Shown here piece after piece: positions 1-64,000 of a DNA stretch of 64,000 nt. How positions within the stretch are numbered: position 1 is the stretch's first letter; every line of letters starts with the position of its first letter. The stretch is taken from contig JACPLG010000005.1 in the NCBI GenBank assembly GCA_016186625.1, positions 36,954 through 100,953 of the forward strand. Direction: 5' to 3'. The translations under genes were made by a program, and so were the position numbers. Below the pieces are notes generated by a model. It had not been told where the DNA came from. It did no database searches and was given only the letters and a program-made list of their open reading frames with translations. Source of the DNA: Candidatus Levyibacteriota bacterium. Lineage in GTDB: Bacteria; Patescibacteriota; Microgenomatia; Levybacterales; UBA12049.

Positions 1-410
1 CAACCCATAGAGCCAATATCCTTTCAGCAAATTATAATGACGTCGGCTTTTCTGTGAAATCGGGAAGACTTGCGGGAGAGCAAACTTTTTTAGTAGTTCA
101 GGAACTTGGCAGTAAGAGGATTTTGCCTGCAGTAAATCGGAGTCCGTCTCAAAATCAAAAAAGTGTCGCAGCTAAAAGAGTTTTAGGCTTTGAGATTGGT
201 TCTTATCTTCCTATCAAGCCTAATTTTTCAAAATCTTCAGAGCTTGTTTTACTGATACTTCTCTTGTTTATAGCGGTTTTTTTAATAGATCTGATTATAA
301 TTGAGAGGAGAAAAATTACAAGGTTTGTCGGACATAATCTTGATCATGCAATATTTTTGTCAATAATAATTTTGATTATATCCATATTCAATACAGGAAT
401 GGTGCTTTAA
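1..410 (+). CDS. hypothetical protein, probably 5'-truncated by the window edge; C-terminal hydrophobic segment
   Basis: The frame of the listed ORF 54..410 stays open back to base 3 with no stop. The hydrophobic C-terminus LVLLILLLFIAVFLIDLIII is visible in the translation. Confidence 0.3.
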   Translation, partial: THRANILSANYNDVGFSVKSGRLAGEQTFLVVQELGSKRILPAVNRSPSQNQKSVAAKRVLGFEIGSYLPIKPNFSKSSELVLLILLLFIAVFLIDLIIIERRKITRFVGHNLDHAIFLSIIILIISIFNTGMVL

Positions 411-673
411 TGAAAAAAAACCATACAACATATTATATTCTATTAGCATCAATACTCTTGGCTGGTTTTATATTAATTTTAAGTGCTCATCCAGACAGAG
501 GGCTTCAGATGAGCCTAGTTATTGGACTAAGCTTTGCTTATGTACTTGTTGGGATACTTCATCATTTGATAAACCATGATTTAGTGGCTAAAATTGTGAT
601 AGAATACGTTCTTGTTGCAAGTCTTGGTATTGCAACAGCTTTTTTTGTATTCAAAGGAGGATTTGGTTTTTAA
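410..673 (+). CDS. small integral membrane protein (2-3 TM helices), unknown function
   Basis: 87-aa ORF with strongly hydrophobic segments. Its start codon overlaps the stop of the previous ORF (ATGA-style). Confidence 0.4.
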   Translation: MKKNHTTYYILLASILLAGFILILSAHPDRGLQMSLVIGLSFAYVLVGILHHLINHDLVAKIVIEYVLVASLGIATAFFVFKGGFGF

Positions 674-718
674 TAACCTGTTTGGCAAGTTCAGGAGAAT
701 GTTAAGTTTAATCAAAAT

Positions 719-1435
719 ATGAAAGGTGTAATTTTAGCAGGGGGATTAGGTACTCGCCTTTATCCCTTAACGCATGTAACTAACAAGCATTTGCTTCCGG
801 TTTATGATAAACCGATGATTTTTTATCCTATAGAAACATTGGTTAAAGCAGGCATAAAAGACATACTGATAGTTACAAGTGGTCCCCACGTGGGACATTT
901 CTTAGGAATTCTAAAAAACGGAAATGAACTGGGGGTAGATCATCTTGAATATGCCTATCAGGAAAAACCTGACGGAGGAATTGCAGATGCGCTGTCTTTG
1001 GCAGAAAGCTTTGCAGATGAGGAGCCAATAACCGTGATTTTAGGAGATAACACAACGGATGCAGACATAAGTGAAGAAGTGACCAGCTTCAAAGACGGAG
1101 CATTGGCTTTTCTTAAAGAGGTAAGAGATCCTGAGAGATTTGGGGTTGCGTTTTTCGACGAAAATAAAAATATAACAGGAATAGAAGAAAAGCCTAAAAA
1201 TCCAAAAAGCAATATGGTAGTGACCGGAGTTTATATTTACGACGGGAAAGTGTTTGGGCACATCAGAAGTTTAAAACCCTCCGATAGAGGTCAGCTTGAG
1301 GTAACTGATTTAAATAATATTTATATTAAGAATGGAGAATTTAAATGGGCAGAATTGGATGGGTTTTGGAGCGATGCGGGTACATTTGACAGTCTTTTTG
1401 CCGCAAGTAAATACTGGGCAGAAAAAAATAAATGA
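719..1435 (+). CDS. rmlA: glucose-1-phosphate thymidylyltransferase (short-form RmlA-like sugar nucleotidyltransferase)
   Basis: N-terminal MKGVILAGGLGTRLYPLT...LLPVYDKPMIFYP matches the RmlA signature closely. DPERFGV, EEKP and VTGVYIYD motifs are present. Its stop overlaps the rmlB start. Confidence 0.85.
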   Translation: MKGVILAGGLGTRLYPLTHVTNKHLLPVYDKPMIFYPIETLVKAGIKDILIVTSGPHVGHFLGILKNGNELGVDHLEYAYQEKPDGGIADALSLAESFADEEPITVILGDNTTDADISEEVTSFKDGALAFLKEVRDPERFGVAFFDENKNITGIEEKPKNPKSNMVVTGVYIYDGKVFGHIRSLKPSDRGQLEVTDLNNIYIKNGEFKWAELDGFWSDAGTFDSLFAASKYWAEKNK

Positions 1436-2439
1436 AGATTTTAGTAACTGGCGGAGCCGGTTTTATCGGCTCCAACTTTATCCTCTATTGGGTTAAAAAT
1501 TATCCTCAAGATCAAATTATAAACTTTGATAAGCTAACCTACGCCGGAAATTTAGAAAATCTTAAGGATATTGAGAAGAATCCAAGCTATTCTTTTGTCA
1601 AAGGCGATATTTGCAATGTCTCGGAGGTTGATATAGCAATGCGGGGAGTTGATTGGGTAGTTCACTTTGCAGCCGAGAGTCATGTGGACAGATCAATCAT
1701 GGAGCCGGCTGCGTTTGTTATGACAAATGTTGTTGGAACGCAAGTTCTACTTGACGCTTCCCTAAAAAATAATATTAAACGCTTTCACCATGTATCAACA
1801 GATGAGGTATTTGGGCAACTCTTACTAGATTCTGATCAAAAGTTTAACGAATCAACCCCGTATAATCCAAGGAGTCCCTATTCTGCAAGTAAAGCAGGCT
1901 CTGACCATTTGGTCCGCTCCTATCACTATACCTTCGGTCTTCCAATTACAATTACAAATTGCTCTAATAATTTTGGTCCGTACCAATTTCCGGAAAAAAT
2001 AATTCCACTAGCGATTACAAATCTAATTGAAGGTAAAAGGATTCCAATCTATGGCGATGGTTTGCATGTTCGCGATTGGTTATATGTTGAAGATCACTGC
2101 AGCGCAATTGATCTGGTTTTGTCAAAAGGAAAAGTGGGGGAAACGTATTGTGTGGGAGGCATGAGCGAAGACATAAATAATCTGGAAGTTGCAAAAAAAA
2201 TTGTCCGAATTTTAGGTAAGAGTGAAGATATGATTGAGTTTGTGAAAGACAGGCCGGGGCATGACCGCCGCTATGCAGTTGAGTGGTCGAAAATAAAAAA
2301 AGAACTGGGATGGGAGCCCTTGCATTCGTTCGATCAGTGGCTTGAGGAGACTATTTCTTGGTATAAGAAAAATGAAAATTGGTGGAGGAAAGTAAAAAGC
2401 GGGGAATATAAGAAATATTACGAGCAACAATACAAATGA
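1432..2439 (+). CDS. rmlB: dTDP-glucose 4,6-dehydratase
   Basis: MKILVTGGAGFIGSNF Rossmann start, SHVDRS, YSASKAGSD (YxxxK) and PITITNCSNNFGPYQFPEKIIP, all typical of RmlB. Confidence 0.9.
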   Translation: MKILVTGGAGFIGSNFILYWVKNYPQDQIINFDKLTYAGNLENLKDIEKNPSYSFVKGDICNVSEVDIAMRGVDWVVHFAAESHVDRSIMEPAAFVMTNVVGTQVLLDASLKNNIKRFHHVSTDEVFGQLLLDSDQKFNESTPYNPRSPYSASKAGSDHLVRSYHYTFGLPITITNCSNNFGPYQFPEKIIPLAITNLIEGKRIPIYGDGLHVRDWLYVEDHCSAIDLVLSKGKVGETYCVGGMSEDINNLEVAKKIVRILGKSEDMIEFVKDRPGHDRRYAVEWSKIKKELGWEPLHSFDQWLEETISWYKKNENWWRKVKSGEYKKYYEQQYK

Positions 2440-2912
2440 TTAACTGCAGGTTTGAAAACGGGAGAAAAACCAGTCTTCGCCATTGCGTTGTAGATGCTCT
2501 AGTTATAGACAAAGGAAAAATTCTTTTAATAAAAAGGGCCCCACGTCTTCTAAATGGAGGAAAATATGCAGTTATTGGCGGATATATCGAAAGAGACGAA
2601 GATTCAAAACAAGCTCTCATAAGAGAAGCAAAAGAGGAAACAGGATATCATATTATGCCTGTTGAATTGTTTCGAATCGCTGATAATCCGGACAGGCCAC
2701 AAGAAGATAGGCAAAACGTCGCATTTTTCTACCTTGCAAAAGTTATAAAAAAAATCGGAGGAGGAAATGACGAAGTAAGCGAAATTAGGTGGTTTGATTT
2801 AAACAATTTGCCTCCAAAAAATCTGTTTGCCTTTGATCATTATGGAACGATTGAGTTGTATAAAAGATATCTTAAGAAAAAATTTCCACTCCCATTTGTT
2901 GGGAAGATATAA
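2436..2912 (+). CDS. NUDIX hydrolase
   Basis: Nudix box GGYIERDEDSKQALIREAKEETG (Gx5Ex7REUxEExGU). Confidence 0.8.
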   Translation: MINCRFENGRKTSLRHCVVDALVIDKGKILLIKRAPRLLNGGKYAVIGGYIERDEDSKQALIREAKEETGYHIMPVELFRIADNPDRPQEDRQNVAFFYLAKVIKKIGGGNDEVSEIRWFDLNNLPPKNLFAFDHYGTIELYKRYLKKKFPLPFVGKI

Positions 2913-3056
2913 CTCCAATTTCTTACATCCGCTTCTTAAAAATGGTAAAATAGATTGTTAGGAGGAGAGAGAACTCCATTGTTATTATTGTTTAATTGTT
3001 GGACTTAGACCTTTTAACAATGCAGCAATTGAACAATTAAGCAATTTGGTATTTAT

Positions 3057-4346
3057 ATGACTATTACTTTTATTGGACATGGTTATGTAGGTCTTGTTAC
3101 AGCAGCGGTTTTTGCAGATTTTGGTAATACGGTTCATGTTATAGGGCACACACCTGAGAAAATTAATAATTTAAAAAAGGGAATAATTCCATTTTTTGAA
3201 CCAGGCCTAGCAGAGCTGGTAAAAAAGAATGTTGAAGCAGGCAGATTACTGTTTAGCCTTGATTATGACCCAGGGGTTAAACAGTCTGACATTGTTTTTA
3301 TTGCTGTTGGAACACCTCCCCAAAAAACAGGAGATGCAGAACTTTCTACTGTATATGATGTGGCCGAAAAATTAGGTAAAAACTTAAAAAATTATACAGT
3401 TGTAGCCACAAAAAGTACAGTTCCCCCTGGGACAAATAAAAGGATTGAGCGCCTTATTTCAGAAGTTTTGCCCAAAGATGCAACTTTTGATATTGCTTCA
3501 GTTCCAGAATTTTTACGGGAAGGAACAGCAATTGAGGACACACTTCATCCGGACAGAGTTGTAATCGGAACGAAGAGCCCAAGAGCTAGAAGATTATTAA
3601 TTGATCTTCACAAACCGATAGATGGAACATTCGTAAATACAAACCTTGAAACGGCAGAACTTATAAAATATGCAGCAAATTCTTTTCTTGCAACAAAAAT
3701 TTCTTTCGCAAATGCAATAGCAAAATTATCAGAACTGGTCCATGCGGACGGCGTAAGGGTGCTTGACGGAATCGGATTTGACAAAAGAATTGGAAGAGCA
3801 TTTCTATATCCGGGTGCAGGGTACGGCGGGAGCTGTTTTCCAAAAGATGTAAAAGCTTTAATTTCAATTGCGAGCGATAATGATTACGATTTTGCCCTGC
3901 TAGATCAAGTTGAAGAAATAAATAGACAAGCAAAAAGAGATATTGTGAGAAAAGCACGAAAAATCTTAGGAGAAGTAGCGGGTAAAAAAGTGGCAGTTTT
4001 GGGACTTGCATTTAAACCAAACACGGATGACATGAGAGACGCGCCTTCAATTGATATTATTGAGCTTCTCAAAAAAGAAGGGGCCAAGGTTATTGCTTAT
4101 GATCCTAAAGCAATGGAAAATGCAAAAAAAATCATTAATGACATCGAGCTTGGAGAAAATATTTATGAAACAGTAAAAGCAGCAGATCTTATTCTATTTC
4201 TAACTGAGTGGAATGAGTTCAAAGAAGCTGACCTTTTGAAAATTAAAAAACTCATGAAAACACCAAACATTATTGACGGAAGAAATATTTACAATCCGCA
4301 GCAAATTATAAAATTAGGCTTTTCCTATATTGGGGTAGGAAGATGA
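3057..4346 (+). CDS. ugd: UDP-glucose 6-dehydrogenase (UDP-glucose/GDP-mannose dehydrogenase family)
   Basis: N-terminal ITFIGHGYVGLVTAAVFADFG, catalytic GGSCFPKDV, and ~430 aa length. A UDP-glucuronate decarboxylase gene lies downstream. Confidence 0.85.
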   Translation: MTITFIGHGYVGLVTAAVFADFGNTVHVIGHTPEKINNLKKGIIPFFEPGLAELVKKNVEAGRLLFSLDYDPGVKQSDIVFIAVGTPPQKTGDAELSTVYDVAEKLGKNLKNYTVVATKSTVPPGTNKRIERLISEVLPKDATFDIASVPEFLREGTAIEDTLHPDRVVIGTKSPRARRLLIDLHKPIDGTFVNTNLETAELIKYAANSFLATKISFANAIAKLSELVHADGVRVLDGIGFDKRIGRAFLYPGAGYGGSCFPKDVKALISIASDNDYDFALLDQVEEINRQAKRDIVRKARKILGEVAGKKVAVLGLAFKPNTDDMRDAPSIDIIELLKKEGAKVIAYDPKAMENAKKIINDIELGENIYETVKAADLILFLTEWNEFKEADLLKIKKLMKTPNIIDGRNIYNPQQIIKLGFSYIGVGR

Positions 4347-4385
4347 TCCCACTTCGCCTAGGCTACGGGGGACAAGCAAGAGTTT

Positions 4386-5336
4386 ATGAAAAAGGCTTTG
4401 GTAACAGGAATTTCAGGATTTGCAGGAAGCCATTTGGCAGACTACCTCCTTCAGACCGGCCAATACGATTTAAGCGGAACCTATTTGGACGAAAATAGTT
4501 TGAAAAACCTTAATAATCCGGCTAAAATCCGACTACAAAAGTTGAATTTATTAGATGAAGACGCAACAGAAGAATTCATAAGAAAAGAAAAACCAGACAT
4601 TTTATTTCATCTTGCAGCATTAACCTCTCCAAGAAATAGCTTTGATAGCCCAAAAGAGACTTTTATTAATAATATTTCTGCACAGATTAATATTCTTGAG
4701 TCAGTTAAGAAAAATAAAACTGAGACCCGAATTCTTGTTGTTTCTTCTGCTGAAGTTTACGGTTTAGTCTCATCGGAAAATTTGCCTATCGATGAAGACG
4801 CTCCTTTCAATCCAACCAACCCTTATGCAGTATCAAAGCTTGCTCAGGATTTTCTTGGGCTTCAATACTATCTTTCGGATAAACTCAAAATTGTAAGAGT
4901 TAGGCCTTTTAATCATGTAGGGCCCAGACAATCTCCTCGATTCGTAATTTCAGCATTTGCAAAACAGATTGCAGAAATTGAGAGAGGAAAAGGAAAAATT
5001 ATGAAAGTGGGAAAGTTGGCAGCACGCCGTGACTTTACGGATGTAAGAGATATGGTAAAAGCATACACTCTTGCGCTTAATATGGGAGAGTTAGGAGATG
5101 TATACAATCTGGGGAGAGGCAGGTCATATAGAATTTCAGAAATCCTTGAGATGTTAAAAAAAATGAGTAGCGTAAAAATATCAGTAGAAACAGAACCTGC
5201 TCTTTTGAAGCATTCGGACGATCGTGAGCTTTTATGTGATTTTTCCAGGTTTGAAAAGTTGACGGGTTGGAAGCCAGAAATACCGATTGAAAAAACCCTT
5301 CAGGATACGTTAGACTATTGGAGGAATCAGGTTTAA
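4386..5336 (+). CDS. rmd: NAD-dependent epimerase/dehydratase, most like GDP-4-dehydro-6-deoxy-D-mannose reductase (Rmd)
   Basis: [16 protein letters not shown] Rossmann motif, YAVSK (YxxxK), ~316 aa, immediately upstream of gmd. Assigning it to the Rmd subfamily rather than Fcl is an inference. Confidence 0.55.
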
Positions 5337-5337
5337 T

Positions 5338-6312
5338 ATGCCAAAAGCCCTTATTACTGGAATTACAGGTCAAGACGGGCCTTACCTTGCAGAATTTCTT
5401 TTGTCAAAAGGTTACCATGTTTATGGTCTGGTTAGAAGGCTAAGTACTCCAAATCTAGAGAATATCCATCATATAAGAGACCAGGTTGAACTTTTATCTG
5501 GCGATCTTCTGGATCAGGGATCAATAACTGACGCAATTTCAGAGACTGAACCGGATGAAGTCTACAATTTGGCTGCACAATCTTTTGTTAAGGCTTCTTG
5601 GGAACAGCCGGTTCTTACTGGGGAGTTCACTGCGCTGGGAGTAACGCGTGTACTTGAAGCAATAAGAACGGTAAATCCTAAAATTAAGTTTTATCAAGCA
5701 TCTTCATCTGAGATGTTTGGTAAAGTTACAGAAAGCCCGCAAAAGGAAACAACCAGATTTCACCCAAGGAGTCCGTATGGGGTTGCAAAAGTCTACGGTC
5801 ACTACACCACAGTTAATTACCGAGAAAGTTATGGAATCTTCGCTTGCTCGGGGATTCTCTTTAATCACGAATCTCCTCGGAGAGGCATAGAATTTGTAAC
5901 AAGAAAGATAAGTAATGGTGTTGCCAGAATTAAGTTAGGGAAACAGAAAAAATTAGAGTTGGGAAGTCTTGAGCCAAAAAGAGACTGGGGATTTTCAGGA
6001 GATTATGTTGAGGCAATGTGGCTTATGCTTGCCCAAGACAAGCCTGATGATTATGTTGTAGCAACTGGTGAAAACCATTCAGTCAGAGAATTTGTAGAGC
6101 TTGCTTTTGAAGCAGTAGAAATAAAAAATTGGGAGGACTTTGTAATTTCAAATGTTTCGCATCACCTAAGACCGGCAGAAGTAGATTATCTGGTTGGAGA
6201 TGCAAGTAAGGCCAGAAAAGTTCTGGGATGGAAGCCAAAGACCACTTTTAGGCAGTTGGTGGAGATGATGGTAAAAGCTGATTTAGAGCTTGAAAAGAGG
6301 AATAAGACATAA
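5338..6312 (+). CDS. gmd: GDP-mannose 4,6-dehydratase
   Basis: [34 protein letters not shown] is the canonical Gmd N-terminus. SSSEMFG and [10 protein letters not shown] are also present. Confidence 0.9.
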
Positions 6313-7271
6313 TGCAAACTATTCTCGTGGCAGGCGGATCCGGCTTTATTGGTTCAAATCTTTGCGAGAATCTTCTAAAGCGGGGCAACAAAATAATTTG
6401 CGTTGATAATTTTTTAACCAGCACTCACAGAAATATTGCTTCTTTTGAGGGAAATCCAAGCTTTACTTTTATTAAACATGATATAACTAGACCTCTTAGT
6501 CTTAAAGAGAAAATAGATGCCATATATCATCTTGCTTCTGCGGCCTCTCCTAATCATCACAGCAGAATTAGTTATCATGCATATCCCAAAGAAACAATGC
6601 TTGCTAATACGTCGGGAACTTTTCTGTTGCTCGGGCTCGCCCAGAAAAATAAAGCAAAATTTTTATTCGCATCCTCCTCTGAAGTTTATGGAGATCCATT
6701 AGAACACCCCCAAAAAGAGGATTACAGGGGAAATACCTCAACTACAGGTCCTCGTTCAGTTTATGATGAATCAAAGAGATTTGGCGAGACAATTACTGCA
6801 TATTTTAATAGAGAGAAAAACCTAGATACTAGAATTGCAAGAATATTTAATACCTATGGCCCAAAAATGATAAAAGAAGACATGAGAATGATTATTACGT
6901 TTATAACACAGGCCCTTGAAGGAGTGCCCATTACTATTTTTGGAGACGGAAAACAAACAAGGCCTCTTTGTTTTATTGATGATCTGGTGGATGGTTTGGT
7001 AAGGCTAATGGAATCACCTCAAGCAAAGGGAGAAGTTGTCAACTTGGGCTCAACGGACGAGCACACAGTTTTGGAGTACGCAGAGATAGTTAAGAGATTG
7101 ACAAATTCGAAAAGCGAAATAATATTTAGTGAAAAATTACCCCAGGACGACCCTACAAAAAGAAGACCTGATATTGAAAAAGCAAATAAGCTTTTAAGTT
7201 GGGAACCAAAAGTGTCACTTGAGGAAGGCTTGAAAAAAACTATAGAATATATCAGGAGCCATAATAGCTAA
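6312..7271 (+). CDS. uxs: UDP-glucuronate decarboxylase (UDP-xylose synthase)
   Basis: GGSGFIGSNLCENLL start, CVDNFLTS, SSSEVYGDPLEHPQKEDY and SVYDESKRFGE motifs typical of UXS. ugd lies upstream. Confidence 0.8.
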   Translation: MQTILVAGGSGFIGSNLCENLLKRGNKIICVDNFLTSTHRNIASFEGNPSFTFIKHDITRPLSLKEKIDAIYHLASAASPNHHSRISYHAYPKETMLANTSGTFLLLGLAQKNKAKFLFASSSEVYGDPLEHPQKEDYRGNTSTTGPRSVYDESKRFGETITAYFNREKNLDTRIARIFNTYGPKMIKEDMRMIITFITQALEGVPITIFGDGKQTRPLCFIDDLVDGLVRLMESPQAKGEVVNLGSTDEHTVLEYAEIVKRLTNSKSEIIFSEKLPQDDPTKRRPDIEKANKLLSWEPKVSLEEGLKKTIEYIRSHNS

Positions 7272-7353
7272 ATAACTGAATGGTTACATAGTTAATTGAA
7301 AAGTTTTTATCAAACAATTTAGCTATGCTAACCATCCTGACCATTTTAGCCAT

Positions 7354-8535
7354 GTGGTATTTTTTATGAAAGCAGTAATTATACTTCCAACTTATAACGA
7401 AAAAGGAAATGTTGAGCGTTTAATTACAATTCTTGAGGAAGAGATATTTCCAAAAATAAAGAATTATGAAATGTATATCTTAGTCGCAGATGACAATTCT
7501 CCAGACGGAACCGCAGATGAGGTGAGAAAACTAATGAAAAAATGGAAAAATATTGATTTAAATCTAGGTGAAAAACATGGACTTGGTGCAGCGTACGTAA
7601 GAGCAATGGACTGGGCAATTAAAGAAATGAATGCAGACATTGTTTTTGAGATGGATGCAGACTTGTCCCACGACCCGACAAAAATTCCACTTTTTCTGAA
7701 AAAGATAGATGAAGGATTTGATATGGTTATTGGGACAAGATATAGCGGAGGAGGATCTATTCCAAAGAATTGGGGAATCAGTAGAAAAATCCAGTCAGTT
7801 GTCGGAAATTTGGTTGTAAGATCAATTCTGATGAGATTCTGGGTTCATGACTGGACAGGAGGCTTCAGGGCCCTTAGGAAAGAAGTGTTTTTAAAAGAGA
7901 AAGATGAATTAACAGCTTTTAGAGGTTACACATTTCAGGTATCATTTTTACACAAAGCAATTCGTGACGGTTTTAAAGTAGCAGAAATCCCTTTCCATTT
8001 TTTAGATAGAACGCTTGGGAGATCAAAAATCGTTCCGCGGGAATATATTATTGACTTATTAAAATATGTCATAACTGCCAGATTTTGGGAACTAGTTCGC
8101 TCCCCTTTTTTAAAATACGCAATTACTGGTTTTATTGGGTATTTAATTAATGCCATCTCTCTTGAGATTTTTTCTGAATTTTTCAAACTTGCTCCATTCT
8201 TTGCGGCAGCGTTTTCTGCTGAGCTTTCAATCATTTGGAATTTTATAGTTAATAATTTCTGGGCATTTGGAAAATATAAAATTACAAGTCCTTGGAAAGT
8301 ACTTCTCAAATTCCCGCAATTTAATTTGGTTTCATTCGGGTCTCTTCTAATAATAGCAACAGTTGTATTTCTGGGAACATATATTTTCGGCAACACCACT
8401 TTTGTGCGGCAAATTTCTTTAATTATTGCAATAGGATTTTTTGTCATCCCATATAGCTACTCCATGTATAATATCTTTATATGGAAAAGATGGCACATTT
8501 CTTATCTTTCAAAACTCCAGGAAAAATTAGGTTAA
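7354..8535 (+). CDS. family-2 glycosyltransferase (Dpm1/polyprenyl-phosphate sugar synthase-like) fused to a C-terminal GtrA-like membrane domain
   Basis: ILPTYNE, DDNSPDGT and DADLSHDP (DxD) motifs, followed by a 4-TM tail (GtrA-like). The true start may be the internal ATG at 7366 (MKAVIIL). Confidence 0.8.
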   Translation: MVFFMKAVIILPTYNEKGNVERLITILEEEIFPKIKNYEMYILVADDNSPDGTADEVRKLMKKWKNIDLNLGEKHGLGAAYVRAMDWAIKEMNADIVFEMDADLSHDPTKIPLFLKKIDEGFDMVIGTRYSGGGSIPKNWGISRKIQSVVGNLVVRSILMRFWVHDWTGGFRALRKEVFLKEKDELTAFRGYTFQVSFLHKAIRDGFKVAEIPFHFLDRTLGRSKIVPREYIIDLLKYVITARFWELVRSPFLKYAITGFIGYLINAISLEIFSEFFKLAPFFAAAFSAELSIIWNFIVNNFWAFGKYKITSPWKVLLKFPQFNLVSFGSLLIIATVVFLGTYIFGNTTFVRQISLIIAIGFFVIPYSYSMYNIFIWKRWHISYLSKLQEKLG

Positions 8536-10070
8536 AGCCAGAATGGTTTCCCGTATTTCTGATAATTGCTTTTGGTTTTTTTCTGCGTATTTTCAAAGTA
8601 AGAGATTATATTTTGTTTTTGGGCGATGAAGGAAGAGATGCTTTAGTAGTTTATGGCATCCTTCATGGAGATTTAACGCTACTTGGTCCAACCAGCTCTG
8701 TTGGCGGATTTTTTCTAGGCCCAATTTACTACTACATGATGGCTCCTTTTATGATTCTTTCAAATTTTGATCCAGTTGGCCCCGCAATCATGGTAGTTTT
8801 GTTTGGTCTTGCCACAATTTATTTAGTTTACAGGATAGGGTATGAATTTTTTGGAAGAGGGGCAGGGCTAATTGCTAGTTTTCTTTATGCAATAAGCCCA
8901 ATTGTAATTGCCTATTCGCGCTCCTCCTGGAATCCGAATGTTTTCCCGTTTTTTACAATATCAAGTCTTTATATTTTGTATAAAGCAATTTCAAGAAATA
9001 AACTTCGACTTTTTGTATTAGCGGGAATCCTAATGGGAATTAATTTACAAATACATTATTTGGCTACTTTTGTGGGAGCAATTATGTTTTTCTATGTTTT
9101 GTTTTCAACTTTGAGTTTTCGCGCTGACACCATTGCTAATCTTCTCAAACGCTATCTTAGTCTTTTTTTCGGTTTTTTAATAGGCTTTTCTCCATTTATA
9201 GCTTTTGAACTGCGACATCAATTTGCCAATAGTCAAAATATAATTCGCTTTATTTTCAACTCCGAAGAGACAGGTGCTGGGCAACTTTTTTTTGCAAATA
9301 TTCAACATGTTTTTGCTCGACTTTTCCCAGGATTAATCTTTAGTTATCCTGATTTTTCTAAATTTTCAAAATTTGATCCATTTATACTCCAGTTATGGCT
9401 TAATCTTGCAATATTTATTGGGCTTGTTAGCACAATATTTTTCATTATTCAATTTTTGAAATCAGTAAAAACTGGGAATAAAAAATATGAATACTCACTC
9501 ATTTTTGCTTGGATGGCCTTAGGTATTGGACTCTTTGGGCTCTATAATAAATCAATATATGATTACTATCTTGGATTTCTTTTTCCAGTCCCCTTTTTGC
9601 TCGTAGGCTTGTTATTTTCAGAAATTACAAAAATTCTCAATAAGCCGGGAAAAGTTTTTGTAGCCCTGGCTTTATTTGGGCTTTTCTTTCTTAATCTCAA
9701 ATTCACCCCAATCGCTTATTTAGGAAATCGCCAAGTAGATCAGGTTAAGATGATTTCCCACTTCATTCTCTCAAAAACAGAGGGCAAGCCATTTAACTTT
9801 GCCCTTATTACCGGAGGAAATTCAGATCATGCTTACAGATATTTTATGAAGCTAGCTGGGCGAGATCCTGTGGTTATAAAAGGACTTGATGTGGATCCGC
9901 AGCGAAAATCCGCAACTGATCAGTTATTTATTGTTTGTGAGACAATACCTTGTTATCCATTGGGATATTCTCTTTGGGAGGTTGCAGGATTCGGCAGAGC
10001 GGAAATTGTGAGAGAGTGGGACGTATCAGTTCTTAAAGTTTACAAACTTGTCCATTATGAAGGCGAATAA
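8481..10070 (+). CDS. GT-C membrane glycosyltransferase (ArnT/PMT family 39/83-like)
   Basis: ~12 hydrophobic helices. Acidic DE motif (LGDEGRDALVVY) in the first extracytoplasmic loop. Sits directly downstream of a polyprenyl-phosphate sugar synthase-like GT2. Confidence 0.65.
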   Translation: MEKMAHFLSFKTPGKIRLKPEWFPVFLIIAFGFFLRIFKVRDYILFLGDEGRDALVVYGILHGDLTLLGPTSSVGGFFLGPIYYYMMAPFMILSNFDPVGPAIMVVLFGLATIYLVYRIGYEFFGRGAGLIASFLYAISPIVIAYSRSSWNPNVFPFFTISSLYILYKAISRNKLRLFVLAGILMGINLQIHYLATFVGAIMFFYVLFSTLSFRADTIANLLKRYLSLFFGFLIGFSPFIAFELRHQFANSQNIIRFIFNSEETGAGQLFFANIQHVFARLFPGLIFSYPDFSKFSKFDPFILQLWLNLAIFIGLVSTIFFIIQFLKSVKTGNKKYEYSLIFAWMALGIGLFGLYNKSIYDYYLGFLFPVPFLLVGLLFSEITKILNKPGKVFVALALFGLFFLNLKFTPIAYLGNRQVDQVKMISHFILSKTEGKPFNFALITGGNSDHAYRYFMKLAGRDPVVIKGLDVDPQRKSATDQLFIVCETIPCYPLGYSLWEVAGFGRAEIVREWDVSVLKVYKLVHYEGE

Positions 10071-10085
10071 AATTGACCTAATTAA

Positions 10086-10160
10086 CCTAATTTCTAAAAA
10101 AGCACCAATTTCTAAATTGGGAATTCTTTAGGTCAATTAGAAATTAGGAATTAGAAATTA
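10086..10160. repeat. array of AATTTCTAA / TTAGAAATT 9-mers (2 direct + 2 inverted copies) with flanking AATTGACCTAA / TTAGGTCAATT inverted repeat
   Basis: Copies of AATTTCTAA and its complement read directly at 10090-10098, 10108-10116, 10138-10146 and 10152-10160. Outer inverted 11-mers lie at 10071-10081 and 10128-10138. Confidence 0.5.
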
Positions 10161-10313
10161 CAAACAATGGAAGAAGGGAAACCTAAAAGTAAAAGAAGCC
10201 TAAGGGTTCAAAATTATCCATTATGTAATAGTTTAATAGGCGATATGCCGGGAAGCCACGACGCTTATTGCCCCAACTGTGGTTTCAAAGACCCATGTTT
10301 TAAATATTTTACC

Positions 10314-10334
10314 TTCCCACATTCCATGTGGGAA
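10314..10334. repeat. conserved hairpin repeat TTCCCACAT-TCC-ATGTGGGAA (copy 1 of 4)
   Basis: 9-bp perfect stem with a 3-nt loop. The same motif recurs at 46995-47015, 52483-52503 and 53367-53399. A 26-nt flank is shared with copy 3. Confidence 0.7.
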
Positions 10335-10449
10335 CACGATTTAACATTCACGCAATTCCTGCTCGAGCAGAATTTTTGAGGTTTACTTCTGCAAGGCGTG
10401 GCCCTGGAGAACTTGTAGTCGCTACAAAGACCCTGCTGTGAGTAGCTGC

Positions 10450-10959
10450 CTATTTTGGATGACTCAATTCGTATTGCTTTGCGCCAACTATTCCCCGTAG
10501 CTGCCTTAAAGCCCTTGTTCCATAATCAAAATAGCCTCTTGAACCACGCTCGGTTATTCTATCTTGCATTAGTCCAACAACATAGTCTTCTTGGCATCCT
10601 ACGATTTTCCCCTCGGGCGTAAGAAATATTAATCGAGGAGGCATGTCTCTCTCGTCAGGCACCGTTGCTACATGAAGTAGAGAAATTTCTGTTTTCTCTA
10701 CACCATCCTTAATAAATCTATAACATGGAATTCTAGGAAATAAACCTAATTCTGTTACACTTTTAGCCCACGCCTGAAGCTGAGGCTTGATTTGCCAAGC
10801 AACTACATCTTCAACATGAGAATCTATTATTTCATCTAAAGACTCCACGGACTCATTCAATCCACTATGTACAATTTCTAATTGTGAAAAATTTTCTAAT
10901 TCTTGCATGATACACCTCTTTTCTATAGGCCTAAAATTTAGGCTGGCGTTATTATACAC
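10450..10959 (-). CDS. hypothetical protein
   Basis: 169-aa ORF. I recognise no motif. Confidence 0.35.
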   Translation of the reverse strand: MYNNASLNFRPIEKRCIMQELENFSQLEIVHSGLNESVESLDEIIDSHVEDVVAWQIKPQLQAWAKSVTELGLFPRIPCYRFIKDGVEKTEISLLHVATVPDERDMPPRLIFLTPEGKIVGCQEDYVVGLMQDRITERGSRGYFDYGTRALRQLRGIVGAKQYELSHPK

Positions 10960-11104
10960 CTTTTATATTTATATATATTTATTAATTAAAATTAGCCTCA
11001 AAATGGGGCATTTTTGTCTCTTGACAAGGCTGAACTTAAAGGTCCGACCTTGGTTAGGCTCATGTTAAGGACGGACCTTTGCTTATTTGGCTTAGACTTC
11101 GTAG

Positions 11105-11140
11105 CGCAAAGAAAAATCCCGCACTATTACGTAACGGGAT
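11105..11140. terminator. bidirectional intrinsic terminator-like hairpin AAAAATCCCG-N13-CGGGATTTTT
   Basis: Perfect 10-bp inverted repeat with A/T runs on both sides. Lies just 3' of the minus-strand zinc-ribbon gene. Confidence 0.5.
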
Positions 11141-11199
11141 TTTTCTGTAGTGTTTCTTGAAGATAAATAATTGCGATCTCCAAGAAATTAGTCTGCAAT

Positions 11200-11343
11200 T
11201 TAAGCACGTCCTATCTTGTACATTCCTGTACCACAGACTGGACACTTTCCTTTAAGAGCAGGCTTACCATTTTTCATGGTTACCGGTTGTGCATTTGGAT
11301 CGTCTCTTTTTGCTCTACACTTTACACAATACATTGTTGCCAT
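11200..11343 (-). CDS. small zinc-ribbon protein (DUF5679-like, 47 aa); not in the supplied ORF track (below its length cut-off)
   Basis: Minus-strand translation MATMYCVKCRAKRDDPNAQPVTMKNGKPALKGKCPVCGTGMYKIGRA* carries two CxxC pairs. ATG at 11343, TAA at 11200-11202. Confidence 0.6.
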   Translation of the reverse strand: MATMYCVKCRAKRDDPNAQPVTMKNGKPALKGKCPVCGTGMYKIGRA

Positions 11344-11375
11344 ACAATTCACCCCCTTTCATTAAACAGTTAAGT

Positions 11376-11696
11376 TTACATTCGGTTTAAAACAAGAAAT
11401 AACACAACCTGGGCTATTATTATTGCCCCAGTTACAATTGCGGTTTTCCTAATGTCGTTAATTACATAAGCATATGAGGAAAGAGTGTAGCTTTTGGTTT
11501 GTGGCAACTCAAATGTAGGCAGTTGCAATTTCTCCCTTTTTTCGGCAGAAGAGCTTTCTTGACTATGTGATTTAGCCGCAACGCTTTCACCTACTTGAGT
11601 AGAAGGAGTCACAAGATGATACAAAACGTGCCTTTTATCGGCAAGAATCTTTTGTTTTTTGGTTCTTTTCTTTGCCATTATTTGGCGTAGCCTCAA
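11376..11696 (-). CDS. hypothetical protein with C-terminal transmembrane anchor
   Basis: Basic N-terminus, S/E-rich middle, hydrophobic C-terminus TAIVTGAIIIAQVVLFLVL. Confidence 0.35.
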   Translation of the reverse strand: MRLRQIMAKKRTKKQKILADKRHVLYHLVTPSTQVGESVAAKSHSQESSSAEKREKLQLPTFELPQTKSYTLSSYAYVINDIRKTAIVTGAIIIAQVVLFLVLNRM

Positions 11697-11761
11697 CTAT
11701 GGCTACAAAGGCAAGATACACTATTGACATCGTGCCTGTCAAGAGGCTAACATAAATATCT

Positions 11762-12232
11762 ATGCTCCCAAATTTCACTCCACTTCTTTTAATCCTGAGC
11801 TTTGCTTGGCTTGTCGGTCTAACTATATTATTTTGGAGAATGCTTGTTCACTACAATAAATTAATTCAAGGGGGAGGTAAGGAAGGCATCAGAGGACTTT
11901 TAGAGCAGGTTCTCAAAGAAAGTAGGGAAAATAAAAAGGATATTGAAAATCTAAGGAGCTATTGTGATAAGATAGAAAAAGAGGGCCATTTTCATATACA
12001 GAAAGTCGGACTTCTGAGATTTAATCCTTTTAAGGATACGGGTGGAGATCAAAGTTTTATACTATCCCTGGTGGATAAAGATGACACCGGGGTTATTATT
12101 TCAGGACTATATTCCCGATCCGGCCTTAGATGGTATGCTAAAAAGGTAGAAAGAGGCAAAGGCATTGAGCATGAGCTGTCCGATGAAGAAAAAAGGGCTT
12201 TGAGGCAAGCCGTAAATACAAAAAATTCATAA
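11762..12232 (+). CDS. membrane-anchored protein, DUF4446-like
   Basis: N-terminal TM followed by the QKVGLLRFNPFKDTGGDQSFILSLVD block that I associate with DUF4446. Family assignment is from memory. Confidence 0.4.
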   Translation: MLPNFTPLLLILSFAWLVGLTILFWRMLVHYNKLIQGGGKEGIRGLLEQVLKESRENKKDIENLRSYCDKIEKEGHFHIQKVGLLRFNPFKDTGGDQSFILSLVDKDDTGVIISGLYSRSGLRWYAKKVERGKGIEHELSDEEKRALRQAVNTKNS

Positions 12233-12235
12233 TTT

Positions 12236-13405
12236 ATGCTTAAAGATAAGAAAATACTACTCTTTGCGTTAATTGTTTACGTTCTTTCTACAGGATCCTC
12301 CTATCTCCTTTTCACAAAATCACCCCTTGCGCAAAAATTCACCTCTCCCATCTCTCCTCCAACCATTGATTCAAGTGGAGAAATAGTTTTTGATGAATCT
12401 CTTCCCAAAACAGAAGCTTGCCCAATAAATGGAGCTAAATACTCAAAACAACAAAAAGCCTGGTGGGAAAAACATAGGCCTTTGGGGATAATGATTGAAA
12501 ATCATGAAAATGCCCGTCCCCAATCAGGACTAAATTCCGCAGATATAGTTTATGAAGCGGTGGCTGAAGGGGGTATCACTAGAACCCTAGCTATTTATCA
12601 TTGCGGCCCCCCCGTTCAGGTAGGCCCCATAAGATCGGCCCGAACTTATTTTCTGGACTGGATCTCGGAATATGGAGACAGCCCCTTATATGTTCATGTT
12701 GGGGGAGCTAATACTCCCGGGCCAGCTGATGCCCTCGGGCAAATTAATGATTATAGATGGGGAAGCTATAATGATCTAAATCAGTTTTCAATTGGCTTTC
12801 CTACTTTTTGGAGAGATTACAATAGGCTAGGACACGCAACAGCAACAGAACATACAATGTATTCCACAACAAGCAAATTGTGGGATTTTGCAGCCAAAAA
12901 TAGAAAATTATCAAATAAAAATGAAGATGGGACGCCTTGGGATGAAGAATTTGTTCCATATGTGTTTAAGGATGATGCATCAGGCGGGGAAAGAGGCTCT
13001 TCGCAGGGTGTTCATATTGAATTTTGGGAAAATGCCCCAGACTACAATGTTGATTGGACATTTGATAGAGTCTCAAACCAATACAGCCGAAAAAATGGCA
13101 ACGTTCCCCATATTGATAAAAACACTGGAAAACAGCTGACAGCAAAAAACCTCATTATTTTATACATGCAGGAAAGAAACGCAAACGATGGATATGAAAA
13201 CAATATTCATCTACTTTATAGGAATAAAGGGACCGGAAAGGCTCAGGTATTTATGGATGGACGGGAAATAGAAGCTACCTGGAGTAAAAAGACGAGAACA
13301 GACAAAACACTGCTAACTGATAAGAATGGAAACGAGATAAAATTTGTAAGAGGTAGGATTTGGTTTCATATTTTGCCCCTGGAAGGTGTAGTAAGAGTAA
13401 AATAG
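12236..13405 (+). CDS. DUF3048 (YerB-like) secreted/lipoprotein
   Basis: N-terminal signal-like helix. The RPQSGLNSADIVYEAVAEGGITRTLAIYH block resembles the conserved DUF3048 core. Confidence 0.55.
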   Translation: MLKDKKILLFALIVYVLSTGSSYLLFTKSPLAQKFTSPISPPTIDSSGEIVFDESLPKTEACPINGAKYSKQQKAWWEKHRPLGIMIENHENARPQSGLNSADIVYEAVAEGGITRTLAIYHCGPPVQVGPIRSARTYFLDWISEYGDSPLYVHVGGANTPGPADALGQINDYRWGSYNDLNQFSIGFPTFWRDYNRLGHATATEHTMYSTTSKLWDFAAKNRKLSNKNEDGTPWDEEFVPYVFKDDASGGERGSSQGVHIEFWENAPDYNVDWTFDRVSNQYSRKNGNVPHIDKNTGKQLTAKNLIILYMQERNANDGYENNIHLLYRNKGTGKAQVFMDGREIEATWSKKTRTDKTLLTDKNGNEIKFVRGRIWFHILPLEGVVRVK

Positions 13406-13468
13406 AAATAGTTTGAAATAGTTTACTAATCCTCAAATATCGAGTACAATAAGTGCCATAATTTATTT

Positions 13469-14044
13469 ATGCTATCTGATCTTATAACATCCCGCTCCCG
13501 TGTGAAACTTTTAAATGTATTTTTATCATACCCTTCAGATATGCTTCATGTGCGTGAGCTTGTCCGGCGGACCGGAGATGAGATAAATGCCGTCCGGCGT
13601 GAACTCTCATATCTTGAGAAAAAAGGAATTTTAAGCCGCGAGCCCCGCGCTAACAGAGTTTATTACTTCCTGTCAAAAAACTACGAATTTTATTATGATC
13701 TCCTCAGAATCGGAAGCAAAGCTATTGGTATTGGAGAAACAATCTTAAAAAATCGAGTTAAGTTGGGTAGGATAAAATACGCAATGCTTTCCGGCAAATT
13801 TGCGAGAAAACTTCCCAAGGGGCCGGAAGAAGTGGATTTACTGGTAGTTGGGGCAATTGTTTTGCCAGAGCTGGCACTACTTGTTAGAGAAGAAGAAAAA
13901 AGAATTGATAGTGAAATTAACTATACAGTTATGACAGATGATGAGTTTGATTTCAGGAAGAAAAAAAGAGATCCGTTTATCCTTTCAATTCTTTATGGAT
14001 CACGTGTAATGCTAATTGGGGATGAAGAATCTATGCTGTCATGA
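13469..14044 (+). CDS. winged-helix DNA-binding domain protein with uncharacterised C-terminal domain
   Basis: N-terminal ArsR/MarR-like HTH region (LHVRELVRRTGDEINAVRRELSYLEKKGIL). Stop overlaps the secD start. Confidence 0.4.
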   Translation: MLSDLITSRSRVKLLNVFLSYPSDMLHVRELVRRTGDEINAVRRELSYLEKKGILSREPRANRVYYFLSKNYEFYYDLLRIGSKAIGIGETILKNRVKLGRIKYAMLSGKFARKLPKGPEEVDLLVVGAIVLPELALLVREEEKRIDSEINYTVMTDDEFDFRKKKRDPFILSILYGSRVMLIGDEESMLS

Positions 14045-15387
14045 AAAATCCAAGGCTTATTTTCGCCTTTATAATTCTTCTAACACTGATATCTGCCTTT
14101 GTTAATCTTCCCGGAAATATTCGCTTATTTAATTTTGAGAGAAGCTTTAAATATAACCCGAATTATTTTCTCCAAAAATATAACTTTTCCAAGGAACTAG
14201 CTTTCCGCCAAGGTCTTGATTTAAAAGGCGGAGTTAGTATTACTTTTAAGGCGGAAGTTGAAAAGCTGCCCACAGGAGAGCGAGATAAAGCTCTTGAAAG
14301 CTCCAGGGTGGTAATTGAGCGACGAATTAATCTTTATGGAGTTTCAGAACCCCTAATTCAAACAGCAAAAGTTAATAAAGACTCTAGAATCATAGTCGAG
14401 CTTCCCGGAGTAACGGATGTTAAGGCGGCGATTAACTTAATAGGAGCAACAGCCCAGCTAACCTTTTGGGAGGAGGCGGCAACAGTCTCAGCTGAGGTTG
14501 CAACCTCATCAGCCTATCCAATTAACGCAGATATATCGGGTTTGGGGCCACTGAAACAAACAGATTTAACAGGCTCGGATCTTAGCTCATCTTCGGTTGT
14601 TTTTGATCCAAATACCGGAACACCTCAGGTTCAGCTGAAATTTAATTCCGAGGGATCAAGAAAGTTTGCTGAAATTACCAAGAGAAATGTTGGAAAACCT
14701 GTTGCGATTGTCTTGGATAATCTGGTAATAACCGCTCCAAGCGTTAATGAGGCAATTCTTACAGGAGACGCTGTAATTTCAGGCAACTTTGCCCAGGAGC
14801 AGGCAAAAGCACTAAGCACTCAGCTTAACGCAGGAGCACTTCCTATTTCTTTAAGTGTATTAGAGCAACATGTGGTAGGTCCAACCTTAGGACAGGAGTC
14901 ACTCCAAAAAAGTTTACTAGCCGGAATCATTGGTTTTATAACTATTATTGCATTTATGGTTTCTTTATATAGAAGATTGGGAGTGTTAGCCAGTATTGCT
15001 CTACTCATATATGCACTACTCAACCTTGCTGTCTTTAAAATAAGCAGTCTTACCCCGTATGGAATAACACTTACCTTGGCAGGAATCGCAGGTTTTATTC
15101 TTTCAATTGGAATGGCGGTGGACGCAAATATTCTGATTTTTGAGAGGGTTAAGGAAGAAATGCGGGCGGGAAAAGGGAGAAGCTCCTCAATTGAGCTTGG
15201 GTTTTCTCATGCTTGGACATCAATTAGGGACTCCAATGTTTCAACTCTTATCACCTGTGTGATTCTTTATACTTTTGGCACCGGAATTGTAAGAGGGTTT
15301 GCGCTTATTTTGGCAATTGGAGTATTAATTTCTATGTTTTCGGCAATAACTATAACACGAACTTTCTTAAGACTTGTTTATAAGTAA
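14041..15387 (+). CDS. secD: protein translocase subunit SecD
   Basis: N-terminal TM, periplasmic domain with GLDLKGGVSITFKA, and a C-terminal 6-TM block (LTLAGIAGFILSIGMAVDANILIFERV). Confidence 0.9.
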   Translation: MKNPRLIFAFIILLTLISAFVNLPGNIRLFNFERSFKYNPNYFLQKYNFSKELAFRQGLDLKGGVSITFKAEVEKLPTGERDKALESSRVVIERRINLYGVSEPLIQTAKVNKDSRIIVELPGVTDVKAAINLIGATAQLTFWEEAATVSAEVATSSAYPINADISGLGPLKQTDLTGSDLSSSSVVFDPNTGTPQVQLKFNSEGSRKFAEITKRNVGKPVAIVLDNLVITAPSVNEAILTGDAVISGNFAQEQAKALSTQLNAGALPISLSVLEQHVVGPTLGQESLQKSLLAGIIGFITIIAFMVSLYRRLGVLASIALLIYALLNLAVFKISSLTPYGITLTLAGIAGFILSIGMAVDANILIFERVKEEMRAGKGRSSSIELGFSHAWTSIRDSNVSTLITCVILYTFGTGIVRGFALILAIGVLISMFSAITITRTFLRLVYK

Positions 15388-15490
15388 GTCAAAAGTCAAA
15401 ACTCAAAACTCAAAAATCAAAGTAAAAAGTTTAAGAGTACAAAATTTTTTGATTTTGAATTGTAATTTTGCCTTTTGCATTTTGAATTTT
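15388..15490. repeat. AT-rich tandem heptad repeats (5x NTCAAAA) followed by inverted copies (TTTTGNN x3-4) in the secD-secF spacer
   Basis: gtcaaaa/gtcaaaa/ctcaaaa/ctcaaaa/atcaaag at 15388-15422. Complementary ttttgcc/ttttgca/ttttgaa at 15467-15487. Confidence 0.5.
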
Positions 15491-15501
15491 TAATTTAGTT
15501 T

Positions 15502-16401
15502 ATGAATATTATTGGTAGGAAAAAATTATATTTTTTAATTTCACTTTTGGTGATGTTGCCGGGATTAGTCTCGCTTGCTCTATATGGGCTTAATCTTTCA
15601 ATAGATTTTACAGGAGGAAGTAGGATGATAATATCTTTTAGCAAAAACGTTTCGGAGGAGGAAACTAAGTTTATTAGCTCAGATCTGGAGAAGCGGAATA
15701 TAAAGGTTTTATCTATTGAGCCGTCAGGAAAAACCGCAATTGTTAGAACATCTCCAATTGATGAGAGGCAAAACTCGGAGTTTAATAAGGATTTGAAGGC
15801 AAAATATAGAGAGGCAATTCAGGAAGAATTCTCAACAATAGGACCAACAATTGGCGGAGAAACTACCAGAAATGCCGTAAAAGCAGTCTTTTTTGCCTCG
15901 CTATTGGTAGTGGTTTACATATCTTTGGTTTTTAGGTCTGTTCCAAAACCGGCTAGCAGTATAAGGTTTGGTATCTCAACTATATTTGCACTAATCCATG
16001 ATGTTTTGGTTGTAGTTGGTGTATTTTCAATTCTCGGTCATTTCTTAAGCGTTGAAATAGACGCTCTTTTTGTAACAGCGCTTCTTACGATTATTGGATT
16101 TTCAGTCCATGACACAATTGTTGTTTTTGACAGGATCCGAGAGAATTTAGGAAAAAATGTCAATGCAAGCTTTGCCCAAGTTGTTAATGATTCAATTCTT
16201 CAAACAATCGGCCGCTCTCTTAATACATCAATCACGGTTTTACTTGTTCTGTTCGCTTTACTTCTGTTCGGCGGCGAGAGTATCAGATGGTTTGTAGTGG
16301 CACTGATTGTGGGTATCGCGTCAGGTACGTATTCCTCAATATTCAATGCCTCACCAATATTGGTGGTCTGGCACGAATGGAGCCAAAGACAAAGTAAATA
16401 G
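15502..16401 (+). CDS. secF: protein translocase subunit SecF
   Basis: Signature LSIDFTGGS, and a 6-TM domain with HDVLVVVGVFSIL and FSVHDTIVVFDRIREN. Confidence 0.9.
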   Translation: MNIIGRKKLYFLISLLVMLPGLVSLALYGLNLSIDFTGGSRMIISFSKNVSEEETKFISSDLEKRNIKVLSIEPSGKTAIVRTSPIDERQNSEFNKDLKAKYREAIQEEFSTIGPTIGGETTRNAVKAVFFASLLVVVYISLVFRSVPKPASSIRFGISTIFALIHDVLVVVGVFSILGHFLSVEIDALFVTALLTIIGFSVHDTIVVFDRIRENLGKNVNASFAQVVNDSILQTIGRSLNTSITVLLVLFALLLFGGESIRWFVVALIVGIASGTYSSIFNASPILVVWHEWSQRQSK

Positions 16402-16420
16402 CAAATAGGAAATAGCAAAG

Positions 16421-16852
16421 ATGAAAGCGGGAATAGATTATATAGGAGTGTCAGCGGGAGCATTGATAGTAAACAAAAAAGGTGAAATTCTTCTAACAAA
16501 AAGAAGCATGAAGGCACGAAACGAAAAAGGAAAATGGGAAGCTCCAGGAGGTCAAGTCCATTTTGGTGAGACTAGAGAGTAAGCAATAAAAAGAGAGATT
16601 AAAGAGGAATTAGGAGTCAATATTGAGATTATTCGAACTCTACATACAACTGATGAAATTTTAGAAAAAGATAAACAACATTGGGTTCCAACTACGTTTT
16701 TGGTAAAAATTAAAAGAGGCCAAACACCTAAAGTTTTGGAACCAGAAAAATGTGACCAAATTGGTTGGTTTAATCTCAATAAACTTCCGTCACCAATCTC
16801 GTATGTAACATCACTTGACATTAAAGAATTCAAAAGACAGTTAAGACGATAA
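16421..16852 (+). pseudogene. NUDIX hydrolase gene interrupted by an in-frame TAA inside the Nudix box
   Basis: Single frame reads MKAGIDYIGVSAGALIVNKKGEILLTKRSMKARNEKGKWEAPGGQVHFGETRE*AIKREIKEELGV...RQLRR*. The TAA at 16580-16582 sits where Gln sits in the E. coli MutT box, consistent with CAA->TAA. No ATG exists downstream of the stop. Confidence 0.6.
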
Positions 16853-16890
16853 TTTTTTATTTTAGCCTTGCAAGGCGTCCCCTTGCAAAG

Positions 16891-17343
16891 CTAGGGGGAG
16901 AGTTTGGAGCGGACAATTCCAGAAACCATACCCATGTCGGATTTGCCTTTGAGTTTGGCGCCGAGCACGCCCATGACTTTTCCCATGTCTCCCATTGTTG
17001 AGGCTCCGGTTTCAGATATTGTTTGTTCAACTATATTTCGAACATCTTCTTCTGACATTTGTTCGGGCAGAAAACCTTCTAATATTTTTAGTTCGCTTTG
17101 CTCCTTATCAACTAACTCCTGTCTTCCTGCTTTTTTAAATTCTTCAATAGAATCTTTCCTTTGTTTTGCCTCTTTTTGGATTACTGAAAGAACGTCTTCT
17201 TCGGAAGCAACATATCCTGCGCCGCCTTTTTGAATCTCATAATAATTAACTGCGGAGAGCAAAAGCCGAAGAACAGAAGTTCGCAGCTCGTCACGAGCCA
17301 TCATTGACTGCTTTAATTCTTCTTGGAGTTTTTGCTTATCCAC
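16891..17343 (-). CDS. GatB/YqeY domain-containing protein
   Basis: Full-length similarity to the YqeY fold (MDKQKLQEELKQSMMARDELRTSVLRLLLSAV...LPEQMSEEDV). Confidence 0.8.
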   Translation of the reverse strand: MDKQKLQEELKQSMMARDELRTSVLRLLLSAVNYYEIQKGGAGYVASEEDVLSVIQKEAKQRKDSIEEFKKAGRQELVDKEQSELKILEGFLPEQMSEEDVRNIVEQTISETGASTMGDMGKVMGVLGAKLKGKSDMGMVSGIVRSKLSP

Positions 17344-17422
17344 TCTCTGATTATAGCAAAGTTATTCAAAAAGTTATTTGAAAAACAACAAAGCAAATAG
17401 AAGAACAAGATGTAATAAAATT

Positions 17423-17445
17423 ATCCGTTGTCTAGTCAACGATAC
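17423..17445. repeat. direct repeat TCGTTGTCTAGTCAAC(G/A)ATAC (copy 1; imperfect palindrome CGTTGnCTAGnCAACG)
   Basis: 21 of 22 positions match the copy at 17878-17900. The two copies flank the TrpR/YerC-like gene. Confidence 0.6.
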
Positions 17446-17459
17446 AAAATTACTCTAAA

Positions 17460-17873
17460 TTACTTACGTTTTACGTCTTTTCTATTGAAACCAGTATATT
17501 CATTTCTCTTGAAAACCAATTGTGATCCTCCGGTTTTACTATATCTCTTATTTCTATATTCTTTTTCAACTAGCAATCCGCGTCTTCGAATAAGATTATA
17601 ACAATCTGGGCGTGCATCCATGAGTCTCATAACGTGAACTATTGTATTTTTACCGACCTTGAGTTCTCTACTTATTTCATCTATTCCAACTCCTGAAGAT
17701 ATGTACTCAGCAATTAATATCCTTCGACCTATTTTTAGACGTTCGTCCAAAGTTAACAGTCCGTTGATTATCTCTTCCACCTCATTTCCATCTGTTGCAG
17801 CTAAGAAAGAGTCTCTTAATCTATTAAGCGCTTCGTAAATTGCTTCCTTCTCAAGAAATTTATATCTTCTCAT
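17460..17873 (-). CDS. TrpR-like YerC/YecD family DNA-binding protein
   Basis: LLTLDERLKIGRRILIAEYISSGVGIDEISRELKVGKNTI resembles the YerC/YecD helix-turn-helix. The listed ORF starts at a TTG (17930). An in-frame ATG at 17873 (MRRYKFLEKE) is the more likely start. Confidence 0.55.
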   Translation of the reverse strand: MRRYKFLEKEAIYEALNRLRDSFLAATDGNEVEEIINGLLTLDERLKIGRRILIAEYISSGVGIDEISRELKVGKNTIVHVMRLMDARPDCYNLIRRRGLLVEKEYRNKRYSKTGGSQLVFKRNEYTGFNRKDVKRK

Positions 17874-17877
17874 AAAG

Positions 17878-17900
17878 TATCGTTGTCTAGTCAACAATAC
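17878..17900. promoter_or_regulatory. direct repeat copy 2 / operator-like imperfect palindrome just upstream of the TrpR-like gene start
   Basis: TATCGTTGTCTAGTCAACAATAC sits 5-8 nt upstream of the ATG at 17873 on the coding strand. A TATAGT -10-like hexamer lies just beyond it. Confidence 0.45.
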
Positions 17901-17995
17901 TATAGTTACAAATAATCTATAGGTTTTCAAGTATTTATTTGAGGTGGATAGTAATTAAATTGAGATTGTTAGGATTGAATTAATTGGAGATGAAA

Positions 17996-18784
17996 TTAAC
18001 CGATGAGTCTTCCCAGACCTTTCTGCTTGCTTTTTTTAAAAGCAAAAGTAAACAGCAAAATTGATAATATCAAATAGAATATGTTTAATGCAAAGCTTAC
18101 AAAAATCTTATCTGCAGAAATAGTGTTCAAAAAAATGTGTTGCCTCATGGCTTCAAAAACATAGCTTGAAGGAATTAAAAGAGATATTTTTTGCGCCCAG
18201 TCCGGTAAGATAGATAGCGGATAATAAATTGCAGAAAAAGGGACTATGATGTATGCTCCAGTCCAAGCAAGAGTTTGCGCTTTCAGGCCATACCTAATTA
18301 TTATCGAAGCGACAATAAATCCGATTACCCAACCGGTTATACCAAGATTTATAAAAATAGGGACAAGCCATGCGCCAAACTGGAAGAAAGCGTACTTATA
18401 CAAAATGAACGCAGTTGCTGCGGAGAACACCAGGCTTATAGACATTTTTGTCCCACCGTAAATAATTACCGATGTAATCCACTCTGAAAGTTTAAGAGGT
18501 GAAGAAAATATATTGACTAAATTCCTGTCCCACAATTCGGTCAAAAGATTTACGGTTATTTCATACTGGGATCGCCAAGTGATAACCCAGAAGATAAGCC
18601 CTGTTAAAAGAACGGTTGTCGTTTCTTTTGGATTCTGACTAAGGCTCGCAAAGTACAGACCCGTAATTCCCCAAACCAGAATATCCATAACAGGCCAATA
18701 GAACATGTCGGATAATCTGTCATAACTGCGAATTAAAGTATAAAAATACCTTTTGTTCATCGCATATATTCTTTGCAAGCTCAT
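17996..18784 (-). CDS. ABC-2 type transporter permease
   Basis: 6 TM helices with an ABC-2 topology. Start overlaps the ATPase gene stop. Confidence 0.7.
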   Translation of the reverse strand: MSLQRIYAMNKRYFYTLIRSYDRLSDMFYWPVMDILVWGITGLYFASLSQNPKETTTVLLTGLIFWVITWRSQYEITVNLLTELWDRNLVNIFSSPLKLSEWITSVIIYGGTKMSISLVFSAATAFILYKYAFFQFGAWLVPIFINLGITGWVIGFIVASIIIRYGLKAQTLAWTGAYIIVPFSAIYYPLSILPDWAQKISLLIPSSYVFEAMRQHIFLNTISADKIFVSFALNIFYLILSILLFTFAFKKSKQKGLGRLIG

Positions 18785-19713
18785 AGTCTCCCTCCGGGCC
18801 GGAGGCCTCCTTTCGAAACTTTAAGAAAGAAATCTTCAAGATCAGGTTTGTTAATTGAAATATCTTGAAAGTTAATCTTGTTATTCGTAAGCATTGTTAG
18901 AAAATTTGAAATTTTTTTGCTTTCAACACTTATGTAAAACATACTTCCATCTCTTTTGTATTTAATTTTCTGATCTTCAAAAACTTCTTCCGCCTTTTTA
19001 TAGTCTTTTATTAAAATCTCCATTTGGGAGACGGTTATTTGATTTGCTAAATTTTCAGGCGTGTCTTCTGCAATGATTTTCCCATGATTAAGAATTATCA
19101 CTCGGTCACACATTTCTTCAACTTCCCCCATATTGTGGGATGTAAAAAGCATGCTGACTTTATATTCTTTTTGCTCTTTTTTTAAAAACTCTCTAATCTT
19201 TACAGCAATTTCAGGATCAAGGGATGCAGTCGGCTCATCCAAAAGAATAATTTCGGGATAATTTAAAAAAGCTTTTGTCAAAAGAAGTCTTGCCCGTTCT
19301 CCAGCGGAAAGAGAGTTTACTTCCTTTTCTCTCAAATGGTTGATTTCAAACTCAGAAAGTAATTTATCAATTCTTTTCTTTTTATTTGGAATTTCATAAA
19401 GGTCAGCATAAATTGATAGAACTTGATCAACTGTAAAAAGCCAAGGTAGAGAAATATAGGCAGATGAAAAATTAACTCTTTTGAGAATTTCACTTCTTGC
19501 CTTTTTGAATGTTTTCCCAAAATATGAAATCTGTCCGCTTGTGGGCTCCATTACATCCAAAAGCATATAGATAGTTGTTGTTTTACCTGCGCCATTTGGT
19601 CCAAGAAGACCAAGAATTTCCCCCTCGTTCAGAGAAAAAGAAACACGGTCCACTGCCGTAAAATCACCAAATTGTTTTGTAAGGTTTTTGACCTCTAATA
19701 CTTTATTTAACAT
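18781..19713 (-). CDS. ABC transporter ATP-binding protein
   Basis: Walker A GPNGAGKTT, signature LSAGERARL, Walker B ILLDEPTASLD, H-loop TSHN. Confidence 0.85.
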   Translation of the reverse strand: MLNKVLEVKNLTKQFGDFTAVDRVSFSLNEGEILGLLGPNGAGKTTTIYMLLDVMEPTSGQISYFGKTFKKARSEILKRVNFSSAYISLPWLFTVDQVLSIYADLYEIPNKKKRIDKLLSEFEINHLREKEVNSLSAGERARLLLTKAFLNYPEIILLDEPTASLDPEIAVKIREFLKKEQKEYKVSMLFTSHNMGEVEEMCDRVIILNHGKIIAEDTPENLANQITVSQMEILIKDYKKAEEVFEDQKIKYKRDGSMFYISVESKKISNFLTMLTNNKINFQDISINKPDLEDFFLKVSKGGLRPGGRL

Positions 19714-19729
19714 AAAAAAACTAAGGAGG

Positions 19730-21079
19730 TTACTGAAGCTCTCTTATTCTATTTAATAGATAATTTCTGTTATTTTTAGACAAATCTTCATCAACTTCCT
19801 CAAAAAGTTTTTGCAAAATTTCCCCTACGCGGGGACCTGGCTTTAAGTTTAACACTTTCATAACGTCATTTCCATCAATTTTAAGATCATTTAATGCAAA
19901 TGGTTTTGGCGCCAACTCCCCCGCTACTCTTTCTTTGAATTTTTTAAGCCGCCAGGATTCAGCGGTTTGTGTCCCTCCACCAAGCCGGTCCCCAATTCTA
20001 AGATCCATCATGTCTCCGACATTTTCAACTCCAATTCTTCTAATAAATCTTCTGACTGCTGCATCAGATAAATTTTCATTGACAGAAAACATATGCCACC
20101 TAATTAAAGTTACAATTTTTGTTGTTTCTTTTTTTGAAAATTTAAGCCTCTGACAAATCTCGTAAGCAATATTAGCGCCGGACACCTCATGGTTATAAAA
20201 GGTGACAAGTCCTTCTTTATCTTTTCCTGCAACTTTAGGTTTGCCAACGTCATGAAGAAGAGCTGCAAATCTGACAATCGGATCTTTGGACGGGCAGTGC
20301 TTTAAAGACATTATGTTATGAGTAAAAACATCTGTTGTGTGATGACGGCCGGGCCGGGCCTGCGAAACTCCAACTCCTTCTAAAAGTTCGGGTAATATAA
20401 ATTCCAAAAGCCCGGATTCTTTTAAAAGCATTATCCCTTTGGTAGGGTCCGGGCTTGATAAGATTTTTAAAAGCTCATCTCTAATCCGCTCGGCGGAAAT
20501 ATGTTTAATAAGGGCTGAGTCCTCCTTAATTTCTTTTCCTGTTGCCTCATCAATGTCAAAACCAAGCTGTGCTGCTAACCGAACTCCACGCATAAGACGC
20601 AGGGCATCCTCTTTAAACCTTTCCTTTGGATTTCCAACAGTTCTGATAATATTTTTTTTAATATCAGACTTTCCTTCAAAAGGATCGATAAACTCTACTT
20701 CTCTGCCGGCAACTTTCATAGCAACAGCGTTTAGTGTAAAATCCCGGCGGGATAAATCTTCTTCAATTGTTTTTCCCCAAGATACTTTGTCCGGACGGCG
20801 TCTGTCAGAATAACCATGTTCGGTCCGAAAAGTTGTGATTTCAACTATGCCAAGATTCTTAACGGGAATTCCTACAGTTCCAAACTGATTGTTATAATAT
20901 CCATCTTCAAAAAGTTTGAGAATTTGCTTAGGAGTGGCGCTAGTTGTTAAGTCCCAGTCTTTTACAGGAAGTCCCATGAGAATGTCTCTTACGCATCCTC
21001 CCACAAAATAAACATCAAAACCCGACTTTTTAAGAGTGTCATATATTTTCTTTATTTTCTCTGGGATAGCTTTAGTCAT
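19730..21079 (-). CDS. cca: CCA-adding enzyme (tRNA nucleotidyltransferase with HD domain)
   Basis: FVGGCVRD, DWDLTT and RRD motifs of the polymerase beta-like head, plus C-terminal HD motifs (HDVGK). The likely start is the ATG at 21079 (MTKAIPEK). The listed ORF carries a 29-aa N-terminal extension. Confidence 0.85.
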   Translation of the reverse strand: MTKAIPEKIKKIYDTLKKSGFDVYFVGGCVRDILMGLPVKDWDLTTSATPKQILKLFEDGYYNNQFGTVGIPVKNLGIVEITTFRTEHGYSDRRRPDKVSWGKTIEEDLSRRDFTLNAVAMKVAGREVEFIDPFEGKSDIKKNIIRTVGNPKERFKEDALRLMRGVRLAAQLGFDIDEATGKEIKEDSALIKHISAERIRDELLKILSSPDPTKGIMLLKESGLLEFILPELLEGVGVSQARPGRHHTTDVFTHNIMSLKHCPSKDPIVRFAALLHDVGKPKVAGKDKEGLVTFYNHEVSGANIAYEICQRLKFSKKETTKIVTLIRWHMFSVNENLSDAAVRRFIRRIGVENVGDMMDLRIGDRLGGGTQTAESWRLKKFKERVAGELAPKPFALNDLKIDGNDVMKVLNLKPGPRVGEILQKLFEEVDEDLSKNNRNYLLNRIRELQ

Positions 21080-21084
21080 ATTGT

Positions 21085-21105
21085 TTGAAGATTTGCTCTT
21101 TGTTA
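21085..21105. promoter_or_regulatory. near-palindrome CTTTGTTATA-g-TATAGCAAAG in the divergent cca/recJ promoter region
   Basis: 10-bp inverted repeat (9 of 10 positions) centred between the two divergent starts. Confidence 0.35.
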
Positions 21106-21132
21106 TAGTATAGCAAAGAAAAGAAGATATAA

Positions 21133-22896
21133 ATGAAAAAGTGGGATTTACTAAATAAAAAATCATCTCTTCGACAAACTCAGGACAAGAAAATAAAATC
21201 TAAAAAATTGGATACGGATAAATTGGTTCGAATCCTCCTTAAAAATCGAGGGATTAAAACAAAAAAAGAAGCCCAAGAGTTTTTGAGCCTAAAACTGGAA
21301 AGTTTGGATATTAATAAACTTGGGATAGACAAAAAGGACTTGAATAAAACTTTAAAAAGAATAAAAACCGCAATTGAGAAAAAAGAGCAAATAATTATTT
21401 TTGGCGACTATGATGCGGATGGGATATGTGGCACTGCAATTCTCTGGGAGACTCTGCATAGTCTTGGGGCCAATGTGTTGCCTTATATTCCCAACAGGAT
21501 TGAGGAAGGATACGGTTTATCCCTTGCGGGAATATCAAATTTAAAAAATAAAATATCAAATATAAAATTGGTGATAACAGTGGACAATGGGATTGTGGCA
21601 AATGACGCTGTTGAGTTTGCAAAAAGTTTAGACATCGATGTAATCATCACCGACCACCACGTACCTTCTAAAACTTTGCCCAAAGCTTTTGCAATTGTAC
21701 ACTCAACAAAAGTCTGCGGAGCGGGTGTGGCCTGGTTTCTCTCTCAAGAGATCGTTCGGGGTCCTGTCTCGCTTCACCCCCGCCCGACATCCTCATCCGC
21801 CAGCGGGCGGACTGCGGGTGCTCGTCGGGGGTCCCCCGCGCTCACCACCCCTCACCCCGATCACCTTGATCTCGTAGCGATTGCAACAGTTGCGGATTTA
21901 GTCCCGCTTGTTGGCCCAAATAGAATTCTTGTTAAGTTTGGGCTAGAAGAGCTTAAAAATACGAAAAGAGTTGGTTTGCAAGCGCTATATGATGAGGCAA
22001 GAATTGAAAGAGATAATATAGATACTTATACGATTGGACATATTGTTGCTCCAAGATTAAATGCTATGGGCAGGCTTGAAGAGGCAATGGACAGTCTTAG
22101 GCTTATTTGCACAAGAGACAAAAAAAGGGCAAATGTTTTGGCTAAGAAATTAGGAGAGATAAATAGAGTAAGACAGCGCCTCACAATTGATACTTTTATC
22201 CATGCCAGAGAGAGAGCCAACAAAAATACTCTCAAAAAACTACTTTTTGTTTATCATGAGTCTTATGAGCAAGGTGTGATTGGGTTGGTGGCTGGGAGAC
22301 TAACAGAGGAATATTATCTCCCATCAATAGTACTTTCAAAGGGAGAAAAGTTTAGTAAAGCTTCTGCTCGTTCTGTCTCGGGGCTAAACATAATAGAGTT
22401 TATAAGGGAAGCCGGAGAGTTTCTGGTTGATGCCGGGGGACACCCTATGGCTGCGGGTTTTACTATTGAGACAACAAAAATTCCACTTCTTGAAAAGAAA
22501 TTCGAAGAGCTTTCCAGGAGATTAATTTCAGACGACCATTTGGTCAGAAGACTAAAAATTGATTGCGAATTGCCTGTTTCTTATTTAACACTTGAATTAT
22601 TCGATTCGATATCGAAATTAGAACCATTTGGCATGAAAAACCCAACACCTGTTTTTTTAAGCAAAGGTTTGGAAATCACTGATATGCGATTAGTGGGAAT
22701 AGACGCAAAACATCTTAAATTAAAAATAAAAGATCAAATCTCAAATCTAACCATTGATGGGATTATTTTTAATTATGATAGTTCGATTGGTTTAAAGATC
22801 GGGGATAAAGTAGATGTTGTTTATTCAATAGAGATGAATGAATGGAACGGAAACAAGAAATTAGAACTTAAGATAAAAGATATTAAAAGTTCCTAG
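21133..22896 (+). CDS. recJ: single-stranded-DNA-specific exonuclease RecJ (DHH/DHHA1)
   Basis: IIFGDYDADGICGTAIL, VITDHH, LDLVAIATVADLVPL and a GGHPMAAG DHHA1 motif. Contains an in-frame GC-rich insert (see the repeat at 21755-21866). Confidence 0.85.
   Translation: MKKWDLLNKKSSLRQTQDKKIKSKKLDTDKLVRILLKNRGIKTKKEAQEFLSLKLESLDINKLGIDKKDLNKTLKRIKTAIEKKEQIIIFGDYDADGICGTAILWETLHSLGANVLPYIPNRIEEGYGLSLAGISNLKNKISNIKLVITVDNGIVANDAVEFAKSLDIDVIITDHHVPSKTLPKAFAIVHSTKVCGAGVAWFLSQEIVRGPVSLHPRPTSSSASGRTAGARRGSPALTTPHPDHLDLVAIATVADLVPLVGPNRILVKFGLEELKNTKRVGLQALYDEARIERDNIDTYTIGHIVAPRLNAMGRLEEAMDSLRLICTRDKKRANVLAKKLGEINRVRQRLTIDTFIHARERANKNTLKKLLFVYHESYEQGVIGLVAGRLTEEYYLPSIVLSKGEKFSKASARSVSGLNIIEFIREAGEFLVDAGGHPMAAGFTIETTKIPLLEKKFEELSRRLISDDHLVRRLKIDCELPVSYLTLELFDSISKLEPFGMKNPTPVFLSKGLEITDMRLVGIDAKHLKLKIKDQISNLTIDGIIFNYDSSIGLKIGDKVDVVYSIEMNEWNGNKKLELKIKDIKSS
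21755..21866 (+). repeat. GC-rich (~70 % GC) ~110-bp element inserted in-frame in recJ; homologous to an intergenic element at 28104-28203
   Basis: Begins TTCGGGGTCCTG, identical for 12 nt to the element at 28104, and ends ...CACCCCTCACC, matching CACCCCTCAAC in the other copy. Has an internal CCGCCCG/CGGGCGG inverted repeat. Encodes the low-complexity peptide RGPVSLHPRPTSSSASGRTAGARRGSPALTTPHPDH. Confidence 0.65.
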
Positions 22897-24307
22897 CTGT
22901 TGGAACAGTTTCTGGTTCTAAACCTAGGGCTCTTGACCATACTTTTATCTTTTCATACTGCTCAGGTCTGGATAAAGATTTTAACTGAGCCTGTCTTCTG
23001 TTTGTTTTTAAAGTTATATCAAATTCTCCTAGTTTCCCTTTTTCTCTAAGAATTGCAGCAAGACGAGTGAAGAGACGAGTAGAATCCGCTATTAACCGTT
23101 TGTCAATTTTTCTATATATCCCCTTTGCTAGTTTAATTTTATTGTCAACCGTCAAGTTGGGAGATTCAAAGGATGCATCTAGATCATGTTGAGTCTCTAA
23201 ATTTCCCGTAGTCATTTCTGTCCAAAGCCTACTACTTATTCCGAAAGTTTTTAGCAGAAGTTCTTCAGTCATTGATCTAATTTCTTGCATCTTAACCACT
23301 CTTGTTATCATAGGTCCTGCTGTAGCATCCAGAATCAATAAGTGCGCTTTTTCATCTGCAATTTCTGAGGGAAGCCCTTGATCTATAGTTAGTTGTTTCC
23401 ATTGGGTAGTATAAGCAAGAGCTCTCTGATTTATAGAATTGGATAAATCGGCATACAATTTTTCTGCCAGAGCTAGTTGTTGTGTGTGGTTAGCACTAGC
23501 CATTTCAAATGCTGTTCTCATTGCTTCAATATTAATCCCATCAGGATTAAGATCTTGCCAAAGCCTAAGGTAAATTGGGTAATTTGAAATCAATAAATCT
23601 TCTCTTTGGGTTCTTAATGATCTTAATTTTTTTATTTTATCTTCTCTTCGAGCAGGCTTAAATTCCCTAGTAGCTGCAAGGCTCTCTTTTTCTACCAATT
23701 CTTGAGTAATTCCGGCATCTCCTTTTAAAGCTGCAATCGTGACAAGATCAGCATCAAATCTGTCTTCTATTAAAAGCTCCAAATTTCTTTTCATATCGTC
23801 CACCATTCTTAGTCTAAGATCTGAAGATCGTCCTCTGTAGGCCTTATCAGCCCGAACCTTAAATCGTCTTATGTCTTGAGATGATATTCCTTCAATGCCA
23901 AGGACAGCTGCATATTCTCTTAAATATCCTTCAAATCTTCTTGATCCTCCAATCTCAGTTAGGATTCGTCTAGGAGAAATTCTTTCTAAAAGTCCCAATT
24001 CTCTATCTGTATCGGTAAGAATCTCTGCTCTCCTGGCGTTTTCTGCTGGATCAAAGGGATTATAAGGAAGGTGATGCTGCTCATAATCCTCTATTATAAT
24101 AGGAGGATCGAATAGGGCTGGGGTCCCGGTATTAACTGATTGGGATATGTCTGACATGGAGCCTGGAGGCTGAAATAATCTTTCCTGCCCAAAAATTTGT
24201 TGAGTATCTAATGAGGAGCTACCTACAGGAGCATCATCTGGGACTCGTTGTGGCCGCACTAAAGCTTCTTGGCCATCTGCATTTATAGGTTGTAGTCTTT
24301 CGCCCAT
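22883..24307 (-). CDS. hypothetical protein (474 aa), compositionally atypical
   Basis: L/R/E/A/Q-rich and K/I/N-poor, unlike neighbouring genes. GC is visibly higher than the flanks. I recognise no motif. Confidence 0.4.
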   Translation of the reverse strand: MGERLQPINADGQEALVRPQRVPDDAPVGSSSLDTQQIFGQERLFQPPGSMSDISQSVNTGTPALFDPPIIIEDYEQHHLPYNPFDPAENARRAEILTDTDRELGLLERISPRRILTEIGGSRRFEGYLREYAAVLGIEGISSQDIRRFKVRADKAYRGRSSDLRLRMVDDMKRNLELLIEDRFDADLVTIAALKGDAGITQELVEKESLAATREFKPARREDKIKKLRSLRTQREDLLISNYPIYLRLWQDLNPDGINIEAMRTAFEMASANHTQQLALAEKLYADLSNSINQRALAYTTQWKQLTIDQGLPSEIADEKAHLLILDATAGPMITRVVKMQEIRSMTEELLLKTFGISSRLWTEMTTGNLETQHDLDASFESPNLTVDNKIKLAKGIYRKIDKRLIADSTRLFTRLAAILREKGKLGEFDITLKTNRRQAQLKSLSRPEQYEKIKVWSRALGLEPETVPTARNF

Positions 24308-24439
24308 ATATTTTCTGGATTTATCTTAAATATTTTGATCCTTTTTGAATTGTTTTGTCAACTAGGAAAGATTACAGATTGTGCTTAATTTTAACATATC
24401 TTATAGTAGTTAGTCAAGTAAAATTGAGATAACCTTAGA

Positions 24440-24739
24440 TTAATTCGAGGTTGGTTTAGGAGAAATCGGAGGAGCTGGAGCAATAACTTGAGGGGGAGTT
24501 CCTAATGGTTCAAATCTAGCTCTTGCAGCTATAGCAACTCTTGCTAAAACAACAGTTTTACCATCTATTTCACCCGTAACGCTTGCAGGAAAAGATTCCC
24601 CTGGTCGAACTTCCACATAAGCGCCTTGTGCCTGCTCCATAACTCCTACAGGATGGAATCCAAGGTCATCTAGCGTTAACTGTTGTCTTTCCGATTCTCC
24701 CTTCATACAATAATTAGACTCAAAGTATATTTTAACCAA
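24440..24739 (-). CDS. hypothetical small protein with proline-rich C-terminus
   Basis: 99-aa ORF upstream of and co-oriented with the 474-aa hypothetical. A/V/P-rich. The start may be the internal Met (MKGESER). Confidence 0.3.
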   Translation of the reverse strand: MVKIYFESNYCMKGESERQQLTLDDLGFHPVGVMEQAQGAYVEVRPGESFPASVTGEIDGKTVVLARVAIAARARFEPLGTPPQVIAPAPPISPKPTSN

Positions 24740-24780
24740 TACTTCTTGTCAAGGCAAGAACAAAAATATACAATACGTTT

Positions 24781-26124
24781 ATGCAAAGGACGCTTGCAAA
24801 AGACACTCTGGACAAGATCGGCGAGGAAGTTTTACTCCGGGGCTGGGTTTTAACAGTAAGATCCCACGGCAAAATTGCCTTTTTTGACCTGCGAGACAGA
24901 AGCGGGACACTTCAGATTGCAGCTTTTGATCCCAAACAAGTTCAAAACGTAAACTCTCTTTCTCAGCAGGATGCAGTTGAGGTTGTGGGAAAAGTTAAGA
25001 AAAGAGAAGGGAAATTTGTTAATCCAAATACTCCTTTGGGAACAGTTGAGATTGAGGCATCAAAAGTTTCCATAGTCGCAAAAGCAAAGGAACTTCCATT
25101 TGACATGGGAGGAAAAGACCTTCTCTTGGAACTGCCCACACTTTTTGATCACCGCTCACTTGCTCTAAAACACCCAAAAATTGCCAAGATATTTAAAGTC
25201 CAGGCCGCTCTTTCCTCGGAATTTCGAAAAGCCGCTCAAGAGCTTGATTGTGTGGAAATTTTTGTTCCAACTATTGCCAAAGGAGCTACAGAAGGAGGAG
25301 CCGAGGTTTTCAAAGTGGATTATTACGGAAGTCAAGCTTTCTTGACCCAAAGCCCGCAGCTTTACAAGCAAATTATGGTGGGTGTATATGAGCGGGTATG
25401 GACAATTGCCAAGGCTTATAGAGCAGAGCCATCAGTTACAACAAGGCATTTGTCAGAGGCAACTCAAATGGATATTGAAATAGGATTTATTGAGAATTTC
25501 GAAGAGCTCTTAGACGCTTTAGAGTTCGTAGGAACAACAATGATAAAGAACGCCTCGGAAAAGAATAAAGATATACTTTCAGAGTTTGGTATTGAGGCGC
25601 CACTGGTTCCTACCAAAGTTCCGCGCCTGACTCTTAGAGAAGCGCAAGAAATTGTTTCAAAACGAACAGGGCGTGATCTTTCAAAAGAATTAGATTTAAA
25701 TCCAGAAGATGAGAAGGAAATTTGGCTGTGGGCAAAAGAGGAACATAAATCTGATTTTGTGACCATTACTCATTTTCCCACTAAAAAAAGAGCTTTTTAC
25801 ACAATGCCAGACCCCCAGGATCCCCAGTACAGCCTTTCTTATGACTTACTGTTTAAAGGACTGGAAATTCTTTCGGGAAGCCAGCGAATCCATAAGCTTG
25901 ATGAGTTAACCAAGCGAATGAAGGAAAAAGGAGTTGACCCAGGCAGTTTTGGCATGTATCTTGCGGCTTTTTTATATGGGATGCCACCTGAGGGCGGTTT
26001 TTCTTTTGGACTGGAACGGGTAACAATGAAGCTTTTAGAGCTATCTAATGTGCGGGAAGCTTCGCTTTTCCCCAGAGACATGGAGCGTGTAGATGAGAGG
26101 CTTTCCGGAAATCAAAATAAATAA
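24781..26124 (+). CDS. aspS: class-II aspartate--tRNA ligase, archaeal/short type (an Asn-specific enzyme cannot be excluded)
   Basis: N-terminal OB anticodon-binding domain. Class II motif 2 region (FRAE) and motif 3 (GGFSFGLERVTM...FPRD). ~447 aa. Confidence 0.7.
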   Translation: MQRTLAKDTLDKIGEEVLLRGWVLTVRSHGKIAFFDLRDRSGTLQIAAFDPKQVQNVNSLSQQDAVEVVGKVKKREGKFVNPNTPLGTVEIEASKVSIVAKAKELPFDMGGKDLLLELPTLFDHRSLALKHPKIAKIFKVQAALSSEFRKAAQELDCVEIFVPTIAKGATEGGAEVFKVDYYGSQAFLTQSPQLYKQIMVGVYERVWTIAKAYRAEPSVTTRHLSEATQMDIEIGFIENFEELLDALEFVGTTMIKNASEKNKDILSEFGIEAPLVPTKVPRLTLREAQEIVSKRTGRDLSKELDLNPEDEKEIWLWAKEEHKSDFVTITHFPTKKRAFYTMPDPQDPQYSLSYDLLFKGLEILSGSQRIHKLDELTKRMKEKGVDPGSFGMYLAAFLYGMPPEGGFSFGLERVTMKLLELSNVREASLFPRDMERVDERLSGNQNK

Positions 26125-27031
26125 GAGAAAGATATTTTATCTTTTGATACTAGGGTTTACTTTTGCGGTTTTTTTAATTCTTGCATACATAAATATAGCG
26201 CTTAAAAGACAAAATTCAGATTTGGAGATTTATCCAAAACCTCTTATTTATAATTCCCAAAAATATCCACAGATTAAAAATCATCAAGAAGTATTTATTT
26301 CTGCGAAAGGGGCTGTGGTTCTTGACAGGGACTCATATGTAGTCCTTTATGAAAAGAATCCAAAATTAAGGTTTTCTCCCGCCTCAACTACTAAAATCAT
26401 GACCGCTCTTGTAGCTTTGGAATACTTCAAATTGGATGATATTTTGACCATATATCAATCAAATGTTGAAGGCTCTAATATTACTTTTGAGCAGGGGGAA
26501 CAGTTTACTTTTGAAAATTTGCTTTATGCACTGATGCTTCCTTCAAGTAATGACGCAGCCTCGGCGATTGCCCAGAATTATCCGGGCGAAGAAGCGGCTT
26601 TTGTTGCCAAAATGAATGAGAAAGCCAAGGAGCTTCACCTAACTGATACATTTTTTGGTGAGCCGATAGGGCTTTTAGATGAGAAAGTTTACACAACCCC
26701 ACTTGATTTAGCGCGTCTTGCGGCGCAGGCTCTTGAGAATTCTACCTTGGCAAAAGTTGTTTCAACCAGAAATAGAGAGATAGTAAGCCTTCAGGGCAAA
26801 AATTATTCTTTGTATAATATCAACAGGCTTTTAGATTTGCCAGGAGTAAGCGGAGTAAAAACGGGTTTTACAGAGGGAGCAGGAGAAGTATTAGTAACCT
26901 CAAAAAAGATCTCGGGAGAAGGGGCAGAAATAGTAATCGTTGTAATGCAAAGCGAAGATCGTTTTTTGGACACTCAAATTTTACTTGAGTTTTTAAACAA
27001 CAATATTAATTACTTATCCATTCAGCCTTAA
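26093..27031 (+). CDS. D-alanyl-D-alanine carboxypeptidase (peptidase S11, low-molecular-weight PBP)
   Basis: N-terminal TM. Active-site SxxK (ASTTK), SxN (SSN) and KTG (VKTGFT) motifs are all present. Confidence 0.75.
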   Translation: MRGFPEIKINKRKIFYLLILGFTFAVFLILAYINIALKRQNSDLEIYPKPLIYNSQKYPQIKNHQEVFISAKGAVVLDRDSYVVLYEKNPKLRFSPASTTKIMTALVALEYFKLDDILTIYQSNVEGSNITFEQGEQFTFENLLYALMLPSSNDAASAIAQNYPGEEAAFVAKMNEKAKELHLTDTFFGEPIGLLDEKVYTTPLDLARLAAQALENSTLAKVVSTRNREIVSLQGKNYSLYNINRLLDLPGVSGVKTGFTEGAGEVLVTSKKISGEGAEIVIVVMQSEDRFLDTQILLEFLNNNINYLSIQP

Positions 27032-28049
27032 CCGCTGAGACATAAGCAATAAAGTCATTAGCCCCTTCAAACACAATGACCGGAAGCAAATAATCCTGAG
27101 ATCTTCCTTCTACATAAAAACCAAGGTAAACTTTTTTGATGACAATATTTAGGTCTGTCCCTTCATAGGAGGCTATATAAGCTTCCCCTTTTCTTAAGTC
27201 TTCAAAAGCTTCCTGGGCAGTTTTAATAGGATAAGCTGCACCTTCATCTAACACTTTCTGATAAAAGAATCTTGCATTAACTATTTGAGGGCCCGATTCC
27301 CCTCTCGCAACCACCAAATTCATGACAGAGGCATTTCCGTTAGGATAGACAATCACTATATCATCTATGTCTTTCTGGAAAAAATATACACTAATAAGCT
27401 TTGCTTTTGAAATGTTTGTTACAGGACCTAAAATCCCATTATTTAAGTCATAAAATTCTGTTCTGGTCTTGCCTTGATCAATATCCTCAGAGAAAAACCC
27501 TAATGTTTGTAAAAAATTTTGGGCAACGCTGATTGCCTCGTTCTCATTCGGGAGATTAACAGCCGAAAGCACCCCAGGATCAGAAAGATATGAGGAATAT
27601 AGATTAAAGGATGACATATTAATATTTAAAACAAGACTTTTAGGAGGTGGCCCAGGAGCTGTGAATCGGTACAAAGATTCGGATAAAGCCTGCGGAGTTG
27701 AGTTAAAGTCAAGCGCTATAGCTTTTTCCATTGTCCGTTGAACAGCTAGAAGATCAGGTCCAGGCTTGTCCATTTTGTAGACATTGGATCTGTCCGGAAA
27801 ACTGGGCAACTCACCTGAAATAGTATCAATTGTAAAAGTGAATTTCTTTTTTATTCCCTCTGGAAAAAAAATCTTAGGCAATTTTCCAAAAGATGCAGTA
27901 GGAGCGGGCGGGGGTGTTGGAGAAACTGCCTCTTTGATAAGAAATATAATTCTTATCAAAATAAATGAGACAACAAGAATTGCTATTATTATTCCGAGCC
28001 ATTTAGCAACAGAGAGGAATTTAGCTCTGAAATTACTTAAAGTAGGCAT
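27006..28049 (-). CDS. hypothetical membrane-anchored extracytoplasmic protein
   Basis: N-terminal TM (WLGIIIAILVVSFILIRIIFLI) followed by a P-rich linker and a soluble domain. I recognise no motif. Confidence 0.35.
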   Translation of the reverse strand: MPTLSNFRAKFLSVAKWLGIIIAILVVSFILIRIIFLIKEAVSPTPPPAPTASFGKLPKIFFPEGIKKKFTFTIDTISGELPSFPDRSNVYKMDKPGPDLLAVQRTMEKAIALDFNSTPQALSESLYRFTAPGPPPKSLVLNINMSSFNLYSSYLSDPGVLSAVNLPNENEAISVAQNFLQTLGFFSEDIDQGKTRTEFYDLNNGILGPVTNISKAKLISVYFFQKDIDDIVIVYPNGNASVMNLVVARGESGPQIVNARFFYQKVLDEGAAYPIKTAQEAFEDLRKGEAYIASYEGTDLNIVIKKVYLGFYVEGRSQDYLLPVIVFEGANDFIAYVSAVKAEWISN

Positions 28050-28103
28050 GTATTGAGTATAAGGCAGTTTTTAGTTACAATGCAAGGTGAGAGGAATGTT
28101 TGT

Positions 28104-28203
28104 TTCGGGGTCCTGCCACTCGTTTCCCTCCCGCCAGTGCTCGTTCACGAAACACTGAGCTCCGCGCTGTCGGGAGCCCTTCCACTCGTGTCACCCCTCA
28201 ACA
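28104..28203 (+). repeat. GC-rich ~100-bp element in the gltX 5' region; second copy of the recJ-inserted element; terminal inverted repeat GTTTGTTtcGGGG...CCCCtcAACAAAC
   Basis: Starts with TTCGGGGTCCTG. Contains a CTCCCG...CGGGAG inverted repeat. Ends ~20 nt before the gltX ATG. Confidence 0.6.
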
Positions 28204-28222
28204 AACAAAATAAAATAATAAT

Positions 28223-29617
28223 ATGGTAAGAACACGGATTGCGCCAAGTCCAACTGGGTTTCCCCATATCGGAACTGTCTATCAGGCGCTTTTTAATTAT
28301 TCTTTTGCTAAAAAAAACAAAGGTTCATTTATAGTTCGTGTTGAAGATACTGATCAAACCCGAATAGTTCCGGGCGCAGAGGAAAAAATATTTGAGGCAC
28401 TGGACTGGTTTGGTTTGCCCGAAGACGAAAGTCCGCGAAAAGGCGGAGATTTTGGGCCATATAGGCAATCTGAACGCCTGGAAATTTACAAGAAATATTT
28501 ATCCGAGCTTATTGAAAAAGGAGGAGCCTATTTTTGTTTTTGTACAAAAGAAAGACTGGATGCGCTGCGGGCAAGCCAGTCTGCGGCTAAGCAGCCCATT
28601 ATGTATGATGGCAACTGTCGCGGACTTTCCTTGGAAGAAGCAAAAAAAAGACTAAGCAATGAACCCCATGTAGCGAGATTGAAAATTCCCCACACCCGGA
28701 AATTAATAACAAGAGATGAAATTAGAGGGGATGTTGAGTTTGACCCGACACTTACTGAAGACTCTATTTTGATGAAATCGGACTTCTTTCCAACATACCA
28801 TTTTGCAGTGGTGGTTGATGATCACTTGATGAAAATAACACACGTTATTAGAGGTGAGGAATGGCTTTCATCTTTGCCAAAACATATTGTTATCTATGAT
28901 TATTTTGGTTGGGAAAAACCTTTGTTTTACCACACGCCCAATCTTAGAAATCCTGACAAGTCCAAGCTTTCCAAGCGTCACGGTCACGCAAATATAGATT
29001 GGTATAGGAAAGAAGGATTTTTACCTGAAGCAATTTTAAATTTCCTCTGCCTTATGGGGTGGAGTTACCCGGACCAGCGGGAAGAATTCGATCTATCGGA
29101 GTTTATTAATCTTTTTGACCCCAAAGATCTCAAACCGGTTGGCCCAATTTTTGACCTTACAAAACTTGAATGGCTCAATGGAGTCTGGATTAGAAATATG
29201 TCAGTCCAAGATTTAAGGAAACGACTTGAAAAATTTTATAAAGATGACAAGGACTTTAGTGTAATTTTTGAAAGCCGTCATATAGATCTTATGATTGGCC
29301 TTGCCCAAAGCAGAATGAAAAAACTTTCAGAGTTTCGAAGTCTTGTCATTGCGCCTCAAAAACAGAGGCAGTTTAGCGAGGAGGAAAAAGAGACAGGCAA
29401 AAAGCTTTTGGGAGTTCTTCAAGAAATAAATCATACCGACTGGAGGGAAGATATAATCCTCAACTATTTAAAGAATTTTAGAGATGAGGAGGGAGTTTCA
29501 ATGAAACTGATTTATTTTCTGATTACCGGCAGGGAACAGGGTCTTCCACTTATCGAAACAATGGTAAAAATTGAAGGAAGGGACCAAATCCTGGAGAATC
29601 TTAAGAAAAGAGTTTAG
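28223..29617 (+). CDS. gltX: glutamate--tRNA ligase
   Basis: MVRTRIAPSPTGFPHIGTVYQALFNY (HIGH-type motif) and KLSKRHG (KMSKS-type). Confidence 0.9.
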   Translation: MVRTRIAPSPTGFPHIGTVYQALFNYSFAKKNKGSFIVRVEDTDQTRIVPGAEEKIFEALDWFGLPEDESPRKGGDFGPYRQSERLEIYKKYLSELIEKGGAYFCFCTKERLDALRASQSAAKQPIMYDGNCRGLSLEEAKKRLSNEPHVARLKIPHTRKLITRDEIRGDVEFDPTLTEDSILMKSDFFPTYHFAVVVDDHLMKITHVIRGEEWLSSLPKHIVIYDYFGWEKPLFYHTPNLRNPDKSKLSKRHGHANIDWYRKEGFLPEAILNFLCLMGWSYPDQREEFDLSEFINLFDPKDLKPVGPIFDLTKLEWLNGVWIRNMSVQDLRKRLEKFYKDDKDFSVIFESRHIDLMIGLAQSRMKKLSEFRSLVIAPQKQRQFSEEEKETGKKLLGVLQEINHTDWREDIILNYLKNFRDEEGVSMKLIYFLITGREQGLPLIETMVKIEGRDQILENLKKRV

Positions 29618-29619
29618 CA

Positions 29620-30213
29620 ATGGAAGAATTTGTCCTGTTGGCAAGACCATTTTGGGTGAATCTTTTGATATTGGTTCCAATTCTTTTGTTTTTTTACTTT
29701 CGCAAAAACAAACTTGCGATTTCCCGAAAAACTCTTTTTTACACTTTTCTGTTTGGTGCTTCCTTTGGGGTAATTGAGGCAAGTGTTCTTATATATCTAA
29801 GAGCTGCAACAGGGCTTCTTCCAGGATTCGAAGGAACAATATTTGATGTATGGAGACAGAGCTACGAGATTTACTACAACCAGGAGATGCTAGAGAGGCA
29901 ACTTCCAATGAGCCTGCGAGTGTTCGAATTAATTCGTGAAATAGGAACTATGGTTATGCTTTGGGCAGTCGCATTTATAGCTGCTTCAAAATGGAAGGAA
30001 AGATTTGCGATATTCCTCTTTTCTTTTGCAGCTTGGGATATTTTCTATTACATCCATCTTTGGGCAACTGTTCGCTGGCCGAAAAGCCTGACAACGCCTG
30101 ATGTTTTGTTTTTAATTCCCGAGCCCTGGTTTGCCCAAGTCTGGTTCCCGATTTTAGTAAGCGGCGCTACCATGTTTGGAATTATTATAAATTTAAGAAA
30201 GAAAACTAAATAG
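29620..30213 (+). CDS. integral membrane protein, unknown function
   Basis: 5-6 hydrophobic helices. I recognise no motif. Confidence 0.4.
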   Translation: MEEFVLLARPFWVNLLILVPILLFFYFRKNKLAISRKTLFYTFLFGASFGVIEASVLIYLRAATGLLPGFEGTIFDVWRQSYEIYYNQEMLERQLPMSLRVFELIREIGTMVMLWAVAFIAASKWKERFAIFLFSFAAWDIFYYIHLWATVRWPKSLTTPDVLFLIPEPWFAQVWFPILVSGATMFGIIINLRKKTK

Positions 30214-30215
30214 CC

Positions 30216-30917
30216 TTACTTATGATGGCCCATTTTGTAGGAGATGAAATTCGCGGATCGGAAAATTCCAAAAGTAAAAAAGATTGACATAAATAAGTAT
30301 TTCAAGGTCGTTCTTACCACACCATCTTCATAGAATCTTCGCGGAGAAACATAGATAGAAAGGTGAAGCATGGCAGATTTATTTTTTCTTCCAACTCTTC
30401 GTATGAATTCAATATCTTCAAATTTTATTGACGTATCAAAACCTCCACCTTTTTCAAATACCGTCTTTCTAATGATGATGCAGCAGCCAGCACCTGAAGG
30501 AAGAAACCTTTGATAAAGGGAAAACCCGAAATTATACAAATACATAGAAGCTATTAAAAGAGGATGTTTTGTGCGTGCAAGATAAAAAGGACATGCAATA
30601 TCAAGGTTTTTACGTTCAAATTCACCCAATGCTTTCTGCAAAAAATCGTGGGCTATTTCAGTGTCTGCATCGATAAAGATAATTAGCTCATTGTTTGCAT
30701 GTTTTGCACCAAGATTTCTCTGCCCCGCAATTGACGGAGGAGCTTGAAGAATTTTTACATTTTTATATTTTTTTACAATTTTAAGAGTTCTATCTGCTGA
30801 GTAAGCGTCAACAACAATTATCTCATCTGCTTTTTTGGTCTGATTTTCAAGATTTTCTAAGATTCCTCCAATATATTTCTCTTCATTTAGAGTCGGGATG
30901 ACAACAGTAGTTTTCAT
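30216..30917 (-). CDS. family-2 glycosyltransferase
   Basis: VVIPTLNEEKYI, VVDAYSADRT and FIDADT (DxD) motifs. Confidence 0.75.
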   Translation of the reverse strand: MKTTVVIPTLNEEKYIGGILENLENQTKKADEIIVVDAYSADRTLKIVKKYKNVKILQAPPSIAGQRNLGAKHANNELIIFIDADTEIAHDFLQKALGEFERKNLDIACPFYLARTKHPLLIASMYLYNFGFSLYQRFLPSGAGCCIIIRKTVFEKGGGFDTSIKFEDIEFIRRVGRKNKSAMLHLSIYVSPRRFYEDGVVRTTLKYLFMSIFFTFGIFRSANFISYKMGHHK

Positions 30918-30943
30918 GTCACGCCTAGTATATCAGAAGGAGA

Positions 30944-31624
30944 CTAGTAAGATACGAATTTTTGAATTTTGGCTTTTTTTTGAAGATCTTCAATTAATTT
31001 TTGCGTTTTCCCCTGAATCTTTTCCTGCCTTAATGATTCTCTTGCCTGTGTTTTCTTTTGCTCATCCGTTGTTCCTTCCGGGAAAAGACTTTTGTTCTGC
31101 GTAATATAGTCTCCCATCTCCTTATCGGATATTTTTATATCCTCACCGGCTAATTTCTGGACTGAAAGTTGCAGCCCAATCTCGTTTCTCAACTCGTTTC
31201 TGGTCATGCTTTGTCGCTGCAGGGCTTGGTCAAGAGTTGTGCCTTGAGACTTTAAGTTTGCCTCAATTTTTACAATTTCAGAATCAATCTCGGATGGCGT
31301 AGCCGATACACCTTTATTCCTTACTTCCTGGAGGATTAATTTTTTAATTATCAGATTCTCAAGTACTGCCTCTCCGCTTTGGTTCTCAAGATTCTTAATT
31401 ACCGAGATTCTTGTTATTGGTTCTCCGTTTACTATTGCGGCAACAAAAAGTCCTTTATAAAGATAAAGAAGAATTACCACTATTAAAATTAACAGAGCCA
31501 GAACAGCTGTTAATTTTTTATTTCTTAAGAATGTATCTTTGTTAAGTTTAATTTTACCAGGCAGAGATGTTTGGGTTTTTTCAACTGCAGGACTTGGGGT
31601 TTTTGCTCTTGACTTTCTTGCCAT
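30944..31624 (-). CDS. SurA N-terminal-domain-like periplasmic chaperone (no PPIase domain recognisable)
   Basis: Signal/anchor helix followed by the IVNGEPITRISVIKNLENQSGEAVLENLIIKKLILQE pattern typical of SurA/PrsA N-domains. The likely start is the ATG at 31624 (MARKSRAK). Confidence 0.45.
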   Translation of the reverse strand: MARKSRAKTPSPAVEKTQTSLPGKIKLNKDTFLRNKKLTAVLALLILIVVILLYLYKGLFVAAIVNGEPITRISVIKNLENQSGEAVLENLIIKKLILQEVRNKGVSATPSEIDSEIVKIEANLKSQGTTLDQALQRQSMTRNELRNEIGLQLSVQKLAGEDIKISDKEMGDYITQNKSLFPEGTTDEQKKTQARESLRQEKIQGKTQKLIEDLQKKAKIQKFVSY

Positions 31625-31714
31625 CTGAAAATTATAGCATAACCGGGAAGTAAAGATACAAACAAATTTAAGGTACCTATTTACTCTTGTCTCTTTCTTT
31701 ATTAGCATGTAAAT

Positions 31715-32443
31715 ATGCCCAGGAAAAAAAATCGTACCTCAAAGAGCAGAAAAATTTTCCATCAGTATATCTTAGCGTTTGTAGTAAGCCTATTTATAGT
31801 TTCCGGATTCTTTTATTGGAACTGGGCAAACTCTTCTAATAAGGAAGAATGCGCAAATTCAATAAGCTGTATTAATGATCTTTCAGGAAAAATTGATCCA
31901 ACTCAAAAAGAGGGAGAATTTATGGGTCAAAAAATAAAAATCCCAGAACTTGTTGCTCAAAGTCCGCAGTCTCAAGTAGTTTTAGGCGATTCATCTTCAA
32001 ATAAACACATTTACATAGATTTGACCAACCAAAAGCTTTACGCTAAAGAGGGAGACAAGACTATCTACGAGTTTCTTGTTTCTACTGGTAAGTGGGGGAG
32101 GACTCCAACGGGAAATTTTATTACCTGGATAAAGCTAAGAGCAGCCAAGATGGAGGGGGGAAGTAAAGCACTGGGCACTTATTATTATCTTCCAAATGTT
32201 CCTTATATTATGTATTTTCATGGTAGTGGAATTCCCAAATGGCGAGGGTATGGAATCCACGGAGCGTACTGGCATAACAACTTTGGTCATCCCATGAGCC
32301 ACGGATGCATAAATATGAGGATTGAGGAAGCAAGACTTTTGTACGATTGGGCAAGTCCTCCAACAGAAGGACACACAACTCTTGTTGATGCCAATAGTCC
32401 TGGGACGCCTATTACAATCTACGGCACCGCCCCGTGGCAATAA
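31715..32443 (+). CDS. L,D-transpeptidase (YkuD domain)
   Basis: Catalytic block IHGAYWHNNFGHPMSHGCINM (His ... SHGC), preceded by an N-terminal TM. Confidence 0.8.
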   Translation: MPRKKNRTSKSRKIFHQYILAFVVSLFIVSGFFYWNWANSSNKEECANSISCINDLSGKIDPTQKEGEFMGQKIKIPELVAQSPQSQVVLGDSSSNKHIYIDLTNQKLYAKEGDKTIYEFLVSTGKWGRTPTGNFITWIKLRAAKMEGGSKALGTYYYLPNVPYIMYFHGSGIPKWRGYGIHGAYWHNNFGHPMSHGCINMRIEEARLLYDWASPPTEGHTTLVDANSPGTPITIYGTAPWQ

Positions 32444-32716
32444 TATGAAAATAATAATTTTTGGCAAAAGTAGTGACTTAGAGGATCTTTTAATAATTAT
32501 TGCCTATATCTTGATCCTTATTCTAATAGCTGCTTTAATTTGGATTTTGATTAGCCCGTTCCTTGCAGTTTTAGTCTCAATTCTTGTCTCATATCTTTTT
32601 TATCTTCGGAAAATCATTGGCAGAAAATAGTCTAAAACTGGATTTATTAGCCTCAATAAAAAAATTTGGGCACTTTACGCTTACTCAGAAAAAACAAATT
32701 TGGTATAGTTACACAT

Positions 32717-33901
32717 ATGTTAAAAATCAATGAGCGGTCGCTTGCTCTTCACAAAAAACATCAGGGGAAGATTGCAACTGTTCCCATAGTTCCCATAAAA
32801 ACCAAAGAAGATCTATCACTTGCCTATACTCCGGGTGTTGCTGCGGCAAGCAGTCTGATTGCCAAAAATCCTATGCTTTCTTATGACTATACGTGGAGGG
32901 GGCGGGCTGTTGCTGTGGTGTCTGACGGCTCGGCGGTGTTGGGACTGGGAAACATAGGCCCTGAAGCGGCACTTCCCGTGATGGAGGGCAAGGCGCTGCT
33001 GCTTAAGGAATTTGGCGGGGTGGACGGCGTGCCTCTAGTTATAAACACTCAGGACGCCTCGGAGATTGTCCGGTTTGTTACCCATATTGCTCCGTCTTTT
33101 TCCGGCATTCTTTTGGAAGATATCAGTGCGCCCCGGTGCTTTCAGATAGAAGAAGAACTCTTAGGAATCGGGATACCGGTCTTTCATGATGATCAGCACG
33201 GGTCAGCGATTGCGGTAAGAGCGGCTCTTAAGAATGCGGCGAAGGTAGTGGGAAAGGAGTATGGTAATCTTCGGGTAGTGATTGTCGGCGCGGGAGCGGC
33301 AGGGCTTGCCACCGCCAAGATGCTTCTTGGCTTAACCTGTCAAAGTGATTTTTGTGAGATTATACCGGGAGGGCTACGGGTAAAAGATGCCATCATTGTC
33401 GATAGGGCGGGGGCCCTCTTTCCCGGAAGAGCTGATCAAAATATATATAAGCAGGGATTAGCCAGCGTGTCCAACATCGACCGCAAAAGTGGGACACTTG
33501 CCGAGGTTATTCAAGGCGCAGATGCGCTGATCGGAGTTTCCGGGCCAAACAATATTACGCCTGAGAATATACGACGCATGGCTCCTCACCCAATCGTATT
33601 TGCCATGGCCAACCCCGTACCCGAGATTATGCCCGATGAGGCCAGACGAGCAGGGGCGGCAGTAGTTGCAACAGGAAGGAGCGACGTTCCTAACCAAATC
33701 AATAACGTCCTGGTATTTCCCGGCGTTTTTCGGGCTGTTAAGGAGGGAAGGTTAAAAACTATTACACCGGAGATGAAACTGGCCGCATCAGACGCGTTGG
33801 CAGGATTAGTAACAAAGCCTACAGAAGATCACATTATCCCCGATCCGTTTTTTCCGAGGCTTGCAGAGACCATCGCCCATGCGATGCTAAAAAAGGCATA
33901 A
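32717..33901 (+). CDS. NAD(P)-dependent malic enzyme (short form, no PTA domain); markedly GC-rich relative to its surroundings
   Basis: LAYTPGVAAAS, VVSDGSAVLGLGNIGPEAALPVMEGKALL and VVIVGAGAAGLA motifs. The likely start is the ATG at 32717 (MLKINERSLALHKKHQGKI). Confidence 0.85.
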   Translation: MLKINERSLALHKKHQGKIATVPIVPIKTKEDLSLAYTPGVAAASSLIAKNPMLSYDYTWRGRAVAVVSDGSAVLGLGNIGPEAALPVMEGKALLLKEFGGVDGVPLVINTQDASEIVRFVTHIAPSFSGILLEDISAPRCFQIEEELLGIGIPVFHDDQHGSAIAVRAALKNAAKVVGKEYGNLRVVIVGAGAAGLATAKMLLGLTCQSDFCEIIPGGLRVKDAIIVDRAGALFPGRADQNIYKQGLASVSNIDRKSGTLAEVIQGADALIGVSGPNNITPENIRRMAPHPIVFAMANPVPEIMPDEARRAGAAVVATGRSDVPNQINNVLVFPGVFRAVKEGRLKTITPEMKLAASDALAGLVTKPTEDHIIPDPFFPRLAETIAHAMLKKA

Positions 33902-33916
33902 TTTTTGTCCTTTGAC

Positions 33917-33981
33917 TCTGGTTCGACTTGCTCACCAGTCGCTCAGGATGTTCTCCTGCTATAGCTGTGAGCGCAGTCGAA
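33917..33981. other. imperfect 15-bp inverted repeat (GTTCGACTTGCTCAC ... GTGAGCGCAGTCGAAC) immediately 3' of tRNA-Gln
   Basis: Both arms read directly. The ~30-nt loop is GC-moderate. Possibly a terminator or processing hairpin for the tRNA transcript. Confidence 0.4.
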
Positions 33982-33985
33982 CAGC

Positions 33986-34054
33986 TGCTGGACTTGGATT
34001 CGAACCAAGATGAGCGGATTCAGAGTCCGCTATCCTACCATTAGATGATCCAGC
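33986..34054 (-). tRNA. tRNA-Gln (anticodon CUG)
   Basis: Minus-strand sequence GCTGGAT...GCGGA-CTCTGAA-TCCGC...CTTGG-TTCGAAT-CCAAG-TCCAGC-A. The acceptor stem pairs, the T-loop is canonical, and the anticodon loop CU-CUG-AA has U33 and A37. The D-arm is short, so the ends are +/- 2 nt. Confidence 0.7.
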
Positions 34055-34124
34055 AAGGCGTACTAATTTTATCTCATTGAGGCTAATAAATCCAGTTTAA
34101 ACCTACTTACTTCCAAAAATATTT

Positions 34125-34607
34125 TTGTTATACTTATTCATAATGAGCGTGCCAGACAGAATTCAAGAAGGGCTGCGGTGGAATAATCTCCATCATTTAC
34201 TTCTACTCTGGACACCAAATATATTTAATCCGTATAAGCTGATTGCCAATCTTAGGCATCCTATCGGTGAAGTATTTCATACCAATCATAAACAGCGCCC
34301 TGTCAAAAGAACGGATGAAACGCAGTATTACATAGTGGAACACAGGCTTTTTGGAAGACTCGTAACAGTTGATGTTGTTATTCCTACTACATTTCAAAAA
34401 GGGATAATTCTTAGAATAAAACAACTGTTTAACAGAAGATTTTACTATGGTCATGACAGAGATTTCCCACGACCATTTATATTGGTAAATAGAACATTTG
34501 TTAATGATGACTTTGACCAAAAGAGATTTTTAAAGAGAATGTGGGATGAGTTAAGAAGATCAGGGATTTCGAACATTAAGTTTGCAGTAAGATTTGCGGA
34601 AAACTAG
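34125..34607 (+). CDS. hypothetical protein
   Basis: 160-aa ORF. I recognise no motif. Convergent with the downstream membrane-protein genes. Confidence 0.3.
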   Translation: MLYLFIMSVPDRIQEGLRWNNLHHLLLLWTPNIFNPYKLIANLRHPIGEVFHTNHKQRPVKRTDETQYYIVEHRLFGRLVTVDVVIPTTFQKGIILRIKQLFNRRFYYGHDRDFPRPFILVNRTFVNDDFDQKRFLKRMWDELRRSGISNIKFAVRFAEN

Positions 34608-34924
34608 CGTTTTTTGAGGGAGGTAGAGAGGAAGCTAATTAGAAGATATAAAAGGAGCATTTGCCATAAAACTATTGAAATTAGGGTGGTGCTTAAGAAA
34701 AGACTGATTAACTCCCGCTTTAGGTCATAAACCACAATAAGAAGTGAGGCAATTTTCCCGGTAATTAGTAAAATTCCAAGCCCAATTAAAGGACTTATGA
34801 TAACTGGCAAAAGTACAGGACGCCTAACTGTTTCTCTTACCGAGACATAAGGGTGAAACGTAAGCCCAAGAAGTGTTTTAGTCCAGACATATGCAACGTA
34901 AATAAAAAAAGTTCTTTTTCTCAT
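34604..34924 (-). CDS. small integral membrane protein
   Basis: 3 hydrophobic helices. Last gene of the sigma-factor operon. Confidence 0.35.
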   Translation of the reverse strand: MRKRTFFIYVAYVWTKTLLGLTFHPYVSVRETVRRPVLLPVIISPLIGLGILLITGKIASLLIVVYDLKRELISLFLSTTLISIVLWQMLLLYLLISFLSTSLKKR

Positions 34925-35148
34925 ATGGTCCTAAATATTTTAAGGACAAAATCAGTATAACTTCCCCCAAAAATTCCCCTGAAAAGAAGAGTGATCAGAA
35001 AAGCTAAAGGAACTAAGATTCTGTAAGGATGGTGTCCAAGCCAAAGGCTAACTGTTGAGAAAACTTTTGAAAATGGCATATCTCTGACTATTCTCTCCTG
35101 CTCACGGGCTCTTTGTTGAAGCTTTAAAATAAATTCACCCTCGTTCAT
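34921..35148 (-). CDS. small membrane protein downstream of the ECF sigma factor (candidate anti-sigma factor)
   Basis: The listed ORF 34921..35220 overlaps the sigma-gene 3' end. The internal ATG at 35148 (MNEGEFILKLQQRAREQ...) gives a plausible 75-aa protein with one TM helix. The function is inferred from position only. Confidence 0.3.
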   Translation of the reverse strand: MNEGEFILKLQQRAREQERIVRDMPFSKVFSTVSLWLGHHPYRILVPLAFLITLLFRGIFGGSYTDFVLKIFRTI

Positions 35149-35668
35149 AAAGGATTTGGAATTGCCGCCTTGCTCTAAAAAGTAGCGATTCCGTGGCTTT
35201 AAAAGAAAGATTAAATTCAAGAGCTATTTGTTTAATAGGTATGTTATCTTCATAATGGAGTCTTAGTATCTTTCTATATTTTTCAGAAAGAGCATAGAGA
35301 GTTTTTTCAATTTTAACTCTTATCCTATTTTTTTCAAACTGGAATTCAGGCTGGTGTACCTCTTTGTCGATTATCTCAAGATAAGGAATTTGAGACAGAA
35401 GTATAGACTTTATTTTTCTCTTTCTGTAGTAATCAACCATCTTATTATGGGCAATTTTAAAAAGCCAAGCAGTTAAGTTTGAATTTCTCTGAAGAAGCTG
35501 CAGGGAATCAATTGCCTCAAGAAAAACATCATTTGTCAGATCCTCGGCGTCTTCTTTTGAAGGCAAGCGGTGAGCAAGATAATTTAAAATCTTTGGGGAG
35601 TTTGACTTATAAAATTCACTTACCGATTGGGGATCTCCGCTTTTTACCTTATCGATCAGACTTCCCAT
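35135..35668 (-). CDS. ECF-type RNA polymerase sigma-70 family factor
   Basis: Region 2 (EDAEDLTNDVFLEAI, NLTAWLFKIAHNKMVDYYRKRK) and region 4 HTH (IKQIALEFNLSFKATESLLFRARRQF). The likely start is the ATG at 35668 (MGSLIDKVKSGD). The listed ORF's 71-aa N-terminal extension runs through a GC-rich non-coding segment. Confidence 0.8.
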   Translation of the reverse strand: MGSLIDKVKSGDPQSVSEFYKSNSPKILNYLAHRLPSKEDAEDLTNDVFLEAIDSLQLLQRNSNLTAWLFKIAHNKMVDYYRKRKIKSILLSQIPYLEIIDKEVHQPEFQFEKNRIRVKIEKTLYALSEKYRKILRLHYEDNIPIKQIALEFNLSFKATESLLFRARRQFQILYERG

Positions 35669-35739
35669 AAGAAGTATTATACACAATTTTGGAGTTTTTC
35701 CGCCAGCATTTACCCTTCGCCTTTTCGATTCTATACGAA

Positions 35740-35815
35740 TACGGCTGCCTCCAGACCTGCCTGCCGGCAGGCAGGGGCGGGCAGGCATGGAGCATTGCTT
35801 GGAGGACAAGTTGGT
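35740..35815. promoter_or_regulatory. GC-rich structured segment with a perfect 20-bp palindrome CCTGCCTGCCGGCAGGCAGG (35756-35775) in the divergent sigma/HMG-CoA-reductase intergenic region
   Basis: The palindrome reads directly. Flanking CCTCCAG...CTTGGAGG complementarity extends the hairpin. A TTGACT...TATATT promoter-like pair follows at ~35833-35862. Confidence 0.5.
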
Positions 35816-35879
35816 GCGAATGATTTTTTGACTTTTTACGACTATATTAGTAAGGCTTATTGCGGCCAAAAAATCGTTC

Positions 35880-37052
35880 ATGAACTTAAGAGATTACGGA
35901 TTAGCTTCGGATAGACGAACAGTTTTAGAAAAAGAACTTAAGCTTACTCTTCCAAATATTGGCTCGTTTACCTTGGACGAAAAAATTGCAAGTTCCAGAA
36001 ATTGCGAAAACATGATTGGAGTAGCACAAGTGCCAATTGGGATTGCAGGACCGTTAAAAGTTCAAAGTTCAATCCATTCGGCAAGCTCAGGACAAGCGTT
36101 CAAAGTTCAAAGTTATTATCTGCCTTTGGCGACGACAGAGGGGGCGTTGGTGGCATCGGTTAATAGAGGATGTAAAGCAATAACAGAATCTGGAGGGGCT
36201 GTCTCATATGCGTATCGCGTTGGACAAACAAGAGGACCTGTCTTTTCAGTTAAAAACCTGGAAGAACAGAAGAAAGTTTATGACTGGATAAAAAAGAATG
36301 AAGCAAAACTAGGAAAAGTTGCAGAATCTAACTCTCAGCATTTAAAACTTTTAAGAATAAAAGTTCGGGGACTGTCAAATTACTTGTTTGTTCGATTTTA
36401 TTTTAATACGGAGGATGCCATGGGTATGAATATGGTAACAATTGCAACCCAGAAAGCGTCAGAATTAATTGAAAAAGAAACAGGAGCAAGACTTATTTCT
36501 GTTGCAGGGAATTTTGATATAGATAAAAAACCATCCTGGCTTAATTTTATAAACAATCGCGGCTTTAAAGTCTGGTCTGAGGTGGTTCTAACAAAAAAAG
36601 TTCTCAAAGATGTTCTAAAAACTAATGCTGACAAATTTTTTGAAGTATGGCTTTCCAAATGTATGATCGGATCTGCAATGTCAGGTTCGTTAGGTTTTAA
36701 CGCTCAATATGCAAATATAATTGCAGCGCTTTTTATAGCAACAGGTCAGGACCCAGCCCATGTTGCGGAGGCAAGTATGGGGATTACAACAGCAAAAGTT
36801 TTACCAAACGGAAATCTTTCAGTCTCAATTTATTTGCCTGACTTAAGCATAGGAACAGTTGGTGGGGGAACTGGACTAGCAACGCAGCAGGAAGCGCTTT
36901 CGATATTGGGTGTTGCCGGCGCAGGAAATGTCGAAAAATTCGCTGAAATTGTTGGAGCAGCAGTTTTGGCAGGAGAAATTTCATTGATATCAAGTTTGTC
37001 CGAAGGAAGTTTGGCGATTGCTCATGAGAAACTAGGGAGAGGACTGAGATAA
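35880..37052 (+). CDS. hydroxymethylglutaryl-CoA reductase, class I (archaeal/eukaryotic type)
   Basis: EDAMGMNMV motif, LATTEGALVAS, GTVGGGT and a C-terminal HxxLG. Confidence 0.85.
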   Translation: MNLRDYGLASDRRTVLEKELKLTLPNIGSFTLDEKIASSRNCENMIGVAQVPIGIAGPLKVQSSIHSASSGQAFKVQSYYLPLATTEGALVASVNRGCKAITESGGAVSYAYRVGQTRGPVFSVKNLEEQKKVYDWIKKNEAKLGKVAESNSQHLKLLRIKVRGLSNYLFVRFYFNTEDAMGMNMVTIATQKASELIEKETGARLISVAGNFDIDKKPSWLNFINNRGFKVWSEVVLTKKVLKDVLKTNADKFFEVWLSKCMIGSAMSGSLGFNAQYANIIAALFIATGQDPAHVAEASMGITTAKVLPNGNLSVSIYLPDLSIGTVGGGTGLATQQEALSILGVAGAGNVEKFAEIVGAAVLAGEISLISSLSEGSLAIAHEKLGRGLR

Positions 37053-37088
37053 TTTGAAATTCGAAATTTAAAATTGAAAATTTAAAGT

Positions 37089-38123
37089 ATGGCTGGAATT
37101 GTTAGTTACGGAGCATACATCCCTAAATATAGAATTAAACTTTCTGAAATTGTCAAGGTCTGGCAAAAAGATGAAGAAGAAATAATAGGTGGCCTTAAAG
37201 TCTTGGAAAAAAGTGTCCCGGGAGTTGATGAGGATGCAGTGACAATTGGAATTGAGGCAGGAAAAAGAGCTCTTGAGATGGCTGGACTCGCTCCTTCGAA
37301 AATTGGATGTGTTTACTTTGGATCCGAAAGCCATCCATATGCTGTTAATCCTTCATCTTCAATTGCGGCAGAATATCTGGGCATTGGACCGAATTATTTT
37401 GCTGCAGATTTAGAGTTTGCCTGTAAAGCTGCAACAGCCGGGATGCAAGTTGCCAATGCTTTGATTGAAAGCAATAAGATAAAATACGGACTCGCAATTG
37501 GCGCGGACACTGCCCAGGGCAAACCACATGATGCACTCGAATATACTGCAGCAGGCGGTGGTGTTGCTATTATTTTGGGAAAAGGGAGAGAAGTAATTGC
37601 CGAAATTTTAGATACTTCTTCTGTTACTTCGGATACCCCTGATTTTTGGAGAAGAGACGGAATGCGCTATCCTTCACATTTTGGCCGCTTCACTGGAGAA
37701 CCAGCATACTTTATGCATATTGTTTCTGAGGGAAAGAAACTTCTTGAAAAAAGTAAAATTAAACCACAGGACTTTGCCTACGCCGTATTTCATATGCCAA
37801 ACGGAAAGTTTCCTAGAGTTGCTGCTAAGAAATTAGGTTTCACTCCAGAACAAATAGCGCCGGGCCTGGTAGTTAATAGAATCGGCAATCCTTATTCAGC
37901 CTCTTCCCTAATGGGACTGGCCAAAGTTCTGGATATTGCCAAGCCGGGCCAGCGAATATTTTTTGTTTCATATGGATCAGGAGCAGGCTCTGACGGGTTT
38001 ATTTTTGAGACAACAAAAAATATAGTTTCAAAACAAAAAAAGACTGTACCGGTTGAGGTACAAATTGAAGACAAAATATACATTGACTACCCAACATATC
38101 TCAAGTTTACCCACACACTATGA
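37089..38123 (+). CDS. hydroxymethylglutaryl-CoA synthase, archaeal type
   Basis: MAGIVSYGAYIPKYRIKLSEI N-terminus, catalytic Cys block (FACKAATAG), and a ~345 aa thiolase-fold size. Confidence 0.85.
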   Translation: MAGIVSYGAYIPKYRIKLSEIVKVWQKDEEEIIGGLKVLEKSVPGVDEDAVTIGIEAGKRALEMAGLAPSKIGCVYFGSESHPYAVNPSSSIAAEYLGIGPNYFAADLEFACKAATAGMQVANALIESNKIKYGLAIGADTAQGKPHDALEYTAAGGGVAIILGKGREVIAEILDTSSVTSDTPDFWRRDGMRYPSHFGRFTGEPAYFMHIVSEGKKLLEKSKIKPQDFAYAVFHMPNGKFPRVAAKKLGFTPEQIAPGLVVNRIGNPYSASSLMGLAKVLDIAKPGQRIFFVSYGSGAGSDGFIFETTKNIVSKQKKTVPVEVQIEDKIYIDYPTYLKFTHTL

Positions 38124-39259
38124 TACACATATTGGGCGTTGCAACCACTGAATTTGGAGAACTTTGGAAGAAGTCTCCAAGAGCTTTAGCAAAACAGGCT
38201 GCGGAGGGAGCGCTGGAAGACGCAGGGCTAAAAATTAGTGATATTGATGCTTTGTTTGTAGGAAACATGCTTGCGGGAATTCTTGGAAATCAGGCAAATC
38301 TTGGTTCTTTATTTGCAGAAGAGCTAGGTTTGAGCGTCCCTGCGATAAGAGTTGAAGGGGCATGTGCTTCAGGTGGATTAGCACTTCATAGCGGCGTTAA
38401 TGGTATTTTATCAGGTCAATACAAAACCGTGCTGGCTTTGGGAGTTGAGAAGATGACAGACTCAGGACAGGATGAAGTTACAACAGGACTTATGGCCGCA
38501 GGGTCTGACAGTGAAAGAATGGCGGGCGCAACTTTTCCGGGGATTTATGCCCTTATGGCCCAGGCGTATTTGGAAGAATTTGGAATCTCTGAAGAAACCT
38601 TGGCCGGAGTTTCTGTTAAAAACCATTACCATGGGAGTCTTAACGACAAAGCGCAATTCCGCCGCGTGGTGACAGTTGAAGATGTTATGAGTAGCGGGCG
38701 AATTGCAGACCCACTGAAGCTTTTAGACTGTTCTCCTATTTCCGATGGGGCATCGGCAGTAGTGATAAGCTCGGAAAATTTAAGAAAAAGAAAACCCGTT
38801 TATGTCAGCGCCTCAGAAGTTGCCACAGACACTCTTGCTCTTCACGATAGAAAATCTTTCACGTCTTTGTCATCGGTTGTGAGAGCGTCCAAAAATGCTT
38901 ATAAAAAAGCAGGAATTAGCCCGTCGGACGTTGACGTTTCGGAAATTCATGATTGTTTTTCAATTGCCGAGGCAATTGCCGTTGAGGATTTAGGTTTTTC
39001 AAAAAGAGGAGAGGGTGCCAAAGATATTGCAACGGGAAAAATGACTTTAGGCAAGGGTAAAGTTATTACAAATCCCTCAGGTGGGCTTAAAGCATGCGGG
39101 CACCCCGTGGGAGCAACAGGGATTAAGCAGATTGTTGAGATTACCCAGCAGCTAAGAGGTGAGGCAGGAGGCAGGCAAGTAAAAAGAGCAAAAATAGGAT
39201 TAACTCATAATGTGGGAGGATCAGGAGCAGTAGCAGTAATCCACATTCTCAAAAATTGA
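38120..39259 (+). CDS. acetyl-CoA acetyltransferase (archaeal-type thiolase that partners HMG-CoA synthase)
   Basis: GACASGGLALH active-site Cys region and a C-terminal GHPVGATG motif. Start overlaps the HMGS stop. Confidence 0.85.
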   Translation: MIHILGVATTEFGELWKKSPRALAKQAAEGALEDAGLKISDIDALFVGNMLAGILGNQANLGSLFAEELGLSVPAIRVEGACASGGLALHSGVNGILSGQYKTVLALGVEKMTDSGQDEVTTGLMAAGSDSERMAGATFPGIYALMAQAYLEEFGISEETLAGVSVKNHYHGSLNDKAQFRRVVTVEDVMSSGRIADPLKLLDCSPISDGASAVVISSENLRKRKPVYVSASEVATDTLALHDRKSFTSLSSVVRASKNAYKKAGISPSDVDVSEIHDCFSIAEAIAVEDLGFSKRGEGAKDIATGKMTLGKGKVITNPSGGLKACGHPVGATGIKQIVEITQQLRGEAGGRQVKRAKIGLTHNVGGSGAVAVIHILKN

Positions 39260-39260
39260 C

Positions 39261-39563
39261 ATGATTACAACACCGGTAAAACTTTGGAGAAGACAAAAAG
39301 AAGTAGCCAGACATTTAGGACGGGAAGGTAAAATAATTTCTTGGACAATTATTAGAGTTCCTCCAAAAGCCTTTCTCAATGAAACACCCTATCCTGTTGT
39401 GATAGTTAAGATGGAAAATGGAGAAAAAATGATTGGACAGCTTGTAGACTGGCAAGATGAAGATTTGGCAGTTGGCAGAAAAGTCGTGGCAGTACTAAGA
39501 CGCTTGTTTTCAGGCGATAGCGAGAGTATAATTGCCTACTATATTAAGTTTAGGCCTATATGA
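39261..39563 (+). CDS. DUF35 OB-fold/zinc-ribbon-like scaffold protein of the thiolase-HMGS complex
   Basis: ~100-aa protein directly after the thiolase, as in archaeal thiolase/HMGS/DUF35 operons. Has the KMENGEKMIGQLVDW OB-like segment. Confidence 0.65.
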   Translation: MITTPVKLWRRQKEVARHLGREGKIISWTIIRVPPKAFLNETPYPVVIVKMENGEKMIGQLVDWQDEDLAVGRKVVAVLRRLFSGDSESIIAYYIKFRPI

Positions 39564-40615
39564 AGAGTATAAGAATCTCTGCCCCCGGGAAGCTACATTT
39601 ACTTGGAGAACATGTTGTTGTCTATAACAAGCCGGCAATTCTTGCAGCGGTTGATAAAAGATGTTTTGTAGAAATAACTCCTAGAAAAGATAAGAAAATT
39701 AAAGTATTGTCTCGAAATTACAATACTTCGACACTACGTCGTATCGAAGAAATTGTCGAAAAGTTTGAGAAAGCCCAAAAAGACTGGGAAACTTATAATG
39801 AAAATAATGACGTTTCTCTTTTGAAATCAATTACCAAGGACCCACTGGATTATCCTCAAGCAATAGTCGGACAATTTTTAAATTATTATAAAATAAAGAA
39901 AGTTGAAGGATTTGATTTAGTTATTGATTCACAGATTCCTGTTGGGTCCGGAATGGGATCATCTGGTGCTTTGTCTGTTTCAATAATCGGAGCATTGTCT
40001 TTGTTTGCGGGTAAACCTTTTAATAAAAAGATAATTAACGAAATTGCATTTTTGGCAGAGCAAAAGAAACATGGCAAGCCTTCAGGGGGAGATAATTCAA
40101 CAAGCTGCTATGGAAAATTAGTCTGGTTTAAAAAAGACGAGGGGATAAAACCATTAGGTTTTGGAGTTTCAGAAAAGATTTCAAAGAATTTCTATGTTAT
40201 AAACACAGGCACGCCTAAAGAGACAACTGGGGAGATGGTGAGTCGAGTTCGCGATCTATTCTCAAAACGAGAATTATTTGTCCAGGAGATTCTGGATAGA
40301 CAGGAAGAACTGGTAAAAGATTTGAAATTGGCTCTTGAAAAAAATATTCCGAGACAAGTTCCAGGTATTATAAAAAACGGAGAAAGAAATCTCCAAAAAT
40401 TAGGAGTTGTCTCGCCTTTTGTTCGGGGTTTAATCAGAAAAATAGAGGAAAGCGGTGGAGCTGCTAAAATCTGCGGAGGGGGAGGAAAAACCAAAGCAAC
40501 AGGAATAATTTTGATTTATCACACTGACTTGCAAAATCTTAAAAAAGTGCTACAATCCCACAATCTAAATCCAACTCAGCTTACATTGGGAGTTGAAGGA
40601 TTAAGAAAAGAATAA
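39560..40615 (+). CDS. mvk: mevalonate kinase (GHMP kinase)
   Basis: SAPGKLHLLGEHVVVYNKPAI N-terminus and GHMP motif PVGSGMGSSGALSV. Confidence 0.8.
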   Translation: MKSIRISAPGKLHLLGEHVVVYNKPAILAAVDKRCFVEITPRKDKKIKVLSRNYNTSTLRRIEEIVEKFEKAQKDWETYNENNDVSLLKSITKDPLDYPQAIVGQFLNYYKIKKVEGFDLVIDSQIPVGSGMGSSGALSVSIIGALSLFAGKPFNKKIINEIAFLAEQKKHGKPSGGDNSTSCYGKLVWFKKDEGIKPLGFGVSEKISKNFYVINTGTPKETTGEMVSRVRDLFSKRELFVQEILDRQEELVKDLKLALEKNIPRQVPGIIKNGERNLQKLGVVSPFVRGLIRKIEESGGAAKICGGGGKTKATGIILIYHTDLQNLKKVLQSHNLNPTQLTLGVEGLRKE

Positions 40616-40616
40616 T

Positions 40617-41699
40617 ATGACAGTTACTGAACAAGTAGACAGGAGAGGCCCAAGTGGTCCGAAATTTCATGATGAATCTTTAATGCCAGTTACGATGGGT
40701 ACTCCTTATCGTGTTCCAGATTATGCTTATCCGAATTGGGGCTTGGTGTATGAAGGAGAAGAAAAAGCTACTGCCGCATACAGAGCTGAGTGGGCAGAGG
40801 GTAACAAAGATCAACTTGGCTTAGTAACGAGAGCAATAGTAGAAGCGGGTTATGGAAATTTTCCTGCGCTTCTTAGGGAATCTGCCGCAAGAGCTATTAG
40901 GGAATTAGTTACATACAGAGGAGAGTCAGTTAAAATTCTTGATATTGGGGCAGGGCCAGGAACATCTGCGGATGAAGTATATGAAGCCTTAGATTCCGTA
41001 ACGCGAAGCCACACAGATATGTATCTTGTGGATCCTTCTCCAGATAGTCTTGTTGATGCAAAAGTACGCTTAGAAGGAAAAGGAAGATTTAATTTCTTTC
41101 TTCAGGGTTCAGACAGCGATATGTTACCCAATATAGATTCAAACACATTTGATGTAGTTTTGGGTGTGGCGTCAGTTCATCATCACGCTAAAATACCTTT
41201 TGAAGAATACAATCGCGTTCTTAAGCCGGGGGGATTTTTAGTTTTAGCAGATTGGCATCAGCCCTTATGGGAGCACCCGGGATCAGTTTTTGATTTTCTA
41301 GAGCAAATAGATTGGCCAAGAAAAGAAGAAGGATTAGATAATTGGCTGAGGGTTTACCCAAAGGCAGTCAATATGCCGCCACCTCCACGTAACCCTGCTG
41401 ATAGACAAGCTATAATCGAAATTACGGAGTTTTGGAAAGCATATCAAAGAATTTCTAGGGAGGCGAATCTAGGTCCAAATGCAATATGGCCGCTTGAAGG
41501 ACATAGGCCAGTAGCAAGATATGTAAAGGCAATGAAAGAAGCCGGATTCGATCTTGAAACTCCAGATATTGATAGGCTAATTAGGAATGGTGTTATTTCT
41601 CGAAATCCGCATCAAATTCTTCCAGACTCAAGTCTTTTACAGCTTTCTGTTGCACAAAAACCAAGAGATCATGAACGTACAGCAAGAATCGCAGCCTAG
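40617..41699 (+). CDS. class I SAM-dependent methyltransferase, embedded in the mevalonate operon
   Basis: Motif I ILDIGAGPGTSADEV, acidic motif II (MYLVDPSPD) and post-I VLKPGGFLVLADW. Has ~95-aa N-terminal and ~140-aa C-terminal extensions. GC is higher than the flanking genes. Confidence 0.7.
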   Translation: MTVTEQVDRRGPSGPKFHDESLMPVTMGTPYRVPDYAYPNWGLVYEGEEKATAAYRAEWAEGNKDQLGLVTRAIVEAGYGNFPALLRESAARAIRELVTYRGESVKILDIGAGPGTSADEVYEALDSVTRSHTDMYLVDPSPDSLVDAKVRLEGKGRFNFFLQGSDSDMLPNIDSNTFDVVLGVASVHHHAKIPFEEYNRVLKPGGFLVLADWHQPLWEHPGSVFDFLEQIDWPRKEEGLDNWLRVYPKAVNMPPPPRNPADRQAIIEITEFWKAYQRISREANLGPNAIWPLEGHRPVARYVKAMKEAGFDLETPDIDRLIRNGVISRNPHQILPDSSLLQLSVAQKPRDHERTARIAA

Positions 41700-41716
41700 A
41701 ATAAAACAGCTAAAAT

Positions 41717-42808
41717 ATGAGCGCTCCTGTTGAAAGAAGCCAAAGAACTTTACAGAGAAATATGGATCTGTTGATGCGATATCACGTAGCACAATCAGGC
41801 GGAGAAGTTTCAGAAGCGCATAGCCCAACGCATCTCAGAACTACTGCTAGACTTACTGAATTAGGAGGAATTTTGTATGGATTCTCTCCAAGAGAATTTG
41901 ATCTAGCTCACTTTGCAGGAGATTTCCATGATCTGGTTAGGTCACCAAGCGAAGACCCGAGTCTAAAAGATGAGGAAGTTAGCGCCAGACAAGCCGTGCT
42001 AATAATGGAGATGATGAGCGATAGAGGAGTTTTTGCCACTGATTCTCAGGAAAGAGAAGCAGTTAGATTTGCTATTAAAAATCAGGGAAAAGCTCCAATT
42101 TCTTTCCTGGACGGTTCCACAAGAGATGAGGTACCGCAGGATTTGGGTGATAGAATCCATGCAGCACTGTTTATTGCAGATAAAATTGAAGCAAATGGAG
42201 CAAGAGTAATCGCCAGAAGATCGAGTTTTGTAGCGGGAGATAGGCTTCATAATCCAGATGGTGATTGGCAAAAATTTGGTTTTGTTCCGGATAAAGACGA
42301 GGCATTAGTTGTGGCCATTGAGAGTTTGCTCAGACTTGGAATAATAAATCCTCAATATATTTATCCTGGAAAAATAAGGAGAATTATAGACCCATTGTAT
42401 GAGGTTCAAAGAGAATTTGTTAAAGGAGTATTTAAAGCAAAAGGACTTAAAGTAGGAGATGCGGCAAAGCTACTTTTAGAAAGAAAAAGGGATGATGGTA
42501 AAAACATGCTAGAAGCGAGGAAATTATCTGCTCCTGACAACGTTGAGGAGCTTGTCGCTTTTTTGCAAGAAAAAACAGGAATTACAGATGATGCAATTGA
42601 ATCAACAACGGAAGATGTTGCCAATTCGGCTATAGAAACAGTACTTTATTTCAGCAGAGACTATAAAGCAGATTTGGATAGACTGATAGCTGATTGGCTA
42701 CCAAGAGGAGAATCGGCTGAGCGATGGCAACGTCAAATGGTGGAGTATGCAGAAGGAAACTGGTTTAAGCAGGCAAGAGAACAAATTTCTTCTGATACAA
42801 TAAGTTAA
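41717..42808 (+). CDS. HD-domain metal-dependent phosphohydrolase-like protein with a C-terminal extension
   Basis: The His...HD...D pattern (HSPTHL ... HFAGDFHDLVR ... D) is visible in the first 150 aa. The remainder has no recognisable motif. Confidence 0.5.
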   Translation: MSAPVERSQRTLQRNMDLLMRYHVAQSGGEVSEAHSPTHLRTTARLTELGGILYGFSPREFDLAHFAGDFHDLVRSPSEDPSLKDEEVSARQAVLIMEMMSDRGVFATDSQEREAVRFAIKNQGKAPISFLDGSTRDEVPQDLGDRIHAALFIADKIEANGARVIARRSSFVAGDRLHNPDGDWQKFGFVPDKDEALVVAIESLLRLGIINPQYIYPGKIRRIIDPLYEVQREFVKGVFKAKGLKVGDAAKLLLERKRDDGKNMLEARKLSAPDNVEELVAFLQEKTGITDDAIESTTEDVANSAIETVLYFSRDYKADLDRLIADWLPRGESAERWQRQMVEYAEGNWFKQAREQISSDTIS

Positions 42809-43780
42809 GTGAATAAAATAACTGTTTCGGCGCCGGGGAAGTTGATGCTATATGGTGAGCACGCTGTTGTCTATAACCACCCGTGTTTGGTTACCGCAGT
42901 TGACCAGAGAATTCGTTTAACCGCAGAAGTCTTGGAAAGTTCGAACTTCGAACTTGAGGCAAGTGATGTTAAAGTCTCAAATTATAAAAAACCATTAAAT
43001 AAATTAGGAAAAGGGGATATTCCAAAAGGTGCGCAGTTTGTTGAGATAGCGGTAAAAAATACTGCAGAGCAGTACTCAATAAAAAATAAAGGATTAAGAA
43101 TAACTACGAGTTCAGAGTTTTCTTCTAAGTTTGGATTTGGATCATCAAGTGCTTCAACAGTCTGTACTGTTTTTGCACTCTCGAAATTATTTGGTCTGAA
43201 ACTTTCCAAGAAGCAATTGTTCGATATCGCATATAAAACAGTTTTGGACATTCAAGGAAAAGGATCTGGATTTGATGTGGCAGCAGCGGTCTTTGGCGGA
43301 ACAGTTTATTTTGTAACCGGTGGAAAAAAGATTGAGCCATTAAACATCGATAGTCTACCATTGATCGTTGGATACAGTGGAATAAAGGCAGATACTGTAA
43401 CTCTAATTAATCAAGTAAAAGAAAAGTTTGCTGATAATCAAAAAAGACTCGATGAGATATACAATGAGATTGATCGACTTGTTGAGAAAGTAAAACCAAA
43501 AGTTATTAATAAAAGTTGGAAAGCTGTTGGGACAGCTATGTCATCTAACCAAAAACTTCTTAAAGAGCTTGGAGTAAGCATTAAGAAGCTCGACAAAATG
43601 ATTGAAGGTGCAATAAAAGCTGGAGCGTATGGCGCAAAATTATCTGGAGCAGGCGGAGGAGATTGTATGATTGCACTTTCGCCAGAAAAAGTCCGTTCAA
43701 AAGTTGAAAAAGCTATCGAAAAAGCTGGAGGAGAAGTCATCAAAATTACCACAAACGCAGAAGGTGTTAGAATAGAATAA
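42809..43780 (+). CDS. GHMP kinase; candidate phosphomevalonate kinase (or second mevalonate-family kinase)
   Basis: SAPGKLMLYGEHAVVYNHP N-terminus and GHMP motif FGFGSSSASTV. Sits between mvk and the decarboxylase gene. Confidence 0.6.
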   Translation: MNKITVSAPGKLMLYGEHAVVYNHPCLVTAVDQRIRLTAEVLESSNFELEASDVKVSNYKKPLNKLGKGDIPKGAQFVEIAVKNTAEQYSIKNKGLRITTSSEFSSKFGFGSSSASTVCTVFALSKLFGLKLSKKQLFDIAYKTVLDIQGKGSGFDVAAAVFGGTVYFVTGGKKIEPLNIDSLPLIVGYSGIKADTVTLINQVKEKFADNQKRLDEIYNEIDRLVEKVKPKVINKSWKAVGTAMSSNQKLLKELGVSIKKLDKMIEGAIKAGAYGAKLSGAGGGDCMIALSPEKVRSKVEKAIEKAGGEVIKITTNAEGVRIE

Positions 43781-43782
43781 TA

Positions 43783-44745
43783 ATGAAAGCTACAGCTCAG
43801 ACGCCCTCTAATATAGCATTTGTTAAGTATTGGGGAAGGAAGGACGAAGAATTAAGGCTTCCAGAAAATGGAAGTATTTCCATGAATCTTTCAGGGCTTG
43901 TAACAACTACAACTGTTGAGTTTAGCGATAAGTTCGAGCAAGATGAAATTATTATAAATAGCGTCAAAGAAGATTTAGAAAATAATAGGGCAGTAAAACA
44001 CTTAGACAGAGTTCGATCGCTGGCAAAAATAAACTTAAAAGCAAAAGTTAATACTTCAAATAATTTTCCAACGGGAACCGGCCTTTCCTCATCAGCATCA
44101 GGTTTTGCAGCTCTTACTGTGGCCGCGGCTTCAGCGGCCGGTTTAAAATTATCAGAAAAGGATCTTTCGATATTAGCAAGACAAGGATCAGGATCTGCCT
44201 GCCGTTCAATTCCTGACGGATTTGTTGAGTGGTTGGATGGAGACTCAAGCGATACATCCTATGCTGTTTCCATTTTCCCTCCAGACTACCTTGATATTGT
44301 AGATGTGGTGGTAGTTGTATCAACAGAGAAAAAATTTCTGGCAACTTCTGAAGGACAAAAAACTGCCAGAACCAGCCCCTTTTTTGAAACCAGACTTAAT
44401 TTGATCAGAAATAAAATAAATCGAGTAAAAAAAGCCATCGAGGATAAAAACTTTTCAGAATTCGGAGAATTGATTGAAAGGGAAGCCTTAGAGTTTCACT
44501 CAATTCTGTTTACTTCTGCCCCCCCGTTGTTTTATTGGACACCAGAGACAGTTAAAATTATGAAGTACGTTCAGGCCCTAAGAAGAGAAGGATTGGAATG
44601 TTATTTTACGATTAATACCGGCCAGGATGTCCATGTTATTTGCAAGAAAGAAGACTCAGAAAATGTTTCAAAAAAACTTTCAGAAATTCCGGAAGTTCGA
44701 AATACGATTATTAATTTCCCATCCCCCGGCGCCCATTTGGTTTAA
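43783..44745 (+). CDS. diphosphomevalonate (or phosphomevalonate) decarboxylase, MVD family
   Basis: NIAFVKYWGRKDEELRLPENGSISMNL N-terminus, and a GTGLSSSASGFAAL GHMP-like P-loop. Confidence 0.8.
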   Translation: MKATAQTPSNIAFVKYWGRKDEELRLPENGSISMNLSGLVTTTTVEFSDKFEQDEIIINSVKEDLENNRAVKHLDRVRSLAKINLKAKVNTSNNFPTGTGLSSSASGFAALTVAAASAAGLKLSEKDLSILARQGSGSACRSIPDGFVEWLDGDSSDTSYAVSIFPPDYLDIVDVVVVVSTEKKFLATSEGQKTARTSPFFETRLNLIRNKINRVKKAIEDKNFSEFGELIEREALEFHSILFTSAPPLFYWTPETVKIMKYVQALRREGLECYFTINTGQDVHVICKKEDSENVSKKLSEIPEVRNTIINFPSPGAHLV

Positions 44746-44748
44746 TTG

Positions 44749-45804
44749 TCACATTGTATACGTGAGAAGGGCCATGGTGTTGTTTTCGTGTACCCCAAGC
44801 CCGTCGATTGCATAATATCTTTTTTTCTTTTTCATATTTTCCATGTTCGATATTATAAAACCTTTAGTATAGCTTTCGATTACTCCCGGGTGGATATAAT
44901 ATTTTCTACAAGTTGCCGGTCGATTCCTAAGAAAGTTTGCTACTTCTTTAACTGTTGCTACAATATTTTCTTTTGCGAAATTTTCCTCTTCGGTTATTCC
45001 AAGTTTGTTAAAGCGAATCGCAGCCAAGACTGTCCCGCCCCAAGTCCTGAAGTCTTTTGCGGTAATATCTTCTCCTGTAATTTCTCTTAAATATTCATTA
45101 ACATCATATGAATCAATCGTTTGAATTTGCCCATTTTCATCAAAATATTGGAAAAGATCCTGTCCTGGAATATCTTTAATACGCCTTAGAATTCTGGCAA
45201 CTTTTTTATTTCTTATACTTACCTTGTGATAGACTCCGCTTTTGCCTTTAAACTGGAAAACTACTTTATCAGTGGAATTTACTCTTCCGTGTCTTTTTTG
45301 AAGAGTAGTCAGGCCAAATGAATTATTATCTTCAGCATATTCTTCATTACCAACCCTGATTAGTGTATTTTCAAGCAGCCAAACAACTGTTGCAAGGACT
45401 ATCTCTCGTGTAAGCTTACCTTCCTCCATGTCGTAGCGCACTTTATTTCTTATTTTTGGAAGATGGCGGGCAAAATCCATAATGTGGGTAAATTTTTCTC
45501 CCTGGCTCATTTTTAGGTAGAGCGGATGATAGCGGTATTGTTTTCTTCCTCTTTTGTCATATCCAGTTGCCTGAATGTGGCCATTTGAGTAGGGAGCAAT
45601 CCAGACGTTTTTGTACGCAGGGGGAATCATTAGTTTGTTTATCCGATCAATTGTTGCCTGGTCGGTTATCCTTTTTCCGTCGGTATTAAAATAAACAAAT
45701 TTGTCCCCGATTATTTTGCGTGAGTAGCCGGGCAATTCAACCTTGCTATAGCGAAGACTTACACCTTTTAAGATGTCTTCCGTAGCCATAACCCGATTAT
45801 ACAC
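44749..45804 (-). CDS. DNA topoisomerase IB (bacterial/poxvirus type)
   Basis: N-terminal ELPGYSRKIIGDKFVYFNTDGKRI...YKNVWIAPYSNGHIQATGYDKRGRKQYRYHP resembles the TopIB core. Length ~350 aa. Confidence 0.75.
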   Translation of the reverse strand: MYNRVMATEDILKGVSLRYSKVELPGYSRKIIGDKFVYFNTDGKRITDQATIDRINKLMIPPAYKNVWIAPYSNGHIQATGYDKRGRKQYRYHPLYLKMSQGEKFTHIMDFARHLPKIRNKVRYDMEEGKLTREIVLATVVWLLENTLIRVGNEEYAEDNNSFGLTTLQKRHGRVNSTDKVVFQFKGKSGVYHKVSIRNKKVARILRRIKDIPGQDLFQYFDENGQIQTIDSYDVNEYLREITGEDITAKDFRTWGGTVLAAIRFNKLGITEEENFAKENIVATVKEVANFLRNRPATCRKYYIHPGVIESYTKGFIISNMENMKKKKRYYAIDGLGVHENNTMALLTYTM

Positions 45805-45813
45805 AATTTCAAA

Positions 45814-46893
45814 TTATAAACGTACGAGCGCTGCTGTCCAGGTAAGACCGGCGCCATAACCGACCAGCAGTCCAATATCTCCCGCCTGAATTTTCCCTTC
45901 TGCCAAACCGTCTTGTAAATCAAAAGGGATTGAAGCGGAAGAAGTGTTGCCATACTTAAGTATTCCGCGGCCATAGTGTCTAGCATTTCCAATTCCAAAC
46001 GTTCCAAGCCCATCAACCATACGAATACTCGCCTGATGATGTAGTACAAAAGTAGCGAGCTCTATATCAACTTCCGGCCCAAGCAGTTCCGCAATATTAG
46101 CTTTATTGATTCTTCCAAAATATCGTTTTAATTCCGGTCCTACCATTTCAAATTGATCTGCGTACGGAGGCCGCCTTACTGTTAGATATGTATCATCCTC
46201 GTGATAATTCGGCGTTCTCATTCTTAACAACCCTTCAGTATCTTTTTCATGTTGTACTGTGGACGCTTCAACCATCAGATCTTCTCCGTAAGTAAATTGC
46301 ATAGCTATTGCCCTATCAGATAAGATTAAACGCGATTTAGAACTGTCTTCTTCTGGCGGCGGGAGAGTCCGGCGATAACCTGTTTCATCCACAACTATAA
46401 GCACACTTTGTCCTTTCGGATCTTTTTGCCGGAGCCAGTCAAGCGCAACAACGAAGCCTGAGCATGCAGTCGAAACTGTATGGGTATTTTGTAAATTTGC
46501 CGGCGCTAAGGGTTTTTCTAAACCTAATTCTGTGACGTTGGCAATAAGGCTTTCTCTTACTTGATTTGCTCTTTGCTGCTTGTCCGGATTATCTGGATCA
46601 AACGGAGGCAAATGGCTTGCACTGACTATCATAATATCAGGTGTTTGCCCTGTCCTTTTTACTAAAGCTTTTGCTACTTTTTCTGCAGCAGAAGCAGATT
46701 CTTCTTCGGTTGCTTCATGTAAAACTGAGGGGCCAAGCTTAGTACGAAAGTCGTAATCAGGAAGTAAGCCAAACTCCGCTAAATACGCGGCATCAATTAT
46801 AATTCTTTCTGTTGGAGTAAATCGTTCAAATTGTATGCCTTGAACTGGTAGTCCAAGCCGTTCCCTTATTTCAGCTACTGTTTCAGCGCCCAT
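45814..46893 (-). CDS. 3-oxoacyl-ACP synthase III (FabH)-like thiolase-fold condensing enzyme; GC-rich relative to flanks
   Basis: Catalytic Cys (VSTACSGFVVAL), His (HHQAS) and Asn (GNTSSASIP), with a C-terminal GYGAGLTWTAALVRL. The N-terminal third is atypical for FabH. Confidence 0.65.
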   Translation of the reverse strand: MGAETVAEIRERLGLPVQGIQFERFTPTERIIIDAAYLAEFGLLPDYDFRTKLGPSVLHEATEEESASAAEKVAKALVKRTGQTPDIMIVSASHLPPFDPDNPDKQQRANQVRESLIANVTELGLEKPLAPANLQNTHTVSTACSGFVVALDWLRQKDPKGQSVLIVVDETGYRRTLPPPEEDSSKSRLILSDRAIAMQFTYGEDLMVEASTVQHEKDTEGLLRMRTPNYHEDDTYLTVRRPPYADQFEMVGPELKRYFGRINKANIAELLGPEVDIELATFVLHHQASIRMVDGLGTFGIGNARHYGRGILKYGNTSSASIPFDLQDGLAEGKIQAGDIGLLVGYGAGLTWTAALVRL

Positions 46894-46994
46894 GAACTAA
46901 TATAGTACCATCTAATTGCAACTGAATTTTTGTTAGATAGATACTCTGATATAATTGCCCCATTTTTTGGCTGAATAACCTGAGAAAATCTTGC

Positions 46995-47015
46995 TTCCCA
47001 CATTCCAAGTGGGAA
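46995..47015. repeat. conserved hairpin repeat, copy 2 (TTCCCAC-ATTCCAA-GTGGGAA)
   Basis: Same stem as copies 1, 3 and 4. Lies in the divergent intergenic region. Confidence 0.6.
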
Positions 47016-47044
47016 AGCAGAGTAGATGATTCATCAATGTATTC

Positions 47045-47080
47045 TAGCACAGTTTTCCGCTCGAGCGGAAAACTGTGCTA
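47045..47080. promoter_or_regulatory. 36-bp perfect palindrome TAGCACAGTTTTCCGCTC|GAGCGGAAAACTGTGCTA
   Basis: The 18-bp arms are exact reverse complements around a CTCGAG centre. Lies 80 bp upstream of the 47160 gene and ~150 bp upstream of the divergent KAS-III-like gene. Confidence 0.7.
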
Positions 47081-47139
47081 ATTTCCTAACCCCTTAATAT
47101 AAACATTAAAGTTTAAGATTTTGTCTTCGTAGCATAACG

Positions 47140-47156
47140 TCTTCTGCTATAATTGC
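47140..47156 (+). promoter_or_regulatory. promoter TCTTCTGCTATAATTGC (extended -10 TGcTATAAT); TATAAT ends 6 nt before the ATG, predicting a leaderless mRNA
   Basis: TATAAT at 47148-47153, start codon at 47160. The same 17-mer is repeated at 47613-47629. Confidence 0.55.
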
Positions 47157-47159
47157 GAC

Positions 47160-47612
47160 ATGAAGAATAAGCAAAAACTTTTAAAGTATCTTAAGAGCAG
47201 AGATTTGATGATTTTGGCAACGAATGGGCCAACCGCCTCAACGTTTTATTATGGAATAGATGATGATTTTAATTTCTACATTGTAACTTCTCCAAATTCT
47301 GAACATGCAAAGAATTTTATCAAAAATCCCAATGTCGCTTGCGTGATTACTGATACAAATCAAAAAATGTTTGAAACCAAAAATAAAAGCGGAGTCCAGA
47401 TTAAAGGAGTGGTTAAACAAGTTTCGAGTGGTCAACTTAAAAAAGCGCTTAATGTTTGGGCTCATGCAAATAAAGAAATGGCAGAAAAGTTTTTTAAAAA
47501 TATCAGTGAGGGAAAATGGAAAGACAAAGTTTATCTAATTAAACCAAGAGAAATTAAATGGTTTAATGAAAAGCTTTACGGAGAACAAGGGACAGAAACA
47601 TTTAGATTCTAA
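47160..47612 (+). CDS. pyridoxamine 5'-phosphate oxidase-like FMN-binding split-barrel protein (general stress protein 26-like)
   Basis: LKSRDLMILATNGPTASTFYYGIDDDFNFYIVTSPNSEHAKNFIKNPNVA pattern typical of the PNPOx-like fold. Confidence 0.6.
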   Translation: MKNKQKLLKYLKSRDLMILATNGPTASTFYYGIDDDFNFYIVTSPNSEHAKNFIKNPNVACVITDTNQKMFETKNKSGVQIKGVVKQVSSGQLKKALNVWAHANKEMAEKFFKNISEGKWKDKVYLIKPREIKWFNEKLYGEQGTETFRF

Positions 47613-47629
47613 TCTTCTGCTATAATTGC
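47613..47629 (+). promoter_or_regulatory. second copy of the TCTTCTGCTATAATTGC promoter, directly after the stop of the PNPOx-like gene; would drive a ~160-nt leader or small RNA ahead of the HAD gene
   Basis: Exact 17-nt direct repeat of 47140-47156. The leader contains the palindromic hairpin TTTGACACTACGTCGTGTCGAAG (47638-47660). Confidence 0.5.
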
Positions 47630-47794
47630 TCCCATTTCTTTGACACTACGTCGTGTCGAAGTTTTTGACACATTATTAGAATCTAACACTTTAGGTTCAC
47701 GCCCTTGGGGTGTAAAGCTATAGAGCACGCCAGAAATTGACAGTGCTGGTCAATTCCAGAAAAACTTCCTAAAGTGTTATAATTAGCTCGTTTT

Positions 47795-48661
47795 ATGGCA
47801 GAATCGGTTATTGCAATTATCTTTGATTTTGACGAGACCTTAGGCCCCGATACTATCTCCCTTTTTCTTCAGCAACAGAAAATCAAACCAGCGCAGTTTT
47901 GGAGCGGCGTAAATGAAATGGTTTCGGACGGTTGGGATCCGCCACTTGCATATATGCATAAGATGCTAGTTTTATCCCAAGAAGGTAAGCTCGATATTTC
48001 AAAAAAGTCTCTTATTAAAAACGGTAAAAGTTTGAAATTGTTTCCCGGTTTGCCTAGTGTATTTTCAGAACTTCGAGACTTTGTTAATAAAAACACTCAG
48101 TTAAAACCCGCTAGGGTATCACTTGAATTTTATATCGCAAGTGGAGGTCTTGAGGAAATAATAAGAGCGACAAAAGTTGAGTCCGAAATAGATGGAATTT
48201 TTGGATGTAATTTTGCCTACGATAAAAAGGGAAATGCAATTGGAATCAAATCGGCAATCTCTTTTACAGAAAAAACCCGATATATCCACGGTATAAGAAA
48301 AGGAATAGATACAAAAGAGCTCAGGAATAATCCGTACAGAATTAATGATGCAATAAGCCTGGATCAACAGAGAATCCCGTTTTCTCAAATGATTTATATA
48401 GGAGACGGACCAAGCGATATTCCATGCTTGTCCATGATAACTCATAATGGTGGGACAGGAATCGGAGTCTCAGCTCCATCCGGAACTTTTAAAAAAGGAT
48501 ACGAGTTAGCAAGAGGAAAAAGAATAACTGTTGGACCATATACTGCCAATTATAAAAAAGGATCTGACATGAGAAAAGTTTTGGAGGAGACAATCCTTAG
48601 AATAGGACTTGAAATTGGCATGGAGAGAAGGAAAAATATTGTGAACGCCCCAGGCCACTAA
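47795..48661 (+). CDS. HAD-superfamily hydrolase
   Basis: Motif I IIFDFDETL (DxDxT) and motif IV IYIGDGPSDIPC. Confidence 0.55.
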   Translation: MAESVIAIIFDFDETLGPDTISLFLQQQKIKPAQFWSGVNEMVSDGWDPPLAYMHKMLVLSQEGKLDISKKSLIKNGKSLKLFPGLPSVFSELRDFVNKNTQLKPARVSLEFYIASGGLEEIIRATKVESEIDGIFGCNFAYDKKGNAIGIKSAISFTEKTRYIHGIRKGIDTKELRNNPYRINDAISLDQQRIPFSQMIYIGDGPSDIPCLSMITHNGGTGIGVSAPSGTFKKGYELARGKRITVGPYTANYKKGSDMRKVLEETILRIGLEIGMERRKNIVNAPGH

Positions 48662-48700
48662 ATTGGATTTAGATTGAGATTTGTAATATCATAAGATCAA

Positions 48701-49246
48701 ATGGAACAAAATTCACCAATAGCAAGGACCTCGATTTCCGGTTTGTTGTTAATTCAAAGGCCGACGATATCAGATGACCGGGGATTTTTTAGAGAACCTG
48801 TGAGAATAAAAGAAATTGAAGAAGCAGCAGGAATCTCGTTCCCAGTTGCACAAATGAACCATGCCCGCTCTTCTAAAAATACATTAAGAGGAATTCATAT
48901 TGCTCCGTGGAATAAACTAGTCTATGTCACAAAAGGCAAAGTCCAGGCGGTTATAGCTGATTTGAGAGAAAATTCCGGGACTTTTGGGAAATATGAATCG
49001 TTTATTATTGGAGACGAAAACCGTGCAAGTATTTTTGTTCCTTCAGGCTTTGGCAATTCGTATGTAGTTTTAAGCGATGATGCAGACTATGTTTATCTTA
49101 CGGATCAAGAATGGGCGCCGGACAAAGAGTTTGGAGTAATTTGGAACGATCCTGACCTTAATATAAAATGGGAATTTGAAGGCGAGCCGGTTCTTTCCGA
49201 AAAAGACCAGCAAAACCCCACCCTTAAAGAAATTTTCCCCAAGTAA
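48701..49246 (+). CDS. rmlC: dTDP-4-dehydrorhamnose 3,5-epimerase-like cupin (RmlC family)
   Basis: LLLIQRPTISDDRGFFRE, RGIHIAPWNKLVYVTKGKVQAVIADLR and GFGNSYVVLSDDADYVY, the RmlC beta-barrel pattern. Confidence 0.7.
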   Translation: MEQNSPIARTSISGLLLIQRPTISDDRGFFREPVRIKEIEEAAGISFPVAQMNHARSSKNTLRGIHIAPWNKLVYVTKGKVQAVIADLRENSGTFGKYESFIIGDENRASIFVPSGFGNSYVVLSDDADYVYLTDQEWAPDKEFGVIWNDPDLNIKWEFEGEPVLSEKDQQNPTLKEIFPK

Positions 49247-49304
49247 AGTCCTTGACTAACTCTATTCCAAAGTGGTCTACTTATATTAGAGGTAAAAATT
49301 TTTT

Positions 49305-50375
49305 ATGAACATCAAAACCGTTACTCACGGGAGTATGACTTTTGCAGTTGTTCAAAGCCCGCAAGAGCTTGAGATAAAGGAGCTTAAAAAAAACTATAAT
49401 TTTAGCTCAATTCATTTAGAAGACTATCTTAGCAGGAAACAATTCCCGAAAATAGAAACTGCCGGAGAATATACTCTTATTGCATTGGATTTTCCCCATG
49501 TGGAAAGCCCAGAGGATGGAAAAAGTGATGAAAAAGTCAAAAAAGAGAGTTCAGATCTTGAGAAAGATAATGTGCCCAAGAAAGAATTTACCACAACAAT
49601 AAAAGATATAATAATCACTCCTGTTGTCCTGCCGACAAAATTACTATTCAGCGAATCTCATAAAAAGAGAATTAATACCTCCCATGTAAATTTTTTTATC
49701 GGGAAAGATTATTTAGTGGTTCTTCATGACGAAAAGACCCCACAGATAGATGAAATTTTCAATTTAATCCAGAAAACTCTTCAGAACAGGGAACAGCTTA
49801 TGGGGAGCGGACCGTATTATCTTTTTTACCGCATTGTAAATCATTTGGTTGATTCAACATATTTGGTTATGAGAGAGATTTCAACCATGATAGATGATAT
49901 AGACATACATCTTCTTAAAAATAACCCGCCACTTAGCGTTGTTGAGGACATTTCTGTTACCAGACGAAACATAGTGTTTTTAAAATCAATGATTGAGCCA
50001 TCTCTTCATATTTTTTCAGATCTTGCAAACGGCAAGCACGAAGAATTTAATAAAACAGACAGAGTTTACTGGAACAGCATCTCAAACCACTTACAGAAAA
50101 CAAAGTATAGGCTCCACAGCAGCCAAGAGCTTATTGAAGGGATTACCTTAAGCCATGAATCACTGCTGACTGCAAAAACAAATGAGATAGTAAAAGTTCT
50201 GACTATGTTTACCGCAATTCTTCTGCCTCTTACTCTTATTGCCAGTATTTACGGAATGAATATAGTAGGACTCCCTTTGGCGGAGGAACCGGGTGCGTTG
50301 GGCACATTAATACTTGCCATGATATTAATAGGCCTTATGATGATTTTAGGTTTTAGAATAAAGAGATGGTTTTAA
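49305..50375 (+). CDS. corA: CorA-family magnesium/cobalt transporter
   Basis: C-terminal two TM helices with the YGMN motif (IYGMNIVGLP). Confidence 0.8.
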   Translation: MNIKTVTHGSMTFAVVQSPQELEIKELKKNYNFSSIHLEDYLSRKQFPKIETAGEYTLIALDFPHVESPEDGKSDEKVKKESSDLEKDNVPKKEFTTTIKDIIITPVVLPTKLLFSESHKKRINTSHVNFFIGKDYLVVLHDEKTPQIDEIFNLIQKTLQNREQLMGSGPYYLFYRIVNHLVDSTYLVMREISTMIDDIDIHLLKNNPPLSVVEDISVTRRNIVFLKSMIEPSLHIFSDLANGKHEEFNKTDRVYWNSISNHLQKTKYRLHSSQELIEGITLSHESLLTAKTNEIVKVLTMFTAILLPLTLIASIYGMNIVGLPLAEEPGALGTLILAMILIGLMMILGFRIKRWF

Positions 50376-50396
50376 TTTGACCAAATAGGAAGTTTT

Positions 50397-51767
50397 ATGG
50401 AAAAGAAACTTGAAAAAATTGTGGGGGCGCCGGCTGACGTACTGGACAAAACAATAAATTTTTCAGAAAACGTTGCAAAAAATCAAACAGTTAAAAAAGC
50501 CGGCGAATATTGGCGCAATCTTGGCCCCGGTCTTACAACAGGCGCATCTGATGATGATCCGTCAGGAATTGCCACTTATTCTCAAGCTGGAGCATCTTAT
50601 GGATTCCAGCTTTTGTGGATGGCTCCCTTTACTTTTCCCCTGATGTCAATTGTCCAGGAAATGTGCGCGCGAATAGGTTTGGTGACTGGCCGCGGGCTTG
50701 CGGCCAACATAAGAATTCACTTTCCAAAATGGGTTTTATATGTTTGTACGGGACTTTTATTTTTTGCTAACACACTTAATATCGGTGCAGATCTTGGAGC
50801 AATGGCGCGATCTACACAGCTTATTTTTCCGGATATAAGATTTGTAACGCTGGTTTTTGGGTTTGCAATTGTAAGCCTTGGGCTTCAAATCTTTGTAAGC
50901 TATGAAAAGTATGCCAGGTATTTGAAATGGATGGCGCTTGTACTTCTTTCTTATATCCTTTCAGCCCTTAGCGTTAATTTGGATTTTAAGGAACTTTTAA
51001 GAAATACATTAATTCCCACGATTAAATTCTCACGCGAACAAATTGTTCTTATTGCGGCAATTTTGGGAACTACAATTTCTCCGTATCTTTTTTTCTGGCA
51101 AACATCGCAGGAGGTAGAAGACAGAATCTCGCACGGAGAAACAACCATAAAACTCAGACAGGAAGCTGTATCGGATAAGGAAATAAAAATAATGCGCCAG
51201 GACGTCTGGTCAGGAATGTTTTTATCAAATCTCGTCATGTTTTTTATAATTGCCGCAACAGCCGCAACGCTTTTTGCAAATGGAATTACGTCTATCACAA
51301 CAGTTGAAGAAGCGGCTGAGGCACTCCGCCCAATTGCCGGGGATCAGGCTTTTCTTTTATTCACCTTTGGGGTAATAGGAACAGGAATGTTAACAATACC
51401 GATTTTAGCAGGCTCAGCATCATATGCCATATCTGAGAGCTTTGGGTGGAAATTCGGTCTTTACAGAAAATTAAAAGAGGCAAATGCATTTTACGGAATA
51501 ATCATTATTTCAACTTTTCTTGGGGTTGCACTCAACTTTGTAGGAGTAAATCCAATAAAAGCTTTGATTTTGGCAGCCGTTGTAAACGGACTTGTTGCGC
51601 CGGTTATTCTAATATTAATAATCATTCTAAGCAGTAATAAAAAAATTATGGGAAATAGAGCAAATCATCCATTCACAACAATCCTGGGACTTTTTATCAC
51701 CAACATCATGATTTTGGTAGGGGCGTTGACTCTAATTTTTTCATTCTCCTCTTTATCGCTATTTTAA
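50397..51767 (+). CDS. NRAMP-family divalent metal transporter
   Basis: DDDPSGIATYSQAGASYGFQLLW (DPGN-type motif), 11-12 TM helices, ~456 aa. Confidence 0.75.
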   Translation: MEKKLEKIVGAPADVLDKTINFSENVAKNQTVKKAGEYWRNLGPGLTTGASDDDPSGIATYSQAGASYGFQLLWMAPFTFPLMSIVQEMCARIGLVTGRGLAANIRIHFPKWVLYVCTGLLFFANTLNIGADLGAMARSTQLIFPDIRFVTLVFGFAIVSLGLQIFVSYEKYARYLKWMALVLLSYILSALSVNLDFKELLRNTLIPTIKFSREQIVLIAAILGTTISPYLFFWQTSQEVEDRISHGETTIKLRQEAVSDKEIKIMRQDVWSGMFLSNLVMFFIIAATAATLFANGITSITTVEEAAEALRPIAGDQAFLLFTFGVIGTGMLTIPILAGSASYAISESFGWKFGLYRKLKEANAFYGIIIISTFLGVALNFVGVNPIKALILAAVVNGLVAPVILILIIILSSNKKIMGNRANHPFTTILGLFITNIMILVGALTLIFSFSSLSLF

Positions 51768-51785
51768 AACTATTATAATAAGTGA

Positions 51786-52466
51786 ATGTTCTCAAAAAAG
51801 CAGATTAATCTTCTAGTTTCAGCGATTATCATTTTGATATCAGCCGTTGCTATTGTACTCTCCGATAATTCTTCAAAGCTCTCGCCCTCTTTTAAAAATG
51901 AATCTATTTCTTCTACTCCGGAAAGTCTTTATGAGGAAGAAGTGCTCGGCCAATCATTACTTTCTTCAGGAGTACCGGTTTTGCCAACTGCTCCTGATAA
52001 GATTGCGGAGGAAGATTCGGACAACCAGGAAAGCGAGCAAGTGGATGAGGCAGGATACAGGGTTGTGAAGATTGTTGACGGAGATACCTTGGACGTTGAA
52101 ATTGACGGAAAAATTGAGCGTTTAAGACTTATCGGAATAGATACTCCCGAGACAGTAGACCCCCGAAAAAGCGTTAAGTGCTATGGACGTGAGGCTAGTA
52201 ACAAGGCAAAAGAGTTACTCGAGGGTCAGTTCGTTAGCTTGGAATCAGACGAAACACAAGGAGAGCGGGATAAATATAAAAGGCTTCTTCGTTATGTTTT
52301 CCTTGCGGATGGCACCAATTTTAATTTGTACATGATTGCCGAAGGTTACGCCCATGAATATACCTATGCCAACCCCTATAAATATCAAGTCGAGTTTAGG
52401 CAAGCAGAAATTGATGCCCGAGAAAATTCAAGGGGCCTTTGGAATCCACAAGTCTGTCCTAATTAA
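51786..52466 (+). CDS. thermonuclease (staphylococcal nuclease homologue), membrane-anchored/secreted
   Basis: VKIVDGDTLDVEIDGKIERLRLIGIDTPET and YVFLADGTNFNLYMIAEGYA SNase motifs. N-terminal TM. Confidence 0.8.
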   Translation: MFSKKQINLLVSAIIILISAVAIVLSDNSSKLSPSFKNESISSTPESLYEEEVLGQSLLSSGVPVLPTAPDKIAEEDSDNQESEQVDEAGYRVVKIVDGDTLDVEIDGKIERLRLIGIDTPETVDPRKSVKCYGREASNKAKELLEGQFVSLESDETQGERDKYKRLLRYVFLADGTNFNLYMIAEGYAHEYTYANPYKYQVEFRQAEIDARENSRGLWNPQVCPN

Positions 52467-52482
52467 AAATTTGAACTCTAGC

Positions 52483-52503
52483 TTCCCACATTCCATGTGG
52501 GAA
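52483..52503. repeat. conserved hairpin repeat, copy 3 (TTCCCACAT-TCC-ATGTGGGAA)
   Basis: Identical over 26 nt to copy 1, including the flanking GGGAACAC. Lies just after the thermonuclease stop. Confidence 0.7.
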
Positions 52504-52572
52504 CACAGATTGAAAAAGAGGTAGGCTTCGCCCACTTGTTGGGGAAATCTATAACTTGCTATAATTCCTCCT

Positions 52573-53358
52573 ATGAAACTTTTGTGCTTAAATCTTTGGG
52601 GCGGTCAGGTTTACAAACCGCTTTTAGAATTTATTAAACAGCAAAAAGATGTTGATATTTTCTGCTTTCAAGAAGTTATGCAATCTTCGGTCAGCAAATT
52701 CAGTAACAAGGCAAAGACAGATGTCTATAATGATCTTTCAAAAATTCTTAAAAACTATACTGGTTTTTTGGCAACACCAATTCTTTCAGGTTTTGATCTC
52801 AAGGAAAAAGTTGACTTTGACCTAAAATTTGGCCAGGCAACCTTTGTCAAAAAAGGAATCAAAGTAGTGTCTGATGAGACCTATTTTGTTTATGGACAAA
52901 AAGGGCCGGTTTCTTTTTGGAAGATAGAAAAGAATACAAGAAGATATCTTGATATTCCGCGAAATATGCAGTGTCTAGTTATTGACCAGGGCAATAAAAA
53001 AATTTTAATAGGGAACCTGCATGGCTTTTGGATGCCAGTATCAAAAAAGGATTCACCGCACCGAATAAGACAGTCAAATAAAATAAGGGAAATTTTTGAT
53101 CAGCACCCTGGCCCAAAAATTCTTTGTGGGGATTTTAATCTCAGACCTGAGACAAAAAGCATGAAAATACTTGAGGAGAATATGAGAAATTTAATTGTTG
53201 AATACGGGATAGAAAGTACGAGGAGCAAGCATCATAGAAGGACAAATAAATACGCGGATTATATTATGGTATCTGCGGATATTAAGATAAATCGATTCGA
53301 AGCAATGGATGCGCATGTCTCGGACCATTTGCCACTACTTTTAGAGTTTTCGGTTTAA
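52573..53358 (+). CDS. endonuclease/exonuclease/phosphatase (EEP) family protein
   Basis: MKLLCLNLWGG, CFQEV and C-terminal SDHLPL motifs characteristic of the EEP fold. Confidence 0.7.
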   Translation: MKLLCLNLWGGQVYKPLLEFIKQQKDVDIFCFQEVMQSSVSKFSNKAKTDVYNDLSKILKNYTGFLATPILSGFDLKEKVDFDLKFGQATFVKKGIKVVSDETYFVYGQKGPVSFWKIEKNTRRYLDIPRNMQCLVIDQGNKKILIGNLHGFWMPVSKKDSPHRIRQSNKIREIFDQHPGPKILCGDFNLRPETKSMKILEENMRNLIVEYGIESTRSKHHRRTNKYADYIMVSADIKINRFEAMDAHVSDHLPLLLEFSV

Positions 53359-53366
53359 GTTCGTAA

Positions 53367-53399
53367 TTTGAGTTCCCACTTTCCATGTGGGAACTCAAA
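53367..53399. repeat. conserved hairpin repeat, copy 4, extended to a 13-bp stem (TTTGAGTTCCCAC-TTTCCAT-GTGGGAACTCAAA) between convergent genes
   Basis: Perfect 13-bp stem read directly. Overlaps the nth stop codon region. Confidence 0.7.
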
Positions 53400-54012
53400 G
53401 AATAAAACTTCTGAGGGGACAATTTTGGTGTTTGCAACGGGCAGGGCAATACTTCCTTCCGTAGTCAATAAGAAGATAAGTAACTGCCCCCCAATCTTTT
53501 TTTGGAACAACTTCCATTAAGTCTTGCTCGATTTTGTTAGGATTTGCTTGCTGAGACAATCCAAACAAGTTTGATAAGCGCTTAACATGTGTATCAACCG
53601 CTATTCCTTCATTTTTTTCATAAATATTAAAAAGCAGCACATTTGCCGTTTTTCTACCAACTCCGGGAAGTTTAACCAACTCTTCCATTGAATCCGGAAG
53701 TTTACCACCGTATTGTTTGCTTACAATCTCCAAAGCTGATTTTATATTTTTAGCCTTACCTCTATAAAGGCCAATTCGTTTGATATCTTTTTCAAACTCG
53801 GGGAGAGGGACTCTTAGGTAATCAATTAAAGTTCGATACTTTTTGAAAAGATCTGCGGTGACCACATTCACTTGTTTGTCTGTAGTTTGCGCTGACAAAA
53901 CTACTGCCACAAAAAGTTCGATTGGAGTAGTGTAATTTAAAGCTATCTTGGTCTTTGGAAACAGCTTTTTGAGTTCTGAAATTAAAATTTGCGTTCTTTC
54001 TTTTTTATCCAT
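53395..54012 (-). CDS. nth: endonuclease III
   Basis: HhH-GPD (LPGVGRKTANVLL), catalytic Lys/Asp, and a C-terminal 4Fe-4S cluster loop C-x6-C-x2-C-x5-C (CPARCKHQNCPL). Confidence 0.85.
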   Translation of the reverse strand: MDKKERTQILISELKKLFPKTKIALNYTTPIELFVAVVLSAQTTDKQVNVVTADLFKKYRTLIDYLRVPLPEFEKDIKRIGLYRGKAKNIKSALEIVSKQYGGKLPDSMEELVKLPGVGRKTANVLLFNIYEKNEGIAVDTHVKRLSNLFGLSQQANPNKIEQDLMEVVPKKDWGAVTYLLIDYGRKYCPARCKHQNCPLRSFIL

Positions 54013-54102
54013 TCAAAGATTATATCAGAGGATCAATGTTTCTACTCACAATTTAATCTAATTGACACAAAGACAAAGACGTTTTATAATCCCTCGCATA
54101 TT

Positions 54103-54915
54103 ATGGCAATAGCAGAATATGGTCCCAGAAGCTCTGATGGTACACCTACGGTGGATTCATTGGAAGCAATCTACATATCTATCTGGTCGGGAAACGCTAA
54201 TATAGCGAGTAGACTACGCCCTCGAATAGCAGCGATACCCTTTTCTCCTTATTGGAGCGATAGGTTTAAGGACTTTGCAACCCTAGGAAGATATAATGTT
54301 GTGCCTGGGCAATTATTTGCACAAACTATTTATGAAGTCTCAAAACAACAAGAAGGAGAGGAGTTAAATAGAACTGTAGCTATTGAATTAGGAATTCACT
54401 CTGGGGAAGCAGTTTTGGAAGCAGCTATTGATCTTCCTCTTTCACCAGAAGCAGTTTCTTTACCCGAACTTGATCTGGAGCCTTTACCTCAGGCTTTATT
54501 GGCCATACGACTAGCTATAGAAACATCTAAATATATACTGCATCCTGCTCCTAGAGTAATATCTGATAGTTGGATCTATTTTATTCAGCGCCTTGCTTCG
54601 GAAGATTCAATAAAGTACAGTGCTCTGTCTGCTGAATTGATGAGGAAGTTGGGAAATACAGCCATTGAAGTTCAATCTATTAGAGCAGAGGAGGCGGGAT
54701 TGCTAGGGGGATTTAACGATTTTAACAGAGATCACGAAATAAGCTGCGCAATAGCGGAAGTCTTAGCCCATCATTTTCCCACAATTGTCCTTCAAGGATT
54801 AACAGAGGCTCCGAAATACGTTTTTTATGAGCCTAGGTTAGGAGGTAGACTAAACCCGCCCGTTCCAGAAGAAGATCTGCTTGAAAGAAATGTCTCGCCT
54901 GTATTAACTGAATAA
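54103..54915 (+). CDS. hypothetical protein (A/L/E/P-rich, compositionally atypical)
   Basis: The listed ORF begins at 53989 and overlaps the nth start. The internal ATG at 54103 (MAIAEYGPRSSDG) is more plausible. I recognise no motif. Confidence 0.35.
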   Translation: MAIAEYGPRSSDGTPTVDSLEAIYISIWSGNANIASRLRPRIAAIPFSPYWSDRFKDFATLGRYNVVPGQLFAQTIYEVSKQQEGEELNRTVAIELGIHSGEAVLEAAIDLPLSPEAVSLPELDLEPLPQALLAIRLAIETSKYILHPAPRVISDSWIYFIQRLASEDSIKYSALSAELMRKLGNTAIEVQSIRAEEAGLLGGFNDFNRDHEISCAIAEVLAHHFPTIVLQGLTEAPKYVFYEPRLGGRLNPPVPEEDLLERNVSPVLTE

Positions 54916-54939
54916 TCTGTTATCTCTTACTTGTTCATT

Positions 54940-55452
54940 TCAGGATTTTTTGTCAGATGTGGCAACAGGGGACTTTTCAAGAGCGGTTATCTTTTGCTGA
55001 ATGAACGCCATAGCATTTTTAATATCATCCAAGTCTTTCTGAATATCATGAACGTCTTCTTCCAGCTCTTCTTGAACTTTTTCTTCCTCCTCTTCTTCCT
55101 GTTCCTCTTCAAGCTCACGGTATGTGTCAACAAGGGTTTGTCTATTTTGATTAATCATAATAAATGTTGCCAAGAAAATTGCCTCAAGAGAAACAAGCAT
55201 GGTGAGAAGTCCATAAGGAAATGGGTCAAACGATTTTATGTAACTATGTAAATATCCGGTGGAATTTATAACAAACCAAAGACTGAACCAAATGACATGG
55301 AAATAGACAAAGGGCATGCTTCCTGCCCAATTACTGATAAACTCTGCAAGTTTTCCCTCAACAGAGTGCATTTTCTTAAGCACCTGCTCGGGCTTGGTGC
55401 CTTCGGGAAGGCCCAGGGGAAGCAGGGTGATATTTTCTTTTTTCTTTCTCAT
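54940..55452 (-). CDS. DUF1003 membrane protein with acidic coiled-coil C-terminus
   Basis: FDPFPYGLLTMLVSLEAIFLATFIMINQNRQ matches the DUF1003 core. An EEEQEEEEEE run follows. Confidence 0.55.
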   Translation of the reverse strand: MRKKKENITLLPLGLPEGTKPEQVLKKMHSVEGKLAEFISNWAGSMPFVYFHVIWFSLWFVINSTGYLHSYIKSFDPFPYGLLTMLVSLEAIFLATFIMINQNRQTLVDTYRELEEEQEEEEEEKVQEELEEDVHDIQKDLDDIKNAMAFIQQKITALEKSPVATSDKKS

Positions 55453-55635
55453 AATCTAATTTTAGTCTCATAACTTTGATTGTCAACCCCTTCGTCCAAG
55501 CAATGTTTGCTGTCTTCAGCCCGATTGTTCATCAGGCTTTTGACTTTCAAACATGCTTGTCCTCTCAAATTTCTTCGAAATTTGGACCTCTGCGGAGGGG
55601 ATTATTGCGGTCTGCGCTCTTGAGTAAATAGGAGC

Positions 55636-55669
55636 TTGACATCTAGCAGATGCTATGATAGAGTGCTAA
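55636..55669 (+). promoter_or_regulatory. lon promoter: TTGACA (55636-55641), 17-bp spacer, TAGAGT (55659-55664); contains an exact CIRCE right half-site GAGTGCTAA (55661-55669) with a degenerate left half CTAGCAGAT
   Basis: Hexamers and spacing read directly. The ATG at 55674 lies 9 nt after the -10, so the leader is very short. Confidence 0.5.
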
Positions 55670-55673
55670 TACC

Positions 55674-58043
55674 ATGGAGAAAGTAGTCCCTATAATACCT
55701 ATAAGAGACGGGATAATTTTCCCAAATACAGACTCGGTTTTGACTTTTGGCAGGCCAAAAAGCTTAGCAGCCCTAGAGATTTCATTCTCGCAGGAGCGAA
55801 TTGTCTGTTTTGTACTGCAAAAAAGTGCAAGAGTTAATGACCCCCGACCTTCAGATATATTCACAATCGGAACGCTTTGCCGAATTGAGCGAATGATTAA
55901 GACTGAAGGAGAAATTAACGCGCAAGTCAGAGGCGTTTCAAGAATAAAAATAAAATCTTTTCATGAGAATGAAAATTTTCTCATTGGACATGTTGAGGAA
56001 CTCGAAGAAGAATTGGACGATTCCGCAGAAGTAAAAGCCCTTTGTAATCACCTCACAAATGAATTCCGCCGGGCCATGAATCTTGGTAAAACCGCAGATT
56101 TTCTTATTTTTATGAACATCATGTCACCTGATAATCCTCCGGCGCAGCTTTCCGATTTAATTGCATCTGTTTTAGATTTAAAACCTTCTCAAAAACAGGA
56201 ACTGCTTGAGATGACAAATGTAAAGGCAAGGCTAGAAAGAGTAGCTGAGCTCCTTGCAAAAGAAATAAAAGTATTGGAGCTTGAGAAAAAAATTGCATCA
56301 AAGACTCAAGAGAGGTTTGAAAAAGGAGCAAGGGAGGTAATGCTTAGAGAGCGGCTCAAGACAATTGAAAAAGAACTGGGGGAGTCTGATGAGGATAATG
56401 AGATTAGGGAGCTTATGACAAAAATTAAAGAAGCAGGAATGCCTGAAGAGATTGAAGAGAAAGCCAGAAAAGAGGCCAAAAAACTAGCTCAAATGGCTCA
56501 ATTTAATCCCGAAGCAGGATATATTAGAAATTATCTGGATTGGCTAATTGATCTTCCCTGGAGTAAGGAAAGTAATGGAAGTTTAGATATCAAAAAGGCT
56601 GAAAAAATGCTAAACGATGACCATTTTGGTCTCAAGGATGCGAAAGAGAGGATTGTTGAATATCTGGCAGTTCAGAAGCTGGCTGGAAAAATGAAAGGGC
56701 CAATTCTTTGTTTTGTTGGCCCGCCGGGCGTTGGAAAAACTTCTATTGGAAAGTCTATTGCCCACGCACTGGGACGCGAATTTGTTAAAGTTTCTCTGGG
56801 TGGCATAAGAGACGAAGCTGAAATAAGAGGGCACAGAAGGACCTACGTTGGCGCTTTGCCAGGACGCATTATCCAAGGCATAAAAGATGCAGGGACAAAA
56901 AATCCGGTATTTATGCTTGATGAGATTGATAAAGTAGGCACAGATTTCAGGGGAGATCCGTCTTCAGCTCTTCTTGAGGCGCTTGATCCTGAGCAAAATT
57001 CAGCTTTTTCAGACCATTATCTTGAAGTCCCTTTTGATTTGTCTAATGTTATGTTTATTACAACCGCAAATGTTTTATTCACAATTCCTCCGGCGCTACG
57101 TGATCGCTTGGAAGTTATCAATTTTGCAGGCTATACCCATGATGAGAAGTTTCATATTGCAAACGATTTTTTAATCAAAAAACAGATGGAATCACATGGA
57201 CTGACCAGCAGGGAAATCGAAATTACAGACGGAGGTCTCAAGTTTATTATCGAACACTATACAAGAGAAGCGGGGGTTAGAAATTTGGAACGTCAAATTG
57301 CAAGTCTTCTTCGTAAAGTTGCCAAGCTTGTAGCTGAAGGCAAGAAAAATAAGGTTACAATTACTTCAAAGAATGTTACAAAATTTCTAGGGCCTATAAA
57401 AATGCGCTCAACTATTATTGAGAAAAAAGACGAAGTAGGTATGGCAACAGGACTTGCCTGGACCGAGGCTGGCGGAGATATTTTGTTCATCGAAGTTGCT
57501 CTAATGCCCGGAAAAGGAGACCTTCTTCTGACGGGACAGCTTGGGGATGTTATGAAGGAATCCTGCCGTGCTGCTTTATCCTATGTCAGAGCCCGCGGAA
57601 TTCAGTTTGGTCTTTCTCCTAAATTTTTCCAAAAGATTGATGTTCATGTCCATGTACCTGAGGGCGCCGTTCCAAAAGACGGTCCTTCAGCGGGTATTGC
57701 CATAACTTCCGCTATTGTCTCGGCTCTTTCCAAAATTCCGGTTCGCCGAGTAGTTGGAGCAACAGGCGAGGTTACGCTTCGCGGCCGAGTATTGGAAATT
57801 GGCGGAGTTAAGGAAAAAGTGATAGCGGCGCACCGCGCAGGGCTTAAAACTATAATTTTGCCAAAAGATAATAAAAAAGATCTAATTGACGTACCGAAAG
57901 AAGTTATGAGAGATCTGGAATTTAAATTTGTAACGCATATGGATGATGTTTTAGACATTTCTCTTACAAAACAAATTGGTCGCGAAAAAGCTATAGCAGC
58001 ACATCCTGTTCTTCACGCAGCCTCCCCTACGAAAGCTGACTAA
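55674..58043 (+). CDS. lon: ATP-dependent Lon protease (LonA)
   Basis: LON N-domain, Walker A GPPGVGKTS, Walker B, sensor motifs, and catalytic Ser/Lys (PKDGPSAGIA ... K). Confidence 0.9.
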   Translation: MEKVVPIIPIRDGIIFPNTDSVLTFGRPKSLAALEISFSQERIVCFVLQKSARVNDPRPSDIFTIGTLCRIERMIKTEGEINAQVRGVSRIKIKSFHENENFLIGHVEELEEELDDSAEVKALCNHLTNEFRRAMNLGKTADFLIFMNIMSPDNPPAQLSDLIASVLDLKPSQKQELLEMTNVKARLERVAELLAKEIKVLELEKKIASKTQERFEKGAREVMLRERLKTIEKELGESDEDNEIRELMTKIKEAGMPEEIEEKARKEAKKLAQMAQFNPEAGYIRNYLDWLIDLPWSKESNGSLDIKKAEKMLNDDHFGLKDAKERIVEYLAVQKLAGKMKGPILCFVGPPGVGKTSIGKSIAHALGREFVKVSLGGIRDEAEIRGHRRTYVGALPGRIIQGIKDAGTKNPVFMLDEIDKVGTDFRGDPSSALLEALDPEQNSAFSDHYLEVPFDLSNVMFITTANVLFTIPPALRDRLEVINFAGYTHDEKFHIANDFLIKKQMESHGLTSREIEITDGGLKFIIEHYTREAGVRNLERQIASLLRKVAKLVAEGKKNKVTITSKNVTKFLGPIKMRSTIIEKKDEVGMATGLAWTEAGGDILFIEVALMPGKGDLLLTGQLGDVMKESCRAALSYVRARGIQFGLSPKFFQKIDVHVHVPEGAVPKDGPSAGIAITSAIVSALSKIPVRRVVGATGEVTLRGRVLEIGGVKEKVIAAHRAGLKTIILPKDNKKDLIDVPKEVMRDLEFKFVTHMDDVLDISLTKQIGREKAIAAHPVLHAASPTKAD

Positions 58044-58421
58044 TTGGAAGGTATCAAGGGTACCACATGTATCAGAAGTATCACGGGGAGAACTGTTCGA
58101 GTGTTGACAAACTTATCAATTTGTGGCATTAATTAGTTAATGGCTAAAAGAAAGGTAAGAAGATCAACTCATCACAAAGTAACTTGGGCCGGATTTTCCA
58201 CATCCCAGCTCATAATTATATTCACAATCTTTATCCTTTTCGTCATCTTCTACTTGATGTAGATTTGCAGTTTATACCCCTGACCGGATTGAAATCGATG
58301 TGCGAAGCTATTCCACATCGGAAGTGGAATAGGTATGCGCATCGGGAAAGTTTAGATTTGTTTTGAGGTTTAATTTGAGGTAAGATAGGCACAGGCCGCC
58401 ATCGCCCGCCGGCCAAAGCGA

Positions 58422-58495
58422 GGCCCCATCGTCTAGTGGTTTAGGATATCTGGTTCTCATCCAGAAGATCAGGGGTTCGAATCCCCTTGGGGCTA
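58422..58495 (+). tRNA. tRNA-Glu (anticodon CUC)
   Basis: GGCCCCA-TC-GTC-TAGTGGTTTAG-GAT-A-TCTGG-TTCTCAT-CCAGA-AGATC-AGGGG-TTCGAAT-CCCCT-TGGGGCT-A, 74 nt. Close to E. coli tRNA-Glu. No encoded CCA. Confidence 0.75.
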
Positions 58496-58499
58496 CAGA

Positions 58500-58614
58500 G
58501 GCCAAGCGGGCAGGTCTAGTGGTTCAGGACATCGGGTTCCCCGCCAGCAACGCTTTGCGTAGCAATTTTCGGGCTGGTCATCCCGAAAATCACGGGTTCG
58601 ACTCCCGTTGGCGG
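58500..58614 (+). ncRNA. tRNA-like element of unresolved structure (canonical D-arm and T-arm/3' acceptor; ~35-40 extra nt in the anticodon region; no complementary 5' acceptor strand found)
   Basis: GTCTAGTGGTTCAGGAC duplicates the tRNA-Glu D-arm. ACGGG-TTCGACT-CCCGT-TGGCGGT-A is a canonical T-arm plus acceptor 3' strand. TCGGG...CCCGA could form an anticodon stem bracketing a 44-nt insert. Confidence 0.3.
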
Positions 58615-58662
58615 TACGCCTCGTCAAACTCTTCAGGGTGAGCTTCAGATTTAACTCAGCAC

Positions 58663-58688
58663 AAGCAATTTGTTTGCTTTTTTTCTTT
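58663..58688 (+). terminator. intrinsic terminator AAGCAA-tttgt-TTGCTT followed by a T-run
   Basis: 6-bp stem plus TTTTTTCTTTCTT, directly after the tRNA cluster. Confidence 0.5.
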
Positions 58689-58690
58689 CT

Positions 58691-58698
58691 TGTATAAT
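58691..58698 (+). promoter_or_regulatory. extended -10 promoter TGTATAAT; predicts a leaderless transcript starting at the GTG at 58705
   Basis: TG-n-TATAAT reads directly. 6 nt separate it from the in-frame GTG. Confidence 0.45.
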
Positions 58699-58704
58699 CC
58701 AATT

Positions 58705-59466
58705 GTGGCTGATAAAGTTTATCTTTCTGTTGTAATTCCCTCTTACAATGAAATGCCAAATCTTCGAAAGGGGGTACTCGACAAGATTGATCACTATCTT
58801 TCCCGTCAAAAATATTCTTGGGAAGTAATTATTGTGGATGATGGCTCAGATGACGGGTCATGGGAATTCTTTGATGAATTTGTTAAAGAAAACAGGAACT
58901 TCCGCCTTATTAAAGGTTCGCACTTGGGAAAAGCAGGTGCAGTAACAGCGGGAATGCTTGAAGCCAAAGGAGAAGTTCGATTGTTTACAGATATGGACCA
59001 GGCAACACCAATTGAGGAGACAGAAAAACTTCTGCCGTTTGCTGGTGAAGGTTTTGATCTAGCTATTGGTTCACGAAGCACCAACCGCAAAGGCTCACCG
59101 TTTTCCCGCAGAATTATGTCCCGCGGCATGATTGTTCTTAGGAAATTGATGGTGGGTTTGTATAACATAGAAGATACTCAGTGCGGATTTAAGATATTTA
59201 CAGAAGAAGCTGCCAATAAGCTTTTTAAAAAAATTTATGATTTTCATCACGGTTTTTCAAAGATTCACGGATCAAATGTAGCTGCAGGATTTGATATAGA
59301 GCTCCTATATCTTGCAAATAAGTTTGGTTATAAAATCAAAGAAGTTCCGGTTGAGTGGCTTTATGTTGAGTCAAGACGCGTCAGCCCGATTAATGATTCA
59401 ATCAATGGAATTGTGGATTTACTCCGAATAAGAGCAAATATTTTTAAAAAAGCTTACACCAATTAA
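58705..59466 (+). CDS. family-2 glycosyltransferase (polyprenyl-phosphate sugar synthase-like, CsbB/GtrB-type)
   Basis: LSVVIPSYNE, IIVDDGSDDGS and DMDQATP (DxD) motifs. The listed ORF starts at a TTG (58690). No in-frame ATG precedes the conserved N-terminus, so GTG 58705 is proposed. Confidence 0.7.
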   Translation: MADKVYLSVVIPSYNEMPNLRKGVLDKIDHYLSRQKYSWEVIIVDDGSDDGSWEFFDEFVKENRNFRLIKGSHLGKAGAVTAGMLEAKGEVRLFTDMDQATPIEETEKLLPFAGEGFDLAIGSRSTNRKGSPFSRRIMSRGMIVLRKLMVGLYNIEDTQCGFKIFTEEAANKLFKKIYDFHHGFSKIHGSNVAAGFDIELLYLANKFGYKIKEVPVEWLYVESRRVSPINDSINGIVDLLRIRANIFKKAYTN

Positions 59467-59467
59467 A

Positions 59468-60616
59468 ATGCAGAAATTTTTAATTACTTCCTGGATTTTT
59501 TTTGCCGTCCTTCTACTTTTATATTCTTTTACCCAGGTAGATTTAAGCCTAACCCTTTCTCAATTGTCAATTTGGCAGGAAATTCAGCGGTCCTTTCAGC
59601 AGATAGGCTATTTCCAAAGACCTTTATCTACTCTTATTTTTCTTCTAATTGCTGTTTTAATGTTTGCTCTTTATGCCCTGACTCTTGTTCAGGTTAAAAA
59701 GAAAAAAATAAGCCGCAGATACTTGTTTGGAATAGTCCTCGCTATATCCGGCATATTGTTTTTTTCTTATAACGCATTTTCTTATGACCTGTTTAATTAT
59801 ATTTTTGATGCCAAGATATTCACTTTCTATTTTCAGAATCCTTATTTTCATAAGCCCTTAGATTTTCCGCAAGATCCTATGCTTTCATTTATGCACTGGA
59901 CTCATAGAGTTTATCCGTATGGCCCTACTTGGCTTTTTTTGACAATTCCTCTTTCTTTTTTTGGTTTTAATATTTTCCTCTTAACTTTTTACCTTTTTAA
60001 ATTTTTATCAGTTGTCTCCTTTGTTGCTGCCGCACTTCTTATAGAAAAAATTGCCAAAAAAATTGGAGTCAATTCTTTATTTGCGGTTGGGGTATTTTCA
60101 CTCAATCCTCTGGTGATTATTGAATCTCTTGTTTCTTCCCATAATGATATTGTTATGGTGGCATTCGGACTTTTATCTCTTTTCATGTTTTTTGAAAGAA
60201 AATTTTTCGGCTCGCTATTTTGGCTTATGGTCTCAATCGGTGTTAAATTCGCAACAGTCTTTATGCTCCCTGCATATTTTGCAAAAAAGTTTTTTGAGGT
60301 TAATAACACAAAATTCTTCCTTATATTGACTCTTTCTATGCTTGTTGCTTTATTTTTGGCAACCCTAAGAACGACATTTCAACCTTGGTATTTTCTTTTT
60401 GTTTTACCTTTTTCCGCTTTTATTTCAGAGAAAAAATATATTTTAATTCCTACTTTTGTAATTTCCCTGTCTTCACTTATTTTTTACGCCCCTTTTTTAT
60501 ATTTTGGCAATTGGGATCCGCCAATACCAACATACCTAAACGCATTAATGATATCATCAATCGTTGTTTCAATATTGATAGTTATTGTTGTCAAGATATC
60601 AAACGTTAAACATTAA
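59468..60616 (+). CDS. polytopic membrane protein (possible GT-C/DUF2029-like glycosyltransferase)
   Basis: ~11 hydrophobic helices. Positioned between the GT2 and GT-C genes. Family assignment is tentative. Confidence 0.4.
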   Translation: MQKFLITSWIFFAVLLLLYSFTQVDLSLTLSQLSIWQEIQRSFQQIGYFQRPLSTLIFLLIAVLMFALYALTLVQVKKKKISRRYLFGIVLAISGILFFSYNAFSYDLFNYIFDAKIFTFYFQNPYFHKPLDFPQDPMLSFMHWTHRVYPYGPTWLFLTIPLSFFGFNIFLLTFYLFKFLSVVSFVAAALLIEKIAKKIGVNSLFAVGVFSLNPLVIIESLVSSHNDIVMVAFGLLSLFMFFERKFFGSLFWLMVSIGVKFATVFMLPAYFAKKFFEVNNTKFFLILTLSMLVALFLATLRTTFQPWYFLFVLPFSAFISEKKYILIPTFVISLSSLIFYAPFLYFGNWDPPIPTYLNALMISSIVVSILIVIVVKISNVKH

Positions 60617-60760
60617 ATAGTAAATATTTTCAGAACACTCAGATGATTACTCAGATTACCGGAAAGGTCAGGCAATCAGAAAGTCAGAGGACCGGAATTC
60701 CGAAACGCTGATCTTCTGAGAACATCTGGTTCACTGAGTATTCCGAGTTTTCCGAAAGCG

Positions 60761-62281
60761 GTGTATAATTCTTTTATGGATATAATTTCAAAGCATTCAA
60801 AATTAATTTTGTTTTTTGTTGGCTTGTCTGTCCTCTATTTCATAACACGTCTTTATAACATAACGGAGCTACCCCTTTTTACTGATGAGGCAATTTACAC
60901 ACGCTGGTCTCAGATTGCCAGATTTGATGCAGCCTGGCGCTTCATTTCTTTAACTGACGGAAAGCAGCCCTCTTTTGTCTGGCTTGACATGGCTCTTATG
61001 AGGTTTGTTTCGGACCCTCTTCTTGCAGGACGCTTAGTCTCGGTAGCTTCAGGATTTTTGGGAATGGTAGGAATCTTTTTTTTGGCCAAAGGAATCTTTA
61101 AGAGCAAAAAAACAGGATTACTCACTTCATTTATTTACGCAGTTTTTCCTTTTACTTTGGTATACGATAGGATGGCGCTTTATGAATCTTTAGTTGCCAC
61201 AACTATAATTTGGGGGATTCTTTTTCACGTGCTTTTAGTCAGGAAAATAAGACTTGATATAGCGCTAATCTTAGGGTTTATAATAGGATTTGGGGTTTTA
61301 ACAAAAAGCTCAGCTTTTTTTCTAATATACCTGTTTCCGTTGTCTCTTCTTCTTTTTGATTTTAAACAAAAAAATAGAGTCCTGCAGCTTGCTAAATGGG
61401 CCGGACTTGCAGCTCTTTCAACCGCAATAGGATATGGATTTTACTCAGTTCTTAGACTTTCTCCCTTCTTCCATATAATTGAAGAAAAAAATGGACTATT
61501 TGTATATCCATTTAATGAGTGGATTAATCATCCCTTTGAATTTTTCCAAGGAAACTGGAATGGTCTTATGGATTGGCTAATTGGATATTCTACTATCCCT
61601 TTTCTAATCATTGTCATTTTATCTTTTGTTATAGGACGAAAAAAATTATTAAAAGAAAAGCTTTTTTTACTTCTCTGGTTTTTTGTACCATTCGTAGCTC
61701 TTGCTCTTTTTGGAAGAATACTTTATCCAAGATTTATATTATTTATGACAATACCACTGCTAGTTTTAGGGGCATACTCAATAATATATATGATAGACAA
61801 GGTAGCGAAAAATTATCAAAAAGTCATAATTTTACTGTTTGCTTTTGGACTCATGTTGCGGTCTGATTATTACATTCTTACCGATTTTGCCAGGGCTCCA
61901 ATTCCAAAAGCAGATACTGATCAGTTTATAAACGCCTGGCCGGCAGGTGGTGGTGTCAGGGAAATTGTGGCATTTCTTGATCAAGAATCAAAAAAAGGCA
62001 AAATATATGTTGCAACGGAGGGAACTTTTGGATCGCTCCCAACATATGCAACAGAAATTTATCTAGATATGAATAAAAACATAGAAAAAAGAGGAATTTG
62101 GCCAACAACCCCACAAATTCCCGAGGATCTAGTTGAAAAAGCCGAAACCATGAGAGTGTTTTACGTTTTCAATGACTCCCAAAGCCCTCCTCCTGCGTAT
62201 CCAGTAAAACTAATTGCAAAATATCAAAAAGGGATAGGTGACTCCTACATGAGCCTTTATGAAGTTCTTCCAAATCGTTAA
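60761..62281 (+). CDS. GT-C membrane glycosyltransferase (PMT/ArnT family 39/83-like)
   Basis: First-loop acidic motif LFTDEAIYTRWSQ, multiple TM helices, ~500 aa. Confidence 0.65.
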   Translation: MYNSFMDIISKHSKLILFFVGLSVLYFITRLYNITELPLFTDEAIYTRWSQIARFDAAWRFISLTDGKQPSFVWLDMALMRFVSDPLLAGRLVSVASGFLGMVGIFFLAKGIFKSKKTGLLTSFIYAVFPFTLVYDRMALYESLVATTIIWGILFHVLLVRKIRLDIALILGFIIGFGVLTKSSAFFLIYLFPLSLLLFDFKQKNRVLQLAKWAGLAALSTAIGYGFYSVLRLSPFFHIIEEKNGLFVYPFNEWINHPFEFFQGNWNGLMDWLIGYSTIPFLIIVILSFVIGRKKLLKEKLFLLLWFFVPFVALALFGRILYPRFILFMTIPLLVLGAYSIIYMIDKVAKNYQKVIILLFAFGLMLRSDYYILTDFARAPIPKADTDQFINAWPAGGGVREIVAFLDQESKKGKIYVATEGTFGSLPTYATEIYLDMNKNIEKRGIWPTTPQIPEDLVEKAETMRVFYVFNDSQSPPPAYPVKLIAKYQKGIGDSYMSLYEVLPNR

Positions 62282-64000
62282 AGAAAAAATATGGCTTATT
62301 TTTTTAGTTGTAATTCCTCTGTTATTTTTTTATCAGACGATTTTTTTTGGCAGAATTCCTTTTCCGGGAGATCTTCTTGTAGGTGAATATAACCCTTATA
62401 ACTCTTATCCTTTTTTGGGCTACGTCCCCGGGAGTTATCCAAATAAAGCACAAAACTTTGACGTTATAGAATTATTATATCCAGCTAAATTTTTAAGCAT
62501 AGAATCGTTTAAAAATTTTCAGCTTCCACTTTGGAATCCATATAATTTTTCAGGAAGTCCTCACCTAGCAAGCCTTCAGTCCGGCTCTTTATATCCTTTA
62601 AATTTGATCTTTTTTATCTTGCCATTTGTTTATGCGTGGAGTTTTTATATATGGTTGCAATTTATTTTGGCGGGAATTTTCACATACATATTACTTCGTG
62701 AACTTCGAATAGGATCTGTGGGCAGCTTTTTTGGAGCTCTAAGCTTTACATTCTCTTCATTTTTTGTGGTCTGGATAGAATACGGGAATATAGGACATTC
62801 TATCCTTTGGCTGCCTCTATTGATATGGTTATCTTTGAGATTTGTCAAAAAGCCAACTTTAGGAACATATTTTATTATGATAGCCGGGCTTACCTCATCT
62901 ATCCTAGCGGGGTATATTCAGACATCTTTTTATCTCTTTATTTTTCTCATGTTTTTCACCTTGTTTAACATCATATTTTTAAACGAGAAAGATAGATTGA
63001 GAAAAATAGTAATAATGCTTCCTATTTTTGTTTTTCCTGTATTTTTGTCTGCAGCCCAGCTGATTCCTATGCTAGAGCTATTTAATAGTTCAAGTAGATC
63101 ATCTTATATGATTTCTTCTATGATTAATTCACTTATTCCGAAGTTTCATATAATCACTCTTTTTGTGCCAGATTTCTTTGGCAATCCCGCTACGAGGAAT
63201 TATTGGCTGGAAGGCACATATATAGAAAGAGTGTCTTATATTGGAATACTGCCTTTGCTATTTGCTATTTATTCTGTATTGAAAAGACAAAAACCTACTG
63301 TGTTATTTTTCGCATCCTCTTCGTTAGTTATCTTATTATTAACTTTTGACAACATAATTAGCAGAACCTTTTATTCACTAAATCTACCTTTTGTTTCTAC
63401 TGCTGTTCCAACAAGGATAATGTATTTATTTTGTTTTTCGACGAGCATTTTAGCTGCGTTTGGTTTTGACCTTTTTGAGAAAAATAAAAAAAGAGATAAC
63501 ACTTTTATTATATCATTATTTGCCTCAGGATTAATTTTCATTTCACTTTGGCTATATGTATTGCTTGCTCCCGATTTTTTCAAAAACGAGTCCTTAACTA
63601 CGAATCTAGCTATTTCTAAAAGAAATTTAATTTTACCTACCATGATTTTGGGCGTAGGATCAGTATTGGCGCTGGGCCTTTATAAGTTAAAAAATTTTAA
63701 AAAATACATATTACTTGCTCTACTTCTCTTAACAGTATTTGATCTCTTTTATTTCTTTCAAAAGATTACCCCATTTTCTCCAAGTCAATCAGTTTATCCA
63801 ACAACAGAAGTCATGTCCTATCTAAAGAGTGTTCAGGGAATTGATCGATCGTGGGGATATGGGAGCGGATATATAGAATCAAATATCCAGACTTACGAAA
63901 AAATTTATTCATCTGACGGATATGATGCCCTTCACCTAAAAAGATATGGAGAGCTTTTATCTACTTCAGATGATGGAAATATCTCAGAAAATATTGCAAG
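62259..64000 (+). CDS. YfhO-family polytopic membrane protein (3' end beyond window); not in the supplied ORF track
   Basis: ATG at 62259, overlapping the previous gene by 23 nt, opens a frame (MKFFQIVKEKIWLIFLVVIPLLFFYQTIFFGRIPFPGDLL...) with no stop through the end of the window. It has >12 hydrophobic helices. The YfhO assignment is by general architecture and is tentative. Confidence 0.5.
   Translation, partial: MKFFQIVKEKIWLIFLVVIPLLFFYQTIFFGRIPFPGDLLVGEYNPYNSYPFLGYVPGSYPNKAQNFDVIELLYPAKFLSIESFKNFQLPLWNPYNFSGSPHLASLQSGSLYPLNLIFFILPFVYAWSFYIWLQFILAGIFTYILLRELRIGSVGSFFGALSFTFSSFFVVWIEYGNIGHSILWLPLLIWLSLRFVKKPTLGTYFIMIAGLTSSILAGYIQTSFYLFIFLMFFTLFNIIFLNEKDRLRKIVIMLPIFVFPVFLSAAQLIPMLELFNSSSRSSYMISSMINSLIPKFHIITLFVPDFFGNPATRNYWLEGTYIERVSYIGILPLLFAIYSVLKRQKPTVLFFASSSLVILLLTFDNIISRTFYSLNLPFVSTAVPTRIMYLFCFSTSILAAFGFDLFEKNKKRDNTFIISLFASGLIFISLWLYVLLAPDFFKNESLTTNLAISKRNLILPTMILGVGSVLALGLYKLKNFKKYILLALLLLTVFDLFYFFQKITPFSPSQSVYPTTEVMSYLKSVQGIDRSWGYGSGYIESNIQTYEKIYSSDGYDALHLKRYGELLSTSDDGNISENIA

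Follow-up and report, generated by a model that had tools for sequence, protein, structure and literature searches.

Nine co-directional genes on the + strand were identified by ORF mapping in the window, which is the whole 64-kb stretch of Candidatus Levybacteria (CPR) DNA that was analysed, and together they form a mevalonate operon (Table 1). From HMGR to MVD the intergenic gaps are 36, -4, 1, -4, 1, 17, 0 and 2 nt. An earlier note on this DNA had described spacings of 0-20 nt or overlaps, which is correct for all junctions except HMGR/HMGS, where the gap is 36 nt. Its assignments of the mevalonate-pathway genes were all confirmed with Pfam and NCBIfam models.

Table 1. Genes of the mevalonate operon, in the order of transcription.
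Gene product	Position	Strand	Evidence
HMG-CoA reductase, class I (HMGR), operon gene 1	35880..37052	+	PF00368 399 bits; TIGR00533 409 bits
Archaeal-type HMG-CoA synthase (HMGS)	37089..38123	+	NF003274 508 bits (cut-off 244); TIGR00748 458 bits
Archaeal-type acetoacetyl-CoA thiolase	38120..39259	+	NF004720 475 bits (cut-off 420); Thiolase_N, Thiolase_C_1
DUF35/OB-fold partner of thiolase-HMGS complex	39261..39563	+	PF01796 52.8 bits
GHMP kinase A, divergent mevalonate-kinase paralogue	39560..40615	+	TIGR00549 181 bits (cut-off 163)
MT1, class-I SAM-dependent methyltransferase	40617..41699	+	Methyltransf_25/11/12/31 above gathering cut-offs
HD-superfamily phosphodiesterase-like metal-dependent phosphohydrolase (HD protein)	41717..42808	+	H...HD...D ligands; PF01966
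GHMP kinase B	42809..43780	+	TIGR00549 201 bits (cut-off 163)
Diphosphomevalonate decarboxylase (MVD), last operon gene	43783..44745	+	TIGR01240 282 bits (cut-off 171); MVD-like_N, MDD_C

The operon possesses the full complement of the classical MVK/PMK/DMD CPR type, with HMGR-I, archaeal HMGS, AACT and DUF35, two GHMP kinases and DMD in one direction, and the same gene order was found in 66 related loci. GHMP kinase B matches the Methanosarcina mazei mevalonate kinase 6mde over its full length (E 5e-39) and, judging by this similarity, is probably the mevalonate kinase. The best PDB matches of GHMP kinase A are also mevalonate kinases, with an E value of merely 1e-17; this protein is probably the phosphomevalonate kinase, a name which we infer. 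A FabH-like gene at 45814-46893 was considered as a further member of the inserted group and rejected, since a homologue is absent from all related loci.

The two genes between the kinases had been described in the earlier note as a class-I SAM-dependent methyltransferase and an HD phosphohydrolase, and both identifications were borne out. In the methyltransferase, here called MT1, the motifs that had been quoted are present, the seven-stranded beta-sheet fold was found, and the Pfam models Methyltransf_25, _11 and _12 scored 41.9, 38.9 and 38.3, against cut-offs of 27, 21.2 and 30, respectively. SAM motif I is LDIGAGPG (residues 108-115), with G111 and G115 invariant, and is conserved together with the acidic SAM-binding residues. 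An N-terminal lid occupies approximately residues 1-100 and a cap insertion approximately residues 214-331. All full-length homologues come from CPR and Micrarchaeota and bear only the generic name "class I SAM-dependent methyltransferase". About 50 homologue clusters at 90% identity were found, and the family comprises 125 clusters at 50% identity (E<=1e-30). MT1 is a member of an uncharacterised family of class-I SAM-dependent methyltransferases.

A kinship to GPP/IPP methyltransferases or to UbiE/MenG, which had been raised in the earlier note, did not withstand comparison: no specific relationship was obtained, the matches being non-specific or far below the cut-offs. The UbiE/MenG/COQ5 models gave 29.3 bits against a cut-off of 158 (TIGR01934) and 28.8 against 216 (PRK00216), and the Pfam Ubie_methyltran match (27.9 bits) is limited to the SAM core, residues 103-216. 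Membership in BioC was rejected on a match which was far below the cut-off or non-specific. The best homologues are not rRNA or protein methyltransferases, RlmA being the only rRNA methyltransferase model matched, with 15.7 bits against a cut-off of 303. An anti-phage defence function was likewise dismissed, as the PADLOC match of MT1 to the mad2 methyltransferase region (residues 91-221, E 3e-11) is generic; the HD protein had no PADLOC match.

The HD protein carries H...HD...D in its N-terminal half, as had been claimed, within a phosphodiesterase-like signature HxxxH...HD...D. Across 45 sequences the metal ligands H35, H71, D72 and D155 do not vary, while H39 is conserved in at least 90%. 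The protein matched PF01966 and has the HD fold, with no match to Pfam PDEase_I. An invariant Arg cluster (R167, R168, R176, R206) and a helical C-terminal extension of roughly 150 residues are further features of the family, for which about 50 homologue clusters at 90% identity were found. The nearest folds are those of cyclic-nucleotide phosphodiesterases and nucleotide pyrophosphohydrolases (YpgQ, YqeK, small alarmone hydrolases). One homologue is labelled "YqeK" by one source. An HD-domain diiron oxygenase (MIOX, PhnZ, TmpB), with its six ligands H, HD, H, H, D, was rejected because only four of the positions are conserved. The HD protein is a phosphodiesterase-like, metal-dependent phosphohydrolase of the HD superfamily. 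Since the homologues of MT1 and of the HD protein each form about 50 clusters, and both predicted structures are of high confidence, the two ORFs are real genes.

Based on base composition, the earlier note had proposed that the two genes were acquired later than their neighbours. Their GC content is slightly elevated (0.423 for the methyltransferase and 0.405 for the HD gene, where the genes of the window average 0.386, sd 0.031), although the thiolase gene, at 0.452, exceeds both. GC at third codon positions is 0.263 and 0.264 and hence lower than the window mean (0.320), which leaves codon positions 1-2 as the source of the excess, a reflection of amino-acid composition; GC content was therefore rejected as a sign of acquisition. 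Later insertion into an existing operon is supported by synteny instead, because the closest Levybacteria keep the backbone yet differ at the junction between kinase A and kinase B.

MT1 is present in four of the 66 related CPR operons, as is the HD protein, and each gene is missing from the other 62. The pair is therefore accessory and no core step. Of two observations which the earlier note had considered damaging in combination to a pathway role, the first, orthologous operons without the genes, was thus made, while the second, the pair elsewhere beside unrelated neighbours, was not. It is highly improbable that the pair constitutes an obligatory step of a new mevalonate variant, for example as a replacement of IDI or a new route to IPP. 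In favour of such a step, the two genes lie inside the operon with translational coupling to it, and no clear IDI was found within the window, which covers part of the genome, so that an IDI may lie elsewhere in it. Against such a step, 62 of 66 operons manage without the pair, the operon already has a complete classical set (MVK-like kinase, PMK-like kinase, DMD), and the pair co-exists with a Nudix IDI at three loci (L001, L006, L057).

The association with the pathway, which was at first a positional inference, is strongly supported by loci from other genomes. Of the non-redundant MT1 loci, 33 were informative, having flanks of 3 kb or more; 28 of these have a mevalonate-pathway gene within 5 kb, and an HD, HAD or HAD-like neighbour occurs at 19. 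These loci cover the MVK/PMK/MVD variant in CPR and the MVK/decarboxylase/IPK and AcnX/UbiD/UbiX/IPK variants in DPANN archaea. Parcubacteria DG_74_1 has the block kinase A-MT1-HD-kinase B-MVD as well, as do other Microgenomates and Levyibacteriota, and the inverted order HD-MT1 was found in Gottesman- and Roizmanbacteria. An archaeal locus with Nop5, fibrillarin and thermosome genes (L005) reads kinase-kinase-MT1-HAD...MVD; a Micrarchaeota locus (L133) has AcnX-UbiD-UbiX followed by IPK-HAD-MT1-HD-like; and a third archaeal locus (L136) has a kinase followed by HAD-decarboxylase-MT1-HAD-HAD-IPK. Similar arrangements are present at L104, L109, L112, L113 and L130, and two or three Nudix genes lie at several archaeal loci. 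A 321-aa family (u321) adjoining archaeal MT1 was tried as an HD protein or other known fold and gave no Pfam, PDB or hhalign signal. The commonest immediate neighbour of MT1 is a GHMP kinase, which in archaeal-type clusters can only be mevalonate kinase. An apparent HD-MT1 fusion (P0132, 718 aa) comes from one 3.5-kb contig, where a frameshift in the assembly could have produced it.

Comparative genomics shows MT1 and HD to be a horizontally exchanged accessory cassette, dispensable for the core pathway, whose relatives in CPR and DPANN stand almost exclusively beside lower-mevalonate-pathway genes, and in which the partner of MT1 is usually a phosphohydrolase, either the HD protein or a HAD-type enzyme in its place. 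That the cassette is linked to the pathway is very probable.

The same slots may hold other genes. An unrelated methyltransferase family, MT2, fills the slot between kinase A and kinase B at five loci (L012, L013, L016, L021, L137), and at L066 this junction hosts a PF04240 carotenoid protein. A 268-aa ORF in the same position at L020 was considered as a divergent HD protein and rejected (hhalign probability 0.2%). In the closest relatives the slot between kinase B and MVD holds HAD phosphatases, and non-homologous phosphatases (HD, HAD_2, Hydrolase_3 and the HAD-like u291) are swapped across loci.

Such occupants would be expected if the kinase junction were a permissive insertion site and the cassette acted on unrelated substrates, the PDE-like HD protein for instance on Ap4A, a (p)ppGpp-like compound or a second messenger of nucleotide type and the methyltransferase on RNA, protein or another small molecule. 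The PF04240 and MT2 genes make the junction look like an insertion hot spot, the nearest folds of the HD protein and the YqeK name of one homologue point towards nucleotides, and a few MT1 homologues (L135, L128) lack mevalonate context, as do the family members at L116, L117 and L120. A single hot spot, however, cannot explain an association seen in two domains, three non-homologous lower-pathway architectures and several gene orders; the remaining occupants of the slot are isoprenoid-related or methyltransferases themselves, the rRNA methyltransferase models scored far under the cut-off, and the PADLOC match was generic only. Coincidental location is improbable.

Because the association extends across three pathway variants, the substrate should be a metabolite common to all three; the candidates are mevalonate-5-phosphate or else IPP/DMAPP, together with IP. 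The mechanism considered likeliest is a side branch, or a valve, at the pathway's end. MT1 would transfer the methyl group of SAM to a C5 prenyl (di)phosphate. The HD enzyme has a Zn/Mg-type H...HD...D site and the invariant Arg cluster, and would cleave a phosphate or diphosphate ester, either in the substrate or in the product. A possible catalytic base of MT1 is the H189/D212 pair, which, by alignment position only, sits where polyketide C-methyltransferases carry a His/Glu base. D212 lies at the end of beta-5, where the work on CurJ reportedly places the partner Glu of these enzymes. The conserved SAM-binding residues of MT1, its conserved His run and the invariant metal ligands of the HD protein speak for catalytically competent enzymes.

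The best explanation overall, to which we give a probability of about 0.5, is a pathway-linked MT1-HD cassette performing methylation and hydrolysis on isoprenoid precursors. The specific chemistry, prenyl (di)phosphate methylation by MT1 and (di)phosphate hydrolysis by the HD protein, rests on guilt by association and is put forward tentatively. It is doubtful, though conceivable, that MT1, as a new family unrelated to the GPP/IPP methyltransferases, makes a methylated C6 unit from IPP, DMAPP, IP or mevalonate-5-phosphate for further processing by HD, HAD or Nudix enzymes, in an undescribed terminal branch of the pathway common to CPR and DPANN. Several points count against the preferred explanation, among them the lack of specific similarity to known IPP/GPP/FPP methyltransferases and the family members without mevalonate context. 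R32 is the sole Arg invariant throughout the MT1 family, which, as far as the alignment can tell, would be meagre for metal-free diphosphate binding; and a phosphatase would be superfluous were methylated IPP merely handed to prenyltransferases. With GHMP kinases as the commonest neighbours, mevalonate or mevalonate-5-phosphate would be no less fitting than IPP as the substrate of MT1.

The cassette could alternatively serve metabolite damage control or as an overflow valve, without any new isoprenoid. The phosphohydrolases (HD, HAD and extra Nudix) would then clear surplus or aberrant GHMP-kinase products, such as mevalonate-5-PP or IPP made in excess, or mevalonate analogues that act as antimetabolites and have been phosphorylated, and MT1 would O-methylate the carboxylate of mevalonate, mevalonate-5-P or a by-product acid. 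Yeast Tmt1 O-methylates trans-aconitate and isopropylmalate in this manner. The patchy, non-essential distribution (4/66 operons) agrees with such a role, and non-homologous replacement of the phosphatases and of the methyltransferases (MT1 versus MT2) is typical of housekeeping and repair. The multiple Nudix genes at archaeal loci and the frequent direct contact of MT1 with a GHMP kinase also agree, and from established chemistry carboxylate O-methylation would be the sole easy class-I methylation of mevalonate-5-phosphate. On the other side, MT1 resembles carboxyl methyltransferases no better than C-, N- or S-methyltransferases, and an esterase partner is absent. We know of no such damage product or antimetabolite for the mevalonate pathway in these organisms, which also counts against this role. 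Tight translational coupling, like the possible HD-MT1 fusion, speaks for two successive steps on a shared substrate and not for independent cleaning activities. Damage control is considered rather unlikely, and the precursor-modifying cassette is preferred.

The mevalonate pathway is among the best-studied biochemical routes, and to our knowledge its variants differ solely in the last three steps. The occurrence of the cassette in two domains and with all three prokaryotic lower-pathway variants seen at these loci implies that a universal isoprenoid precursor undergoes a reaction hitherto overlooked. Both CPR bacteria and DPANN archaea are tiny symbiotic lineages; if the branch to a methylated C6 unit exists, these ultra-small symbionts would produce either (homo)isoprenoid building blocks of a non-canonical kind or a hemiterpenoid that carries an added methyl group. 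If MT1 is a C-methyltransferase, its family would be a new source of non-canonical C6 terpene units, which are of biotechnological interest, and CPR and DPANN, about whose lipids little is known, might contain modified isoprenoids. If the cassette serves proofreading or as an overflow valve, it would be the first dedicated damage-control module for the mevalonate pathway. The question is directly testable, with short genes, high-confidence monomer models and commercially available candidate substrates.

The backbone and order of the operon match the CPR-type (bacterial/eukaryote-type) mevalonate gene cluster described by Hoshino & Gaucher 2018 (PMC6107057), with archaeal-type AACT (+DUF35), HMGS, HMGR-I, two GHMP kinases (MVK, PMVK) and DPMD, except that in the window two added genes separate the kinase pair. 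That description includes no methyltransferase or phosphohydrolase, the words "methyltransferase" and "phosphatase" having 0 occurrences in its text. Neither enzyme was found described for mevalonate clusters in the literature searched, and no published account was found of the combination, in agreement with the earlier note, which had held that it is not a described variant of the pathway.

MT1 showed no specific sequence or structure relatedness to the characterised GPP/IPP/FPP C-methyltransferases (GPP 2-C-MT 4f84/3vc1; IPP/DMAPP methyltransferases such as Rhodococcus fascians MT2 and Lon23; C6-FPP MT 9tb4). Among its best sequence and structure matches are polyketide-synthase C-methyltransferase domains (CurJ 5thy, PsoF 6kjg, DszA 6cca, AprA MT2 6d6y), at 14-21% identity over about 205-218 of 360 residues, and the His of the PsoF VIHAT motif aligns with the conserved His run of MT1 after beta-4 (H188-H190 in the window protein). 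The polyketide-synthase domains are parts of megasynthases and methylate beta-ketoacyl-ACP, whereas MT1 is a protein on its own. In contrast to BioC/BioH logic and Tmt1-type metabolite methylation, the hydrolase of the cassette is a phosphohydrolase and not an esterase, and the analysis yielded no sign of carboxyl methylation. The HD protein is 9-21% identical to class-I cyclic-nucleotide phosphodiesterases and small HD phosphohydrolases (2pq7, YpgQ 5dqv, YedJ 3gw7), from which its family differs in the extra Arg cluster and the C-terminal helical extension, and its genomic context is one of isoprenoid genes and not of nucleotide signalling.

Nine plus-strand ORFs span positions 35880 to 44745 of the window, with successive gaps of 36, -4, 1, -4, 1, 17, 0 and 2 nt, and were named using Pfam and NCBIfam searches, in which the HD protein (HD) had no family match. 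It is confirmed that a methyltransferase (MT1) and an HD gene are embedded in the mevalonate operon, as the earlier note had described. A database protein with 100% identity carries the annotation of a Candidatus Levybacteria MAG. Hoshino & Gaucher 2018 (PMC6107057) described the operon backbone as the mevalonate cluster of CPR. Kinase B matched archaeal mevalonate kinases full-length (6mde, E 5e-39) and kinase A matched them at E 1e-17 only; because kinase B matches so much better, we infer that kinase A is the putative phosphomevalonate kinase.

Positions of the window operon genes and of features in related loci (L numbers; MT2, second methyltransferase family)
Feature	Locus	Position	Strand
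Class-I HMG-CoA reductase	window	35880-37052	+
Archaeal-type HMG-CoA synthase	window	37089-38123	+
Archaeal-type thiolase	window	38120-39259	+
DUF35/OB partner of thiolase	window	39261-39563	+
Kinase A, divergent mevalonate-kinase-like GHMP kinase	window	39560-40615	+
MT1, class-I SAM methyltransferase	window	40617-41699	+
HD protein	window	41717-42808	+
Kinase B, second mevalonate-kinase-like GHMP kinase	window	42809-43780	+
Diphosphomevalonate decarboxylase (MVD)	window	43783-44745	+
Malic enzyme	window	32666-33901	
FabH/KAS-III-like gene	window	45814-46893	-
MT2, kinase A/kinase B slot	L012	7310-8182	
MT2, same slot	L013	7104-8120	
MT2, same slot	L016	8213-9040	
MT2, same slot	L021	7402-8256	
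MT2, same slot	L137	7001-7816	
HAD phosphatase, kinase B/MVD slot	L003	13101-13952	
HAD phosphatase, same slot	L008	9066-9917	
HAD phosphatase, same slot	L011/L012/L013	9153-10004	
HAD phosphatase, same slot	L021	9111-10001	
PF04240 protein, kinase A/kinase B slot	L066	7466-8203	
P0132, HD-MT1 ORF	L134	699-2855	
u321	L106	7330-8295	
u321	L113; L114; L121	~6168; ~11154; ~14	
u291	L125	9108-9983	
u291	L096; L108	~2704; ~3046	
RlaP-type gene	L133	3828-4433	-
Tandem MT1 paralogues	L135	6800-9293	
Genes beside the mevalonate genes, DG_74_1-like	L001/L002	945-5832	
Genes beside the mevalonate genes, DG_74_1-like	L006	1-4576	

Species-representative genomes were scanned with the window MVD, giving 80 related CPR loci, 66 of which covered the kinase-MVD region. 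Within these 66, MT1 was present in four, the HD protein in four, MT2 in five, a HAD phosphatase in seven and a Nudix IDI in 13; the remaining operons were plain HMGR-HMGS-thiolase-DUF35-kinase A-kinase B-MVD. The MT1-HD pair is accessory and not a core part of the operon, and an obligatory new core step was ranked last of four readings.

The closest Levybacteria (MVD identity 76-83%) have the flanking sigma factor and topoisomerase IB in common with the window, and the content of their kinase A/kinase B junction varies. The window carries MT1 and HD there and no accessory gene elsewhere in the operon; L003 carries MT1 and a 34%-identical HD, with a HAD between kinase B and MVD. The junction holds HD only in L008, MT2 in L012 and L013, and nothing in L010, all four having a HAD elsewhere in the operon. 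Cassette identity (MT1 54%, HD 34-52%) is far under that of the flanking kinases (68-77%), which points to replacement through horizontal exchange.

In the closest Levybacteria, the HAD phosphatase that separates kinase B from MVD is of the Hydrolase_3/Cof type (283-296 aa). That slot is occupied by a Nudix IDI-1 in Roizmanbacteria and others, and by neither in the window, where the gap is 2 nt. MT2, whose members are 271-338 aa long and form 36 clusters at 90% identity, is a class-I family unrelated to MT1, the common part being the SAM-binding core only (hhalign); the MT2 of L137, at 49% identity, lies in exactly the same slot of another CPR operon. A Gottesmanbacteria operon has at this junction a PF04240 "carotenoid biosynthesis protein" of 245 aa with a hydrophobic N-terminus. 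The kinase A/kinase B slot seems to gather isoprenoid-related accessory genes.

Later acquisition of the pair, which had been argued from its higher GC, is correct, on the strength of synteny and not of base composition. The GC contents of MT1 and HD are 0.423 and 0.405 (window gene mean 0.386 ± 0.031), below the 0.452 of the thiolase. The small surplus is confined to codon positions 1 and 2, thus reflecting amino-acid composition, and GC3 (0.263 and 0.264) falls short of the 0.320 averaged over the window, so that GC lends no support to recent acquisition. In GC the malic enzyme gene stands well above every other gene of the window (0.503; GC3 0.478). Its protein shares 92% identity with that of a partial copy in L003, a related 574-kb contig, so this GC is a conserved feature and not a sign of recent transfer. 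The third highest GC (0.437) is that of a FabH/KAS-III-like gene (359 aa; ACP_syn_III_C, 64 bits) between the topoisomerase IB and a PNPOx-like gene, both of which are kept in close relatives. No homologue of it was found in the fetched related loci, which gives it the look of an insertion specific to this genome and independent of the cassette.

Kinase A-MT1-HD-kinase B-MVD is found again as a block in Levyibacteriota L040 and in Parcubacteria DG_74_1, where the upstream genes are unlike those of the window (bacterial-type HMGS, polyprenyl synthase, GGR, UbiA); in Gottesman- and Roizmanbacteria the order is reversed, HD-MT1. DG_74_1-like loci show an unusual mixture of archaeal-lipid-like and fatty-acid genes: DUF362, SDR, UbiA prenyltransferase, geranylgeranyl-reductase-like flavoprotein and polyprenyl synthase upstream of the mevalonate genes, and FabA-like, acyltransferase and acetyl-CoA carboxylase genes downstream.

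A library-wide HMM search recovered 125 MT1 clusters (50% identity) at E<=1e-30, including a tier of 370-430 aa from Micrarchaeota and Bilamarchaeaceae, and scanning metagenomes with the MT1 profile turned up 45 loci. With archaeal-type pathway genes added as queries, a mevalonate-pathway gene was located within 5 kb of MT1 in 28 of the 33 non-redundant loci having at least 3 kb of flank. Three lower-pathway architectures are covered: MVK/PMK/MVD with or without Nudix IDI (CPR, and the archaeal contigs L005 and L106, which carry Nop5, fibrillarin and thermosome genes); in L136, HAD-decarboxylase-MT1-HAD-HAD-IPK preceded by an oppositely oriented GHMP kinase; and AcnX-UbiD-UbiX with IPK, as in L133 (IPK-HAD-like-MT1-HD-like), which L104, L109, L112, L113 and L130 resemble. 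In hhalign the 372-aa MT1 neighbour in L133 hits the HD family at E 1e-11, and SEAHNIDH...GWLHD was found in-frame upstream of its gene. In the same Micrarchaeota cluster an RlaP-type gene, for an RNA-repair-pathway nucleotidyltransferase of the polymerase-beta family, lies between the genes for AcnX, the phosphomevalonate dehydratase, and UbiD, the decarboxylase.

Mevalonate context is missing at L116, L117, L120 and L128. The clearest exception is L135 (Bilamarchaeaceae), whose two tandem MT1 paralogues (399 and 430 aa) adjoin seryl-tRNA synthetase and a cluster of ribosomal-protein genes; no mevalonate gene lies closer than 8 kb. Across two domains of life, the cassette stands near-exclusively beside genes of the lower pathway. 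The tie to the mevalonate pathway, earlier drawn from position, is strong, with 28 of 33 loci and three architectures showing it; we put the probability that MT1/HD is a pathway-linked accessory cassette at about 0.85, and coincidental insertion was ranked third.

An HD, HAD_2, Hydrolase_3 or HAD-like protein occurs within 5 kb of MT1 in 19 of 33 informative loci, and several archaeal loci have two or three Nudix genes. Because non-homologous phosphohydrolases accompany MT1, its substrate or product probably undergoes plain hydrolysis of a (di)phosphate ester, not specialised phosphodiesterase chemistry. P0132 (718 aa), known from one 3.5-kb Logan contig, combines HD-like residues 7-343 (hhalign E 3e-92 against the HD family) with MT1 residues 364-691 and is followed by a GHMP kinase; either the two genes are truly fused or a frameshift has joined them artificially. 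Two unannotated families recur directly beside archaeal MT1: u321 (321 aa) gave no signal in Pfam, PDB or hhalign, and u291 (291 aa), with a DxD motif at its start and a faint phosphoserine-phosphatase match, is probably HAD-like.

The MT1 substrate would be a metabolite common to all pathway variants, the candidates being mevalonate or mevalonate-5-phosphate, or IPP/DMAPP (and IP). Facile class-I methylation of mevalonate-5-phosphate is possible only at the carboxylate or phosphate. The gene most often found directly next to MT1 encodes a GHMP kinase, which in AcnX-type clusters can only be mevalonate kinase, and this keeps mevalonate-5-phosphate alive as a substrate. Alkene C-methylation of IPP and DMAPP by SAM-dependent enzymes has precedent (PMC9401056). 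A side branch on C5 prenyl (di)phosphates was ranked first of the four readings, with rather low confidence in its specific chemistry, and a damage-control or overflow module second.

The view that this combination is not a described mevalonate variant agrees with the literature covered here. An evolutionary survey of the pathway (PMC6107057) mentions no methyltransferase or phosphatase in these clusters, nor does a second; a Micrarchaeon paper does not tie a methyltransferase to the pathway, and literature searches found no methyltransferase/phosphohydrolase module in mevalonate clusters. As a cluster type the backbone is already known; what is new is the conserved accessory module predicted to methylate and dephosphorylate, and the function of MT1/HD is directly testable.

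The fold assignments bear out the pair as a SAM methyltransferase and an HD protein with conserved SAM-binding and metal-binding residues; their superfamilies are known, whereas the families themselves are uncharacterised. Membership of the UbiE, rRNA-methyltransferase, HD-oxygenase and defence families was rejected, as was that of GPP/IPP methyltransferases, and the kinship with the latter proposed earlier did not stand. MT1 was set beside the thiol methyltransferases TmtA and GtmA, Coq5, BelI, CysG, phosphoethanolamine N-methyltransferases and the polyketide C-methyltransferases CurJ, PsoF, DszA and AprA. When the family is aligned with PDB profiles, the His of PsoF "VIHAT" falls opposite a conserved His run that follows beta-4 (window H188-H190, H189 being near-invariant across the wider family), and the invariant D212 lies at the end of beta-5, the site of the partner Glu in PKS C-methyltransferases; together these matches make a His/Asp base in MT1 plausible.

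Follow-up and report, generated by a model that had tools for sequence, protein, structure and literature searches.

Locus and feature content

The window (the whole stretch of 64,000 nucleotides that was analysed), assigned by protein names to a Candidatus Levybacteria MAG, holds a long palindrome in a 266-bp gap between a gene with a KAS-III C-terminal domain (45814–46893, − strand) and a PNPOx-like gene (47160–47612, + strand). Features of the gap and of related sites are collected in Table 1. Both flanking genes are leaderless, with a -10 hexamer 5–6 nt before the ATG, as had been stated for the PNPOx-like gene in the preliminary description; the hexamer stands at leaderless spacing before 16 of the 58 genes of the window. 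In related contigs the motif (c)TGcTATAATTGCcNc-ATG recurs before gene after gene (six copies in 2.9 kb of contig L022) and is therefore the consensus leaderless promoter of the lineage. A 17-bp direct repeat that brackets the PNPOx-like gene had suggested a gene cassette; the repeat is this consensus promoter, found before most genes, and the idea was rejected.

The palindrome lies 29 nt from the core end (47015) of hairpin hp1 and 24 nt from its extended stem (previously given as 25 nt), 67 nt from the -10 hexamer of the PNPOx promoter (47148–47153; previously 60–80 bp) and 151 nt from the start of the KAS-III-like gene (previously about 150 bp). The gap had been described as a divergent promoter region. 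The two leaderless promoters are in place, and a third consensus promoter on the + strand, directed toward the hairpin and the palindrome, had been missed. This promoter, P1, is near-identical to the PNPOx promoter and to a further copy at 47618–47629, and is followed by A instead of ATG, so that transcription from it, predicted to begin at about 46963, would yield a non-coding RNA containing hp1 and then the palindrome. No conserved ORF, start or hydrophobic peptide was found in the module, and a small ORF or type I toxin was rejected on these grounds.

No DNA-binding regulator was found among the 18 ORFs at 39.5–54.9 kb (2 of the 18 have no Pfam match), in agreement with the earlier statement that no regulator gene is adjacent; these ORFs include mevalonate-pathway kinases, MVD, topoisomerase IB, HAD, RmlC, CorA, Nramp, nucleases and a glycosylase. 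The decayed second copy of the module at 10.3 kb was matched by nhmmer at model positions 11–65 (E = 0.0024); its palindrome is reduced to 12 bp, centred on CTCGAG, with a symmetric C>T/G>A change. The hp3-like hairpin of the window sits past the PNPOx-like gene and not beside the palindrome.

Table 1 Features of the palindrome module and of related sites in the window. Promoters and transcript start are predictions.
Feature	Position	Strand	Remarks
-10 hexamer TATATT	46899..46904	-	Leaderless KAS-III-like gene (ATG 46893)
P1, consensus extended -10 promoter TGaTATAATTGC	46947..46958	+	Prediction; start would be the A at ~46963
hp1 (hairpin-family copy 2)	46990..47020	+	Core TTCCCAC-ATTCCAA-GTGGGAA, extended bulged stem
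36-bp perfect palindrome	47045..47080	.	Central long hairpin of the module; 18+18, centre CTCGAG
Conserved 3' tail of the module	47081..47144	+	From palindrome to PNPOx promoter; within the 221-nt 85% block common with L022, where the flanking genes are different
P2, leaderless promoter of the PNPOx-like gene TGcTATAATTGC	47145..47156	+	Prediction; ATG 47160; also before the L006/L007 orthologues, which are without the palindrome
hp3-like hairpin TTCACGCCCTTGGGGTGTAAAGCT	47696..47719	+	In L023/L039 and L020 a homologue follows the palindrome by 13–14 nt
Decayed paralogue of the module	10267..10375	+	ATTGCCCCA remnant; hp1 copy 1 (10314–10334); 24 nt on, palindrome CTGCTCGAGCAG (10359–10370)

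Sequence and frequency of the palindrome

The palindrome consists of TAGCACAGTTTTCCGCTC joined directly to GAGCGGAAAACTGTGCTA, an exact 18+18 inverted repeat as first described, with a spacer of 0 and CTCGAG in the middle; it is not extendable, the next outward pair being C/A. It is the longest perfect palindrome of the window, followed by one of 20 bp at 35756 and one of 16 bp at 14493. Shuffling the mononucleotides of the window 200 times gave arms of at most 12, against 18 in the palindrome, which bears out its rarity by chance.

The half-site search proposed earlier gave no other copy in the 64-kb window at ≤3 mismatches (0.05 expected), and in ~195 kb of related DNA further matches to the 22-mer at ≤5 mismatches were at chance level only. 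The exact 36-mer had no match in GTDB species genomes, and viral contigs and phage collections held no matches to the palindrome. The plasmid collection gave chance-level matches only (upstream of E. coli fimZ and in Sinorhizobium). Rfam 15, searched at permissive E-values, returned sub-threshold microRNA-type hairpin noise and no family near its gathering score. A literature search by sequence string retrieved a single paper, with a 16-nt sub-string (TTCCGCTCGAGCGGAA) presumed to be an shRNA oligonucleotide, and searches for leaderless genes or palindromes in CPR (candidate phyla radiation) bacteria and for Levybacteria non-coding RNA found no literature. CTCGAG occurs 3 times against 7.6 ± 2.6 expected; the difference is not significant, and avoidance of this site was rejected.

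Assembly evidence

Logan contigs from two SRA runs (L001–L003) each begin with the same 30 nt, AGTTTTCCGCTCGAGCGGAAAACTGTGCTA, carry either the left or the right flank, and hold exactly the genes that flank the palindrome. Since the contigs of both runs start in the palindrome, independent reads contain it, and it is here that the k=31 graph breaks. At least five independent assemblies of another genome show the left and right flanks joined in the same way in its orthologous module. Two short contigs of that type start at the palindrome, L033 only a few bases away from it and the ENA contig L032 with a folded-back duplicate of the right flank; this fold-back arose in assembly as a consequence of the palindrome and did not give rise to it. 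An origin in a library linker (CCGCTCGAGCGG is an XhoI linker sequence) was rejected, as the flanks are reproduced across projects and the length and symmetric substitutions vary. The palindrome is confirmed as real, non-random and conserved.

The module in related genomes

Orthologues of the PNPOx-like gene (69–83% identity; L006–L010) stand behind other genes with short spacers, and the palindrome is present in none of them; two (L006 and L007) retain the promoter and the leaderless start. For the KAS-III-like gene the best homologue anywhere is 51% identical and the nearest among GTDB species genomes 43%, so that an orthologous intergenic comparison by way of this gene was impossible. A scan of metagenome contigs with the inner 20-mer of the palindrome gave 13 matching contigs.

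One of them, a Levybacteria-like contig from the Rifle aquifer (L022), is 85% identical over 221 nt to window positions 46950–47165, a block that spans the first promoter to the first codons past the second promoter. Its flanking genes differ from those of the window: a hydrolase-like ORF lies upstream, and an unknown 168-aa protein and a LigT-like protein lie downstream. Its palindrome, TAGCACAATTTTCCGCTCGAGCGGAAAATTGTGCTA (L022/L026–L033), departs from that of the window by a G>A change matched by C>T in the opposite arm. The locus reads alike in eight assemblies. Versions of 38–40 bp are found in two further lineages. One of them (L023/L013/L039–L042) carries a 38-bp version, CTAGAACAATTTTCCGCTCGAGCGGAAAATTGTTCTAG, in the order promoter, hp1, variable linker, palindrome and, 13–14 nt on, hp3; its gene context (L023/L039) is a DUF433/DUF5615 pair and a convergent MFS gene. 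In L020, beside a convergent tRNA gene, the palindrome is 40 bp long, the hairpin order is that of the L023 group and the promoter is degenerate. The sequence TATAATTGCCCCA opens the module in the window, in L022/L026 and in L023/L039, and the linker between hp1 and palindrome ranges from 24 to 65 nt.

Orthologous sites are polymorphic for presence and absence. Contig L034 has an 82% orthologue of the gene downstream in L022 without the module; L035–L037 have tRNA and hp1 flanks near-identical to those of L020, with the palindrome and hp3 segment replaced by other DNA. One intact and one decayed copy were found in the 64-kb window and one copy per locus in the ~195 kb of related DNA. The palindrome is part of a small non-coding intergenic module that is independent of its flanking genes. 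The earlier proposal had named lack of conservation in related genomes, together with lack of further half-sites, as refuting it; the palindrome is conserved in related genomes, and the proposal is not refuted on that count.

The core outside CPR bacteria

A core of 22–28 bp, ATTTTCCG-NTCGAN-CGGAAAAT (as a search pattern, ATTTTCCGNTCGANCGGAAAAT), adjoins stop codons of unrelated genes. The non-CPR matches are 22–28-bp palindromes of the form (TG)AATTTTCCGCTCGAGCGGAAAATT(CA), in marine Candidatus Latescibacterota, as judged by how neighbouring proteins are named, and in a 41%-GC lineage (L015, L017, L018). A stop codon abuts the core or is in the stem in L016, L018, L043, L044, L015/L017 and L019; the genes concerned are unrelated (AXE1, acetyl-xylan-esterase-like; PGI; M20 peptidase; TPR protein). 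The palindrome is ~50 nt downstream of AroK/AroB in L021 and ~90 nt downstream of an esterase gene in L012. A SECIS element was rejected, since TAA and TGA are equally frequent as the stop codon.

At orthologous Latescibacterota loci the palindrome is kept in changing surroundings: 90 nt are inserted at its left edge in L012, and L043 and L044 have a toxin–antitoxin-like pair to its right (judged from ORF sizes and sequence). The centre of L043 is GATCGATC in place of GCTCGAGC, a symmetric double change in the loop-closing pair. None of hp1, hp3 and P1 accompanies the palindrome in Latescibacterota and the 41%-GC lineage. Flank similarity between the CPR modules and these loci was not significant (all z ≤ 2.5), which also disposed of a 'TAACCCTT' similarity noticed by eye; only the 24-mer is shared.

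Base composition predicts fewer than one occurrence of a 20-mer in the collection. In the DNA examined, perfect palindromes of ≥20 bp turn up about once per 100–200 kb (a rough estimate) and there are only 4^10 possible arms, so that a few coincidental identities across lineages are conceivable. The core is nevertheless present at at least two loci in each of the three lineages, and all members share the next two A-T pairs, which counts against pure coincidence. We treat the sharing of 24 nt across lineages as unexplained and not as proven homology. A purely structural role would leave this sharing across three unrelated lineages unexplained.

Symmetric substitutions and predicted folding

Three independent substitutions between versions of the palindrome fall on both arms at once. 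Pair ±11 changes from G-C to A-T between the window and L022, pair ±15 from C-G to A-T between L022 and L023/L020, and pair ±3, beside the loop, from C-G to A-T between L016/L044 and L043; the decayed copy at 10.3 kb adds a fourth symmetric change, at ±5. Across 9 distinct versions the inner 22 bp hold 0 one-sided substitutions, and one-sided changes are found outside the core only (a 1-nt deletion in L011 and unpaired bases). That all three substitutions are symmetric argues for a constraint on base pairing or, equally, for self-templated quasi-palindrome correction; it is not what two independently read protein half-sites would predict. The pattern thus indicates a probable base-pairing, and not a protein half-site, constraint on the palindrome, with self-templated correction predicting the same pattern.

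The predicted folding energy of the palindrome is -26.6 kcal/mol (z = -7.9) for RNA and -18.3 kcal/mol for DNA. In L022 and L020, hp1 contains T.G pairs that hold on the + strand only; hp3 too carries G.U pairs that are valid on the + strand only. These strand-specific pairs mark hp1 and hp3 as features of a + strand transcript, probably constrained at the RNA level. Hairpins followed by a U-tract are not enriched (21 sites against 15.9 ± 3.7 expected in 20 kb), which makes other 3'-end signals plausible.

Interpretation

The element exists and is conserved, its pairing is kept by symmetric changes, it is independent of flanking genes, and it lies downstream of a promoter or a stop codon. It is 100–130 nt downstream of a consensus promoter in the window, in L022/L026 and in L023/L039; in L020 it is downstream of the convergent tRNA gene, and in L039 it faces the convergent MFS gene. 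The reading that we tentatively prefer, at somewhat less than even confidence, is that the palindrome, placed between units with promoters of their own, works as a transcript-end or insulator hairpin irrespective of orientation. The module would run from P1 through hp1, the 36-bp palindrome and the conserved tail to the promoter of the next gene, with the palindrome as its central stem-loop, and intrastrand base pairing after transcription would be the likely mode of action. A perfect palindrome would give an identical 16–18-bp hairpin in RNA from either strand, hence a transcript-end element that may work in both orientations; the need to work in both directions could also explain the absence of G.U pairs. 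The element might act as a factor-independent 'I-shaped' terminator or insulator, or as a 3'-end stabilising or processing hairpin; either way, it would separate neighbouring, individually promoted, mostly leaderless transcription units. From sequence features we infer that the palindrome is transcribed, that the RNA and not the DNA hairpin is active, and that the effect is termination, insulation or stabilisation.

A hairpin just past the transcription unit with compensatory pairing, as found here, is what characterises hairpin-only terminators and 3'-end stem-loops. A canonical intrinsic terminator was not recognised: the stem is followed by AATTTCC and the pattern scan makes no call. No member has a U-tract after the stem; a T-run lies 5' and an A-run 3', the reverse of a canonical intrinsic terminator. 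P1 and the palindrome are separated by hp1, and if hp1 itself terminates, few transcripts would extend as far as the palindrome. Symmetric changes can also arise mutationally through quasi-palindrome template switching, without selection on RNA.

An RNA hairpin needs neither a self-complementary loop nor the absence of G.U pairs, and perfect symmetry at the DNA level needs an extra assumption, either use of both strands or self-templated correction.

CPR bacteria have tiny genomes and few regulators, and in this lineage a near-identical leaderless promoter stands before many genes. A conserved, orientation-independent hairpin without a U-tract would be a candidate for insulating neighbouring units in such genomes. 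If finding the 24-nt palindrome again in Latescibacterota is more than coincidence, it would point to an undescribed sequence-specific hairpin element. On the practical side, the element breaks or folds back short-read assemblies and is relevant to MAG curation.

Alternative explanations

The palindrome could be a selfish or self-maintaining element that acts as DNA, either REP/MITE-like or a quasi-palindrome whose perfection is restored by template switching. It would come and go at intergenic hot spots without a regulatory role of its own, and any effect on transcripts would be incidental. Its distribution fits such an element: it is sporadic in close relatives (absent upstream of the 82% orthologue in L034, replaced in L035–L037, absent from the PNPOx orthologues), the same module lies between different genes in the window and L022, a second copy has decayed at 10.3 kb, indels and cassettes adjoin it (the 90-nt insertion of L012, the toxin–antitoxin-like pair of L043/L044), and in each of three lineages the core is present at at least two loci. 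Template-switch correction, too, would be expected to yield symmetric changes. The copy number is low, however (one intact copy in 64 kb, one per locus in ~195 kb), and perfection has been retained over species-level divergence (85% identical flanks; AXE1 neighbours in one 90%-identity cluster), although long perfect palindromes are usually unstable. A REP or MITE would be recognised by terminal inverted repeats with a target-site duplication or by a transposase (RAYT, IS200/IS605). The only flanking direct repeat is the consensus promoter of the lineage, no terminal inverted repeats were seen, and no transposase or RAYT-type gene is present at any annotated locus. We regard this explanation as unlikely, though well within reach.

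The palindrome may instead be the main stem of a trans-acting sRNA of ~120–190 nt transcribed from P1 (hp1, the long stem, and hp3 or the tail), its duplex serving as a recognition element for RNase III or another protein. In three lineages a consensus promoter of its own, with a conserved start context (TATAATTGCCCCA), precedes the unit, and in L039 and L020 the unit stands by itself, with no gene following in the same direction. It has no conserved ORF, is 85% identical over 221 nt despite different flanking genes, carries RNA-type G.U pairs in hp1 and hp3, and has a strong predicted fold (z = -7.2 and -8.0). A defined sRNA would be harder to reconcile with a linker between hp1 and palindrome that varies from 24 to 65 nt, a degenerate P1 in L020, a whole gene between palindrome and hp3 in the window, and a palindrome without hp1, hp3 and P1 in Latescibacterota and the 41%-GC lineage. 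No Rfam family matched, and the nearest relatives do without the palindrome, which makes it dispensable. An sRNA is, in our judgement, distinctly unlikely.

A similarly low probability is given to the proposal that the 24-bp core, AATTTTCCG-NTCGAN-CGGAAAATT, is a sequence-specific hairpin element of Levybacteria, Latescibacterota and the 41%-GC lineage. It would have spread horizontally as a minimal mobile palindrome or be read by a conserved hairpin-acting factor (for example a nuclease, recombinase or RNA-binding protein specific for both structure and sequence), and would mark junctions of cassette exchange. The identical 24-mer at at least two loci per lineage, in flanks without similarity, is compatible with it.

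Operators and cruciform-forming sites were the two roles first suggested for the palindrome. A cruciform or hairpin is energetically possible by the DNA fold given above. The perfect 18+18 dyad symmetry is that of an operator; measured from the PNPOx start (47160), however, its centre (47062.5) is at about -97, from the KAS-III-like start (46893) at about -169 and from the predicted P1 start (46963) at about +100, outside the range of about -60 to +20 of a regulated promoter. It did not co-occur with a regulated gene or a regulator in relatives, and no further sites or half-sites were found (64 kb at ≤3 mismatches; ~195 kb at ≤5). These distances, the absence from PNPOx orthologues, the module between different genes, the lack of a second site, the symmetric substitutions and the placement at stop codons elsewhere led us to reject an operator of the divergent pair; such a role for the PNPOx or KAS-III-like promoters is not supported.

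More broadly, a symmetric protein might bind the palindrome as DNA, either at an operator (a dimer, or a pair of dimers as for QacR) or at a recombinase-type site of 11-6-11 layout. A perfect dyad with a self-complementary centre, dispensable for an RNA hairpin, would suit such a protein, as would a core common to three unrelated lineages in sequence and not in structure alone, and a length of 28–36 bp, that of sites bound by dimer pairs; the parse ACAATTTTCCG-CTCGAG-CGGAAAATTGT is formally possible. Against this stand the distances to all three predicted starts, the lack of association with a gene family or regulator across 10 contexts, the location at gene 3' ends in most non-CPR contexts, the lack of solitary half-sites, and the symmetric substitutions, including that at ±3 beside the centre. 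As a core site of a tyrosine recombinase it fares no better: CTCGAG is symmetric, unlike the central region of dif or lox, no integrase or Xer gene was seen at any locus and none adjoins the palindrome, and presence is variable among relatives. CIRCE (TAGCAC...GTGCTAA) was rejected for its wrong spacing, and resemblances to CodY, ARG-box, Noc, ParB, N15 telRL, difSL and attC sites were rejected on spacing or sequence. A protein site of either kind appears very doubtful.

Chance or an assembly artefact is effectively refuted as an explanation: perfect palindromes do mislead assemblers, the Logan contigs end inside this one, L032 starts with a fold-back and L033 close to the palindrome, but 0 of 200 shuffles had arms longer than 12, the join of both flanks recurs across independent projects and assemblers, and orthologues are conserved with compensatory changes.

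Comparison with known systems

The transcript-end or insulator hairpin that we prefer has its closest counterparts in the hairpin-only ('I-shaped') intrinsic terminators and 3'-UTR stabilising stem-loops known from mycobacteria, among other taxa. Like these, the element is a stable, GC-cored stem-loop that follows a promoter or lies 0–90 nt from stop codons, does not depend on which gene is next to it and keeps its pairing by compensatory changes. Unlike I-shaped terminators, the palindrome is perfect, with a self-complementary loop, no G.U pairs, a T-run 5' and an A-run 3', and an unusually long stem of 16–18 bp; it is known here from sequence alone, and its 24-nt sequence recurs in unrelated phyla.

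REP/BIME, ERIC, Correia and RUP elements are small dispersed palindromic repeats that can carry promoters and affect mRNA ends. The palindrome resembles them in being non-coding, intergenic or stop-abutting, hairpin-forming and polymorphic for presence and absence, with decayed copies; it differs in its very low copy number in the DNA examined, in its perfection, and in having no terminal inverted repeats, target duplication or cognate transposase.

QacR IR1 (28 bp, centre GATCGATC) is a long palindromic operator bound by a pair of dimers. Length (28–36 bp), an AT-rich outside with a GC-rich inside and a self-complementary central tetranucleotide are in common, and the L043 variant has the same centre, GATCGATC; unlike operators of this type, the palindrome overlaps no promoter, has no nearby regulator and no linked regulated gene, is at 3' ends in other lineages and changes by symmetric substitutions.

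Sites of dif type served by a single recombinase are known as XerH/difH, XerS/difSL and archaeal XerA/dif. The palindrome, which parses as 11-bp inverted arms around a 6-bp centre, shares with them low copy number and intergenic position; it is set apart by a symmetric centre, no similarity to known dif arms, no adjacent recombinase, more than one copy per lineage, and close relatives that are without it.

Rearrangements and assembly breaks at the palindrome

Indels and small cassettes are concentrated directly next to the palindrome, as observed in three Latescibacterota loci (L012, L043, L044) and in L035 when compared with L020, a contig carrying a 40-bp version (see table). On sequence comparison, this distribution suggests either a hot spot of recombination at the palindrome or local rearrangement triggered by long palindromes. 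In short-read assemblies, the palindrome is a break point or fold-back point: contig L032 opens (1–60) with its own right flank in reverse-complement form; L033 (1–40) begins at most a few bases from the palindrome; the palindrome interior forms the end of L045 and the starts of Logan contigs L001–L003. In practice, the palindrome puts the contiguity of MAGs at risk and can give rise to chimeric joins.

Coordinates of cassettes, hairpins, and promoters. L0xx, comparison contigs; other positions refer to the window.
Feature	Location	Strand	Remarks
90-nt insertion	L012:8906-8996		left edge of palindrome
Apparent toxin-antitoxin pair	L043:11886-12700; L044:3388-4200		right of palindrome; based on ORF sizes and sequence
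102-aa ORF	L035:4790-5180 vs L020:1250-1500		in place of palindrome
Hairpin TTCCCAC-(ATTCCAT/ATTCCAA)-GTGGGAA, copies 1–4	10314-10334; 46995-47015; 52483-52503; 53373-53393	all +	window copies
Consensus promoter (c)TTCTGcTATAATTGCcNc	46947-46958; 47145-47156; 47618-47629; L006, L008-L010, L022, L023		near-identical copies

Hairpin family and other palindromes

The TTCCCAC/GTGGGAA hairpin family also occurs outside the window, in L013/L023/L039, L020, L022/L026, and L035, the last retaining the hairpin though its palindrome is missing. Stop codons are located 15–17 nt 5′ of copies 3 and 4, and copy 4, with a perfect 13-bp stem, is flanked by convergent genes. Copies in relatives contain T·G pairs, for which pairing is possible on the + strand alone; no U-tract was found at any copy. 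The family looks like a lineage-specific RNA 3′-end hairpin.

CTCGAG, the center of the palindrome, occurs three times in 64 kb (10362, 47060, 52218; 7.6 ± 2.6 expected, not significant), and two of these sites are centers of palindromes 3′ of hairpin-family copies. The second-longest perfect palindrome in the window, CCTGCCTGCCGGCAGGCAGG (35756-35775; 20 bp, GC-rich), lies within the 5′ part of ORF 35135-35881 (-), close to the divergent start of ORF 35880-37052 (+). At 58296-58344, ~80 nt upstream of tRNA-Glu (58422-58496), lies an inverted repeat (24+24, imperfect) whose core, TTCCAC...GTGGAA, resembles the hairpin family (hp1).

Mevalonate-pathway neighborhood

The region 39560-46893 contains a mevalonate-pathway cluster with a pair of GHMP kinases, a further kinase of GHMP type (42809-43780), and MVD (43783-44745); neighboring the cluster are a bacterial topoisomerase of type IB (44749-45804, -) and the gene with the KAS-III C domain. 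Because of this context, the latter, whose nearest homologue anywhere is just 51% identical, may encode a condensing enzyme of the pathway and not FabH.

Stereotyped promoters and leaderless genes

Most genes in related Levybacteria-like contigs are preceded by the (c)TTCTGcTATAATTGCcNc promoter, followed directly by ATG; L022 carries six copies within 2.9 kb. In the window, a -10 hexamer is located 4–9 nt 5′ of the start codon for 16 of 58 genes. Leaderless expression driven by a single stereotyped promoter seems, from these sequences, to be the rule in the lineage.

One predicted promoter (47618-47629) is sandwiched between the PNPOx stop codon, immediately 5′ of it, and a canonical terminator (CTTTGACACTACGTCGTGTCGAAG hairpin, then T5; within 47618-47667) ~5 nt beyond its predicted start; a hairpin copy (22/24 identical) is located within a GHMP-kinase ORF (39726-39749).

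Units bracketed by 17–20-bp identical promoters differ from genome to genome, and these promoters may therefore additionally be recombination substrates.

What the first reader, a model, noticed from the sequence alone, without database searches (positions are those of the whole stretch)
58500..58614. Aberrant tRNA-like element directly downstream of tRNA-Glu
Five nt after tRNA-Glu(CUC) lies a ~115-nt sequence that repeats the tRNA-Glu D-arm (GTCTAGTGGTTCAGGAC) and carries a canonical T-arm plus 3' acceptor strand and discriminator (ACGGG-TTCGACT-CCCGT-TGGCGGT-A). A 5-bp helix (TCGGG...CCCGA) brackets a 44-nt insert that includes a strong hairpin (TTTTCGGG-CTGGTCAT-CCCGAAAA).

No 7-nt 5' strand complementary to TGGCGGT is present in the right place. 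The only GCCGCCA lies upstream of tRNA-Glu at 58396, which would imply a nested arrangement. Candidate explanations are an intron-containing or otherwise non-canonical tRNA (loop TTCCCC would give anticodon CCC, Gly), a degenerate duplicate of tRNA-Glu, or a tRNA-derived structured RNA. I cannot resolve it by eye.
Basis: seen in the sequence. Interest (0 to 1): 0.55.

Follow-up and report, generated by a model that had tools for sequence, protein, structure and literature searches.

The report
tRNA gene nested inside another tRNA
The odd tRNA-like stretch is the rear two-thirds of a second glutamate tRNA gene that two small GC-rich hairpin insertions have split open; one insertion carries the whole neighbouring glutamate tRNA gene, a "Russian-doll" layout that recurs across Patescibacteria and that I could not find described in the paper library I searched.

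Summary
Three pieces, 58395-58403, 58514-58539 and 58578-58616, join into a perfect 74-nt tRNA-Glu(CUC). It is 73/74 identical to an uninterrupted Daviesbacteria gene. This host gene is interrupted twice by related GC-rich hairpin insertions. Insert 1 is 110 nt, sits in the D-stem, and holds the annotated tRNA-Glu(CUC) at 58422-58495 in its loop. Insert 2 is 38 nt, sits exactly between anticodon-loop positions 34 and 35, and carries no cargo.

A metagenome scan found the same layout in at least nine other Patescibacteria loci: host half, hairpin arm, complete tRNA-Glu, hairpin arm, host half. It is almost always at 34/35, up to four levels deep, with arms in either orientation and no target duplication. 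The joined hosts covary as cloverleaves (99% paired).

No group I/II intron, known ribozyme or bulge-helix-bulge motif is present.

Truncated remnants, an insert-riddled outer host in L046, usually identical host and cargo anticodons, and related elements translated in frame inside recJ all point one way. The most likely reading (about 0.55) is a DNA-level insertion cassette that disables the host and supplies its own tRNA from the host's promoter. True RNA splicing (about 0.27) is not excluded.

The parts
58358..58386 (+). Candidate sigma-70-type promoter, TTGTTT - 17 nt - TAAGAT. It would start transcription at about host position +1.
   Evidence: Read by eye. It matches 8 of 12 consensus positions, below the 9/12 threshold of the scan, which did not report it. 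Inferred, not shown.
58395..58403 (+). Host tRNA-Glu exon 1: GCCGCCATC (acceptor 5' strand, positions 1-7, plus U8 and C9). G58404 could equally be G10.
   Evidence: Complementary to TGGCGGT at 58609-58615. Unique in the window. Identical to positions 1-9 of the uninterrupted genes in L004-L018. Paired with the 3' strand in the minimum-energy fold.
58404..58513 (+). Insert 1, 110 nt, in the D-stem (position 9/10, or 10/11 if shifted one base; the G is ambiguous). Its parts are the 5' arm GCCCGC-C-GGCC, linker AAAGCGA, the cargo tRNA, linker CAGA, and the 3' arm GGCC-AA-GCGGGC-AG.
   Evidence: The arms pair in the minimum-energy fold. The termini CCCGCC[G/T]GCCAAAG ... G(G)CGGGCAGG are homologous to those of the 34/35 inserts in L038, L074 and L025.
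58422..58495 (+). Cargo: the complete, canonical tRNA-Glu(CUC). CCA is not encoded.
   Evidence: ARAGORN. Rfam RF00005 at 63.6 bits.
58514..58539 (+). Host exon 2: the D-arm, position 26, the anticodon-stem 5' strand, and loop nucleotides U32 U33 C34.
58540..58577 (+). Insert 2, 38 nt, between anticodon-loop positions 34 and 35, with no cargo: CCCGCCAGC-AACGCTTTGCGT-AGCAATTTTCGGGCTGG.
   Evidence: Removing exactly these 38 nt restores the loop TTCTCAT seen in L008. Its termini CCCGCC...CGGGC[T]GG match the family termini. No Rfam family matches it at E<=10.
58578..58616 (+). Host exon 3: U35 C36 A37 U38, the anticodon-stem 3' strand, the variable loop, the T-arm, the acceptor 3' strand and discriminator A.

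Best explanation
The flagged element is exons 2 and 3 of a second tRNA-Glu(CUC) gene, the "host". Its first 9-10 nt lie upstream of the annotated tRNA-Glu. Two members of one family of short GC-rich hairpin insertions interrupt the host. One sits in the D-stem and carries the complete annotated tRNA-Glu(CUC) in its loop. The other, without cargo, sits exactly between anticodon-loop positions 34 and 35. This structural part is shown.

The following steps are inferred. The hairpin elements are inserted at the DNA level: cleanly, without target duplication, in either orientation, and with a strong preference for the TTC|TCA site in the anticodon loop of tRNA-Glu genes. An element that carries a tRNA-Glu acts as a promoter-less replacement cassette. 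It disables the resident gene. The whole composite is then transcribed from the resident gene's promoter. RNase P and RNase Z cut the cargo tRNA out. The host pieces are no more than a structured leader and trailer, and they decay with time. Because the cargo contains the target site itself, repeated hits produce Russian-doll nests.

The enzyme that moves the elements is unknown. Nothing in this window encodes a candidate.
For: Structure:
- The joined exons are called tRNA-Glu(ctc) and are 73/74 identical to the L008 gene.
- The nested fold is the minimum-energy structure.

A family:
- At least nine further nests or remnants turned up in a 100-locus metagenome sample, plus L017 and L124.
- They include an intact nest and a remnant in Sungbacteria/Parcubacteria.
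- Seven joined hosts give 99.3% paired cells and 13 pairs changed on both sides; 0 of 500 shuffles reach this.

DNA-level insertion:
- The exons sum exactly to the uninterrupted gene, so there is no target-site duplication.
- The arms of L041, L043 and L095 are the reverse complement of the arms of L038, L074 and L025, at the same insertion point.
- Other hairpin inserts sit at 12/13, 26/27 and in the T-arm of the outermost host in L046.
- Related GC-rich elements lie in intergenic DNA and, in frame and translated, inside recJ.

Host likely dead:
- All eight intact two-level nests have the same anticodon in host and cargo.
- There is a decay series: L046 middle host has T-loop UCCGAAU and a stem mismatch. 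Its outermost host is riddled with inserts. L115 has an extra insert in its 3' half. L017, L049, L070/L091/L095/L114 and L124 keep only the 5' half and 5' arm upstream of an intact tRNA-Glu.
- Related Sungbacteria show, near RNase J and TrpRS, an intact nest (L025), a remnant (L124) and a plain gene (L125).
- The closest Levybacteria relatives lack the composite downstream of lon.
- No ribozyme, group I/II intron or bulge-helix-bulge motif is present.
- Only 18 GC-rich nt separate host exon 1 from the cargo, so the cargo has no room for its own promoter.
Against: - Host exons are pristine in seven of about ten complete nests (146 of 147 stem cells paired), and the window's host has no defect at all. 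Neutral pseudogenes would be expected to show more point damage, unless all these insertions are recent.
- The insert termini are strongly conserved while cargo and hosts have diverged with compensatory changes. That would also fit an RNA-processing signal.
- The arms bring the two junctions together, much as the complementary leaders of archaeal split tRNAs do.
- Cargo-less inserts at the same position sit in otherwise perfect, solitary tRNA-Glu genes (insert 2 here; L040 and L042). That is hard to tolerate if the insertion is lethal to the gene.
- No mobilising enzyme was identified.
- The excess of 5' remnants is partly an artefact of a search pattern that can only find 5' halves.
- The same-anticodon rule may fail in L046 (middle host), L049 and L124.
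Confidence: 0.55

Rival explanations
1. These are true RNA introns. The precursor is spliced precisely at 9/10 (or 10/11) and at 34/35 by an unidentified bacterial activity, so one transcript yields both the host and the cargo tRNA-Glu. Candidate activities are an endonuclease plus RtcB- or Rnl-type ligase, or RNase P/RNase Z cuts guided by the arm helix followed by ligation. On this reading the arms would do the job of an archaeal bulge-helix-bulge or split-tRNA helix.
For: - Hosts form perfect cloverleaves with many compensatory changes.
- The junctions are exact to the nucleotide in every nest.
- The arm helix places the two junctions side by side.
- The termini (CCCGCC... / ...GGCGGGCAGG) are conserved across distant lineages while the rest diverges.
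- One U-A to G-C compensatory change occurs in the second arm helix between L038 and the window.
- Multi-intron tRNA genes with introns at varied positions are known in archaea (own knowledge; mentioned in PMC10714607).
- Cargo-less inserts occur in otherwise intact, solitary genes.
Against: - No group I/II intron or ribozyme match at E<=10.
- The bulge-helix-bulge register is not met at the required junctions. The nearest such fold would leave a 10-nt loop.
- The arms occur in both orientations. That puts the 4-nt spacer on the opposite strand, which is awkward for a structure-reading nuclease.
- Host and cargo are usually redundant.
- Decay remnants are frequent, and the outermost host in L046 is riddled with inserts.
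- Related elements in recJ keep the reading frame, so they are translated rather than removed.
- No RtcB or EndA gene is present in the window.
Confidence: 0.27
2. The host pieces and arms have been taken over for a function of their own. They might serve as a very stable processing or protective stem around the cargo tRNA (like the stems flanking rRNAs), or as a tRNA-like decoy or regulator, without ever being joined.
For: - A strong bracket of 7 + 6 + 4 bp surrounds the cargo in the fold.
- The host 5' half is 100% conserved in the related loci L070, L095 and L114 while the sequence after it has diverged.
- 5' halves persist upstream of many plain tRNA-Glu genes.
Against: - Most tRNA-Glu genes of the same lineages have no such bracket.
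- Retention of 5' halves is explained more simply by their position between the promoter and the cargo.
- 3' halves are readily lost.
Confidence: 0.1
3. The arrangement is an assembly chimera or a chance resemblance: pieces of two tRNA-Glu genes were mis-joined in a metagenome-assembled genome.
For: The window comes from a metagenome-assembled genome. tRNA paralogues are short repeats that can confuse assemblers.
Against: - The same architecture appears in independent assemblies from JGI, ENA, NCBI and Logan, with different sequences.
- Host and cargo share only 62/74 identity and have no long identical stretch.
- The junctions are flanked by conserved arms that exist in neither plain gene.
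- The exons sum exactly to an intact gene.
Confidence: 0.02

Closest known systems
Archaeal disrupted tRNA genes: bulge-helix-bulge introns at non-canonical positions, multi-intron genes and "intron transposition" in Thermoproteales
   Same: Short protein-free inserts sit at several positions of one tRNA gene. Related insert sequences occur at different sites. The insert termini pair with each other.
   Different: This is a bacterium. No bulge-helix-bulge motif exists at the required junctions. No EndA is known or found. The inserts occur in both orientations. One carries a whole tRNA gene. Many hosts are decaying.
Split tRNA genes of Nanoarchaeum equitans (including tRNA-Glu) and tri-split tRNAs of Caldivirga
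   Same: The two parts of a tRNA are separated in the DNA and can be held together by GC-rich complementary sequences next to the break. Once the cargo is cut out, the host would resemble a split tRNA.
   Different: The halves here lie on one transcript, separated by a tRNA. The break is at 34/35 or in the D-stem rather than 37/38. No splicing machinery is known. Joining has not been shown.
Group I introns in Patescibacteria tRNA genes (tRNA-Asn/Asp at 35/36; PMC13011429)
   Same: The same phylum. The interruption is in the anticodon loop at an unusual position. Standard annotation tools miss the genes.
   Different: Inserts of 38 and 110 nt are far too short for a group I ribozyme. There is no Rfam group I match. 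The tRNA species and position differ.
Rickettsia palindromic elements and other small non-autonomous palindromic or MITE-like repeats
   Same: Short hairpin-forming repeats with no ORF, inserted in intergenic DNA, in frame inside protein genes (recJ here) and inside RNA genes.
   Different: These are GC-rich elements in an AT-rich genome. No target-site duplication is seen at the tRNA sites. They strongly prefer one nucleotide position of one tRNA species. Some carry a complete tRNA gene in the hairpin loop.
Integrative elements and prophages that insert into tRNA genes and carry a replacement copy of the displaced part
   Same: They disrupt a tRNA gene at or near the anticodon loop while supplying sequence that keeps the tRNA function.
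   Different: Those elements are kilobases long, encode an integrase, duplicate an attachment core and restore the same gene. Here a cassette of about 110 nt brings an entire separate tRNA gene, and the host gene stays split around it.
Archaeal tRNA-Trp intron that encodes a C/D box small RNA
   Same: A functional small RNA lies inside the interruption of a tRNA gene and is released from the same precursor.
   Different: The cargo there is a guide RNA in a bulge-helix-bulge intron that is known to be spliced. Here the cargo is a tRNA, usually with the same anticodon as the host, and splicing is unproven.

Membership tests
tRNA (Rfam RF00005), for the host gene once both inserts are removed | Cloverleaf with a 7-bp acceptor stem, D-, anticodon and T-arms, a 7-nt anticodon loop and conserved T-loop and D-loop residues | tested here: met
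   The joined exons are called tRNA-Glu(ctc) by ARAGORN and are 73/74 identical to a plain gene. All 21 stem pairs are formed. The uninterrupted DNA reaches only 32.3 bits, using a wrong acceptor strand.
tRNA (functional gene) | A mature, joined, aminoacylatable RNA is produced | not testable with these tools
   This needs tRNA sequencing or a northern blot. No expression data were available.
Group I intron | A ribozyme core (P3-P9) of 200 nt or more, matching RF00028 | tested here: not met
   The inserts are 38 and 110 nt, and 74 nt of the latter are the tRNA. The Rfam scan at E<=10 lists only tRNA plus weak Plastid-ycf2/psbl-rps4 and mascRNA matches, and no intron or ribozyme family.
Group II intron | A six-domain ribozyme of 400 nt or more, usually with a reverse-transcriptase ORF | tested here: not met
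   Excluded by length. There is no Rfam match and no reverse-transcriptase domain among the window ORFs scanned.
Small self-cleaving ribozymes (hammerhead, twister, hatchet, pistol, hairpin) | A match to the family covariance model | tested here: not met
   No such match at E<=10 in 58300-58720.
Archaeal/eukaryal bulge-helix-bulge intron | Two 3-nt bulges separated by a 4-bp helix, with cleavage after the second bulge nucleotide giving the correct mature sequence | tested here: not met
   A script over seven inserts scored H/h/h' at only 1-3, 1-2 and 1-3 of 4/3/3 at the required junctions. A bulge-helix-bulge-like fold (GUUC pairing with GGGC) exists 2 nt and 1 nt away but would leave a 10-nt loop.
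Archaeal/eukaryal bulge-helix-bulge intron | A splicing endonuclease (EndA/TSEN) and an RtcB-type ligase encoded by the organism | tested here: inconclusive
   None was found among about 58 ORFs of 150 aa or more in the 64-kb window, but the rest of the genome was not available. I found no literature linking EndA to Patescibacteria.
MITE (DDE-transposon derived) | Terminal inverted repeats | tested here: met
   Arms of 10-20 nt are complementary in every member. An example is CCCGCCTGCC / GGCA-T-GGCGGG, and L046 has a 20-bp pair.
MITE (DDE-transposon derived) | A target-site duplication flanking the element | tested here: not met
   The exons sum exactly to the uninterrupted gene and no base is duplicated at 34/35. 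At 9/10 only an ambiguous single G is shared.
IS200/IS605-derived palindromic elements | Separate subterminal hairpins at each end, and insertion 3' of one fixed tetra- or pentanucleotide in one orientation | tested here: not met
   The two ends pair with each other rather than forming hairpins of their own, and both orientations occur at the same site.
Split tRNA (Nanoarchaeum type) | Halves transcribed separately and joined in trans at a bulge-helix-bulge motif formed by complementary leaders | tested here: not met
   The halves are colinear on one strand within 222 nt, there is no promoter space between them, and no bulge-helix-bulge motif is present.

The most novel reading that the evidence does not exclude
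Patescibacteria may possess a third kind of bacterial intron: short hairpin-armed tRNA introns, lacking a ribozyme or a bulge-helix-bulge motif, that often carry a complete tRNA. An unknown protein machinery would excise them precisely and ligate the exons, so one transcript would yield two tRNA-Glu molecules. That would mean tRNA splicing by a cut-and-ligate route exists in Bacteria, and it would give a living model for how split and intron-containing tRNA genes arise.
Probability: 0.25. Interest if true: 0.95.

Novelty: new variant of a known kind. Interest (0 to 1): 0.78.

Why it matters
The held literature says bacterial tRNA genes are interrupted only by group I or group II introns (PMC13011429). 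Here a bacterial tRNA gene is interrupted by something else, twice, and one interruption contains another complete tRNA gene with the same anticodon. The arrangement recurs across Patescibacteria, up to four levels deep.

There are two readings. In one, this is a new selfish-DNA strategy: a minimal cassette that destroys a gene, replaces its product and takes over its promoter. In the other, it is a new splicing pathway in Bacteria. Both are directly testable with tRNA sequencing.

There are also practical consequences. Standard tRNA finders miss the hosts or mislabel them; intron-permissive ARAGORN calls some of them Asp or Arg. The nests provide datable layers for studying tRNA gene turnover. 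The likeness to archaeal split and intron-containing tRNAs bears on the long-running debate about how disrupted tRNA genes originate.

Tried and rejected
- **Synteny through Lon.** Six relatives with 85-94% Lon identity (L001-L003, L019-L021) do not carry the composite downstream of lon. L002 and L020 have a single, different tRNA-Glu(CUC) on the other strand next to the GT2 gene. This gave no covariation data but showed the locus is not conserved.
- **Exact lookup of the window's Lon protein.** Not on record.
- **Viral-contig scan for the host-plus-arm pattern.** Zero hits.
- **Anticodon CCC (Gly) and GUC (Asp) readings.** CCC is rejected because homologues show the loop is UUCUCAU. GUC arises only if both junctions are slid one base, as ARAGORN -i does. 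It is rejected because the body is identical to plain tRNA-Glu genes and position 34 varies C/U as the Glu isoacceptors do. It is not formally excluded.
- **Bulge-helix-bulge motif.** Tested in 49 registers and two polarities; not met.
- **Site-specific recombination with a shared core.** Worked through by hand. No core of 1-2 nt is compatible with the observed junctions.
- **Promoter and terminator scan.** Nothing reported near the element. The promoter I cite was found by eye and is sub-threshold.
- **Rfam on the GC-rich element upstream of gltX.** Only chance-level hits.
- **Search for a mobilising or splicing enzyme in the window.** None found.
- **Literature searches.** Queries for nested tRNA, tRNA within tRNA, split tRNA in CPR, EndA in Patescibacteria and GC-rich palindromic elements in Microgenomates found nothing relevant.

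Full report
**1. What is in the window**

ARAGORN finds only two tRNAs in the 64 kb: tRNA-Gln at 33984-34055(-) and tRNA-Glu(CUC) at 58422-58496. Rfam's tRNA model also hits 58506-58616 at 32.3 bits, just above its gathering score. That hit has a 42-nt insertion in the anticodon loop and two non-pairs in the acceptor stem, because the model has to borrow GCGGGCA as the 5' strand.

The true 5' strand, GCCGCCA, lies at 58395-58401. It is followed by TC(G), just as in tRNA-Glu. GCCGCCATC occurs once in the window against 0.17 expected. An unconstrained fold of 58390-58620 pairs it with TGGCGGT and places the annotated tRNA-Glu inside a 6 + 4 bp bracket, GCCCGC-C-GGCC with GGCC-AA-GCGGGC.

The organism is a Candidatus Levybacteria bacterium (Patescibacteria), judged from a 100%-identical Lon protein and named relatives. 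The genome is about 38% GC and its genes are bacterial.

**2. Identity of the host**

I scanned the species-representative genomes for the host's 3' end, TTCGACTCCCGTTGGCGGTA. This returned 15 loci, 13 of which hold uninterrupted tRNA-Glu(UUC or CUC) genes; most named records are Patescibacteria.

The Daviesbacteria gene in L008 reads GCCGCCATCGTCTAGTGGTCCAGGACATCGGGTTCTCATCCCGAAAATCACGGGTTCGACTCCCGTTGGCGGTA. Joining window pieces 58395-58403, 58514-58539 and 58578-58616 gives the same 74 nt with one D-loop difference. ARAGORN calls the joined sequence tRNA-Glu(ctc).

The host is therefore a second tRNA-Glu(CUC) gene, 62/74 identical to the inner one. It is interrupted by 110 nt in the D-stem (9/10, or 10/11 because one G is ambiguous) and by 38 nt exactly between loop positions 34 and 35.

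**3. It is one of a family**

I scanned metagenome contigs for a tRNA-Glu D-arm followed by a loop whose position 35 is not T. The output stopped at about 100 loci. Thirteen of them show a tRNA-Glu 5' half ending at position 34, followed by a C-rich sequence.

- L038, L074, L025, L041, L043, L061, L046 and L115 continue with a short linker, a complete tRNA-Glu, a G-rich sequence complementary to the C-rich one, and then the host's 3' half. L115's 3' half carries an extra insert.
- L046 is nested at least four deep.
- L017, from the genome scan, has a related 5'-half remnant. L124, reached through RNase J synteny, has another.
- L025's neighbours place it in Sungbacteria/Parcubacteria. The family therefore spans Microgenomates, Parcubacteria and unclassified Patescibacteria.

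Seven in-silico-joined hosts form cloverleaves with 99.3% of cells paired. Thirteen pairs are changed on both sides, and none of 500 shuffles reaches these values; sliding the partners by one column drops pairing to 49-59%. The separated pieces are therefore cognate halves of real tRNA genes.

**4. Anatomy of the inserts**

- **Termini.** In L038, L074 and L025 the insert starts CCCG[C/T]CTGCC(AAAG) and ends (GGCA-T-)GGCGGGCAGG. The window's insert 1 starts CCCGCCGGCCAAAG and ends GGCCAAGCGGGCAGG, which is plainly homologous although it sits in the D-stem. Insert 2 starts CCCGCCAGC and ends CGGGCTGG, a cargo-less mini version at the usual 34/35 site.
- **Arm pairing.** The arms always pair with each other, over up to 20 bp in L046. 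One U-A to G-C difference between L038 and the window is compensatory.
- **Orientation.** In L041, L043 and L095 the arms are the reverse complement of the L038 type. For example, CCTGCCCGCCAGTGCC compares with the reverse complement of GGCATGGCGGGCAGG. They are inserted at the same point, and the cargo is still in sense orientation.
- **Clean insertion.** No base is duplicated at the junctions; the exons sum exactly to the plain gene.
- **Flanks.** The flanks at the two window sites resemble each other: ATC|G...G|GTCT or TCG|...|TCT, compared with TTC|...|TCA.

**5. Known intron classes were tested and are not met**

At E<=10 the Rfam scan of 58300-58720 lists only tRNA and weak Plastid-ycf2/psbl-rps4 and mascRNA matches, with no intron or ribozyme family. 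The inserts are in any case too short for group I or II ribozymes.

A script tested the bulge-helix-bulge motif on seven inserts, shifting each junction by up to 3 nt and trying both polarities. At the junctions that the mature loop requires, the score is poor. A bulge-helix-bulge-like fold does recur, with exon GUUC pairing to GGGC near the insert's 3' end. Canonical cleavage there would leave a 10-nt anticodon loop.

No RtcB, EndA, transposase, integrase or homing-endonuclease domain occurs in about 58 ORFs of 150 aa or more in the window. A CCA-adding enzyme is present at 19730-21166(-).

**6. What happens to hosts**

- **Same anticodon.** All eight intact two-level nests have the same anticodon in host and cargo. 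Seven are CUC/CUC and one (L041) is UUC/UUC.
- **Decay.** The middle host of L046 has T-loop UCCGAAU and a stem mismatch. Its outermost host carries further hairpin inserts at 12/13, 26/27 and in the T-arm. L115's 3' half has an extra insert.
- **Remnants.** L017, L049, L070/L091/L095/L114 and L124 keep only the host 5' half and 5' arm, in front of an intact tRNA-Glu. In L124 the next gene's ATG begins 15 nt after the cargo.
- **Turnover near a shared gene neighbourhood.** Related Sungbacteria contigs (RNase J 78-80% identical) show an intact nest (L025), a remnant (L124) and a plain gene (L125), each with a different tRNA-Glu sequence.
- **Not conserved in close relatives.** Six contigs with 85-94% Lon identity to this Levybacterium lack the composite downstream of lon.
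- **No room for a cargo promoter.** Only 18 GC-rich nt lie between host exon 1 and the cargo, so the cargo must be transcribed from upstream of the host. A sub-threshold TTGTTT-17-TAAGAT at 58358-58386 would start transcription near host +1. I found it by eye; it was not reported.

Retention of 5' halves fits their position between the promoter and the cargo. However, the search pattern could only find 5' halves, so the asymmetry is partly due to ascertainment.

**7. Related GC-rich elements**

The window holds GC-rich islands (65-80% GC) of one family, starting TCGGGGTCCTG...CCCGCC and ending ...CACCCCTC.

- One is at 28103-28200, just upstream of gltX.
- One is at about 21755-21865, inside recJ.
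- Another follows lon in relative L001.

The gltX and L001 copies share 17 of 19 nt (GTTTCC..CCCGCCAGTGC) with the host/insert junction of L041 (z about 6).

The recJ copy is in frame and adds about 35 residues (RGPVSLHPRP...). The nearest RecJ orthologues lack it. Other Levybacteria have different "RGP..." inserts at the same site. These elements are therefore translated, not removed from the RNA. This supports DNA-level, RPE-like insertion for the wider family, although the link to the tRNA inserts rests on short motifs.

**8. Interpretation**

The structural conclusion is secure: this is a tRNA-Glu gene nested in another tRNA-Glu gene, plus a second insert.

On mechanism I favour a DNA-level hairpin cassette that disables the host and supplies a replacement tRNA from the host's promoter (about 0.55). 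The reasons are:
- insertion in both orientations;
- clean insertion at one DNA position;
- usually identical host and cargo anticodons;
- the decay series;
- the absence of any splicing signature;
- the in-frame elements in recJ.

True splicing (about 0.27) is kept alive by four things: the flawless state of most hosts, including this one; the conserved termini; the junction-apposing helix; and cargo-less inserts in otherwise intact solitary genes, including two from about 52% GC bacteria (L040 and L042).

A function for the leader and trailer in their own right (about 0.1) and an assembly artefact (about 0.02) are minor possibilities.

**9. Literature**

[quoted passage not shown] Searches for nested, intron-encoded or split tRNAs in bacteria, for EndA in Patescibacteria, and for palindromic elements in Microgenomates found nothing that describes this arrangement. 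Absence from this library does not prove it is undescribed elsewhere.

**10. Limits**

- There are no expression data.
- There is no whole genome for this organism.
- The junctions could be slid by one base (UU|...|GUCAU), which would make the anticodon GUC.
- The mobilising enzyme is unknown.

Noticed in passing
window 21755-21865 (inside the recJ ORF, 21133-22896): A stretch of about 110 nt with up to 80% GC, starting TTCGGGGTCCTG, lies in frame inside recJ. It adds about 35 residues (RGPVSLHPRPTSSSASGRTAGARRGSPALTTPHPD) between the DHH and DHHA1 domains. The nearest orthologues (552 aa) lack it. Other Levybacteria RecJ proteins have different "RGP..." inserts at the same site, and further inserts elsewhere.
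   Followed up: partly
window 28103-28200; L001 4880-5040: Members of the same GC-rich element family lie in intergenic DNA, directly upstream of the GluRS gene (28223-29617) in the window and just after lon in the relative with 92% Lon identity. Both contain GTTTCC..CCCGCCAGTGC, which matches 17 of 19 nt of the host/insert junction of the nested tRNA-Glu(UUC) in L041. No Rfam family matches.
   Followed up: partly
window 35740-35800 (inside ORF 35135-35881, - strand, sigma-70 family): A GC-rich palindromic patch, CCTGCCTGCCGGCAGGCAGGGGCGGGCAGG, lies inside a sigma-factor gene. It contains the GGCGGGCAGG motif of the tRNA insert termini.
   Followed up: no
L046 1-700: A four-level Russian doll of tRNA-Glu genes. 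The outermost host (GGCCTCA...) carries additional cargo-less hairpin inserts at 12/13, 26/27 and in the T-arm. The innermost gene is intact.
   Followed up: partly
L053, L064, L119: Tandem arrays of two to four copies of a tRNA-Glu 5' half (ending ...GGCCCTTA) sit in front of one intact tRNA-Glu(CUC). Each copy is followed by GCCC[G/A][A/T][A/G]GGG[T/C]GTATGCC[A/G]AAACC... and an AT-rich, promoter-like stretch.
   Followed up: no
L040 (- strand, about 1989-2115) and L042 (- strand, about 4205-4310): Solitary tRNA-Glu genes that encode CCA, on about 52% GC contigs (lineage not determined). They carry cargo-less inserts of 51 and 33 nt at the same anticodon-loop position, with pyrimidine-rich and purine-rich arms (CTCCTTTCA...TGAAAGGAG). 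The hosts are otherwise intact.
   Followed up: partly
window 53989-54915 (+): An ORF of about 270-308 aa with no Pfam or NCBIfam match occupies about 900 nt between the HhH-GPD glycosylase and DUF1003 genes. Those two genes are adjacent in relatives L001-L003, L020 and L021, so this may be a lineage-specific insertion.
   Followed up: partly
window 35880-44745 and 44749-45804(-): A mevalonate-pathway cluster (HMG-CoA reductase, thiolase, ACP synthase III-like protein, GHMP kinases, diphosphomevalonate decarboxylase) lies next to a bacterial type IB topoisomerase.
   Followed up: no
window 32666-33901 (malic enzyme ORF): Several 60-nt windows above 62% GC fall within this ORF (32883-33037, 33256-33346, 33599-33692). 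The surrounding 2-kb bin is 46.5% GC, against about 38% for the window. This could be foreign origin or more embedded GC-rich elements.
   Followed up: no
L006 and L018, upstream of tRNA-Glu: In two Daviesbacteria genomes a hairpin sits just upstream of the plain tRNA-Glu gene. In L018 it begins with a copy of the acceptor 5' strand (GCCGCCGAGTCAAATTCGGCTGG); L006 has the similar GCCGTCGAGTCAAACTCGACTGGC.
   Followed up: no
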